A stretch of 64,000 nucleotides of DNA. It comes from Kudoa neothunni (taxonomy: Eukaryota; Animalia; Cnidaria). Made by a program: the position numbers and the translations under genes. Position 1 is the first letter of the stretch; the number at the start of each line of letters is the position of its first letter. The stretch spans positions 8,129,744-8,193,743 of the forward strand of contig OZ199840.1 in the NCBI GenBank assembly GCA_964304625.1, read 5' to 3'. Below the pieces are notes generated by a model. The model was not told where the DNA came from and searched no databases. It saw nothing but the letters and a program-made list of their open reading frames with translations. Positions 1 through 64,000 of the stretch are shown here, piece by piece.

Positions 1-1975
1 TGGGAAGATTCCAAAATTAATTCATTATTCGATACTAAACGATAGATCGGACTTATTTTATACAGTATTTGTCGTGTAATTTCTAATTATTTCAAATTTT
101 TGTATAAAAAAGTTTTTTAAACAAATAATGTCAAATTTAGATTATTTTACGTATACTTTTCAAATAATAATATTACAAAATAGAAAACTAATAAACTAGC
201 ACATTACTGCCATAATAGAGCATAAGGTATGAATAATGCAACACACGTTCATACATACTGACACGGTTGTGTCGTACTTCCATCTAAAATTTCTCAAAGA
301 TTTTTTCTTTGGATAAATAGATCATTATTTTCCTTTATCGTGCTAATTTATTATACCTCTAACTTTATGTTTATAAAGGTTTTTAATATTGAATAAGAAT
401 TTATATTATTCGGAAAATATTGCAAAAAAAGAGTGAAAAAGGTTAAATTGCGGAATAGTGGCCGTAATCCAAATCACCGATTACGATCGAAACCGATCCT
501 GTTGATTATTTTAGTTTTTTGTATTGATCAATGTTAATGCAGAATAATTTTACATTCTGCAGCCTATTAATTATCAAAAATATTTGTTATAATATTATAT
601 TGAACTCCTAGCACCTCTTAATTATTTTTACAGTCATCAACACTCAATCGAGTAACGTAACATTTATTCATCTTAAAATTTGGGTGTGACTATTGTGAGT
701 TTGGTGTATTGTCACAAGTTTTTCTTGGCTATTACCTATTGTTAATTCTGTGTTTATAAGAATAAGAATTCCCTACTTTATACAATTATTGGCTGATTAA
801 TTGTATCAATTGCACAAGGTTAATATCAGAAATAATTAGTTGGATAAAATTTACGCGACCCCAATGTGAATATTCCAGAAAATATTGTACTAATTTGGTT
901 TAAAAAAATAGGATTAATATTCGGGCTAATTATAATCTTTATTCAGTTAATGCGTCCATTATTTTACAGTTTTACTATATATTAATGCATTTAATATTAT
1001 ATATATGTTTGCGTTTTTAATGATATTTTTGAAATTAATGAAAAATAGTTTATATTATTTGGATATGGATATAAAGTGTAAGCTTTGGTAAAAGTTAATG
1101 GGTTATCCATCAAAACACCCAAATTATAACATGAATCTATATTAGACAATTAGGTTAATCAATTTAATGTTAATTTATAATTTTTGTATATTTTATTAGA
1201 TTTAATTAGTGATATTAAAATATTATACACCAATAAATTTATTGTATCAACATTACAAACTTGGATGAATTATTTCCTAAAATATCAGGAGGTTTATAAG
1301 CTGAAGCTAAAATTATAATTAAAAAATTATTCGATTGAAAGAGAGAACATATAAAAACATCGAATCTATATTATACTGAATATAACTTTAATTAAAATTA
1401 TTTCGAGTATACTGGATTAATTATCCTGTTATAATTTATTAATTAATTTTTTACATTACATCTTTATTCGTTGTAATTATTTTCGTAATATAAATAATCA
1501 CACAAAAAGAAAAAAAATGCGGAATAACTTTAATGTGACCCACATTGATTCATCATGTCTAACCATTGCGTAAGCCTCTCCAAAATTCTCAAAGGTCCCA
1601 TAATTGGAACTTTATTGTGAGATTAACGGGTTAACTACTGAACTCCAAAGATCACCTAACCATCTAACGTATCGGTTTTTTAATCTATCGAATTTTAATG
1701 AAACTAAAATAAATTGTTTCAACAAATTCCCCCCCCCCCCCCCTTAAATTGATCATTAATATGAAACTCGTTAATTATTTAATAAAATTAGCTTTAGTCG
1801 AATCATGATTAATTGGAGGAGTTCCAGATTAAAAAATCGACTCAACGTGGTAATTTAGTGAATTTAAAGCCTGTATAACTTTAATCTAATCAAAAATATT
1901 CTCAATATCCATATAAACATATAAATTCTGGTAATACAAAAAGAAATTTAAATAACAACAACGCCCATTATAACA

Positions 1976-4900
1976 TTATAAAAGAAGTTTTCTATAGTGA
2001 CTTTTCACTTCATAAGAAACGTCTTTTCTGTTTTCCAGCATCTTCACAATGTGTAAAGGGGACACTGTCGATTGTAGTACCAAAAGCGAGTCCTCATTGT
2101 TAACAGTTTTCTAAAAATATTCATTCCATCAATTAGGAACTATACTGTCTTAGATACAAAATCTAGGGAGATAAGTTCCACCAGTTGAAGCACATTATTC
2201 AAATCGGTATTGACCGATAGTTTAAAGGTTTCCGTGATGATTCTAACAAGTTGTCTAATTGTGGATCCAAGCACCATGACTCCGTACTAAGCACATATCT
2301 TATAAATGAGTCACCAATAGGAGTTTTTGCGTACTTTGTTTGTGGGTAGGTCAGAGACAAATGTGATTAATTCGGTAGACAAAGATCCACAAAATCGAGT
2401 AGATGCTTGTGAAATAACATTTTCATGAAGAATTTGCTTTAGATTATAATAAATCAGAGAACAATAATCCAAAATACCTCCAAAATATGACGAACATTTT
2501 GGATCAGCTCACTGAAATGAACCAATTTATCGCTGTCATCAATGTTTGATAAACTCTATAAATCAAGTTGGGCATTCCAATTCAAATCACCCAATTAATT
2601 ACCATTTCATTATATTTATCGTATTTACTGCATATCACGGAAGTGAGATTGTCTGTAATCACCACAAGAAGGCAGTTTTGCACAAAAAATATCACTTTCT
2701 CCTATTACCAATGATCAAACTTTAAATATATTTGTATTTATATCACATTCAAATAATGAACCCAAGATTCCATTAAGGTATTCAGATGATGAATAGAAAT
2801 CTAAATTGGCAAAATTTAAAGAAAAGTATTTTTCAGATCATCTACTTTAACGTCATCATTAAAAGATGAGGAATCTAATTTGAAAATTACCTAAATTAGT
2901 TACATTTAAATATTACACATCAACATTTCACAAAAAGTTAAAAAGAAAAAGAATTTACCGGAAGTTGATCCAACAAGATATTAATGTGGTGTATAGCCGC
3001 CCATACCATATTCAGTCCAACCTAATTATTGTCATTAGTCATCAATGACATCTCCAATGATTATCTACCATATATTCGAAAGTGGGAGTGTTGGATTTGT
3101 TTATATTTTTCGGGTCAGACAACCATATATTAAAATCGTAATATCTATTAGGAATTATGAAAAAATTAAAATTGGGAACTTAAGAGTATTTTAGACATAC
3201 AAAGATGATACAGTTTGATCGGACAATCGTTTAATGAACTTGGTAAATTCACCTTGAAGGTACGATCTACCAAAAGATAATTTTAATAGTAAATACCACG
3301 AATTACTGAGTCGTCTTTAGGTTGATGAGTCCTATCTTGTACAGTCCAGCCACACTCACACTCTTACTAAAAAATATTATTTAATTTAATTACGAAAATT
3401 CATTGCAAATAAATTCAAATTATTTTTTTTAAATCCCTAAATGAAAATAATAACTAATTATTAAATTGAATAATAATAATAATTAAATATACAAATCAAA
3501 ATACTTTAATAAGTTATAATAAAAACAAGAAAAATAATCAAAGCAACAATTAAAAATAAATAAAAATACATAATATTTGAGGAAAAAATGTAAAAAACAT
3601 CATCAACGACGCTGGGAAACTTGAAATCATCATCATTTTTGGCGAATTTGATGGCCTAAAAAGAATTAAGATTATCATTAAAACTCAAATCACTTTGTGA
3701 TATGAAACAGCAATAGAACAATCTGTCAAACTCATATACCAATCAGTTAATTTCTAAATAAAGAAGAAACTAAAAACACACTGATGCATGATCTAATAAC
3801 TTGAATTATTGGCACAACTTTACCATCATAGATAACAGTGTTGATAAATTTGGAGAATTCTAATCAATAATATAAAAACAACAAACTGCTGCTCAAATAC
3901 TATCAGATTCACTAGTACAAGTGGTCTGAGACTGGTCGGTAGATGGCACCATAAAAAATGGCAAAAAATGTTGACGATGATTCTAGATAGATTATAATAT
4001 TCAAAAATTAAAAATCAGTATCGACCAATTTACGATTACATTGAACATTTGCTTTAAAAAATCGATATAAACTTCGTAATAAGAAAGAACGGTAGTGAGG
4101 AATTCAAGAATTTGATTGGAATCTTGAGACTTTAATCTATTGACTCAATATAATAACAGTCATAATTTAGCGATGAAAAACTTACAAACTGTTGTTTTTT
4201 TTCAAGAGCACTAAAGTCTATGGAGGAATTATTTTTTAGTATTACTTGGATGGTATTGCAAGCAGTCATCTTTTGAAAATAATCAATACTCAAAAACCGA
4301 CTGTATAAAATCACCACAGAACCCATATCAAATTTATTAGAGATAATTTCAAATAAAAGTTGAAAATCGCCATACAAACAATTCGTATGTAGTTCACGAA
4401 GATACTGCACGAAATCGGCAGGTTCTAAAATTGCGAAAAAATGCTACAGTTTAACATTTTTGCACCAACCGTAATGAACCGAGAGAAATTGGTAAGATGT
4501 TTTCACATTGTTCGCGTATATTTGTAACAGAGAACCGACATGTGTTTTGAAATCATTAAACTCTACCGCGGAATCAATGAATTTTAATTTATTACGTATT
4601 TTAATCTAGAATTTTTATAGTAAAATCGCCATTAATGTTAAGATACTTTTGTGATATTATATTTGATAAAATAATCTAAACCAACACCAGCAAGTTCAAC
4701 CAATGGCATCACTTCGAACAGCCTAATATTCTATTAGGAAAAATAGTTAAATCAGATAACTTTAGGTTTTTCTGGTCATCATTTTGAGACTTAACACATT
4801 CATTCATAAGGTTTTGCATTTGCATTTGAAATATTCTCTGTAATTCGGTTTTGATTGTCTTCAAATAGCCATAGGTCATCATCAATTCATCATCTATACG

Positions 4901-5693
4901 ACAAATGTCATTGTTGTTGTCCGTTACAGTGATAGATTACTTTCCTCATTATTCGTGGTTTTGCTGGGACTGTAGAGCATTTGGCTAAGCAGTCGTTGAT
5001 CCACATTCAAATGTCTATTGACCAATAAAGCTGCCTACATTAGAGTGATTTCAACTAAAAATTTTTGTTCAATAAAAGATAGTTATTACTTTCTCATACT
5101 CTTTGTTGGACATATGGTCCACTCACCAGTTTCGCCACATTCTACATCAATTATAATGTACCTTTAAAGTTTGTACTTTTACATGTAAATCATTCATATC
5201 ATCGACTTTTCTGATGACATTTTCAATATTGGTCTATTTTGAAAGAAAATGAATATAATCACAAAAATTGTCTAATTTTTGATATATACTTTTCTAGTAT
5301 CTAACATATCGATATCCTTGGTTAGAAATTCGATTTTCTGTTGAGATTGCTGATAAATATTCATTCCATTGCTCACATCCTCACACAATCCACTCTCCTC
5401 AAATCTACAAGTTATTTAGGCTTAAAATTGGTCAAATAATTCACAAATTTACTCTCTACAGTAATCAACTAATCTATCGGTAAGTTGGCTGTATTTATCC
5501 AGTATTTCTCGGTAGTTGGTTATATTTCGTTGCTATAGCAACCAATATTAGTGTTCAAACCCCTAAAAAAAACTGGGATTGAACGGACCTTTTCTCGGTT
5601 CAATAAATCGAGTGTTGTTTCTATTTCTTCATCGTTGTTGTAGTTGATAGCGTTAAAGTCCAAGTTTATACGCTCATTTTCCATTTTTGGCAT
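1976..5693 (-). CDS. COG4: Conserved oligomeric Golgi complex subunit 4 (multi-exon)
   Basis: Hand-spliced exons give KEYEK/AALLVNRHLNVD (cf. COG4 EDYEQAAAHIHRYLCLD), FPSVVDDVFYI (cf. TSSMVDDVFYI), GVMVLGSTIRQLVRII (cf. GGLQFDKELRSLIAYL) and C-terminal VSPLHIVKMLENRKD (cf. LTPAEVRQVLALRID). Stop at 1976-1978. Start ATG at 5693 or 5684. Internal exon limits approximate. Confidence 0.78.
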
Positions 5694-8600
5694 GCGCGAA
5701 GAAAATAATAAACAAACTCTTAACTCACTGTGATAATTTTGATTATTACATTTGTACATTCATTTTAATATAATCAGATTTTTTTTAGTTTAAAATTAAT
5801 TTTTAACGTGGTTTATAAATGATTGAATATTTTCTACAAATTAATAAAAATAATTAGAATTTATACTAAATACGTTATATAAACAAATTATAATATTTCA
5901 AACAATTTATAAAATTATTTTAAGTGGTATTATTTATAAAAATGTAACCATTTTTCTAATAATAGTGGTAGAACGTAGGATTTATGATGAATTTTTCATT
6001 TTTTCTGCTGAACATGAACGAGGGATCACATAAAAATTTGTCCGCATATGCAGTCATTTCTGGAGTTATGTAATTTTTGCATATAAACTAATTGAATAGA
6101 GAATTATGGTGAATTTTGTGCTTTATTTGAGTTTGAGCTTGCGCGATAAATAAATGTTAAACCATTCCTAAAATTTAATAGCAAAAATTAAATTATTTAT
6201 TCGATCTTAATTTAACAAAATAACATTGGTCGATTTATTTACTCATTAACGAATTTTGTGATTATATGAAATATAACATTTTCTTTGAATTTGTAGATAT
6301 AATTCAATTTATTTCGATAAAAGATAACATTATGTGAACAGTATTGTTAGATAACCATTTTCAAGTTAATTTAACTGTTTATGTATGAGCGGAAATAAAT
6401 ACGATTTAAAGCAAAATATCACATATTTTTCGAATATTACGTTTGACTTATTTAATAAATTTATTTAAAGGATTTACATGTTTATTTTCCATTCTAATAT
6501 AATAATAATAATATAAGAATGAAAATTAATTAAGTTCCACAAGCTCGAAATGGTAGTTAAATTGTCGGAGTATTAATTAAACTCAGATATTTTGATATAT
6601 TTTTGTTTCCATTTTATGTCTGGGCATGCACGAGGAAAAATAACTTATTTCAAATTTGCAACAATAATTAAAAAATGATATTTAATCTAATATAAAATTT
6701 GATACCATACTTTAATGCATTGTTAGGTTTTTTGAATTTTTTTGTTTTGAAATAGAAATATATTTTATAACTCAACGTTATAAATAGAAATTTTATTTTA
6801 TATCTATTCAAATTAGGTGATTAAAATTTTATATTTCGGCAGAGACTATTTCCATGGTAAATTTTTATTTTAGACGATGCATAAAAATTTTATCATTTCT
6901 GCCCTGTCGCTTCGCTTCGCTTTTAGAGACTTCTAATAATTGAACCTAGTTAAAACTAGTGAGATGTAAATATTGTTGATCATATAAATAGCTGCTTTTT
7001 TTGTATTTTAACAAAAATTTGGCGTTTGTAAACACGCGATAATTGCTAATTTAAAACTAGCGAAGAAGCTAAAATTTGTTGAAATAACAATGGTAAATTA
7101 TCGAATATATTTAATGAAATTTTGACACACATATTTTTAGTTCTAGTATGCGAAAAAAATAAATTGAAAATTTTCTTTCAATTACTGGAAATAGTAATAA
7201 ACCTATAATTTTGGAATTTTGTCAAACATATTTTAGTGAATTTTTAGTTCATTCGACACTTAAACATGCGAAAAAATTAATATACATGTATCCAAAGTAA
7301 CAGTGGAAATTTTCATTTTATTGCAATTCAAAAAAGACCTAAAATTTAATTTTTATATACACATTAATTTACTCGAGTAATATAGGGTACATTTAGGCCC
7401 CCAATGAAATTGTAATTCAGAATTATCAAAAGATGGCTAATCGACTAACATCAAACTTTTTCTATTTTCTTGTTATAATTCATTTATTCCGAAAATATTT
7501 TCTAGTATTAATGAACATTTTCACTAACTTTGTATAATTATAATCCAATCCGTATAAAATGGGGTCCATTGGATTCCCCAAATTTTTTTGAATTTTTAGA
7601 ACACTTTAACAAAAACAATTCAACTTTGAAAATCTAAACAAATTAACATAATTATAAAATGAAAAAATTTAACAATGAGTGTTCATTTGCATTCGCAACC
7701 TTGATAAATTCTTCATTATTTCGCTGACTATTAATGAAAGAGCAGATATTAATGCTGATGACATATTAGAGCTTGCACACCTAAAGGAAACTAATGATAA
7801 TACTCATAAATGGGATAATTCATTCTAATAGATAGCGATAAATCAATTATTGACGAAAACCACTATTCTTGGAGTCTGATAAGACCAAATAACGGACATT
7901 CGCCGAAAATATGATAAATTTATTCAAGTAAATGACTGGTTGTGTAACGCAAAGAATTATTGATATGAAAGATTTTCATTAGTTTTTTATTTCATACTTA
8001 TTTACATCTAATAACACATTTTAATAAAATATTGTTGCGTAAATTTCTATATATGAACAGAATTTTACCATACATAATTACTTTAAACCCATAATTAAAG
8101 GAACCTTCTGTAATAAGTCTTAATATTTAGGATTAAAAGTTGAAAAACATTCGATCTAGGATTATTTTAAATCATAGGAGTAAAAATATAGGCTAATGTG
8201 CAGATATTCAATTTAGATTATATTCGATATATATTTATCAAAGTAAAATATTTTCCAATAATAATAACAAAAAATATTATTGAATACATTACATTTTACT
8301 AATATTATCTTAGAGAATTGAAATCGGTTACATTTAATACACGAACAAACCCTTAAATAGACTTTAAAATGTATGGGCATGCTCGCCAACATAAAAACGG
8401 GGAAAAATCAACGATTAAGTCCTTAAATTGTTCTACAAAAATTATCGAAATAAAAAGAAAATACATTCTAAATAAAAAAATGAAATAACAAACTTAATAA
8501 GAAATTTCCCCTATTTCACTCGGGAAATGCTCAATTTAAAAACAACCACAGTGGTTTTAATTACAGGGTATGTGTAACGAAAAAATTCGCATAAACTAGC

Positions 8601-8746
8601 AGAAACATGCACAATTATTTCGATATAAATAAAAAGAATTAATGAATTAACACGCAAAAAATACAAATCAAAAACAATTTTATAGTGCTACAAATATCAT
8701 CAATATTATGATGTTTCATGTGTTTATGTATATATATCAAACAAAA

Positions 8747-9759
8747 CTAGTTTGCTGTGGATACTCTAACTTTGAGGAGTTGCTCAAGTCGCTGGATTTC
8801 CGACAGAGATTTCGAATTGCGGATAGCTTCCTATAAAATGCACGAACAAATTGTATTGAGTTCAATCTATATAATGTAAAATAAAGTGCTACCCTAATCG
8901 ATTCGATATCTTTAAAAGAAGAATCCATATCAACCAAGCCATTTTCTGCTTCATCCTCATTACTAATTGTGAATTATTATACAACCAAAGACAATGCAAC
9001 TGTACTAGGTTCTAAGCAGAATCTGTTTTCTTATTTCATAACCGGCGGGAGAAGAGAAAAATTTGGTAGCTCTTTCTCTTTCCTATTCATCGTAAATGAT
9101 ACAATAAATCCACAAATTGCCATGCATTACTGTCGGCTTTATACGTTTAAAGTCCAACACCTTCAACTGTGGCAACATATACACAATGTAATTACGATAA
9201 ACTTTTCTTGAAGTGATTGGATTCCTTAACAAACTAAACACACGCACACTCAATAAAATTCGTCTTAAATCCATAAATAAAACCCACCTCAAATTGGTTA
9301 AATTTTTCAATTTTCTTAATGGATGAATTTCAACCAATTGATTTATGCTATTGTTTGTCATAATTAGATAGCTCAGATTGGGCAAATGCTCAGCTATATT
9401 CTCATCTACACTCCTAAATGTGAAGGGTTACCACAAGGCACAACGTTAGAGAATAATCGGTTTCTATGGACATTAAACTCATACGTAATGTGATTGTTGC
9501 ATAAAAACAATGTTGTCAATCTTTTCAAAAGTGGAAATCCGTCCAACTTTCTTATATCGTTATCACACATGTCGATTGCATCAAACTGATCCTAAATAAT
9601 GCCATTAACTTCGTCAGGTCATGTAGTTAGTGATTATACTAGTGTCGCACCCATGTTCTCTATCACATTGATTCGATAACCTCTTAGGTAGAGTTCCCGT
9701 TCATTCGAAACGTTCCTGTATTGAGGAGACTGGTTGATGAGGTCAGCTGTAAGTTTCAT
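8747..9759 (-). CDS. SNRPA1: U2 snRNP protein A' (leucine-rich repeat)
   Basis: MKLTADLINQSPQYRNVSNERELYLRGYRINVIENMGATL / DQFDAIDMCDNDIRKLDGFPLLKRLTTL ... LLRNPITSRKVYRNYIVYMLPQLKVLDFKRIK. First intron 9592-9639 (48 nt, GT-AG). Last exon end less certain. Confidence 0.95.
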
Positions 9760-10013
9760 ACTTGAGCTGCGCGCGCTCACTGCCAAGTTTGTACACGTTT
9801 TGCATCTGCTTTGGCGTGAGGTTAATAGTTGTTAAGGCGTTTAATGTCTAAATTTTATCTTTTTCTATTTTCCTTCTTATCTTTTGTGTCATTAATGTGA
9901 TTCATGCTACTTTTTAATTTATCGCACGATTTTATTTTATCTTTTCGTGTCCATCGTTAGTTTGAAATTTATGTAATAATACAATCTATAACGATAATGC
10001 TATTTAATTTTTC

Positions 10014-10090
10014 TTAACCTTCTAAATCACTGGAAAATTTCCATCCTACGAGTAAAATGTAAAATTAAAATTGGGGTATTTTTACATCCC
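10014..10090 (+). mobile_element. piggyBac-type left end remnant
   Basis: TTAA followed by ccttctaa, then ttggggtatttttacatccc. Resembles the ccctctaa terminus and ttggtgtattacatccc motif of the mini-element at 61079. Confidence 0.45.
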
Positions 10091-10246
10091 TCACTTTTTT
10101 CAGATCCAACGATTTAGAATGCAAAAATAATTATTTTTGTAAATTTCGATTTATCAAATGCTCAACACAAAAATAAGTATTATAGTAAACGAATTTTTTA
10201 AAAAATGAAATTCATGTTTTTGTAAAATCAAAAATTGAGGACTAAT

Positions 10247-12510
10247 TTATTTTTTTGTTAAGACCAAGAAACCGATAGCACATATCAACAGTGCAATTAA
10301 AACTCCACCAACTATCAATCTAAATTATCATTAGAACCGCATGACAGCTGAAAATATTACATAATCCTGGATCCGCCGACATTAGCGCTAAATAAAAATT
10401 AAAAATCGATTAAATAATCAGAGAGATAACTATATTACCTATTTGATGTGCCTAAAAAGAATGAGAATAAATGATTGGTTAATATAGTTTACCTTGTTTA
10501 GCAGTTTCTGGTGATGTTGGATCATCATTGTCTCTGCTCGTTCCACTCCAAAGATTCACTACGATCGGCTCACTACTGTATCTTGCCTGTACTCTCATCG
10601 AGCCTTGTTTGTAGGAAGCAGCATTATAGAAAGTTATTTCTTGGTTGCATTTTCCCTCCCATCTTGTTGTTTTATCAAATAATCCATAGGTGTATTTTAT
10701 CGCCCCATTTACTATTTCAGCAAAAGTAAAATCACATATTTGGTCTGGGTCCACTTCTGCCATAGTGGTTGTCACAATCAAATCGGTGTTATTCCATGTG
10801 TGGGTAACATTAATTTTTTGAAGCGTTTCAGCTTAATAAATGTTATTGAGGAATTCTACTGCACATTACTTGTTGATACTGCCACCACGTTTGTTTCAAG
10901 GTCACTAATATATTTGCCAAATAAATATTTGAACTCGTATTTGGTATCGGGTAAAAGATTTTTAATGATAAGTGGTTGTCCACATAAACCTGAACAATCA
11001 ACCGATTCTTCGCATTCAGAAGGACTAAAAGATGTTGCACCCTCCATTTTTTGTTGAATTTTGCAGTATACACCATCAAATAGAGGTTCGTTTGGTGCTA
11101 TAGTCATCCCTACATGTTCGTAGTATGTTTTTATCTCAGGTTTTTGTGTTATGTTGTAGTCAGCTTAATTTAATTTTAGATCAATTATTTTTTTAATTTT
11201 TACCTGTTTTAAAAAGTTTTTCTGCGATATAAGATGTAGTAGTACTACTACCGGTTTGAGTATAAGTCACTTTTGCAATGTATTTTGTGTTTGGTTCAAG
11301 CCCGTGAATCGTAGCATCAATGCAAGTTGTTGGACATACTGTTTTCAGATCTTCACTACACTTGATGTCAAGGTTTACCTTAGGGAATTCCTGCTTCCTT
11401 AACTCAATTTTACAAGTTGCAGTAGTCATATCGGTATCTTTAAGATTTTCGATAGAAAGAGTCGCATTAGTTTCTTTGGCAGTCACAGTAAGATTACTCT
11501 TTCCAACTATTTTATTACGTTAAGTTGAAAAAAATAAAAAAGTTTATTCACGTCTTAGCGTTTTCACTACTCCTACGAAATGTCTGGTGGATACTTTTAC
11601 GTCAAAATCTTTGTCATTGCTCTCAGTAAAGTCTAGTTCCATTACAGCGTCAGTGCAGAGTTGATAACAAGGGGAGTTGTCACTAGAGGTGAAGCATTTT
11701 GATGTGTAACTAGATTCAACCTTTTTTTTAATTTCGAATTTGCATATTTCATCTATCATATCTTCGTCGAAAATAATATTTATTTTGTTGGTATCATGTT
11801 TAGAAATGTGATAAGGAAGTTGTTCCAATGGACTGAAATCCATGTACTCGTTATTTTTTCTATTCACGTGTATTTTCGGTTGGTTGACTCCACAAGAGAG
11901 TTCGATTGAGTCGCCGGCTGAGTCGAAGAACCCAGTAAGGTGGTTTTCCTGGTTGCATTCGGTGTTGGGAGTAGGCGTGAACAGATCGAGGACTTTATCT
12001 CCACTGGTTAATCTGCAAGTTTGAGGATAACTGCAGACATTTTTTGTTGTGAATTTAATAGCGGTCGCATTTACTGTAAAATGAGTATTAGGAGTTTGAT
12101 CAGTAACTATAATAAAATAAGCCAAAATCTCAAAAAATATAGTACTATGAACTATTTTGAGAGTCTCGGTTGCGTATTTCGATTTTATCTGTAGATAATA
12201 AGAAGGAAAAGCAGCTCCAGTAGAAATCGTGTATTTTCCCGCACAAGAAACGTCTTGAAGTGTTTCGTTTTCAGATTCACCTTTAACATAGTGGTAAAAA
12301 AATTCATTTTTTTCCAGCAATTTAATATCGCATTTAGTTCCAGACACTCCCTCAAGTTGTAGATGGATTTTATCTTCTAAAGTGTTTTGATCTCGTTCAA
12401 CGTAGTATTTATGTGAGTGAACTAAAAAAATCTAATACGAGAGACTCGGTGACCACCCGAATTATACCATTATAGCAGAGTGAAAAAATCAACAATGTAA
12501 TGACCAACAT
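10247..12510 (-). CDS. Novel type-I membrane protein 'B1': signal peptide, six Cys-rich FN3/Ig-like modules, short stalk, TM helix, TKK tail (about 640 aa)
   Basis: ATG 12510 MLVITLLIFSLCYNVHS. Module exons separated by phase-1 GT-AG introns. FN3-like motifs IHGLEPNTKY and IKNLLPDTKYEF. Micro-exons 10439-10451 (13 nt) and 10361-10387 (27 nt) lead in frame to IILIVGGVLIALLICAIGFLVLTKK*. Confidence 0.85.
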
Positions 12511-13193
12511 TTTTGGTTCTTAATTATAACGTCTTTATTATTTTTAATAAGAATTATACAAATGAATGTAACTTGAGCTGACAATAGAAACGAGAAAAAT
12601 ATATTAAGGACGAATTCTGCGAGTGAATGACAGTTTAACAATAGAATTGAAAGTCAATAAGTAGTATTTACATCCGAAACTAAATTCTGGTGTCAGTTAT
12701 TGATAACTTCATAGGAAACAAACATGTTTAAGACAAAATTCTGAATTTAGAAGTAAAATACATTTTCTTACGGAGAATAATGACAGGACACTTCTATGTT
12801 AGCCAATTGGTAGACCAAATGGATATAATCAATAATTTTTAAAAAATTCACAAACAAGCATGTAACCTTAGATTAATTTATAGAATAAACGTTCACAAAA
12901 AATGGTTCAATGTACATCTATTTTTATAATTTTTCATTTCTATGTAGTTATTCCGATATTGTAATCAATACGATTTAATTTTATAAAAATATGTTTATCC
13001 AACAATAAACAATAAATATCATAAAAATGTCGACCAATCTAATAACTAAATATGTTATTTTATTTAAATATAAAAATACACAAGAATTAATAAGAGAAAT
13101 CAATTTTAACTATAAAACTAAAAGCTTGTTCACTGTTTCATTAATGGCGAACAATAAGATATTCCAAAATTAATGCTGTTATAATAACTATTT

Positions 13194-15212
13194 TTAGGTT
13201 CTTGTGGTGGTAACAGTGGATTCAGTTGTTGGAGTTGTAACAGTTTCTGGGTCTGCAATAAAGAGTTCCAATTCAACTGGCTCTCCATCATATCTGCGCT
13301 TTACAATCACTGTAGCCGATTTATATTCAGGAACATCGAAGAAAGTGATTCTTGAATTGCATGGCTCATTCCAACCGTTTGTTCGGTCGTGCACAGCAAG
13401 AATCTTTGCCTCCTGCTCTTTAGTTTTTTCCACAAATGTAAAGTCACAAATTCCGTCCGTTCCACCTCCTACCTTTACTGTTATTTCCAAATCATTTTCT
13501 GTCCATTTATATCCAAGTTCTACCTTTTTAAATAGAGACCCTAAAATTTATATTAATTTTTAAATTTACACCTCTATAGTACCTGTTCTAACATTTTTCG
13601 TGAGAGCTTCAGTTTCCGAGTAGAATCTCTGTGGAACTGCTTTAAAAGTGTATTCTGTATCCGGTTGCAGCTTAGTGACAGTAAATTCTGAAGTGCACAA
13701 GCCATAGCAGTTGTAGGATTCTTCACACACCGATCGAACAAAATTAATTGTGCCTTTCAATGCTTGCATTATCATACACTCTGCTTTATAGTCTTCGTGA
13801 TCTATTTGTTGTGGAACTATCACAACATTTTGAGGGTATGTTGTAATGTCAGCGGTAACATCATCAATTTTAGCTATTTATTATTATTATTAATATTCAG
13901 AAAATAAATCCTTATACCAGTTTTAAAAATTTTATTTATCTGAATCGCATTCTCATCACCACTCGAAGCTTTGTACTGTACATTAACCACATATTTGGTA
14001 TCGGCCTCAAGATGTAATAATTTTATATCATTTTCACACGAAGCAAAAACAGTATGCCCTTTTAATCCTACGTGGTTTGAGTCCACTTTGACGTAGTTCT
14101 CTTGTACAAACATTTCCACCTTGCATTGGTCACTGCCTGCATGAAGCGCAGAGACTCCCAATGTAGCCCCATATGTAAGGATATCCTTTATTTGGAAATC
14201 TTTTTTATCAGCTAACGATATAAGTTAAAATATTATTAATGATAATTAAATACTTGACATCAGCATTGATTCGGTTTCTACGCCCCTAGTGGATATTTTG
14301 ACATGAAATTCTTTATTATTGTTTTTATCATAATTTGTTTCCAATGTGACATTTTGACATATTTGGTAACAGATAATATTTTCACCAAGTTCGCATTTAG
14401 ATGTCAAAGTTTCACCTTTTTTAGCTATTTCAAACTTGCAAATCGTATCTGGAATAGGTTCTTCGAATATGATGTCTATTTTGTTATCAGTTGCATTAGC
14501 TGCGATTCTCACAGGATATCGTTTCAGTAGGTCTTTCTTATTACTTAGAAACATATTTTTATCAAAGAAAAGTTTTGGATTGTGTGGTCCACAGTAAAGT
14601 TCAAGGGGTTTATTGTAGATATTGTATAAACTTCTAAGCATGTATTCAGCACCACATTGAGGCTGTGAATCAAGGATGTAGCTCTGAACAGTAAACTGTC
14701 CAGATCTGATCTGACAAACGAAAGGAGATTCCTCGCACATGTGTTTGACGACGAATGCCACAGTTGATCCATCAAAGTGGTATGAGGAGAAGGGGACAGA
14801 TGAAGTAGCTAGAGAATAATATTAAATGAGAATGTAACTTTCGATAAATATACTGTGAACAACTTTGAGGTAGTCTGTTTTGGCTTTTGAGGCTATTTGA
14901 AGAAAATGATGAGGAGCGATGTGATCAGTATGAAAAGTGTATTCTCCGCTGCAAGGAACCTCACAAATGTTTCGACTACCACAGCTCACATCTCGATAAA
15001 AATAATAAGTATCATCTTTGGTGAATAACTTGATGCGACAAAGATGAGTTGGGTTTCCTTCTAGGGTCAAATGAATGGCATTCTTATGCAGCTGATTATC
15101 TCTTACGATGTAATACCTATGAAGTTGAACTATGTACAGAATTATTTATCGACAGTTATTCAATTAGGTCACCTGTATAAAAAAGGGTAAAGCACAAAAA
15201 AGCGAATTTCAT
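13194..15212 (-). CDS. Novel secreted paralog 'A1': signal peptide, six Cys-rich FN3/Ig-like modules, Thr-rich tail, no anchor (about 600 aa)
   Basis: ATG 15212 MKFAFLCFTLFYTVQL. Same exon layout and intron phases as B1. Motifs LHLEADTKY and VTKLQPDTEYTF. Ends PETVTTPTTESTVTTTRT*. Confidence 0.82.
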
Positions 15213-18058
15213 AATTTTGTGCTATTGCCGATCGCAAATAATGAATTCAATACGGATTAACGAACTTTTATATTATTTAGATAAGTTAATTTAGTTATTT
15301 GAGTAGGAGTGGTTAGGATTAAATAAAGGTTCTAGAAATGTAAAACAATTTTTTTAATAAACCAATGTTTCAATCTTAACTTATTGTAATATTAAAATTA
15401 CCATATGTTTTATTTTCGTAACTATAAATAATTAATTTATTGATATATTTAAAAACTTAATATCCATCGCGAACTGAAATTATTTTAGGTAGTGTCATAA
15501 AGGTAAAAATTGAGATATTTCAATGAATTATATATAAATGGAGTAATTGTACAAAGTTATTCACAATAATATAATACCATCCGAAGCGAGATCGTATATT
15601 GTCTAGGTTTACATTAATATAAACATAAATAACTGTCATTGGGGAACAAATTGAATGGTTTAAAACTTCCGATAACTCTCGTCATATACAAATATATATT
15701 ATCGTAGTTGGTTTTACCAAGAAAATAATTTAATACAAATTTTAATAATTAATTTGAATTCATGTATCATTTTAATATAATATCTCAGCTAATTATATTC
15801 AGAATGGTGAAACTATTACTTTACTGTGTTGATTAAGAAATTTTCCGTATCAATTTAAAAAATTTTTTATTGCATATTAGATCATTCATGTCGTAAAAAT
15901 AATAATATTTTTAACTTATTAAGTTATTAAAATACAACTATAAAATCCACACAGTAGAAGAAAACTTTTTGCTTTCAATTTTTTTAAACTAGCACTAATG
16001 CCCAGCATTACCTTGTATTATGTGATGGAAGATTTTAACTTCTATTTTTGAATGGAGAAATTCAACGGAAGAATTAATCTAATCAGCACATTAAACAATG
16101 TTAATTTTATTTTTCTATTTTAATTTATGCATTTTAAAACTTGTCATTATTTTTGCAATATGATGAATTAGATAAACAAAATTATGCGCACACTTTCCAT
16201 TCAAATATAAATAGAGGGAATGTTGGAAATTAATGAGTATTTTTAAGTTTATTTTTCAAGTTATTGACCCAAAATATAATTCCCTTAATTTTATGAGAAA
16301 TGTAATTAACTATTAAAGTTCATTTATTTATTAAACAACATTATTAATTAACTTAAATAGGACTTTCAGTTCTCTTAAAAATTTTGCGATAAAAATTAAT
16401 TCTTCTAGTTATAAAATTTATTATTAGTCTACAAACGATGAAAAAAATAAAATTGATCTAACATGCGTCAGAAATAAAAATAATATTACTCCTTTTTTTT
16501 ACAATTTTATAAAGGATATTAATTAATGATGTTTTAAAAAGCTGTGAGCGGTAACTTACATATTCACACTATTTAACATAATTTCCCAATTTTTAAACGA
16601 ATGCAACTTTTTTTATACAAAAATACTTACTGGTTCAAAAATGTACACATTTAATTATCAAAATACGATTAAATTTAAAGTGTAAAGGTGTGTTTGGTTT
16701 GAAGAATTACAGTAATGCTTAAAAATTTAAATATCAACATGTTTTCTCGAAGGTGTGCACCCTTGTAAAAATGAAATTTGTTTGATTGCCCTAAAAAATT
16801 TCTTTTATTGAACGATTGTTAGATTGACAAAAACTTTGTGAAAATATCGGTTAGATCGAATAAACCAATAATTTCGTATTAATTTATATGGCATGTATTG
16901 AGATTGAGAGAGGATTGTATTTTGTGCAAAAGTAATCGTGAATATAAATTCTTAAACTACGTATAGAACGCGGTTTCGCATATTTTCATGCGGATTTTAT
17001 ATCATAATGACTTAGTGCTAGCGAAAAGAAAATTATATATTGATTTGAATATTAACTTTAAGATTTGGGGTCTGGGGGTAAGGAATAATTAGGTTACTAA
17101 GAACTTAAACATGATTTAAAAAATTGTCTCATCAAATATAGAAACTTAACGAATTAATGATTCCAGCTATTTTTCAAGTAAGTTTAGGAAAACAAACAAA
17201 TGAATAAAAACTTATCGAAAACACGAATGGAGTTTCAATCTCAATCTACATATTTGATAAAAAGAAATTTTCACATCTCAGGAATTCTAATGGAGCATGA
17301 TTTTCATTTAATAAGTTATCACAAAAATTTAATTATTTGAAAACTCTACGCAGATCTTACATCGTTTTTAGAATGCTAATAGAACTACTAAATTATTCCT
17401 TAATGGTAACAATTTATAATCTCAAATTATGTGTTTTGTTCAAAATAATCGTAAGTCTTTTTGCTTAAAATGTATCTATAATGCTTTAACAATGAATCTT
17501 TATTTTAAAAAAATGTAATACGTTACAGATTTTAAGGGAAATGCAAAAACTCTCGTAAATGTAACGTTAATAGTTTAATTTGTCTTAAAATTACTCCAAA
17601 CAGACATATGTAACATTTTTGAAACATTCTACATCAAATCAAACAAATTTTCTTCGTATATATTGAGTGGAAGGTCATTATAATCGACTTTCGCTCCGAA
17701 GTAAACAAACATCAATATTATTCAGGTACTTTTTAATCTGCTATTTGAACAGACAACCAGAAAATTCCTTACTTTTTACCTCGATATTGATTATATTTTT
17801 ACTTCTAAGTAAATGAAAATTTATTATTGATGATTCCATCTATTCAAATGCAAACTAAAATATGTATTTAAAAAAAGCTGATACTTTGCACAAGCGCATT
17901 TGTGGACACGTCAGGGTTGGCAATTTCGTTCAAAAAATTTGAGGTTGTTATTTCGTTCGCGGTCGTTCATTAATACTTTGTGCAAATTTGGAGTCTTTCA
18001 AACGAACACAAACTTACCATCCCGCCCTAGACTATTGGAAGATTCTAAATATCGACAT

Positions 18059-20445
18059 TTTTCTTGTTTACAAGGTAAAGCCCAGGCGCCACTTATTAGG
18101 TTGTGGAATTCTGGTTGGTCAGACCTCTTCCATTAACGTTGTAGGCACCGCAGGACGTATCATAAAACCCCGCCCCTTGTCCTTATGTGGCTGTGCGGGA
18201 CTTTAACCCATTAAACATCCTCGTCTCAGGGCGACCACAGCCACAACCCCACACCTTATCCCTTTAACTTTGCAAGCGCTTCAAAACCGACTATACACTT
18301 AATGATTTTAGGGTCTATTAGACCACATTTTTTATTCAATATTATGAATTTTAATAATTGTTAAAACTTCATCATGTAAAAATAAAAAAATTCTATTTAC
18401 AAAATCGCACAATATTGGGAAAAAACATGTGTCGAAGTTTTCTGATACCGTCCGAATAATGTAACGGATTATATATTCTTGTTAAATAATATTTTACGAA
18501 ATATTATTCAACAAGAATTTTCAAAAATATTTAAAATAATGTGTTATAAATTATCTCATATATAATTAATTCGATTAAAACTTCACGGCACCACAAAATA
18601 ATTATCATCAAAATGAACTAAAAAGTCTCCAATGTTCAACTTAAACGCATATATCAATGTAACAGTTAATATTTTCTTTCTGTGGCCTTCCCTATTATTA
18701 TCTGCGAGTTTAAGAGAATAGTAGTACCATTATTTATATCAGATCTACAATAAAGTCGATGCTCTGCCTCTAATTAACAATTTATTATTTATGTACGTAC
18801 AAACAGAAATCTCATTCAGCAAAAATATGATAATTATAATGTAATCCATACATTTATTTTTTTCCAATGTACTGTTAAAACAAGCATCTTCAGAATGTTC
18901 TTCACAGCAATGTTTCTTACATACAACACATTTATTGTCTTACGATAACCATTTCTTGGGCTTATAGCACACTGTTTATGGGATTTTTTGGAATAATACT
19001 AGTGCTTTTTGGATTTCCTGCTCTTGATTTAGTTACAAATTTAGCGTCAAGGAACTGCTGAAGGAACGGAATGTGCTAGCGAGATTCTCTAAAAATTAGG
19101 CTCTTTTGATTTTTCCATCATTGAATATGATTTTTTACAAGCAAAACTTGTTTAAGAGATTTATGTCGATATTATAAAAAATAACTGCCGGCCCACGTAT
19201 GGAATATCTTTTTAATCTTGTGGATGTGAACATCTGATCAATCGTATCAATAGCTCATCTAATTTCGTTATAATAATTCATGCTACCTGGCTTCTTTTTT
19301 CCACCATTCAATATATTTGTATGAGCTGTTGAATTGGCTAAAATTAACAAATCCTTATTATTTTAGGGACTTAAGAGGCTAGAATTTTACTTTCATTAAA
19401 CAGAAAAAGTGTGCTAAATGTCTCCCTTGTTTTATTATTTTCATTATACGCCGATCATTCCTCTTATTAGCTCTAAATGTTCTAACCATAGTAAGAACCA
19501 TTTTCAATAACTGAAAGCTCTTTCAACAATGATTATAATAATGAAAGTCAAATATATTGGCATTACATGCAACATTACTGTAAAAATTGCCATCCAAAAA
19601 TATGTCAAAAATCCGTTATATGAAAGATTCTCTGAGCTGAAACATTCTTAAGGACAGAGGCCTACTTAAAAAGATTTCCATTAGTATTTCGGAGGTTTTT
19701 AAAGCTTCGGCAGCCCAGATAAGGTTATTGTCATCATATTCAGATAAATCAGTGACAGAATCAATAAAATCGGAGGAATCAATGATTTTACTGAAGTCGG
19801 AATTATAATCGGTGGAATGTATTTCGTTAATGGCTTCCATGAAGACAAATTTCCGTAATAAGCGCGGATCGTGTATAATTGTGTAAACTCGCTGGCAAGT
19901 ATGTCTCATTTTTCTCTTTATTTCTTCGATAGATTTTGTTAACATCCTCAATTCCATGTTATTATAATTTTATATATAAAATGATAGAATAAAATTGTGA
20001 GCTCCATTAGACCCCAAAAGCTCCAAATGTATAATTTTTATTTAATTTTTCATTCATTAATGATAATTTGAAACTTATTTGGCAGACATACAGTGTAAGA
20101 AATTTTAAAAGAATAGACCGAGTTTTAGAAAATTTAGATAATTGGAAGGGGGCAAAAACTAATCTTTAATATGGCTTGGGGTTTAATAGACCCCAAAAGC
20201 ACTCGAAAGGTTAAGGACGTTGGCTCTGAGGCCTGCAAATTACTTGCCTTTCGATGGGTTCCGGAGATTCCAATTCCAATTCACGCTCACGTCATAGCGA
20301 GTGTACATCATAACCCTAGCTCCCAAATATGGGATAGAGACCCACCGACACGGAAGCAATAGTCTAAACACCTGCGGATTCGAATCCATTACCACACGGT
20401 TCTGAGCCCGAATGTCACTCCAATGTGCTATCTGTCATCAGCTCG
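18059..20445 (-). mobile_element. tRNA-derived SINE (about 430 bp) split by a piggyBac insertion
   Basis: Minus strand 5' end has box A TAGCACATTGG (20420-20430), a tRNA-like GGGCTCAGAACC arm and box B GGATTCGAATCC (20376-20387). GC-rich body in two halves (20215-20445, 18059-18263) with an A-rich end. Flanked by 13-bp direct repeat taaatatc(g/t)acat at 18046-18058 and 20446-20458. Confidence 0.65.
18268..20210 (-). mobile_element. Degenerate piggyBac transposon
   Basis: TTAA on both sides (18264-18267, 20211-20214). Imperfect inverted ends with gggtctattagacc motifs. Decayed transposase on the minus strand, e.g. YNEI..AIDTIDQM near 19230-19275 and a Cys-rich C-terminal relic near 18900. Confidence 0.7.
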
Positions 20446-21769
20446 TAAATATCTACATCTAAGAAAGTTGGTAACAGCTATTTTTTCGAATCCTATCGGC
20501 AACTCGAGCTCCGAGAGGGTTTTTTCTAATAGCAAAAAAATCCACAAAAGAGATCGTTCACGCATAAACTCATTGACCTTGTTGAAACTACCGGTCTATT
20601 CCAACAATAAAGTTAATAAATCTAACTAATAATTATATGTAATATGAAATAGTTGTTTCTTTTTAACTTCACACCATAATCGATCTTTTAACAAATAAAA
20701 AAATTGCTTGTTCGTCTCCTTAGTCATATCTCTGACATTAAAAAATTTCTGTAACCACCTAAACCATTGGTTGTGGGAACTCTCTCATGCAATTTTCTTA
20801 AACCAGCGCTAGAAAATATACGATGGAAATGATAAAATAATATGCTATGATCGTGATAAAATATTCAAAAAATCGCTCCGATCAAGATTGAAAACGATGT
20901 TATTATTCTCCAACCTTGATCTAGCAAGCACCTAAATGCCTCAGGGATAATTAAGGAAATATCATATACCATATTTCTCACTTAGAGCTGCTTGCATAAC
21001 TATTGCGTCAATTTAAATCGTTATTCAGCCAATAAATATAAGCTTTAATTCAAATACAATTTGTTCTTGAAATTAAATACAGATGTTGTTTGTTAATATC
21101 TAATTAATTGCCACTAAAAACCAACGCTTCCTTAAACGACCGATATATTTAGATTCTCTCTGAGCGAAGACCCGTTCAGTCGAAATAATTTAATACTGTG
21201 ATTTCGTTCGTGTTGGTTCATTTTTACTTGTAAAAATTCTTGTTCATGTGAACGAACACAAACGAAACTCACAAATTTGCCACATTGGCTAAGATTATTA
21301 TGAAAGATAAAATGGTAAGAGAAACTCTAAATGGTGTCAAATTGCTGCAAGTTTTATTTATCTACTCATACTTAGAAATTCTTTTAAAGTGCAAAAATTA
21401 ATTGTTGTTCTTATTTTCGTTATTTTTTAACGAGTCTTTATTAGTCGATAACATTACTTTTATTTTGTTAACACTTACGGAGAACGTCGATATATCATGA
21501 TAATGTCATAATCGAGATTAGTCCGAGATTATTTGGCGTAATTAATAAAATATTCCAATGATTCTACTCGTTTAAATTAAATAATAGTTTGACTTCCGCA
21601 ATTAATTATTTTTTTACACACATCGGCACAATAAAAAAGTGGTATAATTTTTACCCCAAAAATGTTACGGGGGAATCGTTTTTGAGATCGTTAGGAGGTT
21701 GATATCGTTTTAATCGAAATTCAAACATCATAATTTTTTAACACTACCATCGTGATTATAACAATTTTT

Positions 21770-22007
21770 TAATCTAATTTATCAAATAAAAAATCTGAGG
21801 TCATATTGACCCCAGTGTAATCGAAGAATAGTTTTTTATAAAATTTTACAGTCATTATTTTTTATTATTTTTCGTTTGAACTACCACTAAAACAATATAG
21901 GAGAATAGATGGAACCTTGTCGCATAAAGAAGAATCCTAGAAAAGTTACTGGGGAATTAATTTGGCTTTGGGGTCATATTGACCCCAATGTCTTTAGAGG
22001 ATTAAGG
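21770..22007 (+). mobile_element. piggyBac-type right end fragment
   Basis: Two ggtcatattgacccca palindromic motifs ending ttagagga-TTAA. Same family as 25530-25619. Confidence 0.55.
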
Positions 22008-22179
22008 TGGGTTCATAAAGATCTATAATTATGTTGTAAACTGAACGTCAAATATTATTTGATAATATAATTTAAATAAAATGAGGGTAGATTAATATCT
22101 TTTTATAAATTTTGGGGTCAAACTTTATTTTTTATGATCCCGGAGGTATTACGAAAAATCGGTTACCTACTGCACAATC

Positions 22180-23386
22180 GATGACGGGTGGTTTGTAACT
22201 TTCCAAAATATGTAAAAATTAGAAATTATAAAGAAAATGAATTATTATATTTTAACTCAAAATACACATTAAGTGGACAAAGTATTAGCTGTTTAATAAC
22301 TAAATCTTGGTAATTTTTCCGTATTTTTATGGATTAGCGTGTGGTTCGTAACTTTTTGGGTGAACAAGCGTCTAGATTTTTTTGTATAAACTATTGATTG
22401 AAGATAGAAATAATCAATTACTCTGACATTTAGTCAAATGCAGAGGTAAAATCAAGAATTACAAAACTTTGTAATACATCATCCTTATCTACATTGTTTT
22501 GTTTCAAATAAAAAGGATGATATAATTGGCGCATTTAAGCACAGTTTGGTCTTAGAAAATACGCATACTTAAAAAACAATAAAGAAATGATTTTCTGTTT
22601 TTAGAAAAAGCCAGCTGTCATGTAAAATTTGAAGATTCAAATATTAAACTAATTTTTCTTCCCCAAAACACCCCGAGTGCTCTCCGACCCATAGATGTGA
22701 GCATAATATACGTGTTTAAATTCTACTATAAAGTATATACGATAAAACTCCACATTTCTTCCACCAAAGCTTCGATGAAACCTGTATCTCCAACTATTTT
22801 GAATCCTATTTTTTGATTGAAAATTCTTTGGATTCGATGACTAAATCAACTATTTTGAATTGTTTTGTTATGACGAAATCTAATCGCAAAAAATATTTCT
22901 ATTATTACTGATAATTTAAATAAAAACGACGATTAAAATTTAGAATACAAATTTTTTAATGAGATAAATGAAATGAACAATGATGAAATAATATCGAACG
23001 TCATGGCTATTGGAAATAACAATCTTTCCGATGAACATGAAAATATCAAAAAAATTAATGAATATCCAGACGATGCCACAGAAATTGAAGTCAAAGAGGA
23101 TATTTATTAGTTTAAATATAAAAAAATATTAATATTAATTCATAGAATTTTCTTATTTTATTTTGGCAAACTTAAGCAATACCATATCGAGCATGGTTCA
23201 AAAAATACGAATATACTTGCGGATATTGTAAACGAAGTACAATAAATAATTATAAAAACACGGAAAATACTAAAATTATGAAACATTTCTAATAAAAATA
23301 AATTTTATTAATTATCAACTCACCTACCCTGTGTGATTTTGAACAAGGCGCGCGCATCTTACAAAAGTTACGAACGACCCGTCATC
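22180..23386 (+). mobile_element. pogo/Tigger (Tc1-mariner superfamily) relic
   Basis: Inverted ends gatgacgggtggtttgtaacttt / aaagttacgaacgacccgtcatc followed by TA. DDE_1-like remnant IKLIFLPQNTPSALRPIDVSIIYVFKFYYK at about 22640-22735. Confidence 0.72.
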
Positions 23387-23409
23387 TACCGTATTCTTGA
23401 GGATATTAA

Positions 23410-25390
23410 TCTTTAAAGGACAACCCGGGGCTCCACGAGCCCATATACACTAACCGGATTAATTATAGTATTAATGTGTTAATTAATGCATTAATTCGTG
23501 GTCTCTCTTAACGCTAGCTGTGTTGTATAATAACGCATTGATAAGAAAAACAATAAGAATAAATATTCTACTAATTTTTTGAGATACAATTAAAACAAGT
23601 AATGTTCCTCGCGGAATGCTCGCTACATACACTTTTTTTGCAAGGGGAACACGCTTATTCCTACGAATTACGTGGCTTGGACAAAAGTGACATCGCTTTC
23701 GTCTGTTATCTTCGCAGATTTGGATTTGGTTGGATACATTATTGGAAAATTGATATCCAATAATTTCCATCGGGCGTTTCAAAGCGGGTTGGGTAGAAAT
23801 TAATGGATTTTTGAATTTTCTTTCTTGTTCACCTTTTATTAACGAATAAGACAAATCCAATAGAAATCTTTGTCTTCTACCAGTTTTATCAGTCCTCATG
23901 TAGGTAGGATTTCTATTTATGAAAATTACATATGCGTTGAATGCAGCCACATCTAATAATTGGCAAAACACCGCGAATGGCCAACGTCGACATTTCCTCT
24001 TGCAAGAATATGTTGAAACACATTGATCTAATGTGTCAACGCCACATTTTTTTTGTTTTAGTCTAAGATTGCCTGAGGCTTAGCATGGTATTCTTTACTT
24101 ACATTTTGAGTGCGGTGTTCTGATGAAAGAATAACCACTGCCTTATTTTTACGCGGAACATACGAAATAAGGTTGAGTACTTTGTAAAAACCAAATAGCG
24201 ATGAGAACATATTTCTTGATCTATGCGCCAAAAATTCTGGGGGTATAGAAGTTCTGCATTTACGCACAGTTCCAAGAATTGATGTTTTCCTTTCATACAA
24301 ATATTCAGCCAATTTCCACGAAGTAAAATAATTGTCGAAGGTGATACTACGGCCCGCATCCAAAAGGTGGTGTGTTAAATTTACCACAACATTAAAAGGT
24401 AGGTTGGATTCACGGTAACTGTCAATTTTACCCAAATATGGAATTATGTTTGAAACATAAAATGTGTCGCTGTCGCAAACAATCCATAATTTCAAACCGT
24501 ATTTCGATGGTTTTTTGGGTATGTACACTAAAAATGAAACTCGCCCCCGAAAAGGATACAGCTGTTCATCAACAGTTAAATTAGGACCTGGGATATAGCT
24601 AGTTCTACAGATGCCAGTAAATTCATCGAATATTTTTTTTATCAGTGAAAATTTATCTCCCATCTCATCGATGCCTTTGTGATTTGTGTACAACATGATT
24701 TCTTCCATCATTTGTTTAGTTATGAAATGATTGAAGCAATCAAGTGGTGTCGTCGAATCGAAAGAATCAATTGGCTTCCCTTGTACAATACTGCAGTCTA
24801 TTACATTATGACAGGAAGTTCGTCCAGGAGTGGGCTGGGAAGTCCAAATAATAGATGTGTCTTTCGACAAATAATTATTAAGGGAATCTCGAGTGTTACA
24901 GTCATGTGAAACAATTTGTGAAGAAGAATCTTGATTGAATACGTTTAGTTGTCCCTTAGATGAATCTATGAATAATGAAATTAAGATTTTATATTTTTTC
25001 GATAGACCAACCGTCAAATTCATGTAGTAAACTCTCGGTTAATTCGTTATCATCCTCCAAGAAATTTTTTAGCACGTTTGAAGATATACTTTCAGTGTCA
25101 AATGATATGTCAGTAAATAAACGGGAATCTTCCATTATAACTGTTTGGTGCAAATTTGGGATCAAATTTTGTTACGTACAAACATAACATGGGCTTAATA
25201 TATATTCCGAGAGATGAAAAAAGGTCTTAAAACCATCAAAAAAATTTTTCCCATGAATAACATCAATTGATAGATAATTAATTTTTATGAATTTACGTGA
25301 AATTTGAACCGAAAAAAACTGGTCTAACCTAACTAATTGACGATGTATCACGTGGATGGGCTCATGGAGCCCAGGGGTGTCCTTTAAGGG
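23410..25390 (-). mobile_element. piggyBac transposon with PGBD4-like transposase pseudogene
   Basis: About 35-bp TIRs (tctttaaaggacaacccggggctccacgagcccat / atgggctcatggagcccaggggtgtcctttaaggg), TTAA on the left and TTAC on the right. Motifs TVDEQLYPFRGR, KPSKYGLK, ITFDNYFTS, GVDTLDQ. Premature stop plus frameshift near 24050, a frameshifted Cys-rich domain and an apparent internal deletion. Confidence 0.93.
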
Positions 25391-25529
25391 TTACTTTAAC
25401 GACAGTTGGCCACGAGGGCGCGATGTTGCGAACGAGATTAAAGCGGATTAATTTGCCTATTTATTATTGTTTCATTCGAAAATATGCCAACAGAAAAATT
25501 TCCAAAATTTTCCAATAAGTTTATAAAAA

Positions 25530-25619
25530 TTATTAATTAAATTTATCAACGAAAAATCTGGTGTCATATTGACCCCAATGTAATCGGAGGGTAGTTTTTT
25601 TGTGTCATTAGAGGGTTAA
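25530..25619 (+). mobile_element. piggyBac-type right end fragment
   Basis: gtgtcatattgacccca ... cattagaggg-TTAA (TTAA at 25616-25619). Confidence 0.6.
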
Positions 25620-25848
25620 GGATCAAGTTATGTCGTTTGTCCCGTTAAATGTATTCTATTGAAAAAAATATAATAAAGAACACTCTAAAGTTTATTTTTA
25701 ATTTTTAAATATTTTTTGATGAAATGCAATAAATTTTTAAATATAATTAGATATATCAAATGTTCAACACAAAAATAAGTATTATAGTAAACGAATTTTA
25801 TAAAAAATGGAATTAATGTTTTTGTAAAATCAAAAATTGAGGACTAAT

Positions 25849-28107
25849 TTATTTTTTTGTTAAGACCAAGAAACCGATAGCACATATCAACAGTGCAATT
25901 AAAACTCCACCAACTATCAATCTAAATTATCATTAGAACCGCATGACAGCTGAAAATATTACATAATCCTGGATCCGCCGACATTAGCGCTAAATAAAAA
26001 TTAAAAATCGATTAAATAATCAGAGAGATAACTATATTACCTATTTGATGTGCCTAAAAAGAATGAGAATAAATGATTGGTTAATATAGTTTACCTTGTT
26101 TAGCAGTTTCTGGTGATGTTGGATCATCATTGTCTCTGCTCGTTCCACTCCAAAGATTCACTACGATCGGCTCACTACTGTATCTTGCCTGTACTCTCAT
26201 CGAGCCTTGTTTGTAGGAAGCAGCATTATAGAAAGTTATTTCTTGGTTGCATTTTCCCTCCCATCTTGTTGTTTTATCAAATAATCCATAGGTGTATTTT
26301 ATCGCCCCATTTACTATTTCAGCAAAAGTAAAATCACATATTTGGTCTGGGTCCACTTCTGCCATAGTGGTTGTCACAATCAAATCGGTGTTATTCCATG
26401 TGTGGGTAACATTAATTTTTTGAAGCGTTTCAGCTTAATAAATGTTATTGAGGAATTCTACTGCACATTACTTGTTGATACTGCCACCACGTTTGTTTCA
26501 AGGTCACTAATGTATTTGCCAAATAAATATTTGAACTCGTATTTGGTATCGGGTAAAAGATTTTTAATAATAAGTGGTTGTCCACATAAACCTGAACAAT
26601 CAACAGATTCTTCGCATTCAGAAGGACTAAAAGATGTTGCACCCTCCATTTTTTGTTGAATTTTGCAGTATACACCATCAAATAGAGGTTCGTTTGGTGC
26701 TATAGTCATCCCTACATGTTCGTAGTATGTTTTTATCTCAGGTTTTTGTGTTATGTTGTAGTCAGCTTAATTTAATTTTAGATCAATTATTTTTTTAATT
26801 TTTACCTGTTTTAAAAAGTTTTTCTGCAATATAAGATGTAGTACTACTATCGGTTTGAGTATAAGTCACTTTTACAATGTATTTTGTGTTTGGTTCAAGC
26901 CCGTGAATCGTAGCATCAATGCAAGTTGTTGGACATACTGTTTTCAGATCTTCACTACACTTGATGTCAAGGTTTACCTTAGGGAATTCCTGCTTCCTTA
27001 ACTCAATTTTACAAGTTGCAGTAGTCATATCGGTATCTTTAAGAGCCGCAATAGAAAGAGTTGCATTAGTTTCTTTGGCAGTCACCGTAAGATTACTCTT
27101 TCCAACTATATGATATTTAAATAACAATTATTAAAGAAGGTAAATTACTCCTTAGAGTTTTCTCTGCTCCTACGTGATTTCTAGTTGATACTTTTACGTT
27201 AAAATCTTTTTCCGAATTCTCATCGAAGGAAATGACCATTTCTGCGTCAGTGCAGAGTTGATAACAATCGGGGGTGGTGCCCGAGACAGAACATTTTGAA
27301 ATATAATCATTTTCATTTTTTTTTTTAATTTCAAATTTACATATTTCATCTTTCATATCTTCATCAAAAATAATATCTATTTTTCCAGTTTCTTTTTTAA
27401 CGATGTGATAAGGAAGTTGTTCCAATGGACTGAAATCCATGTACTCGTTATTTTTTCTATTCACGTGTATTTTCGGTTGGTTGACTCCACAAGAGAGTTC
27501 GATTGAGTCGCCGGCTGAGTCGAAGAACCCAGTAAGGTGGTTTTCCTCGTTGCATTCGGTGTTGGGAGTAAGCGTGAACAGATCGAGGACTTTATCTCCA
27601 CTGGTTAATCTGCAAGTTTGAGGATAACTGCAGACATTTTTTGTTGTAAATTTAATAGCGGTCGCATTTACTGTAAAATGAGTTTCAGGAGTTTGGTCAG
27701 TAACTATAAGAACATCAGCCAAAATCTCAAAAAAAATAGTACTACGAATTATTTTAAGAGTCTCGGTTGCGTATTTCGATTTTATCTGTAGATAATAAGA
27801 AGGAAAAGCAGCTCCAGTAGAAATCGTGTATTTTCCCGCACAAGAAACGTCTTGAAGTGTTTCGTTTTCAGATTCACCTTTAACATAGTGGTAAAAAAAT
27901 TCATTTTTTTCCAGCAATTTAATATCGCATTTAGTTCCAGACACTCCCTCAAGTTGTAGATGGATTTTATCTTCTAAAGTGTTTTGATCTCGTTCAACGT
28001 AGTATTTATGTGAGTGAACTAAAAAAATCTAATACGAGAGACTCGGTGACCACCCGAATTATACCATTATAGCAGAGTGAAAAAATCAACAATGTAATGA
28101 CCAACAT
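25849..28107 (-). CDS. Novel type-I membrane protein 'B2' (copy of B1 with divergent module 3)
   Basis: Same exon structure as B1 with an intact frame. ORFs 27117-27944, 26795-27127, 26458-26709 and 26081-26383 overlap its module exons. Confidence 0.85.
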
Positions 28108-28790
28108 TTTTGGTTCTTAATTATAACGTCTTTATTATTTTTAATAAGAATTATACAAATGAATGTAACTTGAGCTGACAATAGAAACGAGAAAAATATA
28201 TTAAGGACGAATTCTGCGAGTGAATGACAGTTTAACAATAGAATTGAAAGTCAATAAGTAGTATTTACATCCGAAACTAAATTCTGGTGTCAGTTATTGA
28301 TAACTTCATAGGAAACAAACATGTTTAAGACAAAATTCTGAATTTAGAAGTAAAATACATTTTCTTACGGAGAATAATGACAGGACACTTCTATGTTAAC
28401 CAATTGGTAGACCAAATGGATATAATCAATAATTTTTAAAAAATTCACAAACAAGCATGTCACCTTAGATAAATTTATAGAATAAACGTTCACAAAAAAT
28501 GATTCAATGTACATCTATTTTTATAATTTTTCATTTCTATGTAGTTATTCCGATATTGTAATCAATACGATTTAATTTTATAAAAATATGTTTATCCAAC
28601 AATAAACAATAAATATCATAAAAATGTCGACCAATCTAATAACTAAATATGTTATTTTATTTAAATATAAAAATACACAAGAATTAATAAGAGAAATCAA
28701 TTTTAACTATAAAACTAAAAGCTTGTTCACTGTTTCATTAATAGCGAACAATAAGATATTCCAAAATTAATGCTGTTATAATAACTATTT

Positions 28791-30812
28791 TTAGGTTCTT
28801 GTGGTGGTAACAGTGGATTCAGTTGTTGGAGTTGTAACAGTTTCTGGGTCTGCAATAAAGAGTTCCAATTCAACTGGCTCTCCATCATATCTGCGCTTTA
28901 CAATCACTGTAGCCGATTTATATTCAGGAACATCGAAGAAAGTGATTCTTGAATTGCATGGCTCATTCCAACCGTTTGTTCGGTCGTGCACAGCAAGAAT
29001 CTTTGTTTCCTGCTCCTTAGTTTTTTCCACAAATGTAAAGTCACAAATTCCATCCGTTCTATCTCCCACCTTTACTGTTATTTCCAAATCATTTTCTGTC
29101 CATTTATATCCAAGTTCTACCTTTTTAAATAGAGACCCTAAAATTTATATTAATTTTTAAATTTACACCTCTATAGTACCTGTTCTAACATTTTTCGTGA
29201 GAGCTTCAGTTTCCGAGTAGAATCTCTGTGGAACTGCTTTAAAAGTGTATTCTGTATCCGGTTGCAGCTTAGTGACAGTAAATTCTGAAGTGCACAAGCC
29301 ATAGCAGTTGTAGGATTCTTCACACACCGATCGAACAAAATTAATTGTGCCTTTCAATGCTTGCATTATCATACACTCTGCTTTATAGTTTTCGTGATCT
29401 ATTTGTTGTGGAACTATCACAACATTTTGAGGGTATGTTGTAATGTCAGCGGTAACATCATCAATTTTAGCTATTTATTATTATTATTATTAATATTCAG
29501 AAAATAAATCCTTATACCAGTTTTAAAAATTTTATTTATCTGAATCGCATCAGCTTCACTACTCGAAGCTTTGTACTGTACATTAACCACATATTTGGTA
29601 TCGGCCTCAAGATGTAATAATTTTATATCATTTTCACACGAAGCAAAAACAGTATGCCCTTTTAATCCTACACGGTTTGAGTCCACTTTGACGTAGTTCT
29701 CTTGTACAAACATTTCCACCTTGCATTGGTCACTGCCTGCATGAAGCGCAGAGACTCCCAATGTAGCCCCATATGTAAGGATATCCTTTATTTGGAAATC
29801 TTTTTTATCAGCTAACGATATAAGTTAAAACATTATTAATGATAATTAAATACTTGACATCAACATTGATTCGGTTTCTACACCTCTAGCGGATATTTTG
29901 ACATGAAATTCTTTATTACTGCTTTTATTATAATCTGTTTCCATTGTAACATTTTGACATATTTGGTAACATTTAATACCATCACCGAGTCCGCATTTAG
30001 ATTCTAAAGTTCCATCTTTTTTAACAATTTCAAATTTGCAAATAGTGTCGGGAATAGGTTCTTCGAATATGATGTCTATTTTGTTATCAGCTGCATTAGC
30101 TGCGATTCTCACAGGATATCGTTTCAGTAGGTCTTTCTTATTACTTAGAAACATATTTTTATCAAAGAAAAGTTTTGGATTGTGTGGTCCACAGTAAAGT
30201 TCAAGGGGTTTATTGTAGATATTGTATAAACTTCTAAGCATGTATTCAGCACCACATTGAGGCTGTGAATCAAGGATGTAGCTCTGAACAGTAAACTGTC
30301 CAGATCTGATCTGACAAACGAAAGGAGATTCCTCGCACATGTGTTTGACGACGAATGCCACAGTTGATCCATCAAAGTGGTATGAGGAGAAGGGGACAGA
30401 TGAAGTAGCTAGAGAATAATATTAAATGAGAATGTAACTTTCGATAAATATACTGTGAACAACTTTGAGGTAGTCTGTTTTGGCTTTTGAGGCTATTTGA
30501 AGAAAATGATGAGGAGCGATGTGATCAGTATGAAAAGTGTATTCTCCGCTGCAAGGAACCTCACAAATGTTTCGACTACCACAGCTCACATCTCGATAAA
30601 AATAATAAGTATCGTCTTTGGTGAATAACTTGATGCGACAAAGATGAGTTGGGTTTCCTTCTAGGGTCAGATGAATGGCATTCTTATGCAGCTGATTATC
30701 TCTTACGATGTAATACCTATGAAGTTGAACTATGTACAGAATTATTTATCGACAGTTATTCAATTAGGTCACCTGTATAAAAAAGGGTAAAGCACAAAAA
30801 AGCGAATTTCAT
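28791..30812 (-). CDS. Novel secreted paralog 'A2' (copy of A1 with divergent module 3)
   Basis: Same exon structure as A1. ORFs 29846-30361, 29471-29761, 29163-29420 and 28791-29087. Confidence 0.82.
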
Positions 30813-33800
30813 AATTTTGTGCTATTGCCGATCGCAAATAATGAATTCAATACGTATTAACGAACTTTTATATTATTTAGATAAGTTAATTTAGTTATTT
30901 GAGTAGGAGTGGTTAGGATTAAATAAAGGTTCTAGAAATGTAAAACAATTTTTTTTTAATACACCAATGTTTCACATCTTAACTTATTGTAATATTAAAA
31001 TTACCATATGTTTTATTTTCGTAACTATAAATAATTAATTTATTGATAGATTTAAAAACTTAATATCCATCGCGAACTGAAATTATTTTAGGTAGTATCA
31101 TAAAGGTAAAAATAGAGATATTTCAATGAATTATATAAATGGAGAATTTGCACAAAGTTATTCACAATAATATAATACCATCCGAAGCGAGATCGTATAT
31201 TGTTTAGATTTACATTAATATAAACATAAATAACTGTCATTGGGGAACAAATTGAATGGTTTAAAACTTCCGATAACTCTCGTCATATACAAATATATAT
31301 TATCGGAGTTGGTTTTACAAAGAAAATAATTTAATACAAACTTGAATAATTAATTTGAATTCATGTATCATTTTAATATAATATCTCAACTAATTATATA
31401 CAGAATGGTGAAACTATTACTTTACTATGTTGATTAAGAAATTTGAATTATAAAATTACAAAATATTTCGTTACCTATTAGATCATTTATTTCATAAAAA
31501 TTAATAATTTTCCTTAGTGAATTCAATTATTATTAATATTTAAGGTTAAATACATTTATAAATTCTTCATGATACCGATGAAGTCATTACTTTCAATCTT
31601 TTTAAATTTAAAGCGTTGAAAATTATAAAACATTTGAACAAGTAAATTAAATACAAATTTTAAAAATAAATTTTTGAGTAAAACAATAATATACTCATCT
31701 CCAAATCCTCTGAAACCCGATCCAACCTATTAAAACGACCCCTCGTGTTAATTCAGATCTACCAGAACTTAAATATTCATATACTTTGTTACATGAAACA
31801 CATTTTAATCAGTTAAAACTATTATATTAGATGAATAAAATAAAATATAATTATTAATAAATTTTCCAGTAGGAATTGAATAATTTGAGCAACGTTCTTG
31901 TTGGCCACCGGAAAAGTTATCGACAAAAAATATTTTAATTATTTTATAAAAGTCAATATAAAAATTTTTCCTTATTATTCTGATACAAAATAAAAGGAAA
32001 GGTGCAAATTTTTTGTTTATTTGGTTTTCATTTCATAATTCAAAGGATGACCCAAAATTTCTTTTAGAAGTTTTTTAGTGATTTTTTCATAAAGAAAATT
32101 TTAATATTTCTACATGTGACTAATTTCTACGAGGTATCACTGAGACATTTTGAACGAGCAATAAAGATTAATTTTACGCTTTAAACCTTTTTCTTCAAAT
32201 TATGAGGAAAAACTAGCAGTCATTTAAGTGCAGATTTTATATATCTATCAATTAAATTTTTAAAGAAGAATGATCATATTTTAAACTTATTTTGTTTAGA
32301 TCTCTTGTAAAAAATACTCATCTCTAGTTATTCGCATTAATTTAAATTTAAAGTGATTTATAAATTGCTGAAAGACTATAATATCGACCTCAATTAGTTT
32401 GGTGTAGAAAACACCCAAGAAACTTTTGAGTGTTTCAAATAAATAATCTTATTATTAATTTATATTAAATATGTTATTAGTCATATAAAACAGGATGGAT
32501 AATTTATAAATATCTGTGTTACAGTTGACGAATTTTCCCTTATTTACTTAAGGTATCTTACCAAAATCTCGAAAAAACTAAAGTTACATTAGGAAATATT
32601 AGATTTGTATCCTAACAAAATCCTTCTTATACAAAACAACCATATTCTAAAATAATTTGTTGCATAACCAATAAAAATAAGTCAGTTATATTTATATTAA
32701 AAAAATAAAGAATGAATTAAAATAGGGAATCTTGCACATAGGTTTTCAAGGTCTCAAACACAATTCCTATAAAAATATTTCTTCCCAAAAAATTGTTGAA
32801 ATAAACATTATTTTATCGTCATTAAAACTATCTCGAAAAATGGACCAAAAATTATTTAAATTATTCAAAAATATAATCAGGAAAACCTGGATTAAGTTAT
32901 TTAATAATTCTCATGGTATACCCCCCAGATTAAATTCATATTACCCCTTTTATTTTTATTAAGGGTCGAGTTTTATTTATTTATTCAAAAATATTTTAAA
33001 TGTTCATTGCAAATTGATTTTTACACTTTTAAAAATCAGATTTCTTTGAATATAAGGCAGTATTTAAGAATGTTAGTGCACAATAAATGAGCTTACTCTC
33101 ATCTCATATTTACACCATTTATTGGCCAAATAAGTTATAGTTTATAAACAGTGTTAGAATTAACACTTCAATGTCAAATTCCAAATTTTTGGATAAATTC
33201 TTAGAACTTATTCTTCAAAACAACCACAGGATATTTCTTAACAAATTTTCACGAAAATAATGATACGTTCATTAAAGAGATGCTGAAAGCTTCTTTAGTT
33301 TAGAACCCGCTATCGCCAGCTTTTGGTGTATTATAACACCAATAGTAAACTAAAAACAACCTGTTATGATACTTATAGATCTTATCTTTATAGAAAGCCG
33401 AGTATAATGTAGTTCAAAAATAGTTATTCGTTATAAAATTAAAAATAAAATATATTCAGCTATCAAAGTAAAAATCAAGTTTGACTGTAGAGTTTCAGTA
33501 ATAATAAATAATAGATGCGAAATACGATTTTATTGTTCTATATAACTTTGAATGTCTGTTAAACAAAACTAGAGACTATTATCGAAAAATCGATCATTTA
33601 ATTCCATATTTGTATTTCATTATTTCAACATAACAAGCAAATACAGATCGCATTGTAATCATGCTTGTATTTTAGGATTATTTTTGTATTATCCTACTTG
33701 AAACGAGTGATTATCATGTTTTTAGAATTAGATTATTAAAAAAATCATTATTTTTACGATTCGAACGTGTAGATAAATTTTATTTATATTCTAAGAATAT

Positions 33801-34364
33801 AAATAACATGGTGTTGGATAACTATTGAGTTAGCAGAATTTTGGAACTTTTCCCGCACTATGGTCGATATCTATAGCATATGAACATTATTCTGATATAT
33901 CATGGAACATACTTAGTTAAATGAACCTAATCTTATTTTTGATACATTGTCATAATGAATAAGTTGGGATTAAACTAAGTACCTTATTGATAGAAAAGGA
34001 TTAAGAACGATTTTTTATTTGTCATTTATAGAAACAAATGGGCAAATAGAAACCGAGAAAAACATTTGTTTGGTTTTTGATTAAATAAGCTATCACATGG
34101 GCATAAATATTAATTCGTATAATAAGTAAAACAATAAGTATATAATATTTGTAGTGGTGAAGCCTTTCATTATTTTTTATATCATTTATAATAGCTGAAT
34201 ATGACATGGAAAAATTTTAACAAAGAAATGAAATTGTTTCTATAGCATACACATAGATATATTCCAATGGGGCTTAAATACACACCTTATTCGCAATTTT
34301 AACACATTAAATGCGCAGGCTTATGGAATATACGTTAATTACTGGTTGTTACGTTTCTTGTTGA

Positions 34365-36407
34365 ATGATCACTTCAAAATATTTGCGTATTGGAAGGATT
34401 TCCAAATTATTGTTGATAATGATTATGTGTGTGACGTTGGTGTTGTTGTTAACAATTGCATATGGAAAAGTGGCCTTACATTTGAATATCAATGAAAATG
34501 GTCTTTTTACCGGAGATTTACTTGATACTCCATTGTTAACTAAAATCTTGCACAATAATGCATCCTCATACACTCACCCAAGAAATTATTTCTTTGGAAA
34601 ATATTACACTATCAACTATTTTAAACGTCATTTCTATACCGAATTGCTTACTGGAGATCAACTCACTGTTACATCACAGCGAAATTATCCAGGGAAAAAT
34701 GGTAAGGCTGTGACCATTTCGCATGGTCCCGACAAGCCTAATGATCCATATTGGACCGAATTCCACAAATACGAATTTAACGTAATGGCCAGTGATAAAA
34801 TCCCTATCAATAGAGAAGTACCGAAAAAATTGATGCATAAGTATATTGCGATTGTTTTATTTGGTGGAGATAGTATTTGTTTGTTTAGATGTTATCAAAT
34901 GAAATATCCAACCAACCTTCCCAAAGCTTCTATTATTATTGTTTTTCATAATGAAGCCAATTCTACATTGTTCCGAACTATTCACACCGCTTACACAAGA
35001 TCTCCTTTATATTTGATTGAAGAAATAATTTTGGTTGATGATGCTAGTGATCTAGTGAAATATCGTAATTAATCTCTGTGATGGTGGTAGAAACTTGCAG
35101 TTGATGTCTTGTCTTTTAGCACACCTGGGCGAAAATCTCATGGAACACATAAAATTTTATCCTAGTGTGAAAGTTATTCGCCAACCGAAACGGGTCGGAC
35201 TTACCTACTCCAAAATTACTGGCTCCAAATACGCCAAAGGAGCTGTACTTGTGTTTCTAGATTCACATTGTGAATGTTATGATGGATGGTTGGAACCGTT
35301 GTTATATTCTATTCACCTCAACCCACACATCGCTGTCACACCTATCATTGATGTTATTCATTACAATGACTTTAGTATCAGCTCCAACATTATTGATTAC
35401 GCTAATGTTGGAGTGTTCAATTTTAAATTGGATTTCAACTGGAAAGGGGCCGATATGCCTCATAATATGATCCTTAAGTCACCAACTATGGCGGGCGGAC
35501 TTTTTGCTATTGATAGAGAATTCTTTTTCAAATCTGGTTCTTATGACGAGGGTATGGGATTCTGGGGTGGAGAAAACCTCGAAATGTCCTTCAGAGTATG
35601 ATCTACCTTGGTTGTATACCAGCATTAATCTCATGTGACTGTTGATATTTAGTTGTGGACGTGCGCTGAGGGTATCTACATTCATCATTGTTCGATTGTT
35701 GGTCATGTGTTTCGAGACAACTCACCACATTCACTACCCTCCAACTCGGTGCTTATAAACAAGATTCGTGTAGCTGAAGTTTGGCTTGACGAATTCAAAC
35801 CGGCCTTCTACAACCATTTTACTTCTGCGAAGAATCTCGACTACGGAGATATATCCTCAAGAATCGAATTACGCAAAAATCTCAATTGTAGATCCTTCCG
35901 TTGGTATCTCGACAACATTGCTACTATGGTCTCACTCCCTGACACACAACCCTACGCTACCGGCTCTTTGTCCATCCATTCTCAAAGAAATTTTTGTATG
36001 GACAGTTATGGAAAAGCGGGTCCTCTCAAAGTTGTTAAATGCCATCAACATGGAGGAAATCAGAATTTTATCTTTAACCACAAAAATGAAATTCGATCTG
36101 GTGATTTCTGCTTGGACACCATGGACCACAGCCTTAATGGTCAGGTTCATGTAGAAAAATGTCATGATAACAAGGGAAATCAACAATTTTTTTACAAAAA
36201 GGTTTTCTATTTGGATAGTTTTCTATTTTGTATTTCCCTCCATTGTAGGAATATCTCATATCTGTCAACGATAGTTTCAGTCGCTTATGTCTTCAGTTAG
36301 ATGATAATGGTTCTACTAGAAAATCTGTCAGACTAGCTCGCTGTAATGTCCATAACCCCAATCAAATTTGGGCTTTCTCAAATTATGGTGAGGATATACC
36401 CAAATAG
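34365..36407 (+). CDS. GALNT: Polypeptide N-acetylgalactosaminyltransferase (GT27, ricin-B lectin C-terminus)
   Basis: N-terminal TM segment, SIIIVFHNEA, EIILVDDAS, FLDSHCEC (DxH motif), PTMAGGLFAIDR, WGGENLEMSFR, VGHVFR and QxW/F ricin repeats. Four short introns. Stop at 36405-36407. Confidence 0.96.
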
Positions 36408-38521
36408 ATATTAGGAAGAATTATTTGTAAACTTTATAAAGTATTTATTATTTTTAAGCTAATTTACATTTTCTTCTCTTCACATATTTATTTTTAAATG
36501 TTTTTAATTCATTCAGCGCAGAGTTTAGGTATGGTATCAACCTGCGCAATTCATATATTGTCTGTTTTGGTACTAATGAGGTCTTTTATTACTTTAAATT
36601 TTGTGATATTATTTGAAAATTTTCAAATATAAGTGTTTTCATTTTTTATAGAAGTTAAATTTTAATTTAATAATTAATATTAGTAGTGGCGCTAATTTCT
36701 AACATTTATAAGTGAATATTTTTTTCCATTGTTTGAAAAATTTTTATTTAAATTCGGTTTAATAAGTTAATAATAATAATAATGGGAAAATCGAAAGGAA
36801 TTTTTCTCTTCAATTAAAATGTACAAGCCCAGTATTTCCCAGCTAAAATCCAATATGTGTGCAATAGCGAGTTTCTGCAGATCATCCACGTTGTACATAT
36901 TACAGCGAAGATGGAAAATTATACTTCTACGCAAGTCTTATGTATCATGAAAAAAATAAATTTGATCAAATGGATCTAAAAGCCAATTTTTTAAATCCTC
37001 TCATATTAACCTAAACTGGTTTTAAATTAAAAATTTAAATTAAAACTAAATTTAAATTATATTTTTTGAATATTGCACAGTTATGGTGGCAAATAAGAAA
37101 AATAAGTTTTGGATTAATGTCAATATAAAATATGTTTCAATCAAATGTTTGTTGAAAACACGGAGTCTGTTATCAATTTTTCGCTTTCCACAACCCATTG
37201 TGGCTTAACCTAAAAGTCGTCTGGCTTGACTATACGTAAACTTGATTTTATAGTTACTTATGTAATTATAATAAAAGACAAAATATTTTAAAATTCTTTT
37301 AACAAAAAAATGCAAAGATTTTATGGTGTATTATTCCATGGTTTTAGTACAGCTTATTAAATTAGATGATTTTTAGTGGCGCAATTTTGTTGCTTATTGC
37401 AGGGCTAACATGTTTTTATCGAGCTTCGCTCCAAAAATATAAATATAAGTCACTAATTACCATAATTTTGATCTTATAATTTAATTGTTGTGTTAGAAAA
37501 GTGCATATTACATTAAATTCAGATTGTGGCCAAGATGGTTATTATGTATTTTTCAGGAATTCGCCAAAAAGTGCGCAACATAAATTGTGTGCACCTTAAC
37601 TATGTAATTGCGCATGCATGGAAATAATATTGAAGTATTATCCTTAGAATAAGTTAATTAAAAGTTATTTTTTGAAATAACTTGCTAAAAATTTTCATTT
37701 TGTAATTTTACATATTAGTGCATCATTGGGCAGAAATTTTACAATCCATCGGTATCTTGAAATAAAACACCCAGTGTAATTTTGAGAGAGCATTTGTTAG
37801 TTTCTACGCATTTACAAAGTATTCGATATGGTCATTTTTACTTAAAATTGATTTCAAACATTTTTTCTATTGTTAATATTTATCATTGGTATTTATGGAT
37901 GTGTCTTTATATTCTGAACAATGTACAATATACCACTAAATTAATAATATTTTTAAATTAAATAGTATTTTCAAAAATTAAAAATTATTTGTTAATTTAT
38001 AAATTTTTCCCAAATTTGTTTCTTTCCAAATGCGAACGATATGTAAATATTAATGTAAGATATTTACCAACAATATTTTTAAATTGTTATTTCTTGTATT
38101 CTTATGATATAGATTTATACATCATTTGTGTTAAAAATATAATGTCTATTATAGAGTTATTTTATAAACAGATAATTATATTAATTTAACTTGTAACAAA
38201 AAATACAATTAGTTTGTTATATATTTTTAATTTATTTTTATAATCCGTTGTTTTAAGATTAATTTGTTATCGATTAACTTATTTCCCTGAATCATAAATA
38301 ATTTATAAAAGAAATTCACTATTATGGATTTTAATCGATACAGAAAAAGGTTCCTATTTGCAGAAGCACAAAATTGCACAACCTTATGCGATTATAACTA
38401 AAATTTCTTTAGTTTCCTATAAGAATTGTTCAAATTTAAATTATTCAAAAAATTTCAAATCCTTCATATATCACTATCGTGCACTGATTGGAGTATTTAG
38501 AAGGGATAAAAATATTCCGCT

Positions 38522-39786
38522 CTATGTAGCCGTTAGATTGTGTGCGCACAAAAATTGATAAACATTTCGATATTAATGTGTTGTATGAATATTATCAAAC
38601 AACATGTTATAAATGTTATTTTTTGTCAATTCATTCATTTTAATACTTCATGTGAAGTTTAATGGCATTAATTTTATCCAACTGCATCAATCTATTTTTA
38701 TCTGGCAAATTGTAGATAAAGACTTACAAATATTACTATTCAAAAAATCTTGATTTTATTTAATTTAATAAACAGATAACAAGAAAATTTAATTAAAGTT
38801 GAACCAAGTTCATTCGATTTTAGTTTATTCGAACGATTTTTAAAAATTTAGTCGAATCTGATGTATATTCTAAATATGGATTTAGGACTAACCGAAACCT
38901 CAATAACAGCAATCCGAAACAACTTTTCGCTCGAATTTTCCGATGGAAGTACACTGAAATCTGAACTATCGCCAAATTAATATGTCGCGTGTATTTATTT
39001 TTATGATGCGTTTTATCGTTATCTGTTCAATTTAAATGTATATTTTATTAATAGAAACAAAATAACATAAATAATAAGATATTTTAAGTTTAAAATGCAA
39101 TCATATTGATTGTAAACAAATAAATGCTGCGGAAGGACAAATTATCTTTCAAATTTTCGTGATTAATTTTATATAATAAATAATGGAATTTATAACACTC
39201 TTTAGTCCAAAACTATTAGTCAATTCATAAGACCAATTTATCTTTGAAACTGGCTTAACTGAACAATCATCACATTTTTGTTTTTTCCGATAATGTCCCC
39301 ACTTTTAAAGTCTTACCGAGTCGTAATTTTCACCGATTACTAGCAGACACAAACAATAAGATCTATTTTAAATAAAGAGGAAACATTGAAGATCATTATG
39401 GACAAATCGGAGAGAACACTTTAGATTGATCCTTAAATTACTCTGCCACTCTTATACGTGCAACTGAAAATATCAAGATACATAAGATATTGTTAATTTA
39501 GCGATAATAACTCATTTAATATATTTTAGAAAGTTTAATTCTAATGTAACACAGCAGCATTTTGAACTCACGTATTAATGTTATGCACACACCGACTACA
39601 TTGGATCTAGAAATACAGTATTTTAAAGTAATATTATCACTTTTTATTCGCCATTTTAACTTATGTATTTTAGAATTGTTTGTTAAAAATATAAAACAAA
39701 CATAGAATAATGACAAATAAAATATGCAAAAAACTTTAATTTTCTACTTTGCACATGTGCAACCACACAACCTAACAGGCACGTGG
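38522..39786 (+). mobile_element. Possible highly decayed hAT-like element
   Basis: Imperfect inverted repeats (tgtagccgttagattgtgtg / cacacaacctaacaggcacg). Weak dimerisation-domain-like relic near 39285-39430. Confidence 0.3.
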
Positions 39787-39836
39787 CGCCAGAGTATGCA
39801 GTGTATACCCTGGTGGATACAAAATGAAAAAAAAGA

Positions 39837-40860
39837 GACTAAACTACACGATACGGGGCCGCTTCAGTAAAAGCCGGAATAAATCTAAATATTCAAACTA
39901 TACGATAAAATTATTGTTTATTTCTTTAAAAAATGAACTTAATTCGCATTTTTTATATTTTCTTTCGAAAATATAATCCGATATATAATCGTAGAGCGAT
40001 TCAAGGTTTTTGTTTGTAATGCTACGGTACTTTTTCTTGAAAGCAACCCAAATAGCTTCATTTCGGTTAGTATGGACACCAGTACCCGAATCGAAGGAAT
40101 ATTTGTGCGTCACGGTTTCGTGAAGAAATCCAAGTTCATTTACACGTCGATTTCCTGCCCAGCTATCGGTCCACAGAATCGAACTTTCCATCACTCTATT
40201 TTAAATGATATTTTCAAGAATGTTGCGGTTCCTTTTGTTGGTTAACTCAAAAAAACAATCGCCACTCTCATCTATACCATCAACTATCCAATATTGTGCT
40301 TTTTCAACAGACGATTAACGTTGTATTTGCGTTTAGTGACAGCAATTTGATCAATTTGCACTATAATATTTTCACATCCAATTTTTTTATTTTCATCGGT
40401 GATTTTTTGGGCGATAATACTCCGCATTAATTCCCTCCAATCAAGAATCGTACTATGCAATGAACTTTCAGTACGGGTTTGGATTTCTTCGTATGTCACG
40501 CTTTTGAGTTGGATGTGCAATACGAAAAAAAGAAAAGTTTCCATTATGGGAGATTAGAATGTTGAAAAATTGAGCCAACTCATATTTTTTTTCTTTTACA
40601 ATCTGTGCAGCGAAAAAAAATCATTCAGAGACTTATCAAAAATTTCTCGCATCATGCATCCACATTCACATTTCTTCTGTGAAGAAATAAGGCCGAGATT
40701 TTAAAGGGTTTTTATAGTATACATCGTAGCATATTTAAAAACCCCATAATCAATGGCCTTTATGATGTCAAGATTTTCTAAATCAAAGTTTTTTAGCGGG
40801 AAACTCAGTTCTCGACCATTGCCGACTTTTACCGAAATGGCCGTATTGTGTAGTTTAGCC
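39837..40860 (-). mobile_element. Merlin (IS1016/ISXO2-like) transposon, pseudogenised transposase
   Basis: About 40-bp TIRs (gactaaactacacgatacgg... / ...ccgtattgtgtagtttagcc). Motifs KIGCENIIVQID..KRKY, ILWTDSW and HETVTHKYSFDSGTGVHTNRNEAIW in two broken ORFs. Confidence 0.9.
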
Positions 40861-42596
40861 AAAAAATTCTCTTATCAACATAGTTTTACATTAAATTAAT
40901 ATTGTCATATTGATTGTTTTGCGTATTTTGCATAAAACAGTAAAATTTTGGTTATTTTTCGATAGCATAAGCACAACTTGGCACTGCTTCCGAGCCGCCC
41001 TATTAATTCTACGAGCGTGCACGAAACTAGCACTTGTCGCATGCGCTGGTTAACACAGCGGTTTATTGGCGACTGGAAGAAGGATTTCCGCTGCTTCTCG
41101 CGACCTTTCGATTCGTTATTCAAATATCAAAATTTTATACACTTGTCTAAACAACTTTTTATGCTAGTTGATCAGTCTCAAATTAGCAAAAAAATTATTT
41201 TTCTCTAAAAACACGAAGCATTACAATTTATGGAGTAAATCATTAATCTCCGTTTTGTTAACTGTAACAACGTCGTCTGAATCAATCATGAATCATGAAT
41301 AATAATAATTAATTTCAAAAATATTCGAAATTTTCATACGAAAAAAAAAGTGAACGTTATTGTTGATGGTAGATCTATCCCAGAGTTTTCACAATTACAG
41401 AAATAGCTAGATAAAATTATCAGAAAACTCCAAACTATCTGGTGCAACAAAAAAGAATGATTGTGTGACTGTATTATACCAAAACCACTTTTTTTACAGC
41501 GAATACAAGAGAAGAATATCGAAGTTTTATTAACTTTATTTAATTTAAGATATTAAAATTTCTTAAAAATTCATAAATTAAACTTAAACTTTGTAATTAT
41601 AATTTTTTTGGTAATCTAATACTGAAGTAAAAACAATGAGTGCTTACCCAAAGCAAATACTCATCACACGTGTCTGGAACATAGTTTAACAGAATTTTCA
41701 GATAAACTGAATTCGATGGCATTTTAAATGTATATATTTACTAAAAATTAATTCAATGCGAAAAAATATCCCACAATTTTAAGTGTGTTGTACACGATAT
41801 GTCAGACTTGAGTTGGTTAGTTATAGTTATAGTGCTTCGGTCAAATATGTGAAAACATTGAAGGTTTTAGTAATCATAGATATCAATACTAAGTTAGGCG
41901 TATTTTCTTTGTTGTGGTTTAAATTTCTATAAAAGCATAATGTTAAATTTTTAAAATTCAATGTTAATAAAATACAGGAAAGAATATCTAAATTTACCAT
42001 CTAATGGTTGAGCGAAGAGAAACAATTTTTAATCTTGGGTTTGACTTAAAATAGTGTATTTAATTTATTGCATAAGTTGAAACACAACTTATTGCATAAA
42101 ATAATAGGTGAAATATGAATGAATACAACAAAATAAAAATTTATTCGGTTAATACATAATATTTAATTTTTATCAAATTAGAAAAAGAGTTGAACCATTT
42201 AACGTTTTTTGAAGGTTAAGTTTTCCTGATATCGGTCTCAAACTCAGCCACTTTTGGCTATTATAGAATACCGATGTTAGAGACTTAAAGAGAAAACAGT
42301 AGTTAATATGAACAACTAAATTTTAAGAAATTTTACGGATAATAGCCGAATCGAAGCCAGGCGTAATACAAATAAAAACAAAAACACTCAATAAATAATG
42401 ATCTCCGTATATGTGTACGTGTATAGTTTAAATTATGGTCAATAGTTTGATATTAAATAAATTTATATAAAATAAAAACGTGCTACTACACAAAATATAC
42501 GTTTTAAGGAAAAATAAACCCATGAAATACACCCGACGAATATTACCGAACATAGTAGGCACACGAGTTGGATTGCGTCCGAGTTTTTTTCGCAGA

Positions 42597-43004
42597 ATGG
42601 TGAGTCGTTATAATTGCTATTGTTGCTGTACTAAAAATATTTCGATTAGGTAAACGTTCCTAAAACTAGAAAATCACTTTGTATTGGTAAATGCCGCAAG
42701 CATACCCTTCACAAAGTATCGCAATACAAAGCAGGAAAGGCTCGTCTCTTTGCTGAAGGAAAACGACGTTACGACCGCAAACAGAAGGGTTTCGGAGGTC
42801 AAACCAAACCTATTTTCCGAAAAAAGGTGTCCTTGTTGGTTAGACTTTGTCTAATTTCATATTTAGGCCAAAACTACCAAAAAAATCGTTCTGCGTATGG
42901 AATGCTCTGAGTGCAAATGCAAAAAACAGAAAGTAATCAAAAGATGCAAGCACTTCGAGCTTGGTGGTGAGAAACGTAAAAAGGGACAAGTCATCCAATT
43001 TTAA
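42597..43004 (+). CDS. RPL36A: 60S ribosomal protein L36a/L44 (eL42)
   Basis: ATG-only first exon, then VNVPKTRK...[23 protein letters not shown] / [13 protein letters not shown]...[21 protein letters not shown]. Confidence 0.98.
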
Positions 43005-44456
43005 AACAACTGCCATCATAGAGATAGTTTATGTTGTTGTTTGATGCATTGAATGTGTTTTTGAGCGTGTTGTCAAATGTAGGCTTTGTTTTTCTTATTT
43101 ACCTTGATTAATGTTGGTTTGTCGGTGTGTATTCGAATAATTTGTTGTTGATTGATTGATCGATTGATTGTAAATGCAGCTGACATTATTGAAACTAGAT
43201 GTGGTGTAATTTTCGTTAATTTTAATGTTCTGGGTGTTACCAATAGAACTGGCTTGATATAAAGTTTGAGCTAATTTAAATATTACTTAAAATATTAAAT
43301 GTACTTATTACAAGCCCTAATAAATACTGGTGTATGCGTACCTGAGATAAGAAATAGCTCAGCAAGTTGAGAGTGAGAATGTATGCCCCTTCTGATTCTG
43401 ATAATTGAAAACTAACTTGTGTGTTTGAGATTGTTGTTGGGTAGAAGTATCTATAGAATATTCGATAATTTACCTATTAATTGATATGCGCATTTGAAAG
43501 CTTTCTCACATAAAATATTTTAATTTTATAAAATCAAATTGACCTCTTTTTAACCTGTAAATAATCGATTTTACAATCATACAACATTAACTAAGGAAAG
43601 CGGTTATTCTTACATACCATAATATTCAGGTAGGTGTACTATAATTATTCTTATACCCTTTAAAGGTAGCAATAGACATTAAATAATTATTTGAACAGAT
43701 TGTAAAAATTAAAAGTGTATGTCGCTTATAAGGTGGAAGTTTTAGGATAAAGAATATAAGCTGCGTACGCGTACAGCATGTAGGATTAAATTTTATCGTC
43801 GAATAACCATATTCGTAATTTAATTCCCGTTGGCTTAAGACTGAACAAAATATGATTATAATCAATGTTTTGGCCTATACTCTTTAATTATCGAAGTAAT
43901 TTTTCCGACCAAACATGGGAAAAATAGTAGTTCATATTGGCGATACTTGTTGTACCCTTTAATGTTTTGGATCAGGATTAACTCCACATCGATTTTGTAT
44001 TTGTTATAATTCGTTTCATTATGGGATCTAAGTTTGTAAACTATGGTTACTTTTAGTGAATGTGCTTTGAGAATAATCCAAAAATATTCAACTTCTATAT
44101 GAATGAATGATTTAACTCCCCAATAAACACAAAATTTAATAAAAACCCCCGGGAAAATAACTGAAAAGATTCATCAGTTGTCCCTGCGTTAATGGTGTAT
44201 TTTTGTTCAGACTTCAATTTAAATCCAATAAATACTAAAAACTCAAAAGTTTAATTTCTGTGGTAAAACTGCGAAAATTTAAAAATTAAAAATATATTTA
44301 CAACAATCCTGCATGATAGCTTAATATGTAGTTATTAAATTTTCCATTATTATTTGATTATTTATTCAAGGTCGATCGTTCTGAGTTTAATATTATAGAC
44401 ATCATGACTTATAACTGTCTATTACTACAATCCAATTAAAATTCCCTAACATAACA

Positions 44457-45053
44457 TAGGGATTCTCAACCGGGGAGTAAATTTTAAATGACAAGGGGTA
44501 GATTAAGTGACATCGAAATTTGTTAAGGGAAATTTTCGCATAATGCGGTTTTTACGTGCTCAAGGATTCCTAAGGAATTATATTATTAAGGGCTATTAAA
44601 GTCAACTAAGATATTTGCGGAAATCCTTAAAATGTTGTTAGGAATAAATATTCAACTGCTAATAGTGAAGCTATAATCGGTCTCGTTTATTTTTTAGTAA
44701 TGTAACCTAATAATAACTTTTAAAGCGGCTATTTGCACGGTAAATAATATTTAGGAGTCACTAGTTTTGAATGTTTTTGATTATGTCAGGCCCCAAAGAG
44801 CGAAAAATTGGGATGAAATAATGTAATTTGGCAAAATTTAAAAAATCAAACCTTTAGGCAGCTCGTGAGTAAGAGTTGATGGGATTAAAAATTGATTGTC
44901 ACTATTCAAGTGTACAAGCCTTTTAGGATCAGAATTTGTCCCCAAATAGTTTCTGCCATAGCTTAGCTAAAACCGTATAGAACCTAAAAATAAAAATGAA
45001 TTGGGCTGCCAAGTTAAGGGGCAAATTTTGAAAAAAACGATTGAAAACCCCTG
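44457..45053. mobile_element. hAT/Charlie-like non-autonomous element
   Basis: Ends tagggattctcaacc / gattgaaaacccctg resemble CAGGGGTTCTCAA-type TIRs. ccctaac occurs on both flanks as a possible TSD. Confidence 0.55.
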
Positions 45054-46579
45054 CCCTAACGCAGTATCATGTGAGTAGCTGTAAAAAATTATCCTTCGCT
45101 GTTTGAACCATTATTGTGCAATATGAGTCTAATAACTTATTGAATCGATATTTTATAATAATAACAGATCAATCAAAAACTATATTTAATTTTTTAATGA
45201 AATATGATAAAATAAATAATTTATTCAATGTTAAATCTTCAAAATTTGACTAAAAACTAAAACATGCTGCTTTTTCTGCTTTTATTTACTTTATATTAAC
45301 ACGTTTAAATAAGAGATGATTACTTTCTATAATTTTGAACAAATATTTAATAGTTTAAAAATAGGAATATCATGAAAAAGTATGGTAGAGGCTATTGTTT
45401 TGGGATATTTTTGGTCCTAAATGGCATCTACGCTTGCGTAGCATCCATTTCTAATCCGAGAAACTTCGATTTATAATTTATTCAAAGTTTATTTTCTAGA
45501 ATCATCTGCATTTAATTATTTTTGTCCCATCTATAACGCACCCAGTTGCCAACAAAATAATTAACCACAATCAAAACTTCACTCTCCTTGATACTATCAT
45601 CCGTTGCAATAGCCATCACCAACAATTATTCGATAAAGATGTCAGTATAGTTTTTAAAAAGTAATTATAAATCGAATAAACAATTTTTTTTTCAATTAAA
45701 ATTTCGTCGTAATAAAATATATCATATTTTAAAAACTAGAAACATCTTGGAACATTTGTACAATAATAATATGTAAAATCAATGAGAATATTTTTATGTT
45801 TGTAAATTTCCATATTAAACAAAACTATAAAATATTTTTTCATAATATTCGTTATATATCATGTATCTTGTAATAAGAAGTATTCGTTTTATTAAATCAA
45901 ATATTTTAGTACGAGAATTTTATGATTTTATAAATAAAAAGTATCAATATTTAAAAAAACATTAATTTTTTGAATAAATTATTTCTTAGGTGTTCATTTC
46001 AACGTCAATTTCCGATTATACATTATGCACTATATGATTTTTATTTTCGTTAACCATCTCATGATTGACTCTGGCTTTAACATTCTCTTATTAATCTAAA
46101 TTTTATGACTTGATTGATTTAAATTATTATTTTAAAGTAAAATAAAAAAATGATAACTCCAATGACATGAATGGATTTTTGAGTGGGCTTCACTTATTCG
46201 CACCTTTTTGTATCGCTGGTAAACCGTCGATTGCATCCCGCGCTGATAGAGAACTTTAACGTATCTTTATTTTAATAATATTTGAATGGTAACTAATTAT
46301 CAGGAATCAATATTTAAGATATGATTTCAATTGAATATTATAGTTATAAATTTTGATATGGTATAAATGATTTTATTTATTTGTCAATTAATATATGAAT
46401 ATTCAACTATAATCCGAATGTACAGATTATTGTGGCGACCACATGGTTTTCTTTTTCTGGAATGGGATTGAGAATATTTAAATAAATATCTAACCTAGAG
46501 GTTGATGGAATAATTTTTTGGAAAAAGTCATTAAAATCTTTAACGATATATAACGCGCACGCACGCAAAAAGATAGCTA

Positions 46580-49500
46580 ATGGTGGCGGGTATATTAAAA
46601 TCCTCGAAAATGCTTCCTATATATATATATATATATATATTCTTATATAGAATTACTCACAAACATTGCTGAAATTATCCAATGTACTTCTTCTCAAGAG
46701 AGTAAAAATATAGATTGGAAAGATGTTCTAGCTGGCATGTGTTGCCGAAGTTTTACATCAAAAGTAGTTGTGTTGTGGTTGTTCAGCAATAATTTCTGAC
46801 CTAGGAACGGCTGAAAATATCATTTGCAATGTCCAAATATGTACATTAAAAATATTCGATCATCACTAATGTATGTTCTAGGTTGATAAACTTGAAATTG
46901 ATGATTTGGAAAGTGTTATCAATTTTTTGGTGAATAGTTGTGAGGATAGGAGCATAGATAATTTTACTAAGTAATCAAGTATCGTAGATTAGTGGATTAA
47001 TTGGCGCGAAATAGTTTGGAGTTATTTGTGGTTAATTTTATTGCCACCTTTTCGCAAACAGCTCAAAAATCATTATCTATCAAAATATCTAATGGAACTG
47101 ACAACCCCCAGGAAATTCCAATCAATTCAGATCTTAGGAACAGTGTCGTAGAGTTGCTGCTGCAGAAATGGTGAATATAAACTTTTCCGTTGTGTTTTCA
47201 TTCGTTTTTAGTTGGGCACCAAAATTCTCTCTATTCATTTTACATATACTCAAGTCGGATTTAAAATTACACATAGCTCAATCTAGATATTGATATTGTA
47301 TACGTGTAGAGCTTTGGTGTGGAAGAAACAAACCATTAAACATATCTACATTAAAATAATAGAGTAATTGTTCGACTGTATTTATTCATTAAAATAATCT
47401 AAATAAATAATTTTTGTTTAAAATTTTTTCTAATTCATATATTCAATTTTTATAACAAATCCTTAGCGACATAATCCCCGAACGTATCAATATCAAGGAT
47501 TTGGAGTATTTTGTTGTTTCTCTGGATAAAACATTGATGAAGGTAATAATCATAATCGATTGAAATAATAATTCCTAAATTTCAGGATTATATTGGCTAT
47601 TTTGTGCTCAAAGTTTGCAACTATTTAAATGTCTATTGTGAACAAAACCATGGCGGTAAATTAGAAAAGCTTCTTACTTCCGAAAATCAATCTCTCGTGG
47701 ATGGTAACAATGCGCAATATTACCAGTCGGTCAATGGCGTCAAATTTTTGTTAGGTTACCCGCATAAAGTCTAATTGACTCCAATTTAACAATAAAATAA
47801 GTGATTGATTTATTCGTTAGTTAAAAATTTTATGCATGCCAAATTAGAATTTACGACAAACTTTTTTTTGTCTAATAATTAAATTAAGAATCGTAAAATA
47901 TTGCACTTACGATGTGTACCGAGATTTACCTGACATTTGTTTTTTAAATTTGTATGTTTGTAATTTACTTTAAAAGTTAATTTAATCTGAGGATATGAAT
48001 ATTTGGTATACCTTAGAGTATGTATATGAAGTATTTTTAATGATCTAAAGATTAAGAGATTTCCGTTGCAAACTAATACAAATATAAACTCTTGAATTTT
48101 TAGAATTATCGTTTTTCGATATTTATATAATTTCTTAACCTCAAATAAATTTGTTGAGTAACAAATTAAATACTTTTGACAGAAAACGATATTATTGCGC
48201 ATGCTCAACCAATTTAATTTTACAAAGAGATGATTTGTTATTTAAAATAAACAATAAATCATTTATTAGCATCATAACACGAATAAAAATAATATTCATA
48301 TATTATTGTGTATCATTAAATTTAGAGATAGTTTTTGGGAGATTATTACAACCTTTGAAGGCAACAAATGAATCTAATTTTTAGATTCGAGTTTCTAAGA
48401 CGTAAATTTCAGCAAATTATGCTAAAATTAGAGGTCCTCTTTGTTCGTAATTAATTTTTCTGTGCTGATAAATGTCTACATTGTAGAATCTATTGAATAT
48501 TTCTAATTTGACGTTTTCACCCTTAAAATCCGGGTCAATTTAAATATAATTTAATATTAATATACAGAATTGACGAATGTAAAATCAACTGTGGTGTAAA
48601 ATTTATCATTTACCATTGTTTTTAAATATATTTAACATTCGATATTCATATGATAAGCCAAGGTTTTTTGTATCCTACTTAATTTTATTATATAACGAAT
48701 AGTAACTTTAACCTTCCCTGTACTAACATCCGAAACAAAACGCGTGTGCCCAACTGAGATATTTCTTGACCCCAGACGAAATATGCTTTAAGCACATAAA
48801 TTTATCTCAACTTTATATATTGTAAACAATACGCCCAGCCTAACAATTCCATAGCAAATGTACAGCGGATTGCTATTTCTGGATATTATTAATGAGTAAT
48901 ATAAATAATTTATTCCGTTGACTTTTATTTGATGGAACAATAAAAGAAAAGGGTATTTTTTATATCCCATACTTGTAAATAACCTCACGGTCGCCTTAAA
49001 TATCAAATTTAGATGAACAAACATAATTTCCAATGTTATGTTCGATTTTAATATTATCGGATTTTTCTGCCCTTAAAACTTATCTGATGACGTTCATTTC
49101 TTAGTATAAAAACAATAGAGCGAGAATATCTAATTAGCTAAATATTTATTTTAATTCTTCTCAATATTCAGCATGTAGATCTTAATAACTTTATTTCTAT
49201 TATGTGACATGGAAAGTAGGATTAAATGTACTCTAAAAGAAAAATGGCATATAACATTGGAAAAATCAATTAATTGAATTGGTGGTTACTCTCCGAGGAT
49301 TTATAAAAGAATATCTATATGTCTATCTGCCCCTGAATGCAAGTACGTATGCGCGATATAACTTATTCAAGATTAATAACATTTATGGAACTTTTAAAAT
49401 TTAAAAATATCTAAAAAAGTATTCGATTTGTGATAAAATTTCCGAAGATATCAACTTATATAAAAATGGCGATTTTTTAGATTTTAATATTGTTTAGATG

Positions 49501-52500
49501 ATAGCATGACCAATAAGACGTTTAAATCTCGATTTTTTAGAGTGATAGTCATTTGACGTTAAAATGCTCCATTATGCATTAAAATTATTTTTTCCATTTA
49601 ACTGTGCCATCAATATATATGCAGTAGTCATATGTGCATGTGTTTGTTGGACTAGGCGTACTGATAAATATTTCAGTTCAAAAGAGAATAATCGAAACAA
49701 TCCCAAATTAATTATCTTAAATTCTCACCTAGTTGTATATATTTTATGATTTTCGCGCATTAATTCTAATTCCGATTATCATATTTTTTAAGAGAGAAAA
49801 ATTAAATTAAATTTTCAATTTTAATCTTTCTTTTATGAGTAAAATATGTTGTTAAAAAGAGTCTACAAATCAGAATATGTCGGATCCATAGGAAAGATCG
49901 AAAATTCGCGTTATTTAATAATAGATGCCTGAAATTTTAAATATTACAAAAATATATTTTTGAACAAGTCTTTAATTGTTTAATAAGTAAGTTATTATTA
50001 TTTTTTTTTCATTTGGTTAAAGACTGTATATTTTAATAATAAGCAATATCAATACCTTCTTAAACCCGTAATTTATTAATTAAATAATTGACATAACTTA
50101 AATCGACATGAGCAAAGTGGACTTTATGCGTGGTAATGAAGTTAGCCATTTGATTGCGTCATATAACTCAAAAATTGATCCCAATAAATCTTTAGAAATT
50201 GGTCCATTCTTGGAAACATTCTCGTCTAAATTTATTCAAAACACAATTGTTGGAAATAACATAGAGTTATTTTTTAAGTATGTAAACTAATCGCTGGCCG
50301 TAATTTCGTTAAAACCTCTGAATTCAGACATATTCAAAATTATGCCCAAAATTAGTTTATGATCGGTTAATTTACATATCAATGATGATGGTGAGCAATA
50401 CCCAAAATTGTGGTCAAACGACAGTAGATAAAATTTTGTGTATTATTATATTATAAGGATGTTTAGTTGTTGAGACCCTATTTCCGACTTATTAATCTAT
50501 CATTATAACGAAAAATCGAAAGATTTGTCAGCAGTAAAAGACTTTATTAAACTCCTATTTAAATTAAAGTGTGTTTTAATTCTACGTCACACACCACATT
50601 GGAGTTAACTATGGATTATAGTTACAGATCGTTGCTGAAAAGCATGAAACTATTAAGCTTAGAGATTATGTCTATTAAAATTCCAGCGAGCATTGGTCAC
50701 GCCGAAAATGAAGAAAATCAAATTTTATTTGTTGTGGCGGTTAAAATAATGAAAGAATATTTTAAAACGATTAATGATCCACTGGATCAGGAAGAATTTA
50801 TGATAGTGGTGTTAAGGAAAATTGTGTCAGCCAACGCACACACAATAAGCCATTGGAATAGTAAATTTATTGAATTAATAATGTTTGTAAATTTTTTAGA
50901 ATTAATTTTCAAGTTGCTTAAACTAAATAACGATCTCATCTACAAACCTCATATAGCTAGTTTGGTGAGTTTGAATCATCAACATGTGCCTTTTACAACT
51001 TTACTTGAATCTAGAGCTTAGAAGTTATAGTAGTGCTAACAATGTCAACATAATTCGACCATATCTTCAAACTATTCTCGTAACTATAAATCTATAAATC
51101 GATGGTTGTGTTTATGAAGTTTATTAGCCATACATCAATTTCAATGAAGAGTTGAAAAACAATTTTATTCTTTTTCTCAAAAAGAAACTATTAAACAAGT
51201 AACTATCCATTTTGTTATTGATTGTAACATTACGTCTCCCATTAATCGAAGAAAAACAGACGTAGTGGGTGTTGCAGTGGATGGATTCTTGCTTATTTGC
51301 GACATTTTAAAAGTATATCTACGACTATTTGTCCAATAATCAACTGATTATTCAATTTTCCTTCTTTCAAAACATTATTGTGAATTTTTTGATGTAGGTT
51401 ATTACAGGATATGAGCCCACTACTCAATACACTCAAAGCTCCTACACACAGACTATCAATTGGTTAAACGAGAACAACTCTGGTGACAACTCAGCTGCCA
51501 ATTCTAACGACTTGATTTATTTGGATATTTTTGGGCATTTGCGCCGATGTTTATGTGTTGGGGATCCTATATTGTGTCGTATAATTTATCAAGTGATTTT
51601 CTACATTTACTGAAAACATGATTCCCGAATTCTATTTGACTAGGGACTTTATTGGTTGCTTGCAGAAACGCATCATTCAGTTTCATTGTTTGGAAATATT
51701 TTATCATCGCTCAAATTATTATTTGTCAAGTTTAAATGCGCCCAATGGTGCCGCTGAACAGTCCACTCAGATCGACGCCACAGATATTGGAATTGAAATC
51801 ATGTTGGCGTGGAACAATGATAAGAGATTGTTTATCGACGATTTGGTATGGTTAAAGCATAAAATGTTAACTGCTTTTATATGCCTTTAATTTGTATCAT
51901 TTTAGGCATGGCTCTTCAAATATTATCTAATGACTTATTATAAAATTCAGAAACGTCTTAAAAACCACACGGATGATCAAGATGATTGTATCTGGATAGT
52001 TTGTGTTTTTTGATAAGTTACTAATACTACTTTAGACGAGAAATACATTATACCTACCGTCGAATTATTGGATGCATTCTCGAACAAACTATCTCAAGTT
52101 GATAATATTGAGTCATTTGTGCAGGTTAATTAGTTTGACCACTTCATCCCTCTCTGTTCTACTAAAAATTGCAATTCAGAAACTTGAAAACTACTCTCCA
52201 GAAGCCAAGTCTCAAATCCTGAAACTTTTAATCCATCTTGATGAAGTATTTGACAATGAGATTTTTAAAACATGCATAGTGATAAATGTCGATTTTTATA
52301 GTGTTTCATTGAATATGTGTATCGTCAAAAACCCAACGTGTAATTTTCTAGCTCGACATGATATTGATTTTCCATTTAGAATCACCACTCTTCGATTCCA
52401 AGAAATTATTTGTCTCTACTACAATATCTGTTCCTATAAAAATCAGATGAAAACGCTGCCTATTCATCTGATACAGCAGAAGAGTTCAAATTTTGATCTC

Positions 52501-55500
52501 AATTTTGTTGCTGATATTCTGCACGATTTATATTTGGTGAGCACAATTTTTTAAATTATCTGAATTGATCCAAAATAATCATGCGCAATTTTTATTTTGA
52601 TCTTCCCGAGTATTCTTTTGCGAAAATATCTTTGATTTATTTCACTTTGTTAATTACTTTTATATTTTTTGACAAATTTTGAAAGAAAAATATATTTCAA
52701 GAATTAATTATTTTATTAATCTCCTCCTATTAAATTTATATTAGTTGTTGTGAACTTGTTTAAGCTTTTAAGTATTGTTAATGGATAATTTTATCAATAA
52801 TAAGTAACGAGTTTGTGCAAACTAGCCATTTTTAATCGTAACCACTCCTAATAATAAATGATAATAAGCCGTATATTTTTAGAATCAGTTGTATTTAATT
52901 CGTATTGTTTCGCCGCTACGCCTATAGAAGTAACAAATAACTAAACATAATAGATTCCAGTCGTATGTTAATTATGTGATCCTAACAACAACCACTTTAT
53001 TTCTTCAACTCAATGAATTAAGGAAGTTGTTATTAATACGTTAAATAATATTCAGATTACAACTAGTTTTGACTGTATGGAATTATTCTTGATCCCCAAT
53101 ATCAAAAAGGCGGACCAGAAATAATTAAGTATAGTGGATTATATAAAATAAAATCTGTAAATTGCTTTTAAGTAAGAGTTGTTGAGATTAAAAATTCCCA
53201 GCGCGCATGCGTACATGGCATTCAGGATTAAAATTGACAGTGCCGATAGCCTTTGCCTAAATTAAATGGGACTAATTTTGCCACAAAAAATATAAATAAC
53301 TATTTATGCGTGCACATGTGCGCGAATTTTTAGAATGTTCGTAGGCTCCATTTATTAGCAATATACACAGTTACGATATATTTTCTTATATATTTAATCC
53401 GTTACAAGATTTTCTGTACACTTTTGTAATGGCTATACAATAATTTTGTCAAAATTACCCGCTTGATTATTACTGTTCGTAAGAATAACAATTTCAGTTT
53501 TTACTATGCGCGGGAATGTTTTTCGTTTAATTCTTATAAAATTATGTCTTCTTCTTTGTTTACTAAATAATGAATAGATTATATTTTCAATTATCATGTT
53601 ATTAATTTATTTTCACTTTTGAAATATTATCATAACAGGGCGGAATTCCGCTAAACTCATTAAAATTAAAAGTCTCAATAATTTTCAAATTAAAATCGAT
53701 TATAGTTAAATATTGCTTTAACCATTGAATCCAAATGTATGTGGTATTAATTCTGCCACGCGCGCAAATATGTTAATTTAATTATGCATGAATTCAACTG
53801 AATATAGTCGAAATAACTTAAAATAATTTAATTTTTAATTTAAAATACTTCGTAAAATAAATACGGAGAAAAGAAATATTTGATTTATCTCTAAACGATT
53901 ATTGAGGTTAATATTTTGTTGCCTCTTGTTTTGACTAAACAATGATATGTAATTTATCAAACTAAATAACCTGTATTTTTTTATAACAGAAATAATAAGT
54001 ATCATGTGTTTTTTGACTTTTGACTGATATAATAAAGATAAATAATATTTATTTAAAATTATGTTTTTGAATCATTAAAATTATAATATCAGGAAAAAAT
54101 ATTATGATGGACTTTCAAACATATATACTTAATAGCTAATAATGAAATAAATGTATTTAGTGATAACTCACTCAACAAACAAGAACTTTACAAAATATTC
54201 CGTGAGAATGATTCGTTCATTGGTTATCTAATGAGTTGTTGCAAAATGCTATTGACTCCGGTATCGTTATTGTAGACTTGGAAAAAATTTATTTTGTGAA
54301 ACTTTATCCATACTTGTTGATCAAAATATATTTTACGATTAACTTGCCTTCAAAACGAAATTAACTGATCCACTATTAGGATGCTATGAGCAAGAATAAT
54401 GGCGACTATTCCCACATCGCTCAAAACGAAAATTATGTGCAAAATTAGTCGGTAAAATGCCGTATTTTTTCACATGTATGTAACTTGTTTAGTTTATGTT
54501 GTGATTACATCAATGGTACGTCAATTTTGAACGATGAGAACAATGTAACTTTTATTGAATGTTAATTTTCTGTTAACATAACAAAACAAAATGCGACAGA
54601 ACCAAAAATTTTTTACCAACTGCATCGAACTCGTGGACACCTATCTACAAATAGGTTTCACTGAAAAATAACGAAAATCTACTTTTTGATTTTCTATTAG
54701 CTTCATCAATAGCATCTGATGAGGTGATTCAAAAGTGTAACGATGCTGATTCTTTTCGATACTATTTTGTGTTGGAATTTGTTAAATTTTTTGAATCCAA
54801 CTACGAAAATCAAGAACAAAAAAACCGCGGAAAAATTGCTCCATATTATACGCATCTTATCCTCTGGTATCACCATCAATTCCACTTATGTAAGTTTGAA
54901 TCTCGATCAACTTATTGTTGCATGTGTCACTTAGTACACTCAAATAATAAACTATTTCTGCGATTTCCTTGCCAAAAACTATGCTTGTACATTTTTTTAA
55001 ATTTAACAATTAACTAACACACTGTAGTGGATATCCCAACCTCCAAAACAATTTATTCAAACGGTTTTGACTATGATTTCAAATCTTCCTGAATTAACCA
55101 ACGAAATACAAACATTTGTGAGTGGTCACCTACATTGGAGACACTATTCTAATCCATTTTATTTAGATCGATCATTCATTGTGTGATATCCATTTCAATG
55201 TGGGGATATTGATGAGGTTTCTTAATTAAAACACACATTTTTACTGGTTCTACGATAGGAGCGAGAAGAGCTAACGGAATCCAATTATTTTAAATCGATC
55301 AACGATTCCAATTCCAATGCGATTTATGTAGTTTTATTTTGACTCCGAAAAACATTCATTTAATAAAATTAACCTAATATAAATAATGTCGACTCATTTT
55401 TCTAGGTACTGTTCATAAATTTCCTACGTCAATCATTCCACACTCATGTCTTGAAAACACTTCACTACATCAAATCGTTGAATCAGCTTGCGAAATACGA

Positions 55501-58500
55501 TTTCAGCTATGAATTGGACCTCGACGATGTCAGACTCGATTGGAGAAAATCAACACATTTTTCATTAATATCACAAAAAAATATCCATTTCACCCTGAGG
55601 ACTGCCTATTCTTTGGATTGCACTCTCACCTCGGAATCCCTTTTGCAAGTCTCTGTTTCTATCATTATCTTCTTGAACTGCAAAATAATAAATACATTAA
55701 TCATTAGATGGTCATCGTATATTTCCAATCGCTCTACTCGAATATTTCAATGTAGTCTTCGGTTTCGATTGTGCCGTTGCCAAGGAGTGTCTTCTTCAAT
55801 TGGTAGTTTTTATTACTATTGGGTATTTGATTAAGACACCACCTCTCTAGATTAAATCAACTTCGAACGATGTTATTGCACAAGCGTATTCCACTATTGT
55901 CTACATTGAAAGCAGTAACCAAACAAACTTACCACAGGCTAAGAAAGGGGTAAGTTTCTAACAATCTATTATGCTTCTTTATTTAAACTTTAATTAATCA
56001 TCACGTTTCTACATCAATATATATATATATATATCGCTTAAACGATTATAATTTTTTCGTTTATAATGATTATTTTTAAATAATAATTTAAAACCCGTTA
56101 AATTTAAAATATCAAGCTCACGCAACAATAATTTCATAAAATCTGTATTTCGCTAGATATATCTCAAATTTACGTCAAAGATGATTCAAGTATTTTAATT
56201 GAAAATATCTGATTTAATTATCAAATATTAAAATACTAATAATCATATGAATGAATTAAATTATTTTTAGCACTTTAAAATATTTTTTTCTAATTTATTT
56301 AACTCTACAAATGTAAATACAAATAGTATTTTAGTTTTTTCACGTTATTTATTGATAATGTTAATAGGCCGGTGGTACGTACATTAATTATTTCATGTAT
56401 TAAAAGGGTCTCTCTTATTTTAAATGATTTTTAAAATTATATAATGTTAGGATTACTCGCATTCGACAATTTATAAGCACAATTACCAGGATTAAATGAA
56501 AAATAAAAAGTCAAGTGTGGATCGGTCGTACGTATCTTTTTGTTCTGACCGCTTGATGAAATTAAATGTTTTCTTTATCTTTCTACAACATTTAAACAAT
56601 TGATAGGTTTTTATAGGTATCTTAATACGACATCTAATTAAAAAATTAAGGATAAACATAGGCAAATGTTTTAAATATATAGTAGTGTGGTTATTATGGT
56701 GTCCCCCTAATTCATGGTACCATAGTACATCATAGTACAGTAGGTAACCGATTTTCCGTAGCTTCAGACTTTCTTCCCTTAAAATATTATTTTAATATTT
56801 TAAATCATATATTTGATTTATATGTAGATTTTAAAAATTGAACATCGGAAAGTGGTTTTTTCCTATTATTAGCGCTTACCCCGATTTTCCTTAACTTTTC
56901 AGTCATGGGCGGATTTAGTGGTGTGTCTTTTTTTACATTTATAATGTCTGGAAAATTTAAAAACAGGTAAAATAATAAAACTGAAATACAAATTTATTGA
57001 TTTTTTTAAAATATACTAAACAGGAGTGCAAAAAATTATTTTTCGTAAATTTAAGCTTCCTTCTATTTCTATTCTAGATATCATCTTGATTAGGAAAAAA
57101 GATGTATTTTTATCTTCTAAAACTGGCTTGGCTTCTTCGGAGAGAAGAAATTTTAAACAGTGTTCAAATCACGATATCAATATTTTAGTATATGCTGAGC
57201 GAATTATTTGAGATAAAAAAATTGAACTATCTTTCTAATGATATCATGCATGAAAAGAAACCAATTAACAAAAGAGTTTAACCTAAGCGTAATGATGACC
57301 CATGATTGATTTGTCTTTAGTCAACGCGTTTTCAATATACAAAGATGTACTTAACCACTTAACCATTCGAAGAAGATTAGACGCACTTTTTCTAATGAAA
57401 TTGCAGAGAAACTTTATAGTCCATTGCTAATGCGGAATTCATCAGATGGGATCATTAAGAGGAAATCACTAATTCTTCAACAACTTAACAAAATTCCACC
57501 TATTAACGTAAAGCTTTCAAGGTGTGAATATTGTGAGTGGAAAAAGGACAAGCAAACAACAAAATGATGCCAAATTTTTTATAAATTTTATTGTTCCAAT
57601 GCACGCCTAAGAATATATTTTAAATTTATATTATTCCGGTATATTATAAAGTTTGAGATTTTTCTAATTCTGGCGATAATGCATAATATATGTTAAGAAA
57701 GATGCTCAAATGTCTACGACTTATGCCGCGAAAGTACGATGGGGATTAAATTAGAATGTTAATGCTTATTTTACGGAGATAAATTAATTAAAATTAGTCA
57801 ATACTTAAATATCGTCTTTGGAAAAAATTTTAAAGTTAATAAATCCAATAAAATAATTGGGGTATTTTTGACCCCCAAGACTTTACACGTACATTGTTTT
57901 TTTGATCCTTACAGGGTTAATATTTATTTATGTTATATGTAGAGTTGTGTGTAATATTTTTTCACATACACATACGCGCAAAAAGTACGTACCGTTTTCC
58001 CTTTCTCAAATTCTCAAGGGGATTACATATGACCGATCTATTACTGCATTTATTTATATGTTGTTTAATAGTTGAATTTCGTTTTTGAAAAACAAACAAT
58101 GAATTGTAAGAGGAATTGTTGTATGCTCTGTTCTGCTCTAAGCGAAACGTTGTTTACAGATATTTATACGCGTCACCGTAATTTTGGCCGAATTAATACA
58201 ATCCAACTAATCAAAAACATATGCTTATAAATTAACTGTATTTTTTTCATATGAAAAAAATCTATAACATTGAATTTAAAAAGATGCTTCTTCTTAACAA
58301 TCTATAACATTGAATTTTAGAAAACCTCATCCACCAATAAAGCCAACCTAGCAGCAAAAATGAACAAATACATCCCTGACCTAATCTATGCTATTGAGAA
58401 CTACGAGAAACAGCTCATTGTGTTTTCAGAAAAATACCATGTAACCCATACATCACCATCATAACGATAAACAGATTAACAATCTCTATTTAATAGATAA

Positions 58501-58586
58501 GCCTGACAAAAAATCTGAAAAATAGCACCGCTAGAGATTTTAAAATCAATCTTAAAAAACTCTCTACCGCCGATCCACCATCTTAG
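46580..58586 (+). CDS. FANCI: Fanconi anemia group I protein (multi-exon, divergent)
   Basis: C-terminus KYIPDLIYAIENYEKQLIVFSEKYH/ISLTKNLKNSTARDFKI (cf. [42 protein letters not shown]). Also VAVDGFLLICRHFK (cf. SAVAGFLLLLKNFK), LDIFGHLRRCL (cf. LEIMDSLRRCL) and FILFLKKKL at the ubiquitinated-lysine helix. The 46580-47770 exons match the N-terminus more weakly. Exons in 52.5-54.2 kb were not resolved. Confidence 0.82.
53636..53760. mobile_element. Possible small MITE inside FANCI
   Basis: Imperfect inverted ends cagggcggaatt / aattctgccacg. Confidence 0.3.
56736..57920. mobile_element. Transposon debris in a long FANCI intron
   Basis: TA-cagtaggtaaccgattttccgta (reverse complement also present at about 22150-22175). 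piggyBac-type right end ggggtatttttgacccc...aggg-TTAA at 57858-57920. Confidence 0.45.
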
Positions 58587-58673
58587 TAGCATTATTAATG
58601 TGTTACAATTGTCCACATTCAGTTATATTTTTTTATGCGTGCGCGTGAATTAATTTTCTGGAATAAATTTGTA

Positions 58674-60182
58674 ATGTCTTTCAACGTTATTAATATGGAA
58701 GGAGGTGTTCCCCTTTTCTACGGAGAAAGGTGATTGTGTGTGTGTGAATTTTTATGTCGATTGAAACGTTATTCCGCGTAGAATATTGTTCAATCAAAAA
58801 AATGTGAAGGCCTCTTTCTCTCGGCTCTCATCCCACTTACATTAAAGGTTCCTATGATGGGATGGTCTATGTGACCAGTACGCTGGTAAAGTTTCGGTCT
58901 AGCTGGTTTTTACCGACTGACCACAATTATTTATTCAGATCGCTTTCATCAGAAAACCTCGAAATCACGATGTACTAACGTCATTTTCTGCTCTTCAGAG
59001 AAACATCAAGTCTATGGATGTGGGATTTGGAGATGGAACCTGAAAACTACAATTTGATTTTTTATTTAGATTGGTCAACCATTGCTTGGGTGTAACTATC
59101 TTAAAATGTGTATTATTCCCGAACCAGGTTGGTATAACACACAGCTGATATTAGGCGCAGTTAAAAAAAATTTTTTTATTCCTTTTTCACTATTAAGGTG
59201 GTGGAGCTATCGGAGATGTTATTGTTAAAATGGAATTCTATGATGGTGGCACATTCGAATGTTTTAAGGCGCTAAAGGAAAATATTCGGAATTTGAGTGA
59301 TTAATTTTCTATTGCTTCCAGTGTGGATTTACACTTCAATAATAGTTGGAGTGATTGTGATGATCCGAATATTGCTCGTACAAATATACCACATCAACCA
59401 GTTTGTATTTTTTTTATTTTAACATAATTGTTGCGTTTCGCCTATTCGGTAGTCAATTTTCAATCCTTGGATAGGTCCTGACTATGTTTATGACCCTCAA
59501 GCGGAAAATTTTAATCCCGATCATCCTTTCGTACTTTCATACAGTTGTTTTTGTATTTAGAATTGTTGAATCACTCTAGATTCCTCAATACCAAGCTCAT
59601 CCGAATACTCATCCGGCATATAATTTTAATTGTATTGTTCTGAACTTTTATAGACTATTCTATTTCAAGCTCCTCCCAATTATAATCAGGTTATCTGTTT
59701 TATTAATTGTATTTTTACCAACTTTTGTAGAATCTGATATATCAGTCGATTCCAAAATATAATGTGACATATTGTTTACATTCGATTTTGCTGAATTTTT
59801 ATAGGTTACGCAGCAGCAGCAGCAGCAGCAACAACCTCCTCCAACATATATTCAAGCATATTGTTTACTACTACACTAATTTTTCTAAACGTTTATAGAA
59901 TATTCCATACCAAGTCCCTCCAAATTATTATCCAGTATTTTTTTGTTACGAAATTTTTGCTGAACTTTTGTAGAATATTCAACTACCACAACAAATCCCT
60001 CCCCAGTTTGATCCCGTATGTTTCGAAATTAAATATTTTTGATGATAGTTTTTCAGAATAATCAAGATCAAGGCCCTCAACAACATGATCCAGTAACCTA
60101 TTGTCCGGGTTTTATTATATAATCATTTTGGGTGTAATTTTTATAGGATCTTAGATATCGAGGTCCGACACAACGCCAATAG
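58674..60182 (+). CDS. WBP2: WW-domain-binding protein 2-like (GRAM domain plus PPxY-rich tail)
   Basis: MSFNVINMEGGVPL, DGMVYVT, QPLLGCNYLK and MEFYDGGTFE (cf. KGTVYLT, QPVFGANYIK, LTFTAGGAIE). Tail built from short phase-0 exons carrying PPNY, PPTY and PPNY. Splicing around 59270-59475 is unresolved. Confidence 0.8.
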
Positions 60183-61078
60183 TCGGTCGTTAATAATCAG
60201 TAATTAATTGTTCGAATTTGTTACCTTTTTGAAAACAAAGATTGTCATTATTGGTCAATGTTTTGAAGTGTTTGCTATTTTTTTCTTAAAACTAATATTC
60301 TCATGAAATTTTTCATGTCCCTTTGGAGGGTTGGTCTAAAAAAAATTGCTTGACCATATAAAATTGTTCGATACTAATGCTATGGCCTCTAGAGTTAATC
60401 TCATCTGAGTTTTAAATAAAATTAAAATTGCGAGTTCACTTGATCTATTGTCCACAATGTAGTAAAAATTTTGGGCTCATATTTGTATAGATTTTTTGTC
60501 GTTAATTATAAGATTCTGAGTAAAATAATAAGTAGAACGTGGGCTCGTATAACCTTTATCAGATATGAGACTTCAATTATTATAGGAAATTATACGTTTT
60601 TAATCAATATTATTAATTGTTAAGAAAACCTAGGTGTATTTTACAGTAGTTAATGCGTTAAAGTAAATATAACAATAAGATTAAAGTGTTCTTTGAGAGA
60701 TAAGTTTGATCTTAAAATTTATCATAAAAATAGTGATCGTAACAATTTACTGTATATCTTATTATTTACAAATTAGTCAATTTAAAATTTACACAATATT
60801 ATTCTGAGATTTTGGAGTCGTTTTTTTCTCGATTTATAATATTGAATTTTTTGAATTTCTAAACGTATTGAATAATTTTATAGCTAAATTCAAGATTTTT
60901 TGATATATTTAGTGATTGAAAAATAGTGAATTGTTTCAATTATACTATAGACATTTTTTCACCAATTGCACGTATTTCATCAGTCTTTACCTTGATGGTG
61001 ATGTAATAAGTGTGAGACGAGAAACAATTTTTCTATATTAATTATTCGTATACCCAAAAACATTCTCTATATATTTAA

Positions 61079-61149
61079 CCCTCTAACGATTTTTTGGTGT
61101 ATTACATCCCAAAAATCGTTAGATGTACGTTTTTCGCATCATTAGAGGG
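61079..61149. mobile_element. 71-bp piggyBac-type mini-MITE
   Basis: TTAA-ccctctaa ... ttagaggg-TTAA, with an internal hairpin ctaacgattttt / aaaaatcgttag. Confidence 0.8.
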
Positions 61150-62958
61150 TTAAAACTGATATAAAAATTACGTAAATTAGAAAAAGGGGCGCTATGGAAC
61201 TCCAAACACACCTATGGCACGAATTGTAGAATATATATACATATACTTGCGCAAAAGCCCCGCTTCACGTAAGCTTTTTTCCCGACCAAATAGATAGAAT
61301 AAAGCCTTGACTTGAGTAGGCCAAGGTCACTTTAAGTTTAAAGTAAATTAAAAGTGTTTGGACAATTAGAACAAAGATTACACAAATAAAGTTTGATTTA
61401 TTTAACTAATATATAAATGGTGTAAAATCTAAAAAAAACATTTATTACCTTGTTTTTGAGTATAAAGTGAAATATTACGTCATATTTTAGAATCTACTTC
61501 AGTACTTTTGTGTGGTTGAAGGTTTCAAGCGTTTTAAACTACTATAATGAATTTATTGAGATGTATTATCTATCAAAATGTTTGTAAAAACTAGTAACAA
61601 CCACAAAACGTTGGAATTATGAAATCCTTAATAATGCTCACTTCAACACATAATCACCCTCGTTTTTTAAGATCTAATGTTTATCCGAAACTCGCAGTGA
61701 CGAGCACACTGGTTGCAAGTTGATCTAGAAATACTGTATTAACATTTAGAATAACGGCCTAGATCAAATATTGAAAATCATTTGTGTATTTTAGATATTA
61801 AGAAAAATTTTTATGCCATTCAATGTATGATGGGTCGTAGGTTGCCGTACATTTGTGCTAAACAATAAGGAAATATTTCCCAATGTCGGTGGGGGTGTGG
61901 AAAATCCTGACCATTGATACAACATGGATAATGGTGAGATAATTGGACAGTGTAGCGTATATGGAAGAAATCAATACCTCGATTTTTGATCTTGTTTACT
62001 TGTAAGCGAATATGAATATTATAAAAAATACTAAAAACACTTATTAATTTATATAGAAATAAATACAAAAAACATTTAACGTGATTTTTATCCAATAGAA
62101 TCGGAATGGTTATAATTCCAATTCTATTGGCGCGTTTATAATCGTATGTCCCTTTTTTTAAAAAAACCTAATATAATATTGATTAATGTTGTACTTATAT
62201 TATTTTCCGTTCATTCGCCCGTATACACAAAAATCTTTCCTAATGAAGGTTGGATTATCAAAAGTTTCATTTGAAACTGTTTTTGACGGAATGAATAATT
62301 AAAAATGTTAATTTTTAAGTCCCATCGATAAATTAAATTAGATCTGACCGAACATATTTTAATTTTAACGAGGAAAGAAATATATTAACTTCTTTCAAAT
62401 TTTAATGTGATAAGGAGGTTGTTTTAAATATTATAAGCAGTTTCCATTAAAAAATCAAAACATCTGAAAAAGGTTGGGAAACATTGCAATAAGGGTTCAT
62501 ACTCGCCCTTCTTCGTCATTCCGAAGAGACTGTGAAAAGTTGGTTACCTAGTAGATCCCAGTACCCACATTCTTCCCTTTGAACAAGGATAATGGCTAAA
62601 ACAGAAAAAAATGATAGATATAGCAAATAATAGATTTTTGAAATATCTCAATGCTCCACATAGCGTCATTAAAATTAGAAAGAACAACTACTCTACCAAC
62701 TCTTCAAATACTACATCAAATAATTTAAAATGTTGGTTTTAAGAATTACATATTTCATCGCGTAAAAATATAGAAATTCAGGTCACTAGTATTTTTTTAC
62801 GCAAGCGCAAAACGTGCTAAATTAGAGTTGCCGGTGCTTATAACCCGTGTAAAGTATTTTGTATTGCTCGATTGTTAGCTCGAGGGTAGCACTATTTGGG
62901 GATTAAACGATATATATAAGAAAAAAAATAAATACCAAACTCTAAAAATTTACCCAAT

Positions 62959-64000
62959 ATGAATCGCCAATCTATCCGAGAAACATATAAACAGTTGGTT
63001 AACGATGCCAAAAGTATTTTATAATGAAACCACTAATTTTCGAACGTTATCAATTACGTTTAGAATATGTGGAAGAAAATGATATGGATGGTGTGGTACA
63101 GATTTGTAACAAAATGAAGAAAATCTACAATGAAGGTATTTTGTTATTCATTAGATTATCTAGCATATAATCATTAGTCAAATACACACGAGAAGCTATT
63201 TTGGATATTACATTGATGAATCATTTGGCCAATTTCAGCTACAAAAAAATACAAACCATCGAAACCAACTTTATATATTTTGACCCTAAGGTTTTCGTTC
63301 AGAAATTGGTAATCACAATGGATGATTTTATGTTATATGTTATTACTGAAATAGTTGGAATGTGACAGAGAGGCAATACGAGCGGATTTCTGTAAGGTGG
63401 CGTATGTTCCTCCAATTCCTTTTATGTAAATCGCTGTGTGGTTCTTTTTAAAGTGAATGAACACTCGATTAGTCATGTCGATAATAGTATAATTGGTGAG
63501 AACGAAAAACCTATGAGAAAAAGGAGAAGCATTCACCTAGATTCGAGTGGAGTCACTAACGAATTGATTAAAGTTTCCAAAGTACATGGCCACGAAGTGG
63601 ATAGCAACGTGACAGACGAAAATAATTTTTCACTTAATATTATTCGGATATACGATATGATTAAAAATTATGTAAAAGGTAGTGAATATGAGTTGTGTGT
63701 AGTTTGTTGATTTATGGCTACACTGTGCCACACATAGAAGGACACATTCCTGTGTATTTATCAGATGTGCTGGCAAGAGCGAAAGATTTTTCCCAAGCTG
63801 TGGATTTTAATTTTTGTATTGCGTTTTTAGTCAGAGTATTAAATTTTTTAGCTGTTTTGAAAACAACTAAATTTTTGCATTAAGGATGGTCGAATCAAAA
63901 TGAAAGCCCAATCAAACGATGCGTCAAATATCACTTTGGGTAAGATTTTGATAATAAGTTATTAACTGTTCAACTTGCGAATGGATTAACGAACTTTACT
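62959..64000 (+). CDS. NSMCE4A: SMC5/6 kleisin subunit NSE4 (5' part, runs off the window)
   Basis: RQSIRETYKQLVN, VKYTREAILDITLM, FDPKVFVQKL and KDFSQAVDFNFCIAFLVR/DGRIKM (cf. [60 protein letters not shown]). Confidence 0.78.

Follow-up and report, generated by a model that had tools for sequence, protein, structure and literature searches.

Two neighbouring gene cassettes in the window (the whole 64,000-nt stretch of DNA analysed here) are nearly identical over most of their length, and one homologous module, the third of six, has diverged in both of their genes. Taken as a whole, the two-gene cassettes, their concerted framework and a protected region spanning modules 3 and 4 (M3-M4) are best explained as a variable recognition family, a reading to which a probability of roughly 0.55 is assigned. 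The pattern suggests that M3 is a putative variable binding site, which does not of itself amount to antigenic variation.

Each cassette is 5.8 kb in size and carries two intact minus-strand genes, A and B (Table 1), which are only 30% identical to each other. Spliced models built with GT-AG introns of 38-46 nt, plus one of 119 nt, give intact frames for all four paralogous genes (B1, A1, B2, and A2), as an earlier note on this DNA had proposed; its outer limits also agree with the models, since the B1 stop codon ends at 10247 and the A2 ATG lies at 30812. All introns are in phase 1, except for the last B intron (119 nt, phase 2). B1 encodes a signal peptide, six modules, a short stalk, a transmembrane (TM) helix, and a 3-residue tail, and A1 encodes a signal peptide, six modules, and a Thr-rich C-terminus without a TM helix; the modules have 2 or 4 Cys each. 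Signal peptides were called by eye and hydrophobicity only. A hydrophobicity scan places a single C-terminal hydrophobic helix in B (window at residues 604-631 in B1) and finds no hydrophobic TM helix in A. Gene A is thus a predicted secreted protein, and gene B a predicted type I membrane protein.

Table 1. Coordinates of the cassettes, genes, and divergent segments in the window.
Feature	Position	Strand	Remarks
Cassette copy 1	10145-15910	-	A1 upstream, B1 downstream, same strand; self-BLAST HSP and identity profile
Cassette copy 2	25747-31511	-	holds A2 and B2; self-BLAST HSP and identity profile
Gene B1	10247-12510	-	8 exons, 631 aa; intact frame, GT-AG at every intron
B1 exons	12510-12468, 12421-12146, 12106-11552, 11506-11204, 11163-10870, 10831-10493, 10451-10439, 10319-10247	-	
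A-B intergenic spacer	12511-13193	-	99% identical between the two copies
Gene A1	13194-15212	-	6 exons, 600 aa; intact frame, GT-AG introns
A1 exons	15212-15173, 15129-14854, 14808-14254, 14211-13918, 13873-13583, 13540-13194	-	
Gene B2	25849-28107	-	630 aa, exon structure as B1; projected from B1, frame intact, splice sites all GT-AG
Gene A2	28791-30812	-	600 aa, exon structure as A1; intact frame
B1 M3 island	11552-11813	-	second half of exon 3; 68 substitutions/262 nt, 30/86 residues
B2 M3, island counterpart	27149-27410	-	identity profile and module comparison
B1 intron 3, within island	11507-11551	-	16/45 positions differ from the 43-nt B2 intron (27106-27148)
B1 M4 start, island tail (A/B strands and start of BC loop)	11417-11506	-	identity profile
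B1 M4 putative FG loop, small second variable patch	11217-11267 (approximate)	-	contains a 3-nt indel
A1 M3 island	14254-14515	-	29 substitutions, 15/86 residues; differences concentrated at 14264-14464
A2 M3, island counterpart	29854-30115	-	identity profile and module comparison
A1 M4 putative FG loop, small second variable patch, homologous place	13914-13964 (approximate)	-	identity profile

In a self-BLAST of the window, the first cassette recurs as the second with 96.4% identity over 5781 columns. Identity in 50-nt bins is 96-100% nearly throughout, with exceptions at 11417-11817 in B and 14264-14464 in A, which bears out the earlier description of modules 5 and 6, the TM segment, most introns, and the intergenic DNA as essentially identical. 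Neighbouring genes look metazoan-type, for instance a GalNAc-transferase with a ricin domain. No SL1 sequence or SL1 RNA turned up, nor any Col_cuticle_N, TTR-52, or Chitin_bind_4 match; these negatives are weak, as their controls were unable to give a signal. A nematode or arthropod origin, to which the introns of roughly 42 nt had first pointed, is thus not supported. So close a background could also arise from misassembly, with the second cassette representing a collapsed repeat or a haplotype that was retained and the islands being allelic differences. However, 9.8 kb of unique, unduplicated DNA with a piggyBac-like transposase lies between the copies, the sequences that flank them on the outside are unrelated to each other, and several other pairs, some of them on different contigs, repeat the pattern, all of which makes an assembly artefact exceedingly improbable.

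The cassette copies differ by 202 substitutions, of which 113 fall in the 569 nt made up of B M3, the intron after it, and A M3. B M3 (262 nt) accounts for 68, the following 45-nt intron for 16, and A M3 for 29. Given the substitution rate of the remaining cassette sequence, such densities have binomial probabilities of 2e-58 (B M3) and 4e-15 (A M3). At the protein level, 30 of 86 M3 residues differ between B1 and B2 (0-7 in each other module), and 15 of 86 between A1 and A2 (0-5 in each other module), close to the roughly 30 of 87 and about 15 first counted. The four Cys of M3, already noted as kept in these genes, are invariant in all 19 aligned family members, and in the family alignment the variable positions fall in loops while the framework is invariant. 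On its 5' side the B1 island begins abruptly at the M2/M3 boundary, a point without an intron, and it continues through intron 3 into the start of M4. A small second patch of variation lies in the putative FG loop of M4 in both genes, a loop assigned from the FN3 sequence pattern and not from a structural model.

The islands recur across the family. Genome-wide exon-3 matches indicate at least 20 B-type and 9 A-type genes, and among the loci fetched, at least 12 B and at least 6 A models are intact, an archive of many intact variant genes; A-B adjacency is kept in at least 8 cassettes. Family-wide, amino-acid identity is lowest in M3 (0.64 in B, 0.69 in A), and pN/pS is highest there (0.44-0.48, compared with 0.32-0.43 in M4 and 0.15-0.33 in M1, M2, M5, and M6). 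Divergence therefore ranks M3 first and M4 second, with M1 among the most conserved modules. The earlier note had suggested counting paralogs and comparing modules, and had named an even spread of diversity as evidence against its reading; the larger paralog set instead shows diversity that is clearly uneven. When the two cassettes of the window (W1 and W2) and other cassette loci in the same genome (L002 and so on) are compared in pairs, an M3 island, with an M4 loop, is present in both genes in W1-W2, L005-L006, L005-L007, L006-L007, and L014-L015, and in B in L002-L003, two loci on different chromosomes. Beyond W1-W2 these are five pair comparisons, and with W1-W2 they represent about four independent groups. 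That frameworks are homogenised shows in L014-L015, where they agree far more closely than the A-B intergenic DNA does. Shared tracts are significant in permutation tests, and the M3 of the A gene at L005 is a mosaic, L006-like over nt 9-109 and L007-like over nt 100-166.

Rates within the islands speak to their age. By the NG86 method, M3 of B has a dS of 0.72, a dN of 0.25, and a dN/dS of 0.35 (B1 vs. B2), and M3 of A has a dS of 0.27, a dN of 0.09, and a dN/dS of 0.33 (A1 vs. A2), against a dS of 0-0.08 in the other modules; these estimates are rough, given an AT-rich genome and near-saturated dS. Third codon positions differ most within the islands, and the substitution spectrum is ordinary, equal to that of distant paralogs. 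Because synonymous sites and the adjacent intron have diverged like replacement sites, the islands are old lineages that were kept or reshuffled, and not new change. Nor were they recently imported from an existing paralog: in a donor search of the 40-Mb genome, identity never exceeded about 80% for either B island or 83% for either A island, and such an import is therefore rejected. The claim that two genes are diversifying the same module on a homogenised background thus holds as a pattern, which is real in both genes, but is not supported as active diversification.

If the cassette had been duplicated recently and M3 had then changed faster than its surroundings, whether by targeted hypermutation or in a burst of positive selection, this would account for the near-identical background of the two copies, and also for L002-L003, where divergence in B M3 is roughly five times that of the adjoining pseudogene and intergenic DNA. 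Against this scenario stand the equal divergence of synonymous sites, intron, and replacement sites and the lack of a mutational signature in the substitution spectrum. Moreover, contig 2 bears a truly recent, contiguous 15.2-kb tandem duplication whose cassettes do not differ at a single position, M3 included, and in L014-L015, where the gene frameworks are 99-100% identical and the A-B intergenic DNA only 83%, the divergence of M3 (85-89% identity) is about equal to that of the intergenic DNA. Accelerated change is accordingly highly improbable, and its hypermutation variant is rejected on the basis of dS, the intron, the distribution of changes over codon positions, the spectrum of substitutions, and the lack of differences between the contig-2 duplicates. 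The 15.6-kb spacing that recurs on contig 2 was also considered as meaningful and was set aside as a coincidence; the tandem duplication there is contiguous, and the spacers are unrelated.

Another explanation is that M3, and M4 with it, is simply the least constrained part of the protein. Gene conversion is blocked by sequence divergence, so that divergence raised by faster drift could have stalled mismatch-limited conversion there with no selection for diversity, while conversion carried on in the modules that are better conserved. The ordinary substitution spectrum is compatible with this, as are the M3 ratios below 1 (dN/dS or pN/pS of 0.33-0.48) and the dN/dS of 0.5-0.6 in the loops of B. 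With dN/dS under 1 both in M3 taken whole and in these loops of B, the data do not demonstrate positive selection. Values of about 1 (0.9-1.3) are reached only in the three long loops of A, which were picked after seeing the alignment, so that the value is biased upward. On the other hand, a passive origin would have to strike the homologous module in two genes that share only 30% identity, and in about four independent cassette groups. It would also have to explain why, in W1-W2 and L002-L003, conversion or duplication has homogenised unconstrained intergenic and pseudogene DNA to 95-99% while B M3 was left at 74%. This possibility is consequently regarded as rather unlikely. At L002-L003, furthermore, the A gene is a shared truncated pseudogene whose M3 is 97% identical, like neutral DNA, which fits selection keeping only working M3s apart, although the argument is weakened because the B gene at L003 appears to be frameshifted.

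According to structure predictions, M1 is an Ig-like sandwich of 7 strands (AF2 pLDDT 85) with weak Ig-like structural matches (E 3e-3), and M2 and M3 form a tandem FN3-like pair (AF2 model pLDDT 73). Foldseek matches M2-M3 to the tandem FN3 domains of OSMR, LIFR, IFNGR, PTP-delta, titin, and sDscam, with E-values of 7e-5 to 1e-3 and TM scores of only 0.3-0.44. The folded modules M1, M2, and M3 are thus predicted, on these models, to belong to the FN3-like/Ig-like beta-sandwich class. In a Pfam search, M4 and M5 have only sub-threshold fn3 (PF00041) matches, the best being 18.0 bits (E 0.003, B1 M4) against a gathering threshold of 25 bits; M5 is matched in 8 of 19 members (best E 0.0047), and M1, M2, M3, and M6 have no fn3 match. 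Profile-profile comparison links M4 with M5 (E 8.5e-5) and places M3 and M4 in register (E 0.02), and it links neither M1 nor M6 to other modules. The earlier view of six beta-sandwich-like modules consequently stands for M1 to M3 and, weakly, for M4 and M5, but not for M6, which matches nothing in the search run. No family could be assigned to the A and B proteins by Pfam or, by features and by shape, in the ESM Atlas; a profile search of 1.84 billion proteins returned only 8 weak, unnamed fragments, and the literature yielded nothing specific to this family. A clear match to a conserved housekeeping receptor, which had been named as a possible contrary outcome, is thus absent from Pfam, the profile search, and the ESM Atlas alike. 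The A and B proteins are read as a lineage-specific variable recognition family.

In such a family, the ectodomains of A and B would form a chain of six disulphide-containing modules, in four of which an Ig/FN3-like sandwich is either shown or suggested. Neighbouring cassettes could stay near-identical in exons, introns, and intergenic DNA through interlocus gene conversion, or through a recent duplication with conversion after it, and M3 with the adjoining M4 loops would escape homogenisation, carrying old, deeply diverged lineages that are occasionally recombined piecewise. M3-M4 would be the specificity-determining, ligand-binding part, and copies that lost a distinct M3 would be selected against, so that the family would offer a panel of binding specificities on a constant scaffold. 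A more specific and quite unlikely version predicts a private lock-and-key pair, in which secreted A binds the B protein of its own cassette via M3-M4 and the islands co-evolve; the same module would then be protected in both genes because matched partners must not mix. If true, the cassettes would confer matched specificities for kin, self, gamete, or cell-cell identity, and this animal-like genome would hold a counterpart of TgrB1/TgrC1 built on an FN3 scaffold.

Strict antigenic variation would instead make the family a surface-coat archive, with only a single member expressed at any moment and with M3 as its exposed epitope region. Many intact paralogs, a mosaic, conversion-shaped structure, and a constant framework with variable loops all agree with this, as does the very short cytoplasmic tail of B, a feature also found in some protozoan coat proteins. 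Yet variation sits in the third of six modules and not at the tip farthest from the membrane, one of the two genes in each cassette specifies a secreted protein, the neighbouring genes are of metazoan type, and the loci are dispersed, with no expression-site or telomeric features among those examined. Antigenic variation in this strict sense is therefore considered very unlikely.

Should the reading as a variable recognition family hold, the recognition proteins encoded in this compact genome form an undescribed family, orphan in sequence, with an evolutionary signature like the one known from MHC, KIR, plant NLR, Alr, and Tgr genes, namely a scaffold made uniform by conversion and a diverse, putative binding region. 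Two features are unusual, the secreted and anchored gene pair as a unit and the protection of a homologous module in both genes, and they make this a clear-cut case in which to study how diversity can persist under concerted evolution. Homology-based annotation will miss about 30 or more intron-rich genes here, along with many more distant 4-Cys FN3-like genes.

Several known systems share parts of this arrangement. Dictyostelium tgrB1 and tgrC1 are an adjacent pair encoding Ig-like-fold repeats, duplicated as a unit and variable in both partners, within a large, rapidly duplicating, and recombining tgr family (PMC12745789). Both Tgr proteins are membrane-bound with IPT/TIG repeats, and they vary between alleles, in connection with the structural instability of their locus (PMC12745789). 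The cassettes likewise pair adjacent genes for extracellular Ig-fold-type proteins, duplicated as a unit with both partners variable, but here A is secreted, the modules are FN3-like, and the divergence is between paralogs, in one module on a homogenised scaffold; a Pfam search for IPT/TIG repeats gave only noise (TIG_plexin E 0.16, 12 bits, one module). Hydractinia Alr1, Alr2, and the Alr complex comprise many paralogous type I membrane proteins of tandem beta-sandwiches, with one hypervariable domain on a conserved body, V-set-like IgSF domains, and homophilic binding (PMC9546547; PMC8282982). B resembles them as a type I membrane protein with tandem beta-sandwiches, one hypervariable module, and many paralogs, although its modules are FN3-like, with nothing beyond noise for IgSF in the Pfam search (I-set E 0.09), and a secreted paralog lies alongside. 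Alr proteins have their variable domain farthest from the membrane, whereas here the variable module is the third of six and M1 is well conserved.

Tall class I cytokine receptors (LIFR, OSMR, and gp130 type) are, like B, type I membrane proteins with FN3 chains, and LIFR/OSMR-type receptors are the best structural matches to M2-M3 (Foldseek E 2e-4 to 4e-4). Such receptors bind ligand with loops at the elbow between two FN3 domains, and by analogy the variable CC'/EF loops of M3 and BC/FG loops of M4 would sit at such an elbow. They differ in Cys pattern, however; the WSxWS motif, which these receptors carry in the membrane-proximal FN3 of the pair, is absent from A1, A2, B1, and B2, the 3-residue tail of B is without the JAK-binding Box1/Box2 region, and A is without a TM helix. 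The 6-Cys proteins of Plasmodium (P12-P41, P48/45-P230) are also tandem Cys-containing beta-sandwiches, with anchored and secreted paralogs that are often encoded side by side and form surface heterodimers. The resemblance extends to the paralogous anchored and secreted proteins from adjoining genes, but the fold and Cys pattern differ (no Pfam match to s48/45, and 2 or 4 Cys per module instead of six at conserved positions), and 6-Cys proteins are not known to have a comparable single hypervariable module. Finally, the clusters of MHC, KIR, and plant NLR genes have introns and framework exons that conversion makes uniform, and ligand-contact segments in which old, mosaic diversity persists. 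Although the folds and organisms are unrelated, and positive selection at contact sites has been demonstrated there and not here, these clusters and the A-B cassettes have in common a uniform scaffold with old mosaic diversity kept in one region.

Self-comparison of the window, whose GC content is about 30%, revealed one long repeat: a minus-strand gene pair, or cassette, present in two copies that align over 5781 columns with 96.4% identity. The 9.8 kb separating the copies are unrepeated in the same comparison and, with such DNA parting them, it is barely credible that the pair is an artefact of assembly. Each cassette encodes a predicted secreted protein (A) and a predicted membrane-anchored protein (B), each with six modules (M1-M6); at 30% identity, A and B must be old paralogs. 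All introns are GT-AG, 38-46 nt long and in phase 1, save the last B intron, which is 119 nt long and in phase 2 and could mask an alternative 3' end that yields a secreted isoform. M1, M4, M5, and M6 occupy one exon each, and exon 3 encodes M2 together with M3. B ends in a single hydrophobic helix followed by a three-residue tail; A has a Thr-rich C-terminal stretch and no hydrophobic C-terminal helix. Signal peptides were judged by eye. Database searches and fold predictions were run on single exons, which were joined only for frame checks and substitution rates.

Features of the duplicated cassette and its surroundings (window positions)
Feature	Position	Strand	Details
Cassette copy 1	10145-15910	-	A1 and B1
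Gene A1	15212-13194	-	six exons, 600 aa; exons read from sequence, script-checked
Gene B1	12510-10247	-	eight exons, 631 aa; exons read from sequence, script-checked
Cassette copy 2	25747-31511	-	A2 and B2
Genes B2 and A2	copy 2	-	630 aa and 600 aa; copy-1 exon boundaries projected; both intact
Diverged stretch within B1	11417-11817		50-nt bins
Diverged stretch within A1	14264-14464		50-nt bins
U2 snRNP A'-like exons	9406-9786	-	LRR_9 match, E 7e-9
82-nt direct repeat	21756-21837 / 25521-25600		83% identity
piggyBac-type transposase	23483-25023	-	DDE_Tnp_1_7, E 3e-39; two pieces (321 aa, 162 aa)
GalNAc-transferase-like gene	34365-36300	+	at least three exons

The U2 snRNP A'-like exons lie immediately downstream of B1 and mark the left boundary of the duplicated unit. 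The unique spacer between the cassettes contains the piggyBac-type transposase, whose frame, being in two pieces, is either interrupted or intron-containing. The second copy of the direct repeat lies about 150 nt ahead of the edge of cassette 2. The polypeptide GalNAc-transferase-like gene, 3 kb past cassette 2, has an animal-type architecture (Glycos_transf_2, Glyco_transf_7C, and ricin B lectin domains). Searches for nematode and arthropod markers argue, weakly, against either group as the source of the DNA.

The two copies are 96-100% identical nearly throughout, the exceptions being the two diverged stretches, or islands, around M3 of B and M3 of A. M3 of B (262 nt) carries 68 substitutions between copies and the intron that follows it (45 nt) carries 16, M3 of A (262 nt) carries 29, and the remaining 5197 nt of the cassette carry 89; compared with this last rate, the excess in M3 has binomial P values of 2e-58 (B) and 4e-15 (A). 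In the proteins, M3 differs between B1 and B2 at 30 of its 86 residues and between A1 and A2 at 15 of 86; each other module shows 0-7 and 0-5 differences, respectively. The four M3 cysteines are invariant in all 19 aligned family members. The earlier note had described near-identical copies with a divergent M3 and retained cysteines, and that description was accurate, numbers included.

The same note took M3 to be actively diversifying, and here the evidence points elsewhere. By the Nei-Gojobori method, on data that are AT-rich and partly saturated, dS in M3 is 0.72 (B) and 0.27 (A), compared with 0-0.08 in the remaining modules, and dN/dS in M3 is 0.35 (B) and 0.33 (A). The differences are most frequent at third codon positions, divergence extends to the intron within the B island, and the spectrum of substitution types is that seen between distant paralogs. 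Together these observations argue that the islands are old and do not reflect recent replacement change; judging from the sequence, they are best described as an old sequence set within young or homogenised sequence. A search for a possible donor in the rest of the genome found none, the best matches reaching 78-81% for the B islands and 83% for the A islands. High dS, a diverged intron, and an ordinary substitution mix also speak against local hypermutation of M3, as does a control on contig 2, where a 15.2-kb contiguous tandem duplication holds two cassettes with zero differences between them, M3 included. Duplication as such is thus no trigger of M3 change, and the chance that hypermutation made the islands is very remote. 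The contig-2 duplication (8170000-8201000; loci L020, L004, L019, and L005) is 98% identical overall; its differences cluster in the initial 3 kb, and gene A of copy one is cut short by the right breakpoint.

The A/B family has a common fold but, in sequence, is an orphan. Pfam gave fn3 matches for M4 and M5, all sub-threshold, and none for M1, M2, M3, or M6. A model of M2+M3 matched, by Foldseek, the tandem FN3 domains of OSMR, LIFR, the IFN-gamma receptor, PTP-delta, titin, and sDscam (E 7e-5 to 1e-3, modest TM), and its Atlas matches were generic FN3-like sandwiches. M1 gave a confident model (pLDDT 85), an Ig-like sandwich of seven strands for which all structural matches were weak. The best of these for M1 (exon 2 of A and B, 12468-15173) is flavivirus envelope domain III (E 3e-3, TM 0.5), which, from the model, is read as a generic Ig-like resemblance. 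In profile-profile comparison, M4 is related to M5, M3 and M4 align in register, and no link of M1 or M6 to other modules was found. Neither a WSxWS motif nor a signalling tail is present in the A and B proteins. When the exon 3 profile was searched against 1.84 billion representative proteins, eight matches were returned (best 7e-11), all of them fragments without a name, each on a single contig of a metagenome or SRA assembly, and all with the M3 framework motif. The contigs bearing two of these (P0001 and P0008) encode the same M3 framework, with its Cys-Lys-Phe strand and later pair of cysteines. Since the framework occurs in fragments from other samples, the family is present in at least a few other organisms.

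Within M3, the 19-sequence alignment of exon 3 shows an invariant framework (strands B, C, and F plus a C-Y-Q-x-C turn) interleaved with variable segments. On an AF2 model of M2+M3 (pLDDT 73), the latter correspond to the A-B turn, the long C-to-E stretch, which bears three of the four cysteines, the E-F loop, and the F-G loop. Framework dN/dS is 0.1-0.25; the three long loops of B give 0.5-0.6 and those of A 0.9-1.3, values biased upward as the loops were partly picked after viewing the alignment. The variable parts of M4 are, in both genes, the putative BC and FG loops, with indels in FG. Successive FN3 domains are arranged so that loops CC' and EF of the first lie opposite loops BC and FG of the second, and cytokine receptors bind their ligand at the elbow between such domains. 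On these grounds we suspect that M3 and M4, which lie on different exons, may form a composite binding site. Strict antigenic variation, the leading idea of the earlier note, fits awkwardly with a partner that is secreted and with a variable module that is internal, and we regard that reading as highly unlikely.

The family was surveyed across the 40.26-Mb assembly, which comprises four contigs (17.15, 12.04, and 11.05 Mb, and about 18 kb). Contig 1 has further complete B+A units at 2.78 Mb (86% identical), 6.04 Mb, and 17.10 Mb; contig 3, which holds the window at 8129744-8193743, has one at 2.28 Mb, and contig 2 has several at 7.99-8.20 Mb. Other loci carry B alone. Among the loci fetched, 12 B and 6 A models are intact with the same exon structure, and matches to single exons put the likely number of genes at about 20 of B type and 9 of A type. 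Weak matches (E 1e-10 to 1e-2) to 4-Cys FN3-like modules occur at more than 100 other loci, often in clusters (e.g., contig 3, 8.59-8.75 Mb; contig 2, 9.8 Mb; contig 1, 16.3-16.5 Mb), which points to more distant modules of this type in a probably much larger superfamily. In a paralog set larger than that of the window (55 pairwise comparisons for B and 15 for A), the module-specific diversity claimed for the window holds: it is not evenly spread, and peaks in M3, then M4. Amino-acid identity is lowest in M3 (0.64 in B, 0.69 in A), where pN/pS is also highest (0.44 and 0.48); M4 follows in pN/pS (0.32 and 0.43), with M1, M2, M5, and M6 at 0.15-0.33.

Other cassette pairs with 96-100% identical frameworks again have their divergence maximum in M3, then M4, in both genes: L005-L006, L005-L007, and L006-L007 on contig 2, L014-L015 on contig 1, and, for gene B, L002-L003 on different contigs. 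Identity in L014-L015 is 99-100% for the frameworks, only 83% for the A-B intergenic DNA, and 85-89% for M3; by this comparison homogenisation of the genes is clear, and M3 there reflects roughly the true age. A shared-tract permutation test was significant in several pairs, and M3 of A in L005 is a mosaic, resembling L006 over nt 9-109 and L007 over nt 100-166. L002 (contig 1, 17.10 Mb) and L003 (contig 3, 2.28 Mb) are 95-98% identical outside M3 and M4 of B, which implies recent dispersal or conversion between chromosomes. They share a 5'-truncated A pseudogene with stops, whose M3 is 97% identical, like the adjoining neutral DNA, compared with 74% for M3 of B. This contrast fits selection that would protect working M3s only, in a single case where B_L003 appears frameshifted. 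A passive island, left diverged without selection, would agree with a dN/dS that stays below 1; it is nonetheless rather unlikely, as the same module is spared in two genes of 30% identity and in about four independent groups, and the neutral DNA surrounding a spared M3 is homogenised.

The reading that we favor, at slightly better than even odds (about 0.55), is a lineage-specific family with a predicted role in variable recognition. Conversion would keep the scaffold of its cassettes uniform, and M3-M4, the likely (predicted) binding region, would stay distinct and be occasionally reshuffled. Mutual binding of A and B from the same cassette via M3-M4, with co-evolution as matched pairs, is decidedly doubtful; the analogy is with TgrB1 and TgrC1 of Dictyostelium, a co-evolving matched binding pair (PMC12745789).

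The A/B family does not show the full defining features of any known family with which it was compared. Its likenesses are partial: the fold is similar to that of tall cytokine receptors, and the anchored-plus-secreted pairing is like that of Plasmodium 6-Cys heterodimers. In evolutionary behaviour, it is like MHC, KIR, and plant NLR clusters. It is likewise similar in this behaviour to the tgr locus (PMC12745789) and to the Hydractinia Alr complex (PMC9546547, PMC8282982).

What the first reader, a model, noticed from the sequence alone, without database searches (positions are those of the whole stretch)
11511..11805. Sharply bounded divergent tract in gene B includes a wholly replaced intron
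Seen: B1 11511-11805 and B2 27110-27402 diverge heavily, then identity resumes abruptly at atgtgataaggaag. The tract has synonymous changes and an unalignable intron (gtgaataaactttttt...aaaatag versus gtaatttaccttcttt...catatag). Inference: point selection on amino acids cannot replace an intron. The patch was either imported by segmental gene conversion from a diverged donor, or it is an old difference protected from homogenisation.
Basis: partly seen in the sequence, partly recalled or inferred. Interest (0 to 1): 0.8.

Follow-up and report, generated by a model that had tools for sequence, protein, structure and literature searches.

The report
Divergence island between converted surface-protein gene copies
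Two neighbouring copies of a surface-protein gene in a fish parasite (probably Kudoa neothunni) are almost identical except for a sharp 360-base stretch that is as different as distant family members, a known footprint of gene conversion but in a large gene family I found no description of.

Summary
The tract is real. Units 10126-15909 and 25728-31511 are about 98.5-99% identical, but 11446-11805 (B2: 27045-27402) is 74.6% identical, with 93-95 differences and sharp edges. The intron is diverged (27/45), not "wholly replaced": B1's resembles paralog L011's and B2's resembles L012/L013's.

Synonymous divergence is 0.585 in the tract against 0.027 elsewhere (Fisher p = 7e-16), and dN/dS is below 1. 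Point selection is excluded. Hypermutation is unlikely, because distant paralogs have equal dS inside and outside the tract.

Neither patch has a match above 80% anywhere in the assembly. At 69 of 93 differing sites both states recur in other paralogs. PHI finds recombination (p ≤ 0.001). Other near-identical pairs diverge in the same FN3-like domain. Gene A has a matching island, and both unit edges hold short zones at 71-74% identity.

Best reading (about 0.55): old duplicates whose flanks were homogenised by gene conversion, leaving a mosaic hypervariable domain unconverted. Rival (about 0.27): recent duplication plus import from an unsampled donor.

The family has at least 106 exon-3 matches in this genome and almost none elsewhere. 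The scan has already reported this same phenomenon on other DNA of this genome.

The parts
10126..15909 (-). Unit 1: paralogous genes A1 (about 13194-15500) and B1, with the intergenic DNA between them
   Evidence: Self-BLAST gives one 5.8 kb pair. tblastn of the B1 exons shows A and B are 31-39% identical paralogs with the same module order.
25728..31511 (-). Unit 2: genes A2 and B2
   Evidence: Outside the two islands the three segments differ by 1.08%, 1.49% and 1.67%.
10250..12510 (-). Predicted B1 coding region: 9 exons, 1920 nt, about 639 aa. Signal peptide, Cys-rich and FN3-like ectodomain modules, Thr/Ser/Pro stalk, TM helix, 3-residue tail. Predicted introns: 12422-12467, 12107-12145 (in frame), 11507-11551, 11164-11203, 10832-10869, 10452-10492, 10388-10438, 10320-10360.
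   Evidence: Three-frame reading, GT-AG sites and phases, and conservation across paralogs. No RNA support; the 13-nt and 27-nt micro-exons are prediction only.
11446..11805 (-). B1 divergence island: last 84 codons of exon 3 (second FN3-like domain), intron 3, and the first ~20 codons of exon 4
   Evidence: 74.6% identity against 98.9% in the flanks. dS 0.585, dN 0.22. Difference positions listed.
27045..27402 (-). B2 counterpart of the island
   Evidence: Its best match elsewhere in the genome is 80% (C1:17104092).
11507..11551 (-). The B2 counterpart is 27106-27148 (43 nt).
   Evidence: B1/B2 27/45, B1/L011 34/45, B2/L013 34/43. A 27-nt exact block shared by B1 and L011 at 11538-11564 spans 8 B1/B2 differences.
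14263..14491 (-). A1 divergence island in the homologous domain of gene A. The A2 counterpart is about 29863-30091.
   Evidence: 85% identity. dS 0.30 against 0.027 in the rest of gene A. A1 and A2 are each other's best match at 88%, and the next best is 82%.
15844..15905 (.). 5' edge zone with residual older homology between U1 and U2
   Evidence: Ungapped 44/62 (71%), between 52/54 just inside and 18/55 just outside. Random 62-mers give 17.9 +/- 3.7 matches, maximum 34.
10127..10160 (.). 3' edge zone with residual older homology between U1 and U2
   Evidence: Ungapped 25/34 (74%), between 66/70 inside and 21/67 outside.

Best explanation
A1-B1 and A2-B2 are two copies of a two-gene unit from a large family of type I membrane proteins with FN3-like ectodomains. 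Gene conversion between paralogs keeps most of the unit nearly identical (concerted evolution). The second FN3-like domain of exon 3, with the adjacent intron and the start of exon 4, was not overwritten. It therefore keeps an older divergence, about as deep as the split from sister loci L011, L012 and L013. That domain is itself a mosaic of short blocks shared with several paralogs. Shown: the depth contrast, the absence of a donor in this assembly, the shared polymorphism, the recombination signal, recurrence of the pattern in other pairs, and the residual homology at both unit edges. Inferred: that the flanks were homogenised, as opposed to the island being imported. Also inferred: that the island persists because conversion stalls at a roughly 25% heterology, or because copies that lose diversity in this exposed domain are selected against, or both.
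For: (1) Tract dS is 0.585 against 0.027 elsewhere. B against L011/L012 is 0.52-0.65 in the tract and 0.39-0.44 elsewhere. For distant paralogs dS is equal in both partitions (0.84/0.84 and 1.5/1.3), so the tract has a deeper coalescence, not a higher mutation rate. (2) Whole-genome searches with all four patch sequences find nothing above 80% (B) or 82% (A) apart from the sister copy. (3) The same domain is the diverged part in other pairs: L012/L013 95.6% flank against 76.5% patch, L025/L026 99.4/90.1, C2 cluster pairs about 95/80. Block edges differ between pairs. (4) Gene A has an island in the homologous domain, and both genes have the same background dS of 0.027. (5) Both unit edges pass through zones of 71-74% identity before homology ends, the same level as the island. 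(6) PHI gives p <= 0.001 in the patch for two subfamilies and in the C2 flanks. At 69 of 93 differing sites both states occur in other paralogs. Exact blocks of 21-31 nt are shared with L011, L013, L012 and L016. (7) The pattern matches the 'peak of divergence' described for duplicates under ongoing gene conversion (PMC3924837).
Against: The three low-divergence segments are about equally diverged (1.08, 1.49, 1.67%). A single recent event explains that more simply than several separate conversion tracts. At 360 nt and about 230 nt, the islands have the length of ordinary conversion tracts, as an import would. The AU test does not reject B1+B2 as a clade in the patch (p = 0.29). dN/dS is below 1 even in predicted loops (0.33-0.88), so selection for diversity is not shown. 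The edge zones are short and AT-rich. U1 and U2 share a derived 3' boundary compared with L011-L013, which also fits a later duplication. No orthologous loci or independent read sets were available.
Confidence: 0.55

Rival explanations
1. Recent duplication plus import. The 5.8 kb unit was duplicated recently (background dS about 0.027). The hypervariable domains of B and of A were then each overwritten by a short conversion tract from a diverged family member. That donor has since been lost, or exists only in another haplotype or strain not represented in this assembly.
For: Uniform low divergence of the three flank segments. Island lengths typical of conversion tracts. Conversion is clearly active in the family. 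B1 groups with L011 in the patch tree at 94/92. U1 and U2 share a derived 3' boundary. X1 contigs carry variants at 12249 and 12337 that are not U1/U2 differences, so unsampled alleles or copies exist.
Against: No donor above 80-82% for any of the four patches in the 40 Mb assembly. The same lost-donor assumption would be needed again for L012/L013, L025/L026 and the C2 pairs. The edge zones at 71-74% are not expected at a fresh duplication breakpoint. B1-L011 patch distance is 0.34 against 0.14 in the flanks, so extant loci are not recent donors.
Confidence: 0.27
2. Assembly or sampling artefact. The two patches are alleles, or strain variants in a mixed infection, of a single locus, and the assembler laid them out as two tandem copies.
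For: Half depth in the patches relative to the flanks fits two alleles as well as two paralogs. The assembly is reported to be a by-product of host sequencing (10.64898/2026.02.11.705288). Another family array on C2 lies next to a 200-N gap.
Against: The copies are separated by 9.8 kb of unique DNA that includes a transposase-like ORF, and they have unrelated outer flanks. That is not what haplotig duplication looks like. They also differ by indels and scattered clusters across the whole unit. The same pattern occurs between loci on different chromosomes.
Confidence: 0.05
3. Local hypermutation or strong positive selection on new point mutations after a recent duplication.
For: Variation is concentrated in predicted loops of an exposed domain. 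U1 carries a few clustered changes of its own, for example 13455-13470, with no counterpart in the fetched paralogs.
Against: dN/dS is 0.38 in the tract, with dS raised about 20-fold. Distant paralogs have equal dS inside and outside the tract. At 69 of 93 differing sites both states already exist in other paralogs. The intron follows family lineages.
Confidence: 0.03

Closest known systems
Peak of divergence between duplicates kept similar by gene conversion (human red/green opsin exon 5; reviewed in PMC3924837)
   Same: Neighbouring duplicates tens of kb apart, very low divergence over exons, introns and flanks, and one sharply raised local peak. Independent evidence of conversion among the copies.
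   Different: In opsins the peak surrounds two known functional sites, and the age of the duplication is known from orthologs. Here neither target sites nor orthologs are known, the peak covers a whole domain plus an intron, and it is itself a mosaic drawn from many paralogs.
Multigene immune or recognition families in which conversion among many paralogs and pseudogenes creates haplotype diversity (MHC, plant SI and R genes, Ig V segments; PMC3924837)
   Same: A large clustered family with some frameshifted members, short shared blocks, and variation focused in loops of a beta-sandwich domain.
   Different: No population data, no proven selection (dN/dS < 1), and no known ligand. The family is unrelated in sequence to these.
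Escape from concerted evolution in cell-surface Ig-superfamily genes (ruminant CEACAM1 paralog, PMC7042247, seen in title and abstract only)
   Same: A surface receptor family homogenised by conversion, with part of a member escaping.
   Different: I did not read the paper's details. The organism and family differ.
Myxozoan candidate variant surface proteins (VSP-like and RIFIN/STEVOR-like genes reported in Sphaerospora molnari, bioRxiv 10.64898/2026.02.11.705288)
   Same: A myxozoan parasite with expanded families of single-pass membrane proteins, proposed there to underlie antigenic variation whose mechanism is unknown.
   Different: VSPs are described there as more than 10% cysteine with many CXXC motifs and a conserved tail. 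The Kudoa proteins here are built of FN3-like modules with a few conserved cysteines and a 3-residue tail. I found no sequence link.

Membership tests
Divergence peak under interlocus gene conversion | Local peak of divergence, silent sites included, within otherwise near-identical duplicates | tested here: met
   dS 0.585 against 0.027, Fisher p = 7e-16. Sharp edges.
Divergence peak under interlocus gene conversion | Independent evidence of gene conversion among the paralogs | tested here: met
   PHI p <= 0.001 in the patch and in the C2 flanks. Shared exact blocks. Overdispersed background differences.
Divergence peak under interlocus gene conversion | The duplication is older than the flank divergence suggests | tested here: inconclusive
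   Supported by the edge zones at 71-74% and the absence of a donor. No orthologs were available to date the duplication.
Divergence peak under interlocus gene conversion | Selection maintains the peak | tested here: inconclusive
   dN/dS is 0.38 overall and 0.33-0.88 in loops. The island recurs in the same domain of A and B and in other pairs, which is suggestive only.
Fibronectin type III / Ig-like domain proteins | Pfam fn3 match above the gathering score | tested here: not met
   The best fn3 score is 16.2 bits against a cut-off of 25, in exon 4. Exon 3 has no match.
Fibronectin type III / Ig-like domain proteins | Seven-strand beta-sandwich fold | tested here: inconclusive
   The model has two all-beta domains at pLDDT 68. 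Foldseek's top hits are tandem FN3 domains with probability up to 0.99 but TM about 0.3.
Programmed cassette-type antigenic variation (VSG, vlsE, pilE kind) | Silent donor cassettes near-identical to the segment in the expressed gene | tested here: not met
   No match above 80% to either B patch in the genome. B1 and B2 are both complete genes with open frames in every predicted exon.
Programmed cassette-type antigenic variation (VSG, vlsE, pilE kind) | Switching of the expressed variant during infection | not testable with these tools
   The one RNA run laid (X10) held none of this organism's reads on the stretch.

The most novel reading that the evidence does not exclude
The second FN3-like domain of this family of at least 100 members is the variable, host-exposed determinant of a Kudoa variant surface antigen or recognition system. 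On this reading, conversion among intact and frameshifted paralogs keeps reshuffling short blocks in that domain while homogenising the scaffold. That would give myxozoans a germ-line repertoire, or conceivably a somatic one, for evading fish immunity, whose molecular basis is stated to be unknown (10.64898/2026.02.11.705288).
Probability: 0.15. Interest if true: 0.7.

Novelty: new member of a known kind. Interest (0 to 1): 0.4.

Why it matters
The process is textbook: concerted evolution with an island that escapes it. The setting is less ordinary. The genes belong to a large family of membrane proteins with almost no relatives among 1.84 billion protein clusters, in a myxozoan parasite of commercial fish. 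Antigenic variation has been observed in this group, but no mechanism is known. The island marks one FN3-like domain, in two paralogous genes and in several independent gene pairs, as the part of the protein that stays different. That makes the domain the obvious first target for expression, localisation and host-antibody studies. It is also a caution for annotation and phylogeny, because trees built from whole genes in this family will reflect conversion and not descent.

Tried and rejected
- Pfam on nine exon translations gave only sub-threshold fn3-like hits.
- The search for homologous proteins on the 267-aa open frame found nothing. This is uninformative because of the tool's length limits.
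- Raw reads from X8, X9 (DNA) and X10 (RNA) carried almost none of this organism. There is therefore no independent read support and no splicing evidence.
- The AU test did not reject B1+B2 as a clade in the patch, so I dropped the claim of proven topological incongruence.
- I suspected the near-equal spacing of U1/U2 (15,602 bp) and L016/L017 (15,588 bp) meant an ancient shared array. The C2 pair turned out to be a plain 15.25 kb tandem duplication with the spacer included and no spacer homology to the window. I rejected the idea as coincidence.
- I hoped the extent of L012/L013 similarity would separate import from protection. It did not.
- The five best outside hits are unnamed singletons.
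- I did not search or fold the joined coding sequence.

Full report
**Setting**

The window is G000:C3:8129744-8193743 of a 40.26 Mb assembly in four contigs. Three contigs measure 17.15, 12.04 and 11.05 Mb, which leaves about 18 kb for the fourth. The DNA is about 30% G+C, with introns of 38-51 nt.

Earlier notes of this scan name the organism as Kudoa neothunni, a myxozoan parasite of tuna muscle. I did not verify this directly, but three things fit:
- A preprint reports a chromosome-scale K. neothunni assembly obtained as a by-product of host sequencing, and gives Kudoa mitochondrial genomes as 15.9-19.4 kb (10.64898/2026.02.11.705288).
- The best-holding run, X1, consists of about 830 Mb of contigs, which is host-sized.
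- Other runs under the same species label contain almost none of this DNA.

**The observation**

Self-BLAST finds a single repeat in the window: 10126-15909 against 25728-31511. A 50-column profile shows 98-100% identity throughout, with two exceptions. One is 11446-11805, at 66-82%. The other is a weaker patch at 14243-14490.

In the B tract 93-95 positions differ. No differences occur at 11806-11950 or at 11276-11445.

Two details need correcting:
- The tract extends 65 nt beyond the intron, into exon 4.
- The intron is 27/45 identical between the copies and aligns well across the family.

**Gene and protein**

Each unit carries two minus-strand paralogs, A and B. They are 31-39% identical and have the same module order.

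My predicted B1 model runs from 12510 to 10250. It has nine exons and a 1920-nt CDS. It encodes, in order:
- a signal peptide
- Cys-rich and FN3-like modules
- a Thr/Ser/Pro-rich stalk
- one TM helix
- a three-residue tail

The model rests on GT-AG sites, reading phase and conservation among paralogs. No RNA supports it.

The island covers the last 84 codons of exon 3, intron 3 and the first ~20 codons of exon 4. An AlphaFold model of exon 3, built from 16 family sequences, reached pLDDT 68. It shows two beta-sandwich domains, and the second (residues ~98-184) is the variable one. Foldseek's best hits are tandem FN3 domains, with probability up to 0.99 but TM about 0.3. Pfam fn3 stays below threshold.

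A profile search of 1.84 billion cluster representatives found six hits, and the five I looked up are unnamed singletons. In this genome the same profile finds at least 106 places on all three chromosomes.

**What the divergence is**

Nei-Gojobori estimates for B1/B2:

| Partition | dS | dN |
|---|---|---|
| Tract | 0.585 | 0.22 |
| Rest of CDS | 0.027 | 0.007 |

- The synonymous contrast gives Fisher p = 7e-16.
- Among codons that keep the same amino acid, 18 of 70 differ in the tract and 8 of 465 elsewhere.
- dN/dS is 0.38 in the tract and below 1 in predicted loops across eight pairs (0.33-0.88).

A higher local mutation rate is also unlikely. For distant paralogs dS is the same inside and outside the tract: 0.84 against 0.84 for B1/L014, and 1.5 against 1.3 for B1/L025.

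The tract simply has a deeper coalescence. It is about as deep as the split of B from sister loci L011 and L012, where dS is 0.52-0.65 in the tract and 0.39-0.44 elsewhere.

**Family context**

The A-B unit recurs on all three chromosomes:
- L011 at 85.5% over 5.5 kb
- L012 and L013 at about 82-85%
- a cluster of eight on C2
- more distant copies

The same domain is the diverged part in other near-identical pairs:

| Pair | Flank identity | Patch identity |
|---|---|---|
| B1/B2 | 98.9% | 74.6% |
| L012/L013 (different chromosomes) | 95.6% | 76.5% |
| L025/L026 | 99.4% | 90.1% |
| C2 cluster pairs | about 95% | about 80% |

Block edges differ between pairs. For example, L012 and L013 share intron 3 at 41/43 although their exon patch is diverged. 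This is a mosaic, not a fixed cassette.

Gene A has an island in the homologous domain, with dS 0.30 against 0.027 in the rest.

**Trees and recombination**

- In the flank tree B1+B2 is a 100/100 clade at path distance 0.011.
- In the patch tree B1 joins L011 (94/92), B2 sits in a polytomy, and the B1-B2 path is 0.46.
- An AU test does not reject B1+B2 in the patch (p = 0.29). I therefore rest the case on depth, not topology.
- PHI detects recombination in the patch for both subfamilies and in the C2 flanks (p <= 0.001). It finds none in the flanks of the B subfamily (p = 0.53).
- At 69 of 93 differing sites, both the B1 and the B2 state occur in other paralogs.
- B1 shares exact blocks with L011: 27 nt at 11538-11564, spanning 8 differences across the exon end and intron start, and 31 nt at 11640-11670. 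It shares 31 nt with L013 at 11756-11786.
- B2 shares exact blocks of 21-22 nt with L016 and L012.

**Import or protection?**

Whole-genome searches with each of the four patch sequences find no donor. The best matches, apart from the sister copy, are 80% for B and 82% for A.

Both unit edges pass through short zones of ungapped 71-74% identity before homology ends: 15844-15905 at 44/62, and 10127-10160 at 25/34. Random 62-mers give 17.9 +/- 3.7 matches, with a maximum of 34. That is the level of the island, and it is what a conversion tract lying on older paralogs predicts. A fresh breakpoint would end abruptly.

These two points, together with the recurrence in other pairs, make me favour old duplicates with homogenised flanks (0.55).

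Several points weigh the other way:
- The three low-divergence segments are about equally diverged (1.08, 1.49, 1.67%).
- The islands have typical conversion-tract lengths.
- U1 and U2 share a derived 3' boundary relative to L011-L013.

A recent duplication followed by import from a lost or unsampled donor therefore remains a serious rival (0.27).

Background differences are themselves clustered (variance 1.69 against mean 0.70 per 50 nt). In several clusters U2 carries the state seen in L011-L013, while U1 carries changes of its own.

**Artefact check**

X1 contig depth is about half in both islands, and contigs with no differences cover 11416-11669 and 14233-14480. This fits two real sequences. 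It cannot by itself separate two paralogs from two alleles, and X1 may be the source sample.

The 9.8 kb of unique spacer, which contains a piggyBac-like ORF, and the unrelated outer flanks argue against a false duplication. I put this reading at 0.05.

**Comparison with what is known**

The pattern is the "peak of divergence" described for duplicates under ongoing gene conversion. It also matches the diversity-generating conversion known in MHC, SI, R and Ig gene families (PMC3924837). It is a new instance in a family I found no description of, not a new kind of system.

The scan's own earlier notes report the same phenomenon at several other places in this genome. One of those clusters, at C3:78-146 kb, is hit by my exon-3 profile. 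This finding is therefore one more example. It adds the silent-site dating, the parallel A and B islands, and the edge zones.

**Limits**

- I had no RNA evidence, no orthologs and no independent reads.

Noticed in passing
window 23483-25023 (-): Two adjacent ORFs (162 and 321 aa) that look like a piggyBac-type transposase split in two. They lie in the unique spacer, about 700 bp from the 3' end of unit 2. The identification is by eye and was not run through Pfam.
   Followed up: no
G000:C2:8170000-8200800 (L029, L017, L031, L030, L016): A plain tandem duplication of 15.25 kb at 98.1% identity that includes an A-B unit and its spacer. The B genes L016 and L017 are identical over the 2.6 kb compared. 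A run of 200 N lies in the region. Its period (15,588 bp) nearly equals the U1/U2 spacing, but the spacers are unrelated.
   Followed up: partly
window 12249 and 12337: X1 contigs carry A>G and G>A at about 45% of the depth, at positions where U1 and U2 are identical. This points to allelic or strain polymorphism, or to a further copy that is not in the assembly.
   Followed up: no
window 12107-12145 (-): Predicted intron 2 of B1 is 39 nt long, in frame and free of stop codons, so retaining it would add 13 residues. It is also a small cluster of U1/U2 differences (10 within 73 nt at 12087-12159).
   Followed up: partly
L013, L020, L021, L022, L027: These B-type paralogs carry frameshifts in one or more exon blocks. 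They may be pseudogenes that could still serve as conversion templates, or homopolymer errors in the assembly.
   Followed up: no
L011:6914-8996, L012:1828-3638, L013:6491-9541: L011, L012 and L013 share 2-3 kb of homology downstream of gene B that U1 and U2 lack. The ancestral unit may therefore have been longer and held a further gene.
   Followed up: no
window 13455-13470 and 13951-13960: These are tight clusters of 4-5 differences in gene A, in exon 6 and exon 4. U2 matches L011 exactly over 86 nt and 24 nt respectively, while U1 carries changes found in none of the fetched paralogs.
   Followed up: partly
window 10439-10451 and 10361-10387 (-): Predicted micro-exons of 13 and 27 nt lie between the stalk exon and the TM exon of B1. 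They are conserved across paralogs with flanking GT-AG sites but have no RNA support.
   Followed up: partly
window 9406-9786 (-): ORFs just downstream of unit 1 look by eye like an LRR protein of the U2 snRNP A' type. This is an unrelated housekeeping neighbour that unit 2 lacks.
   Followed up: no
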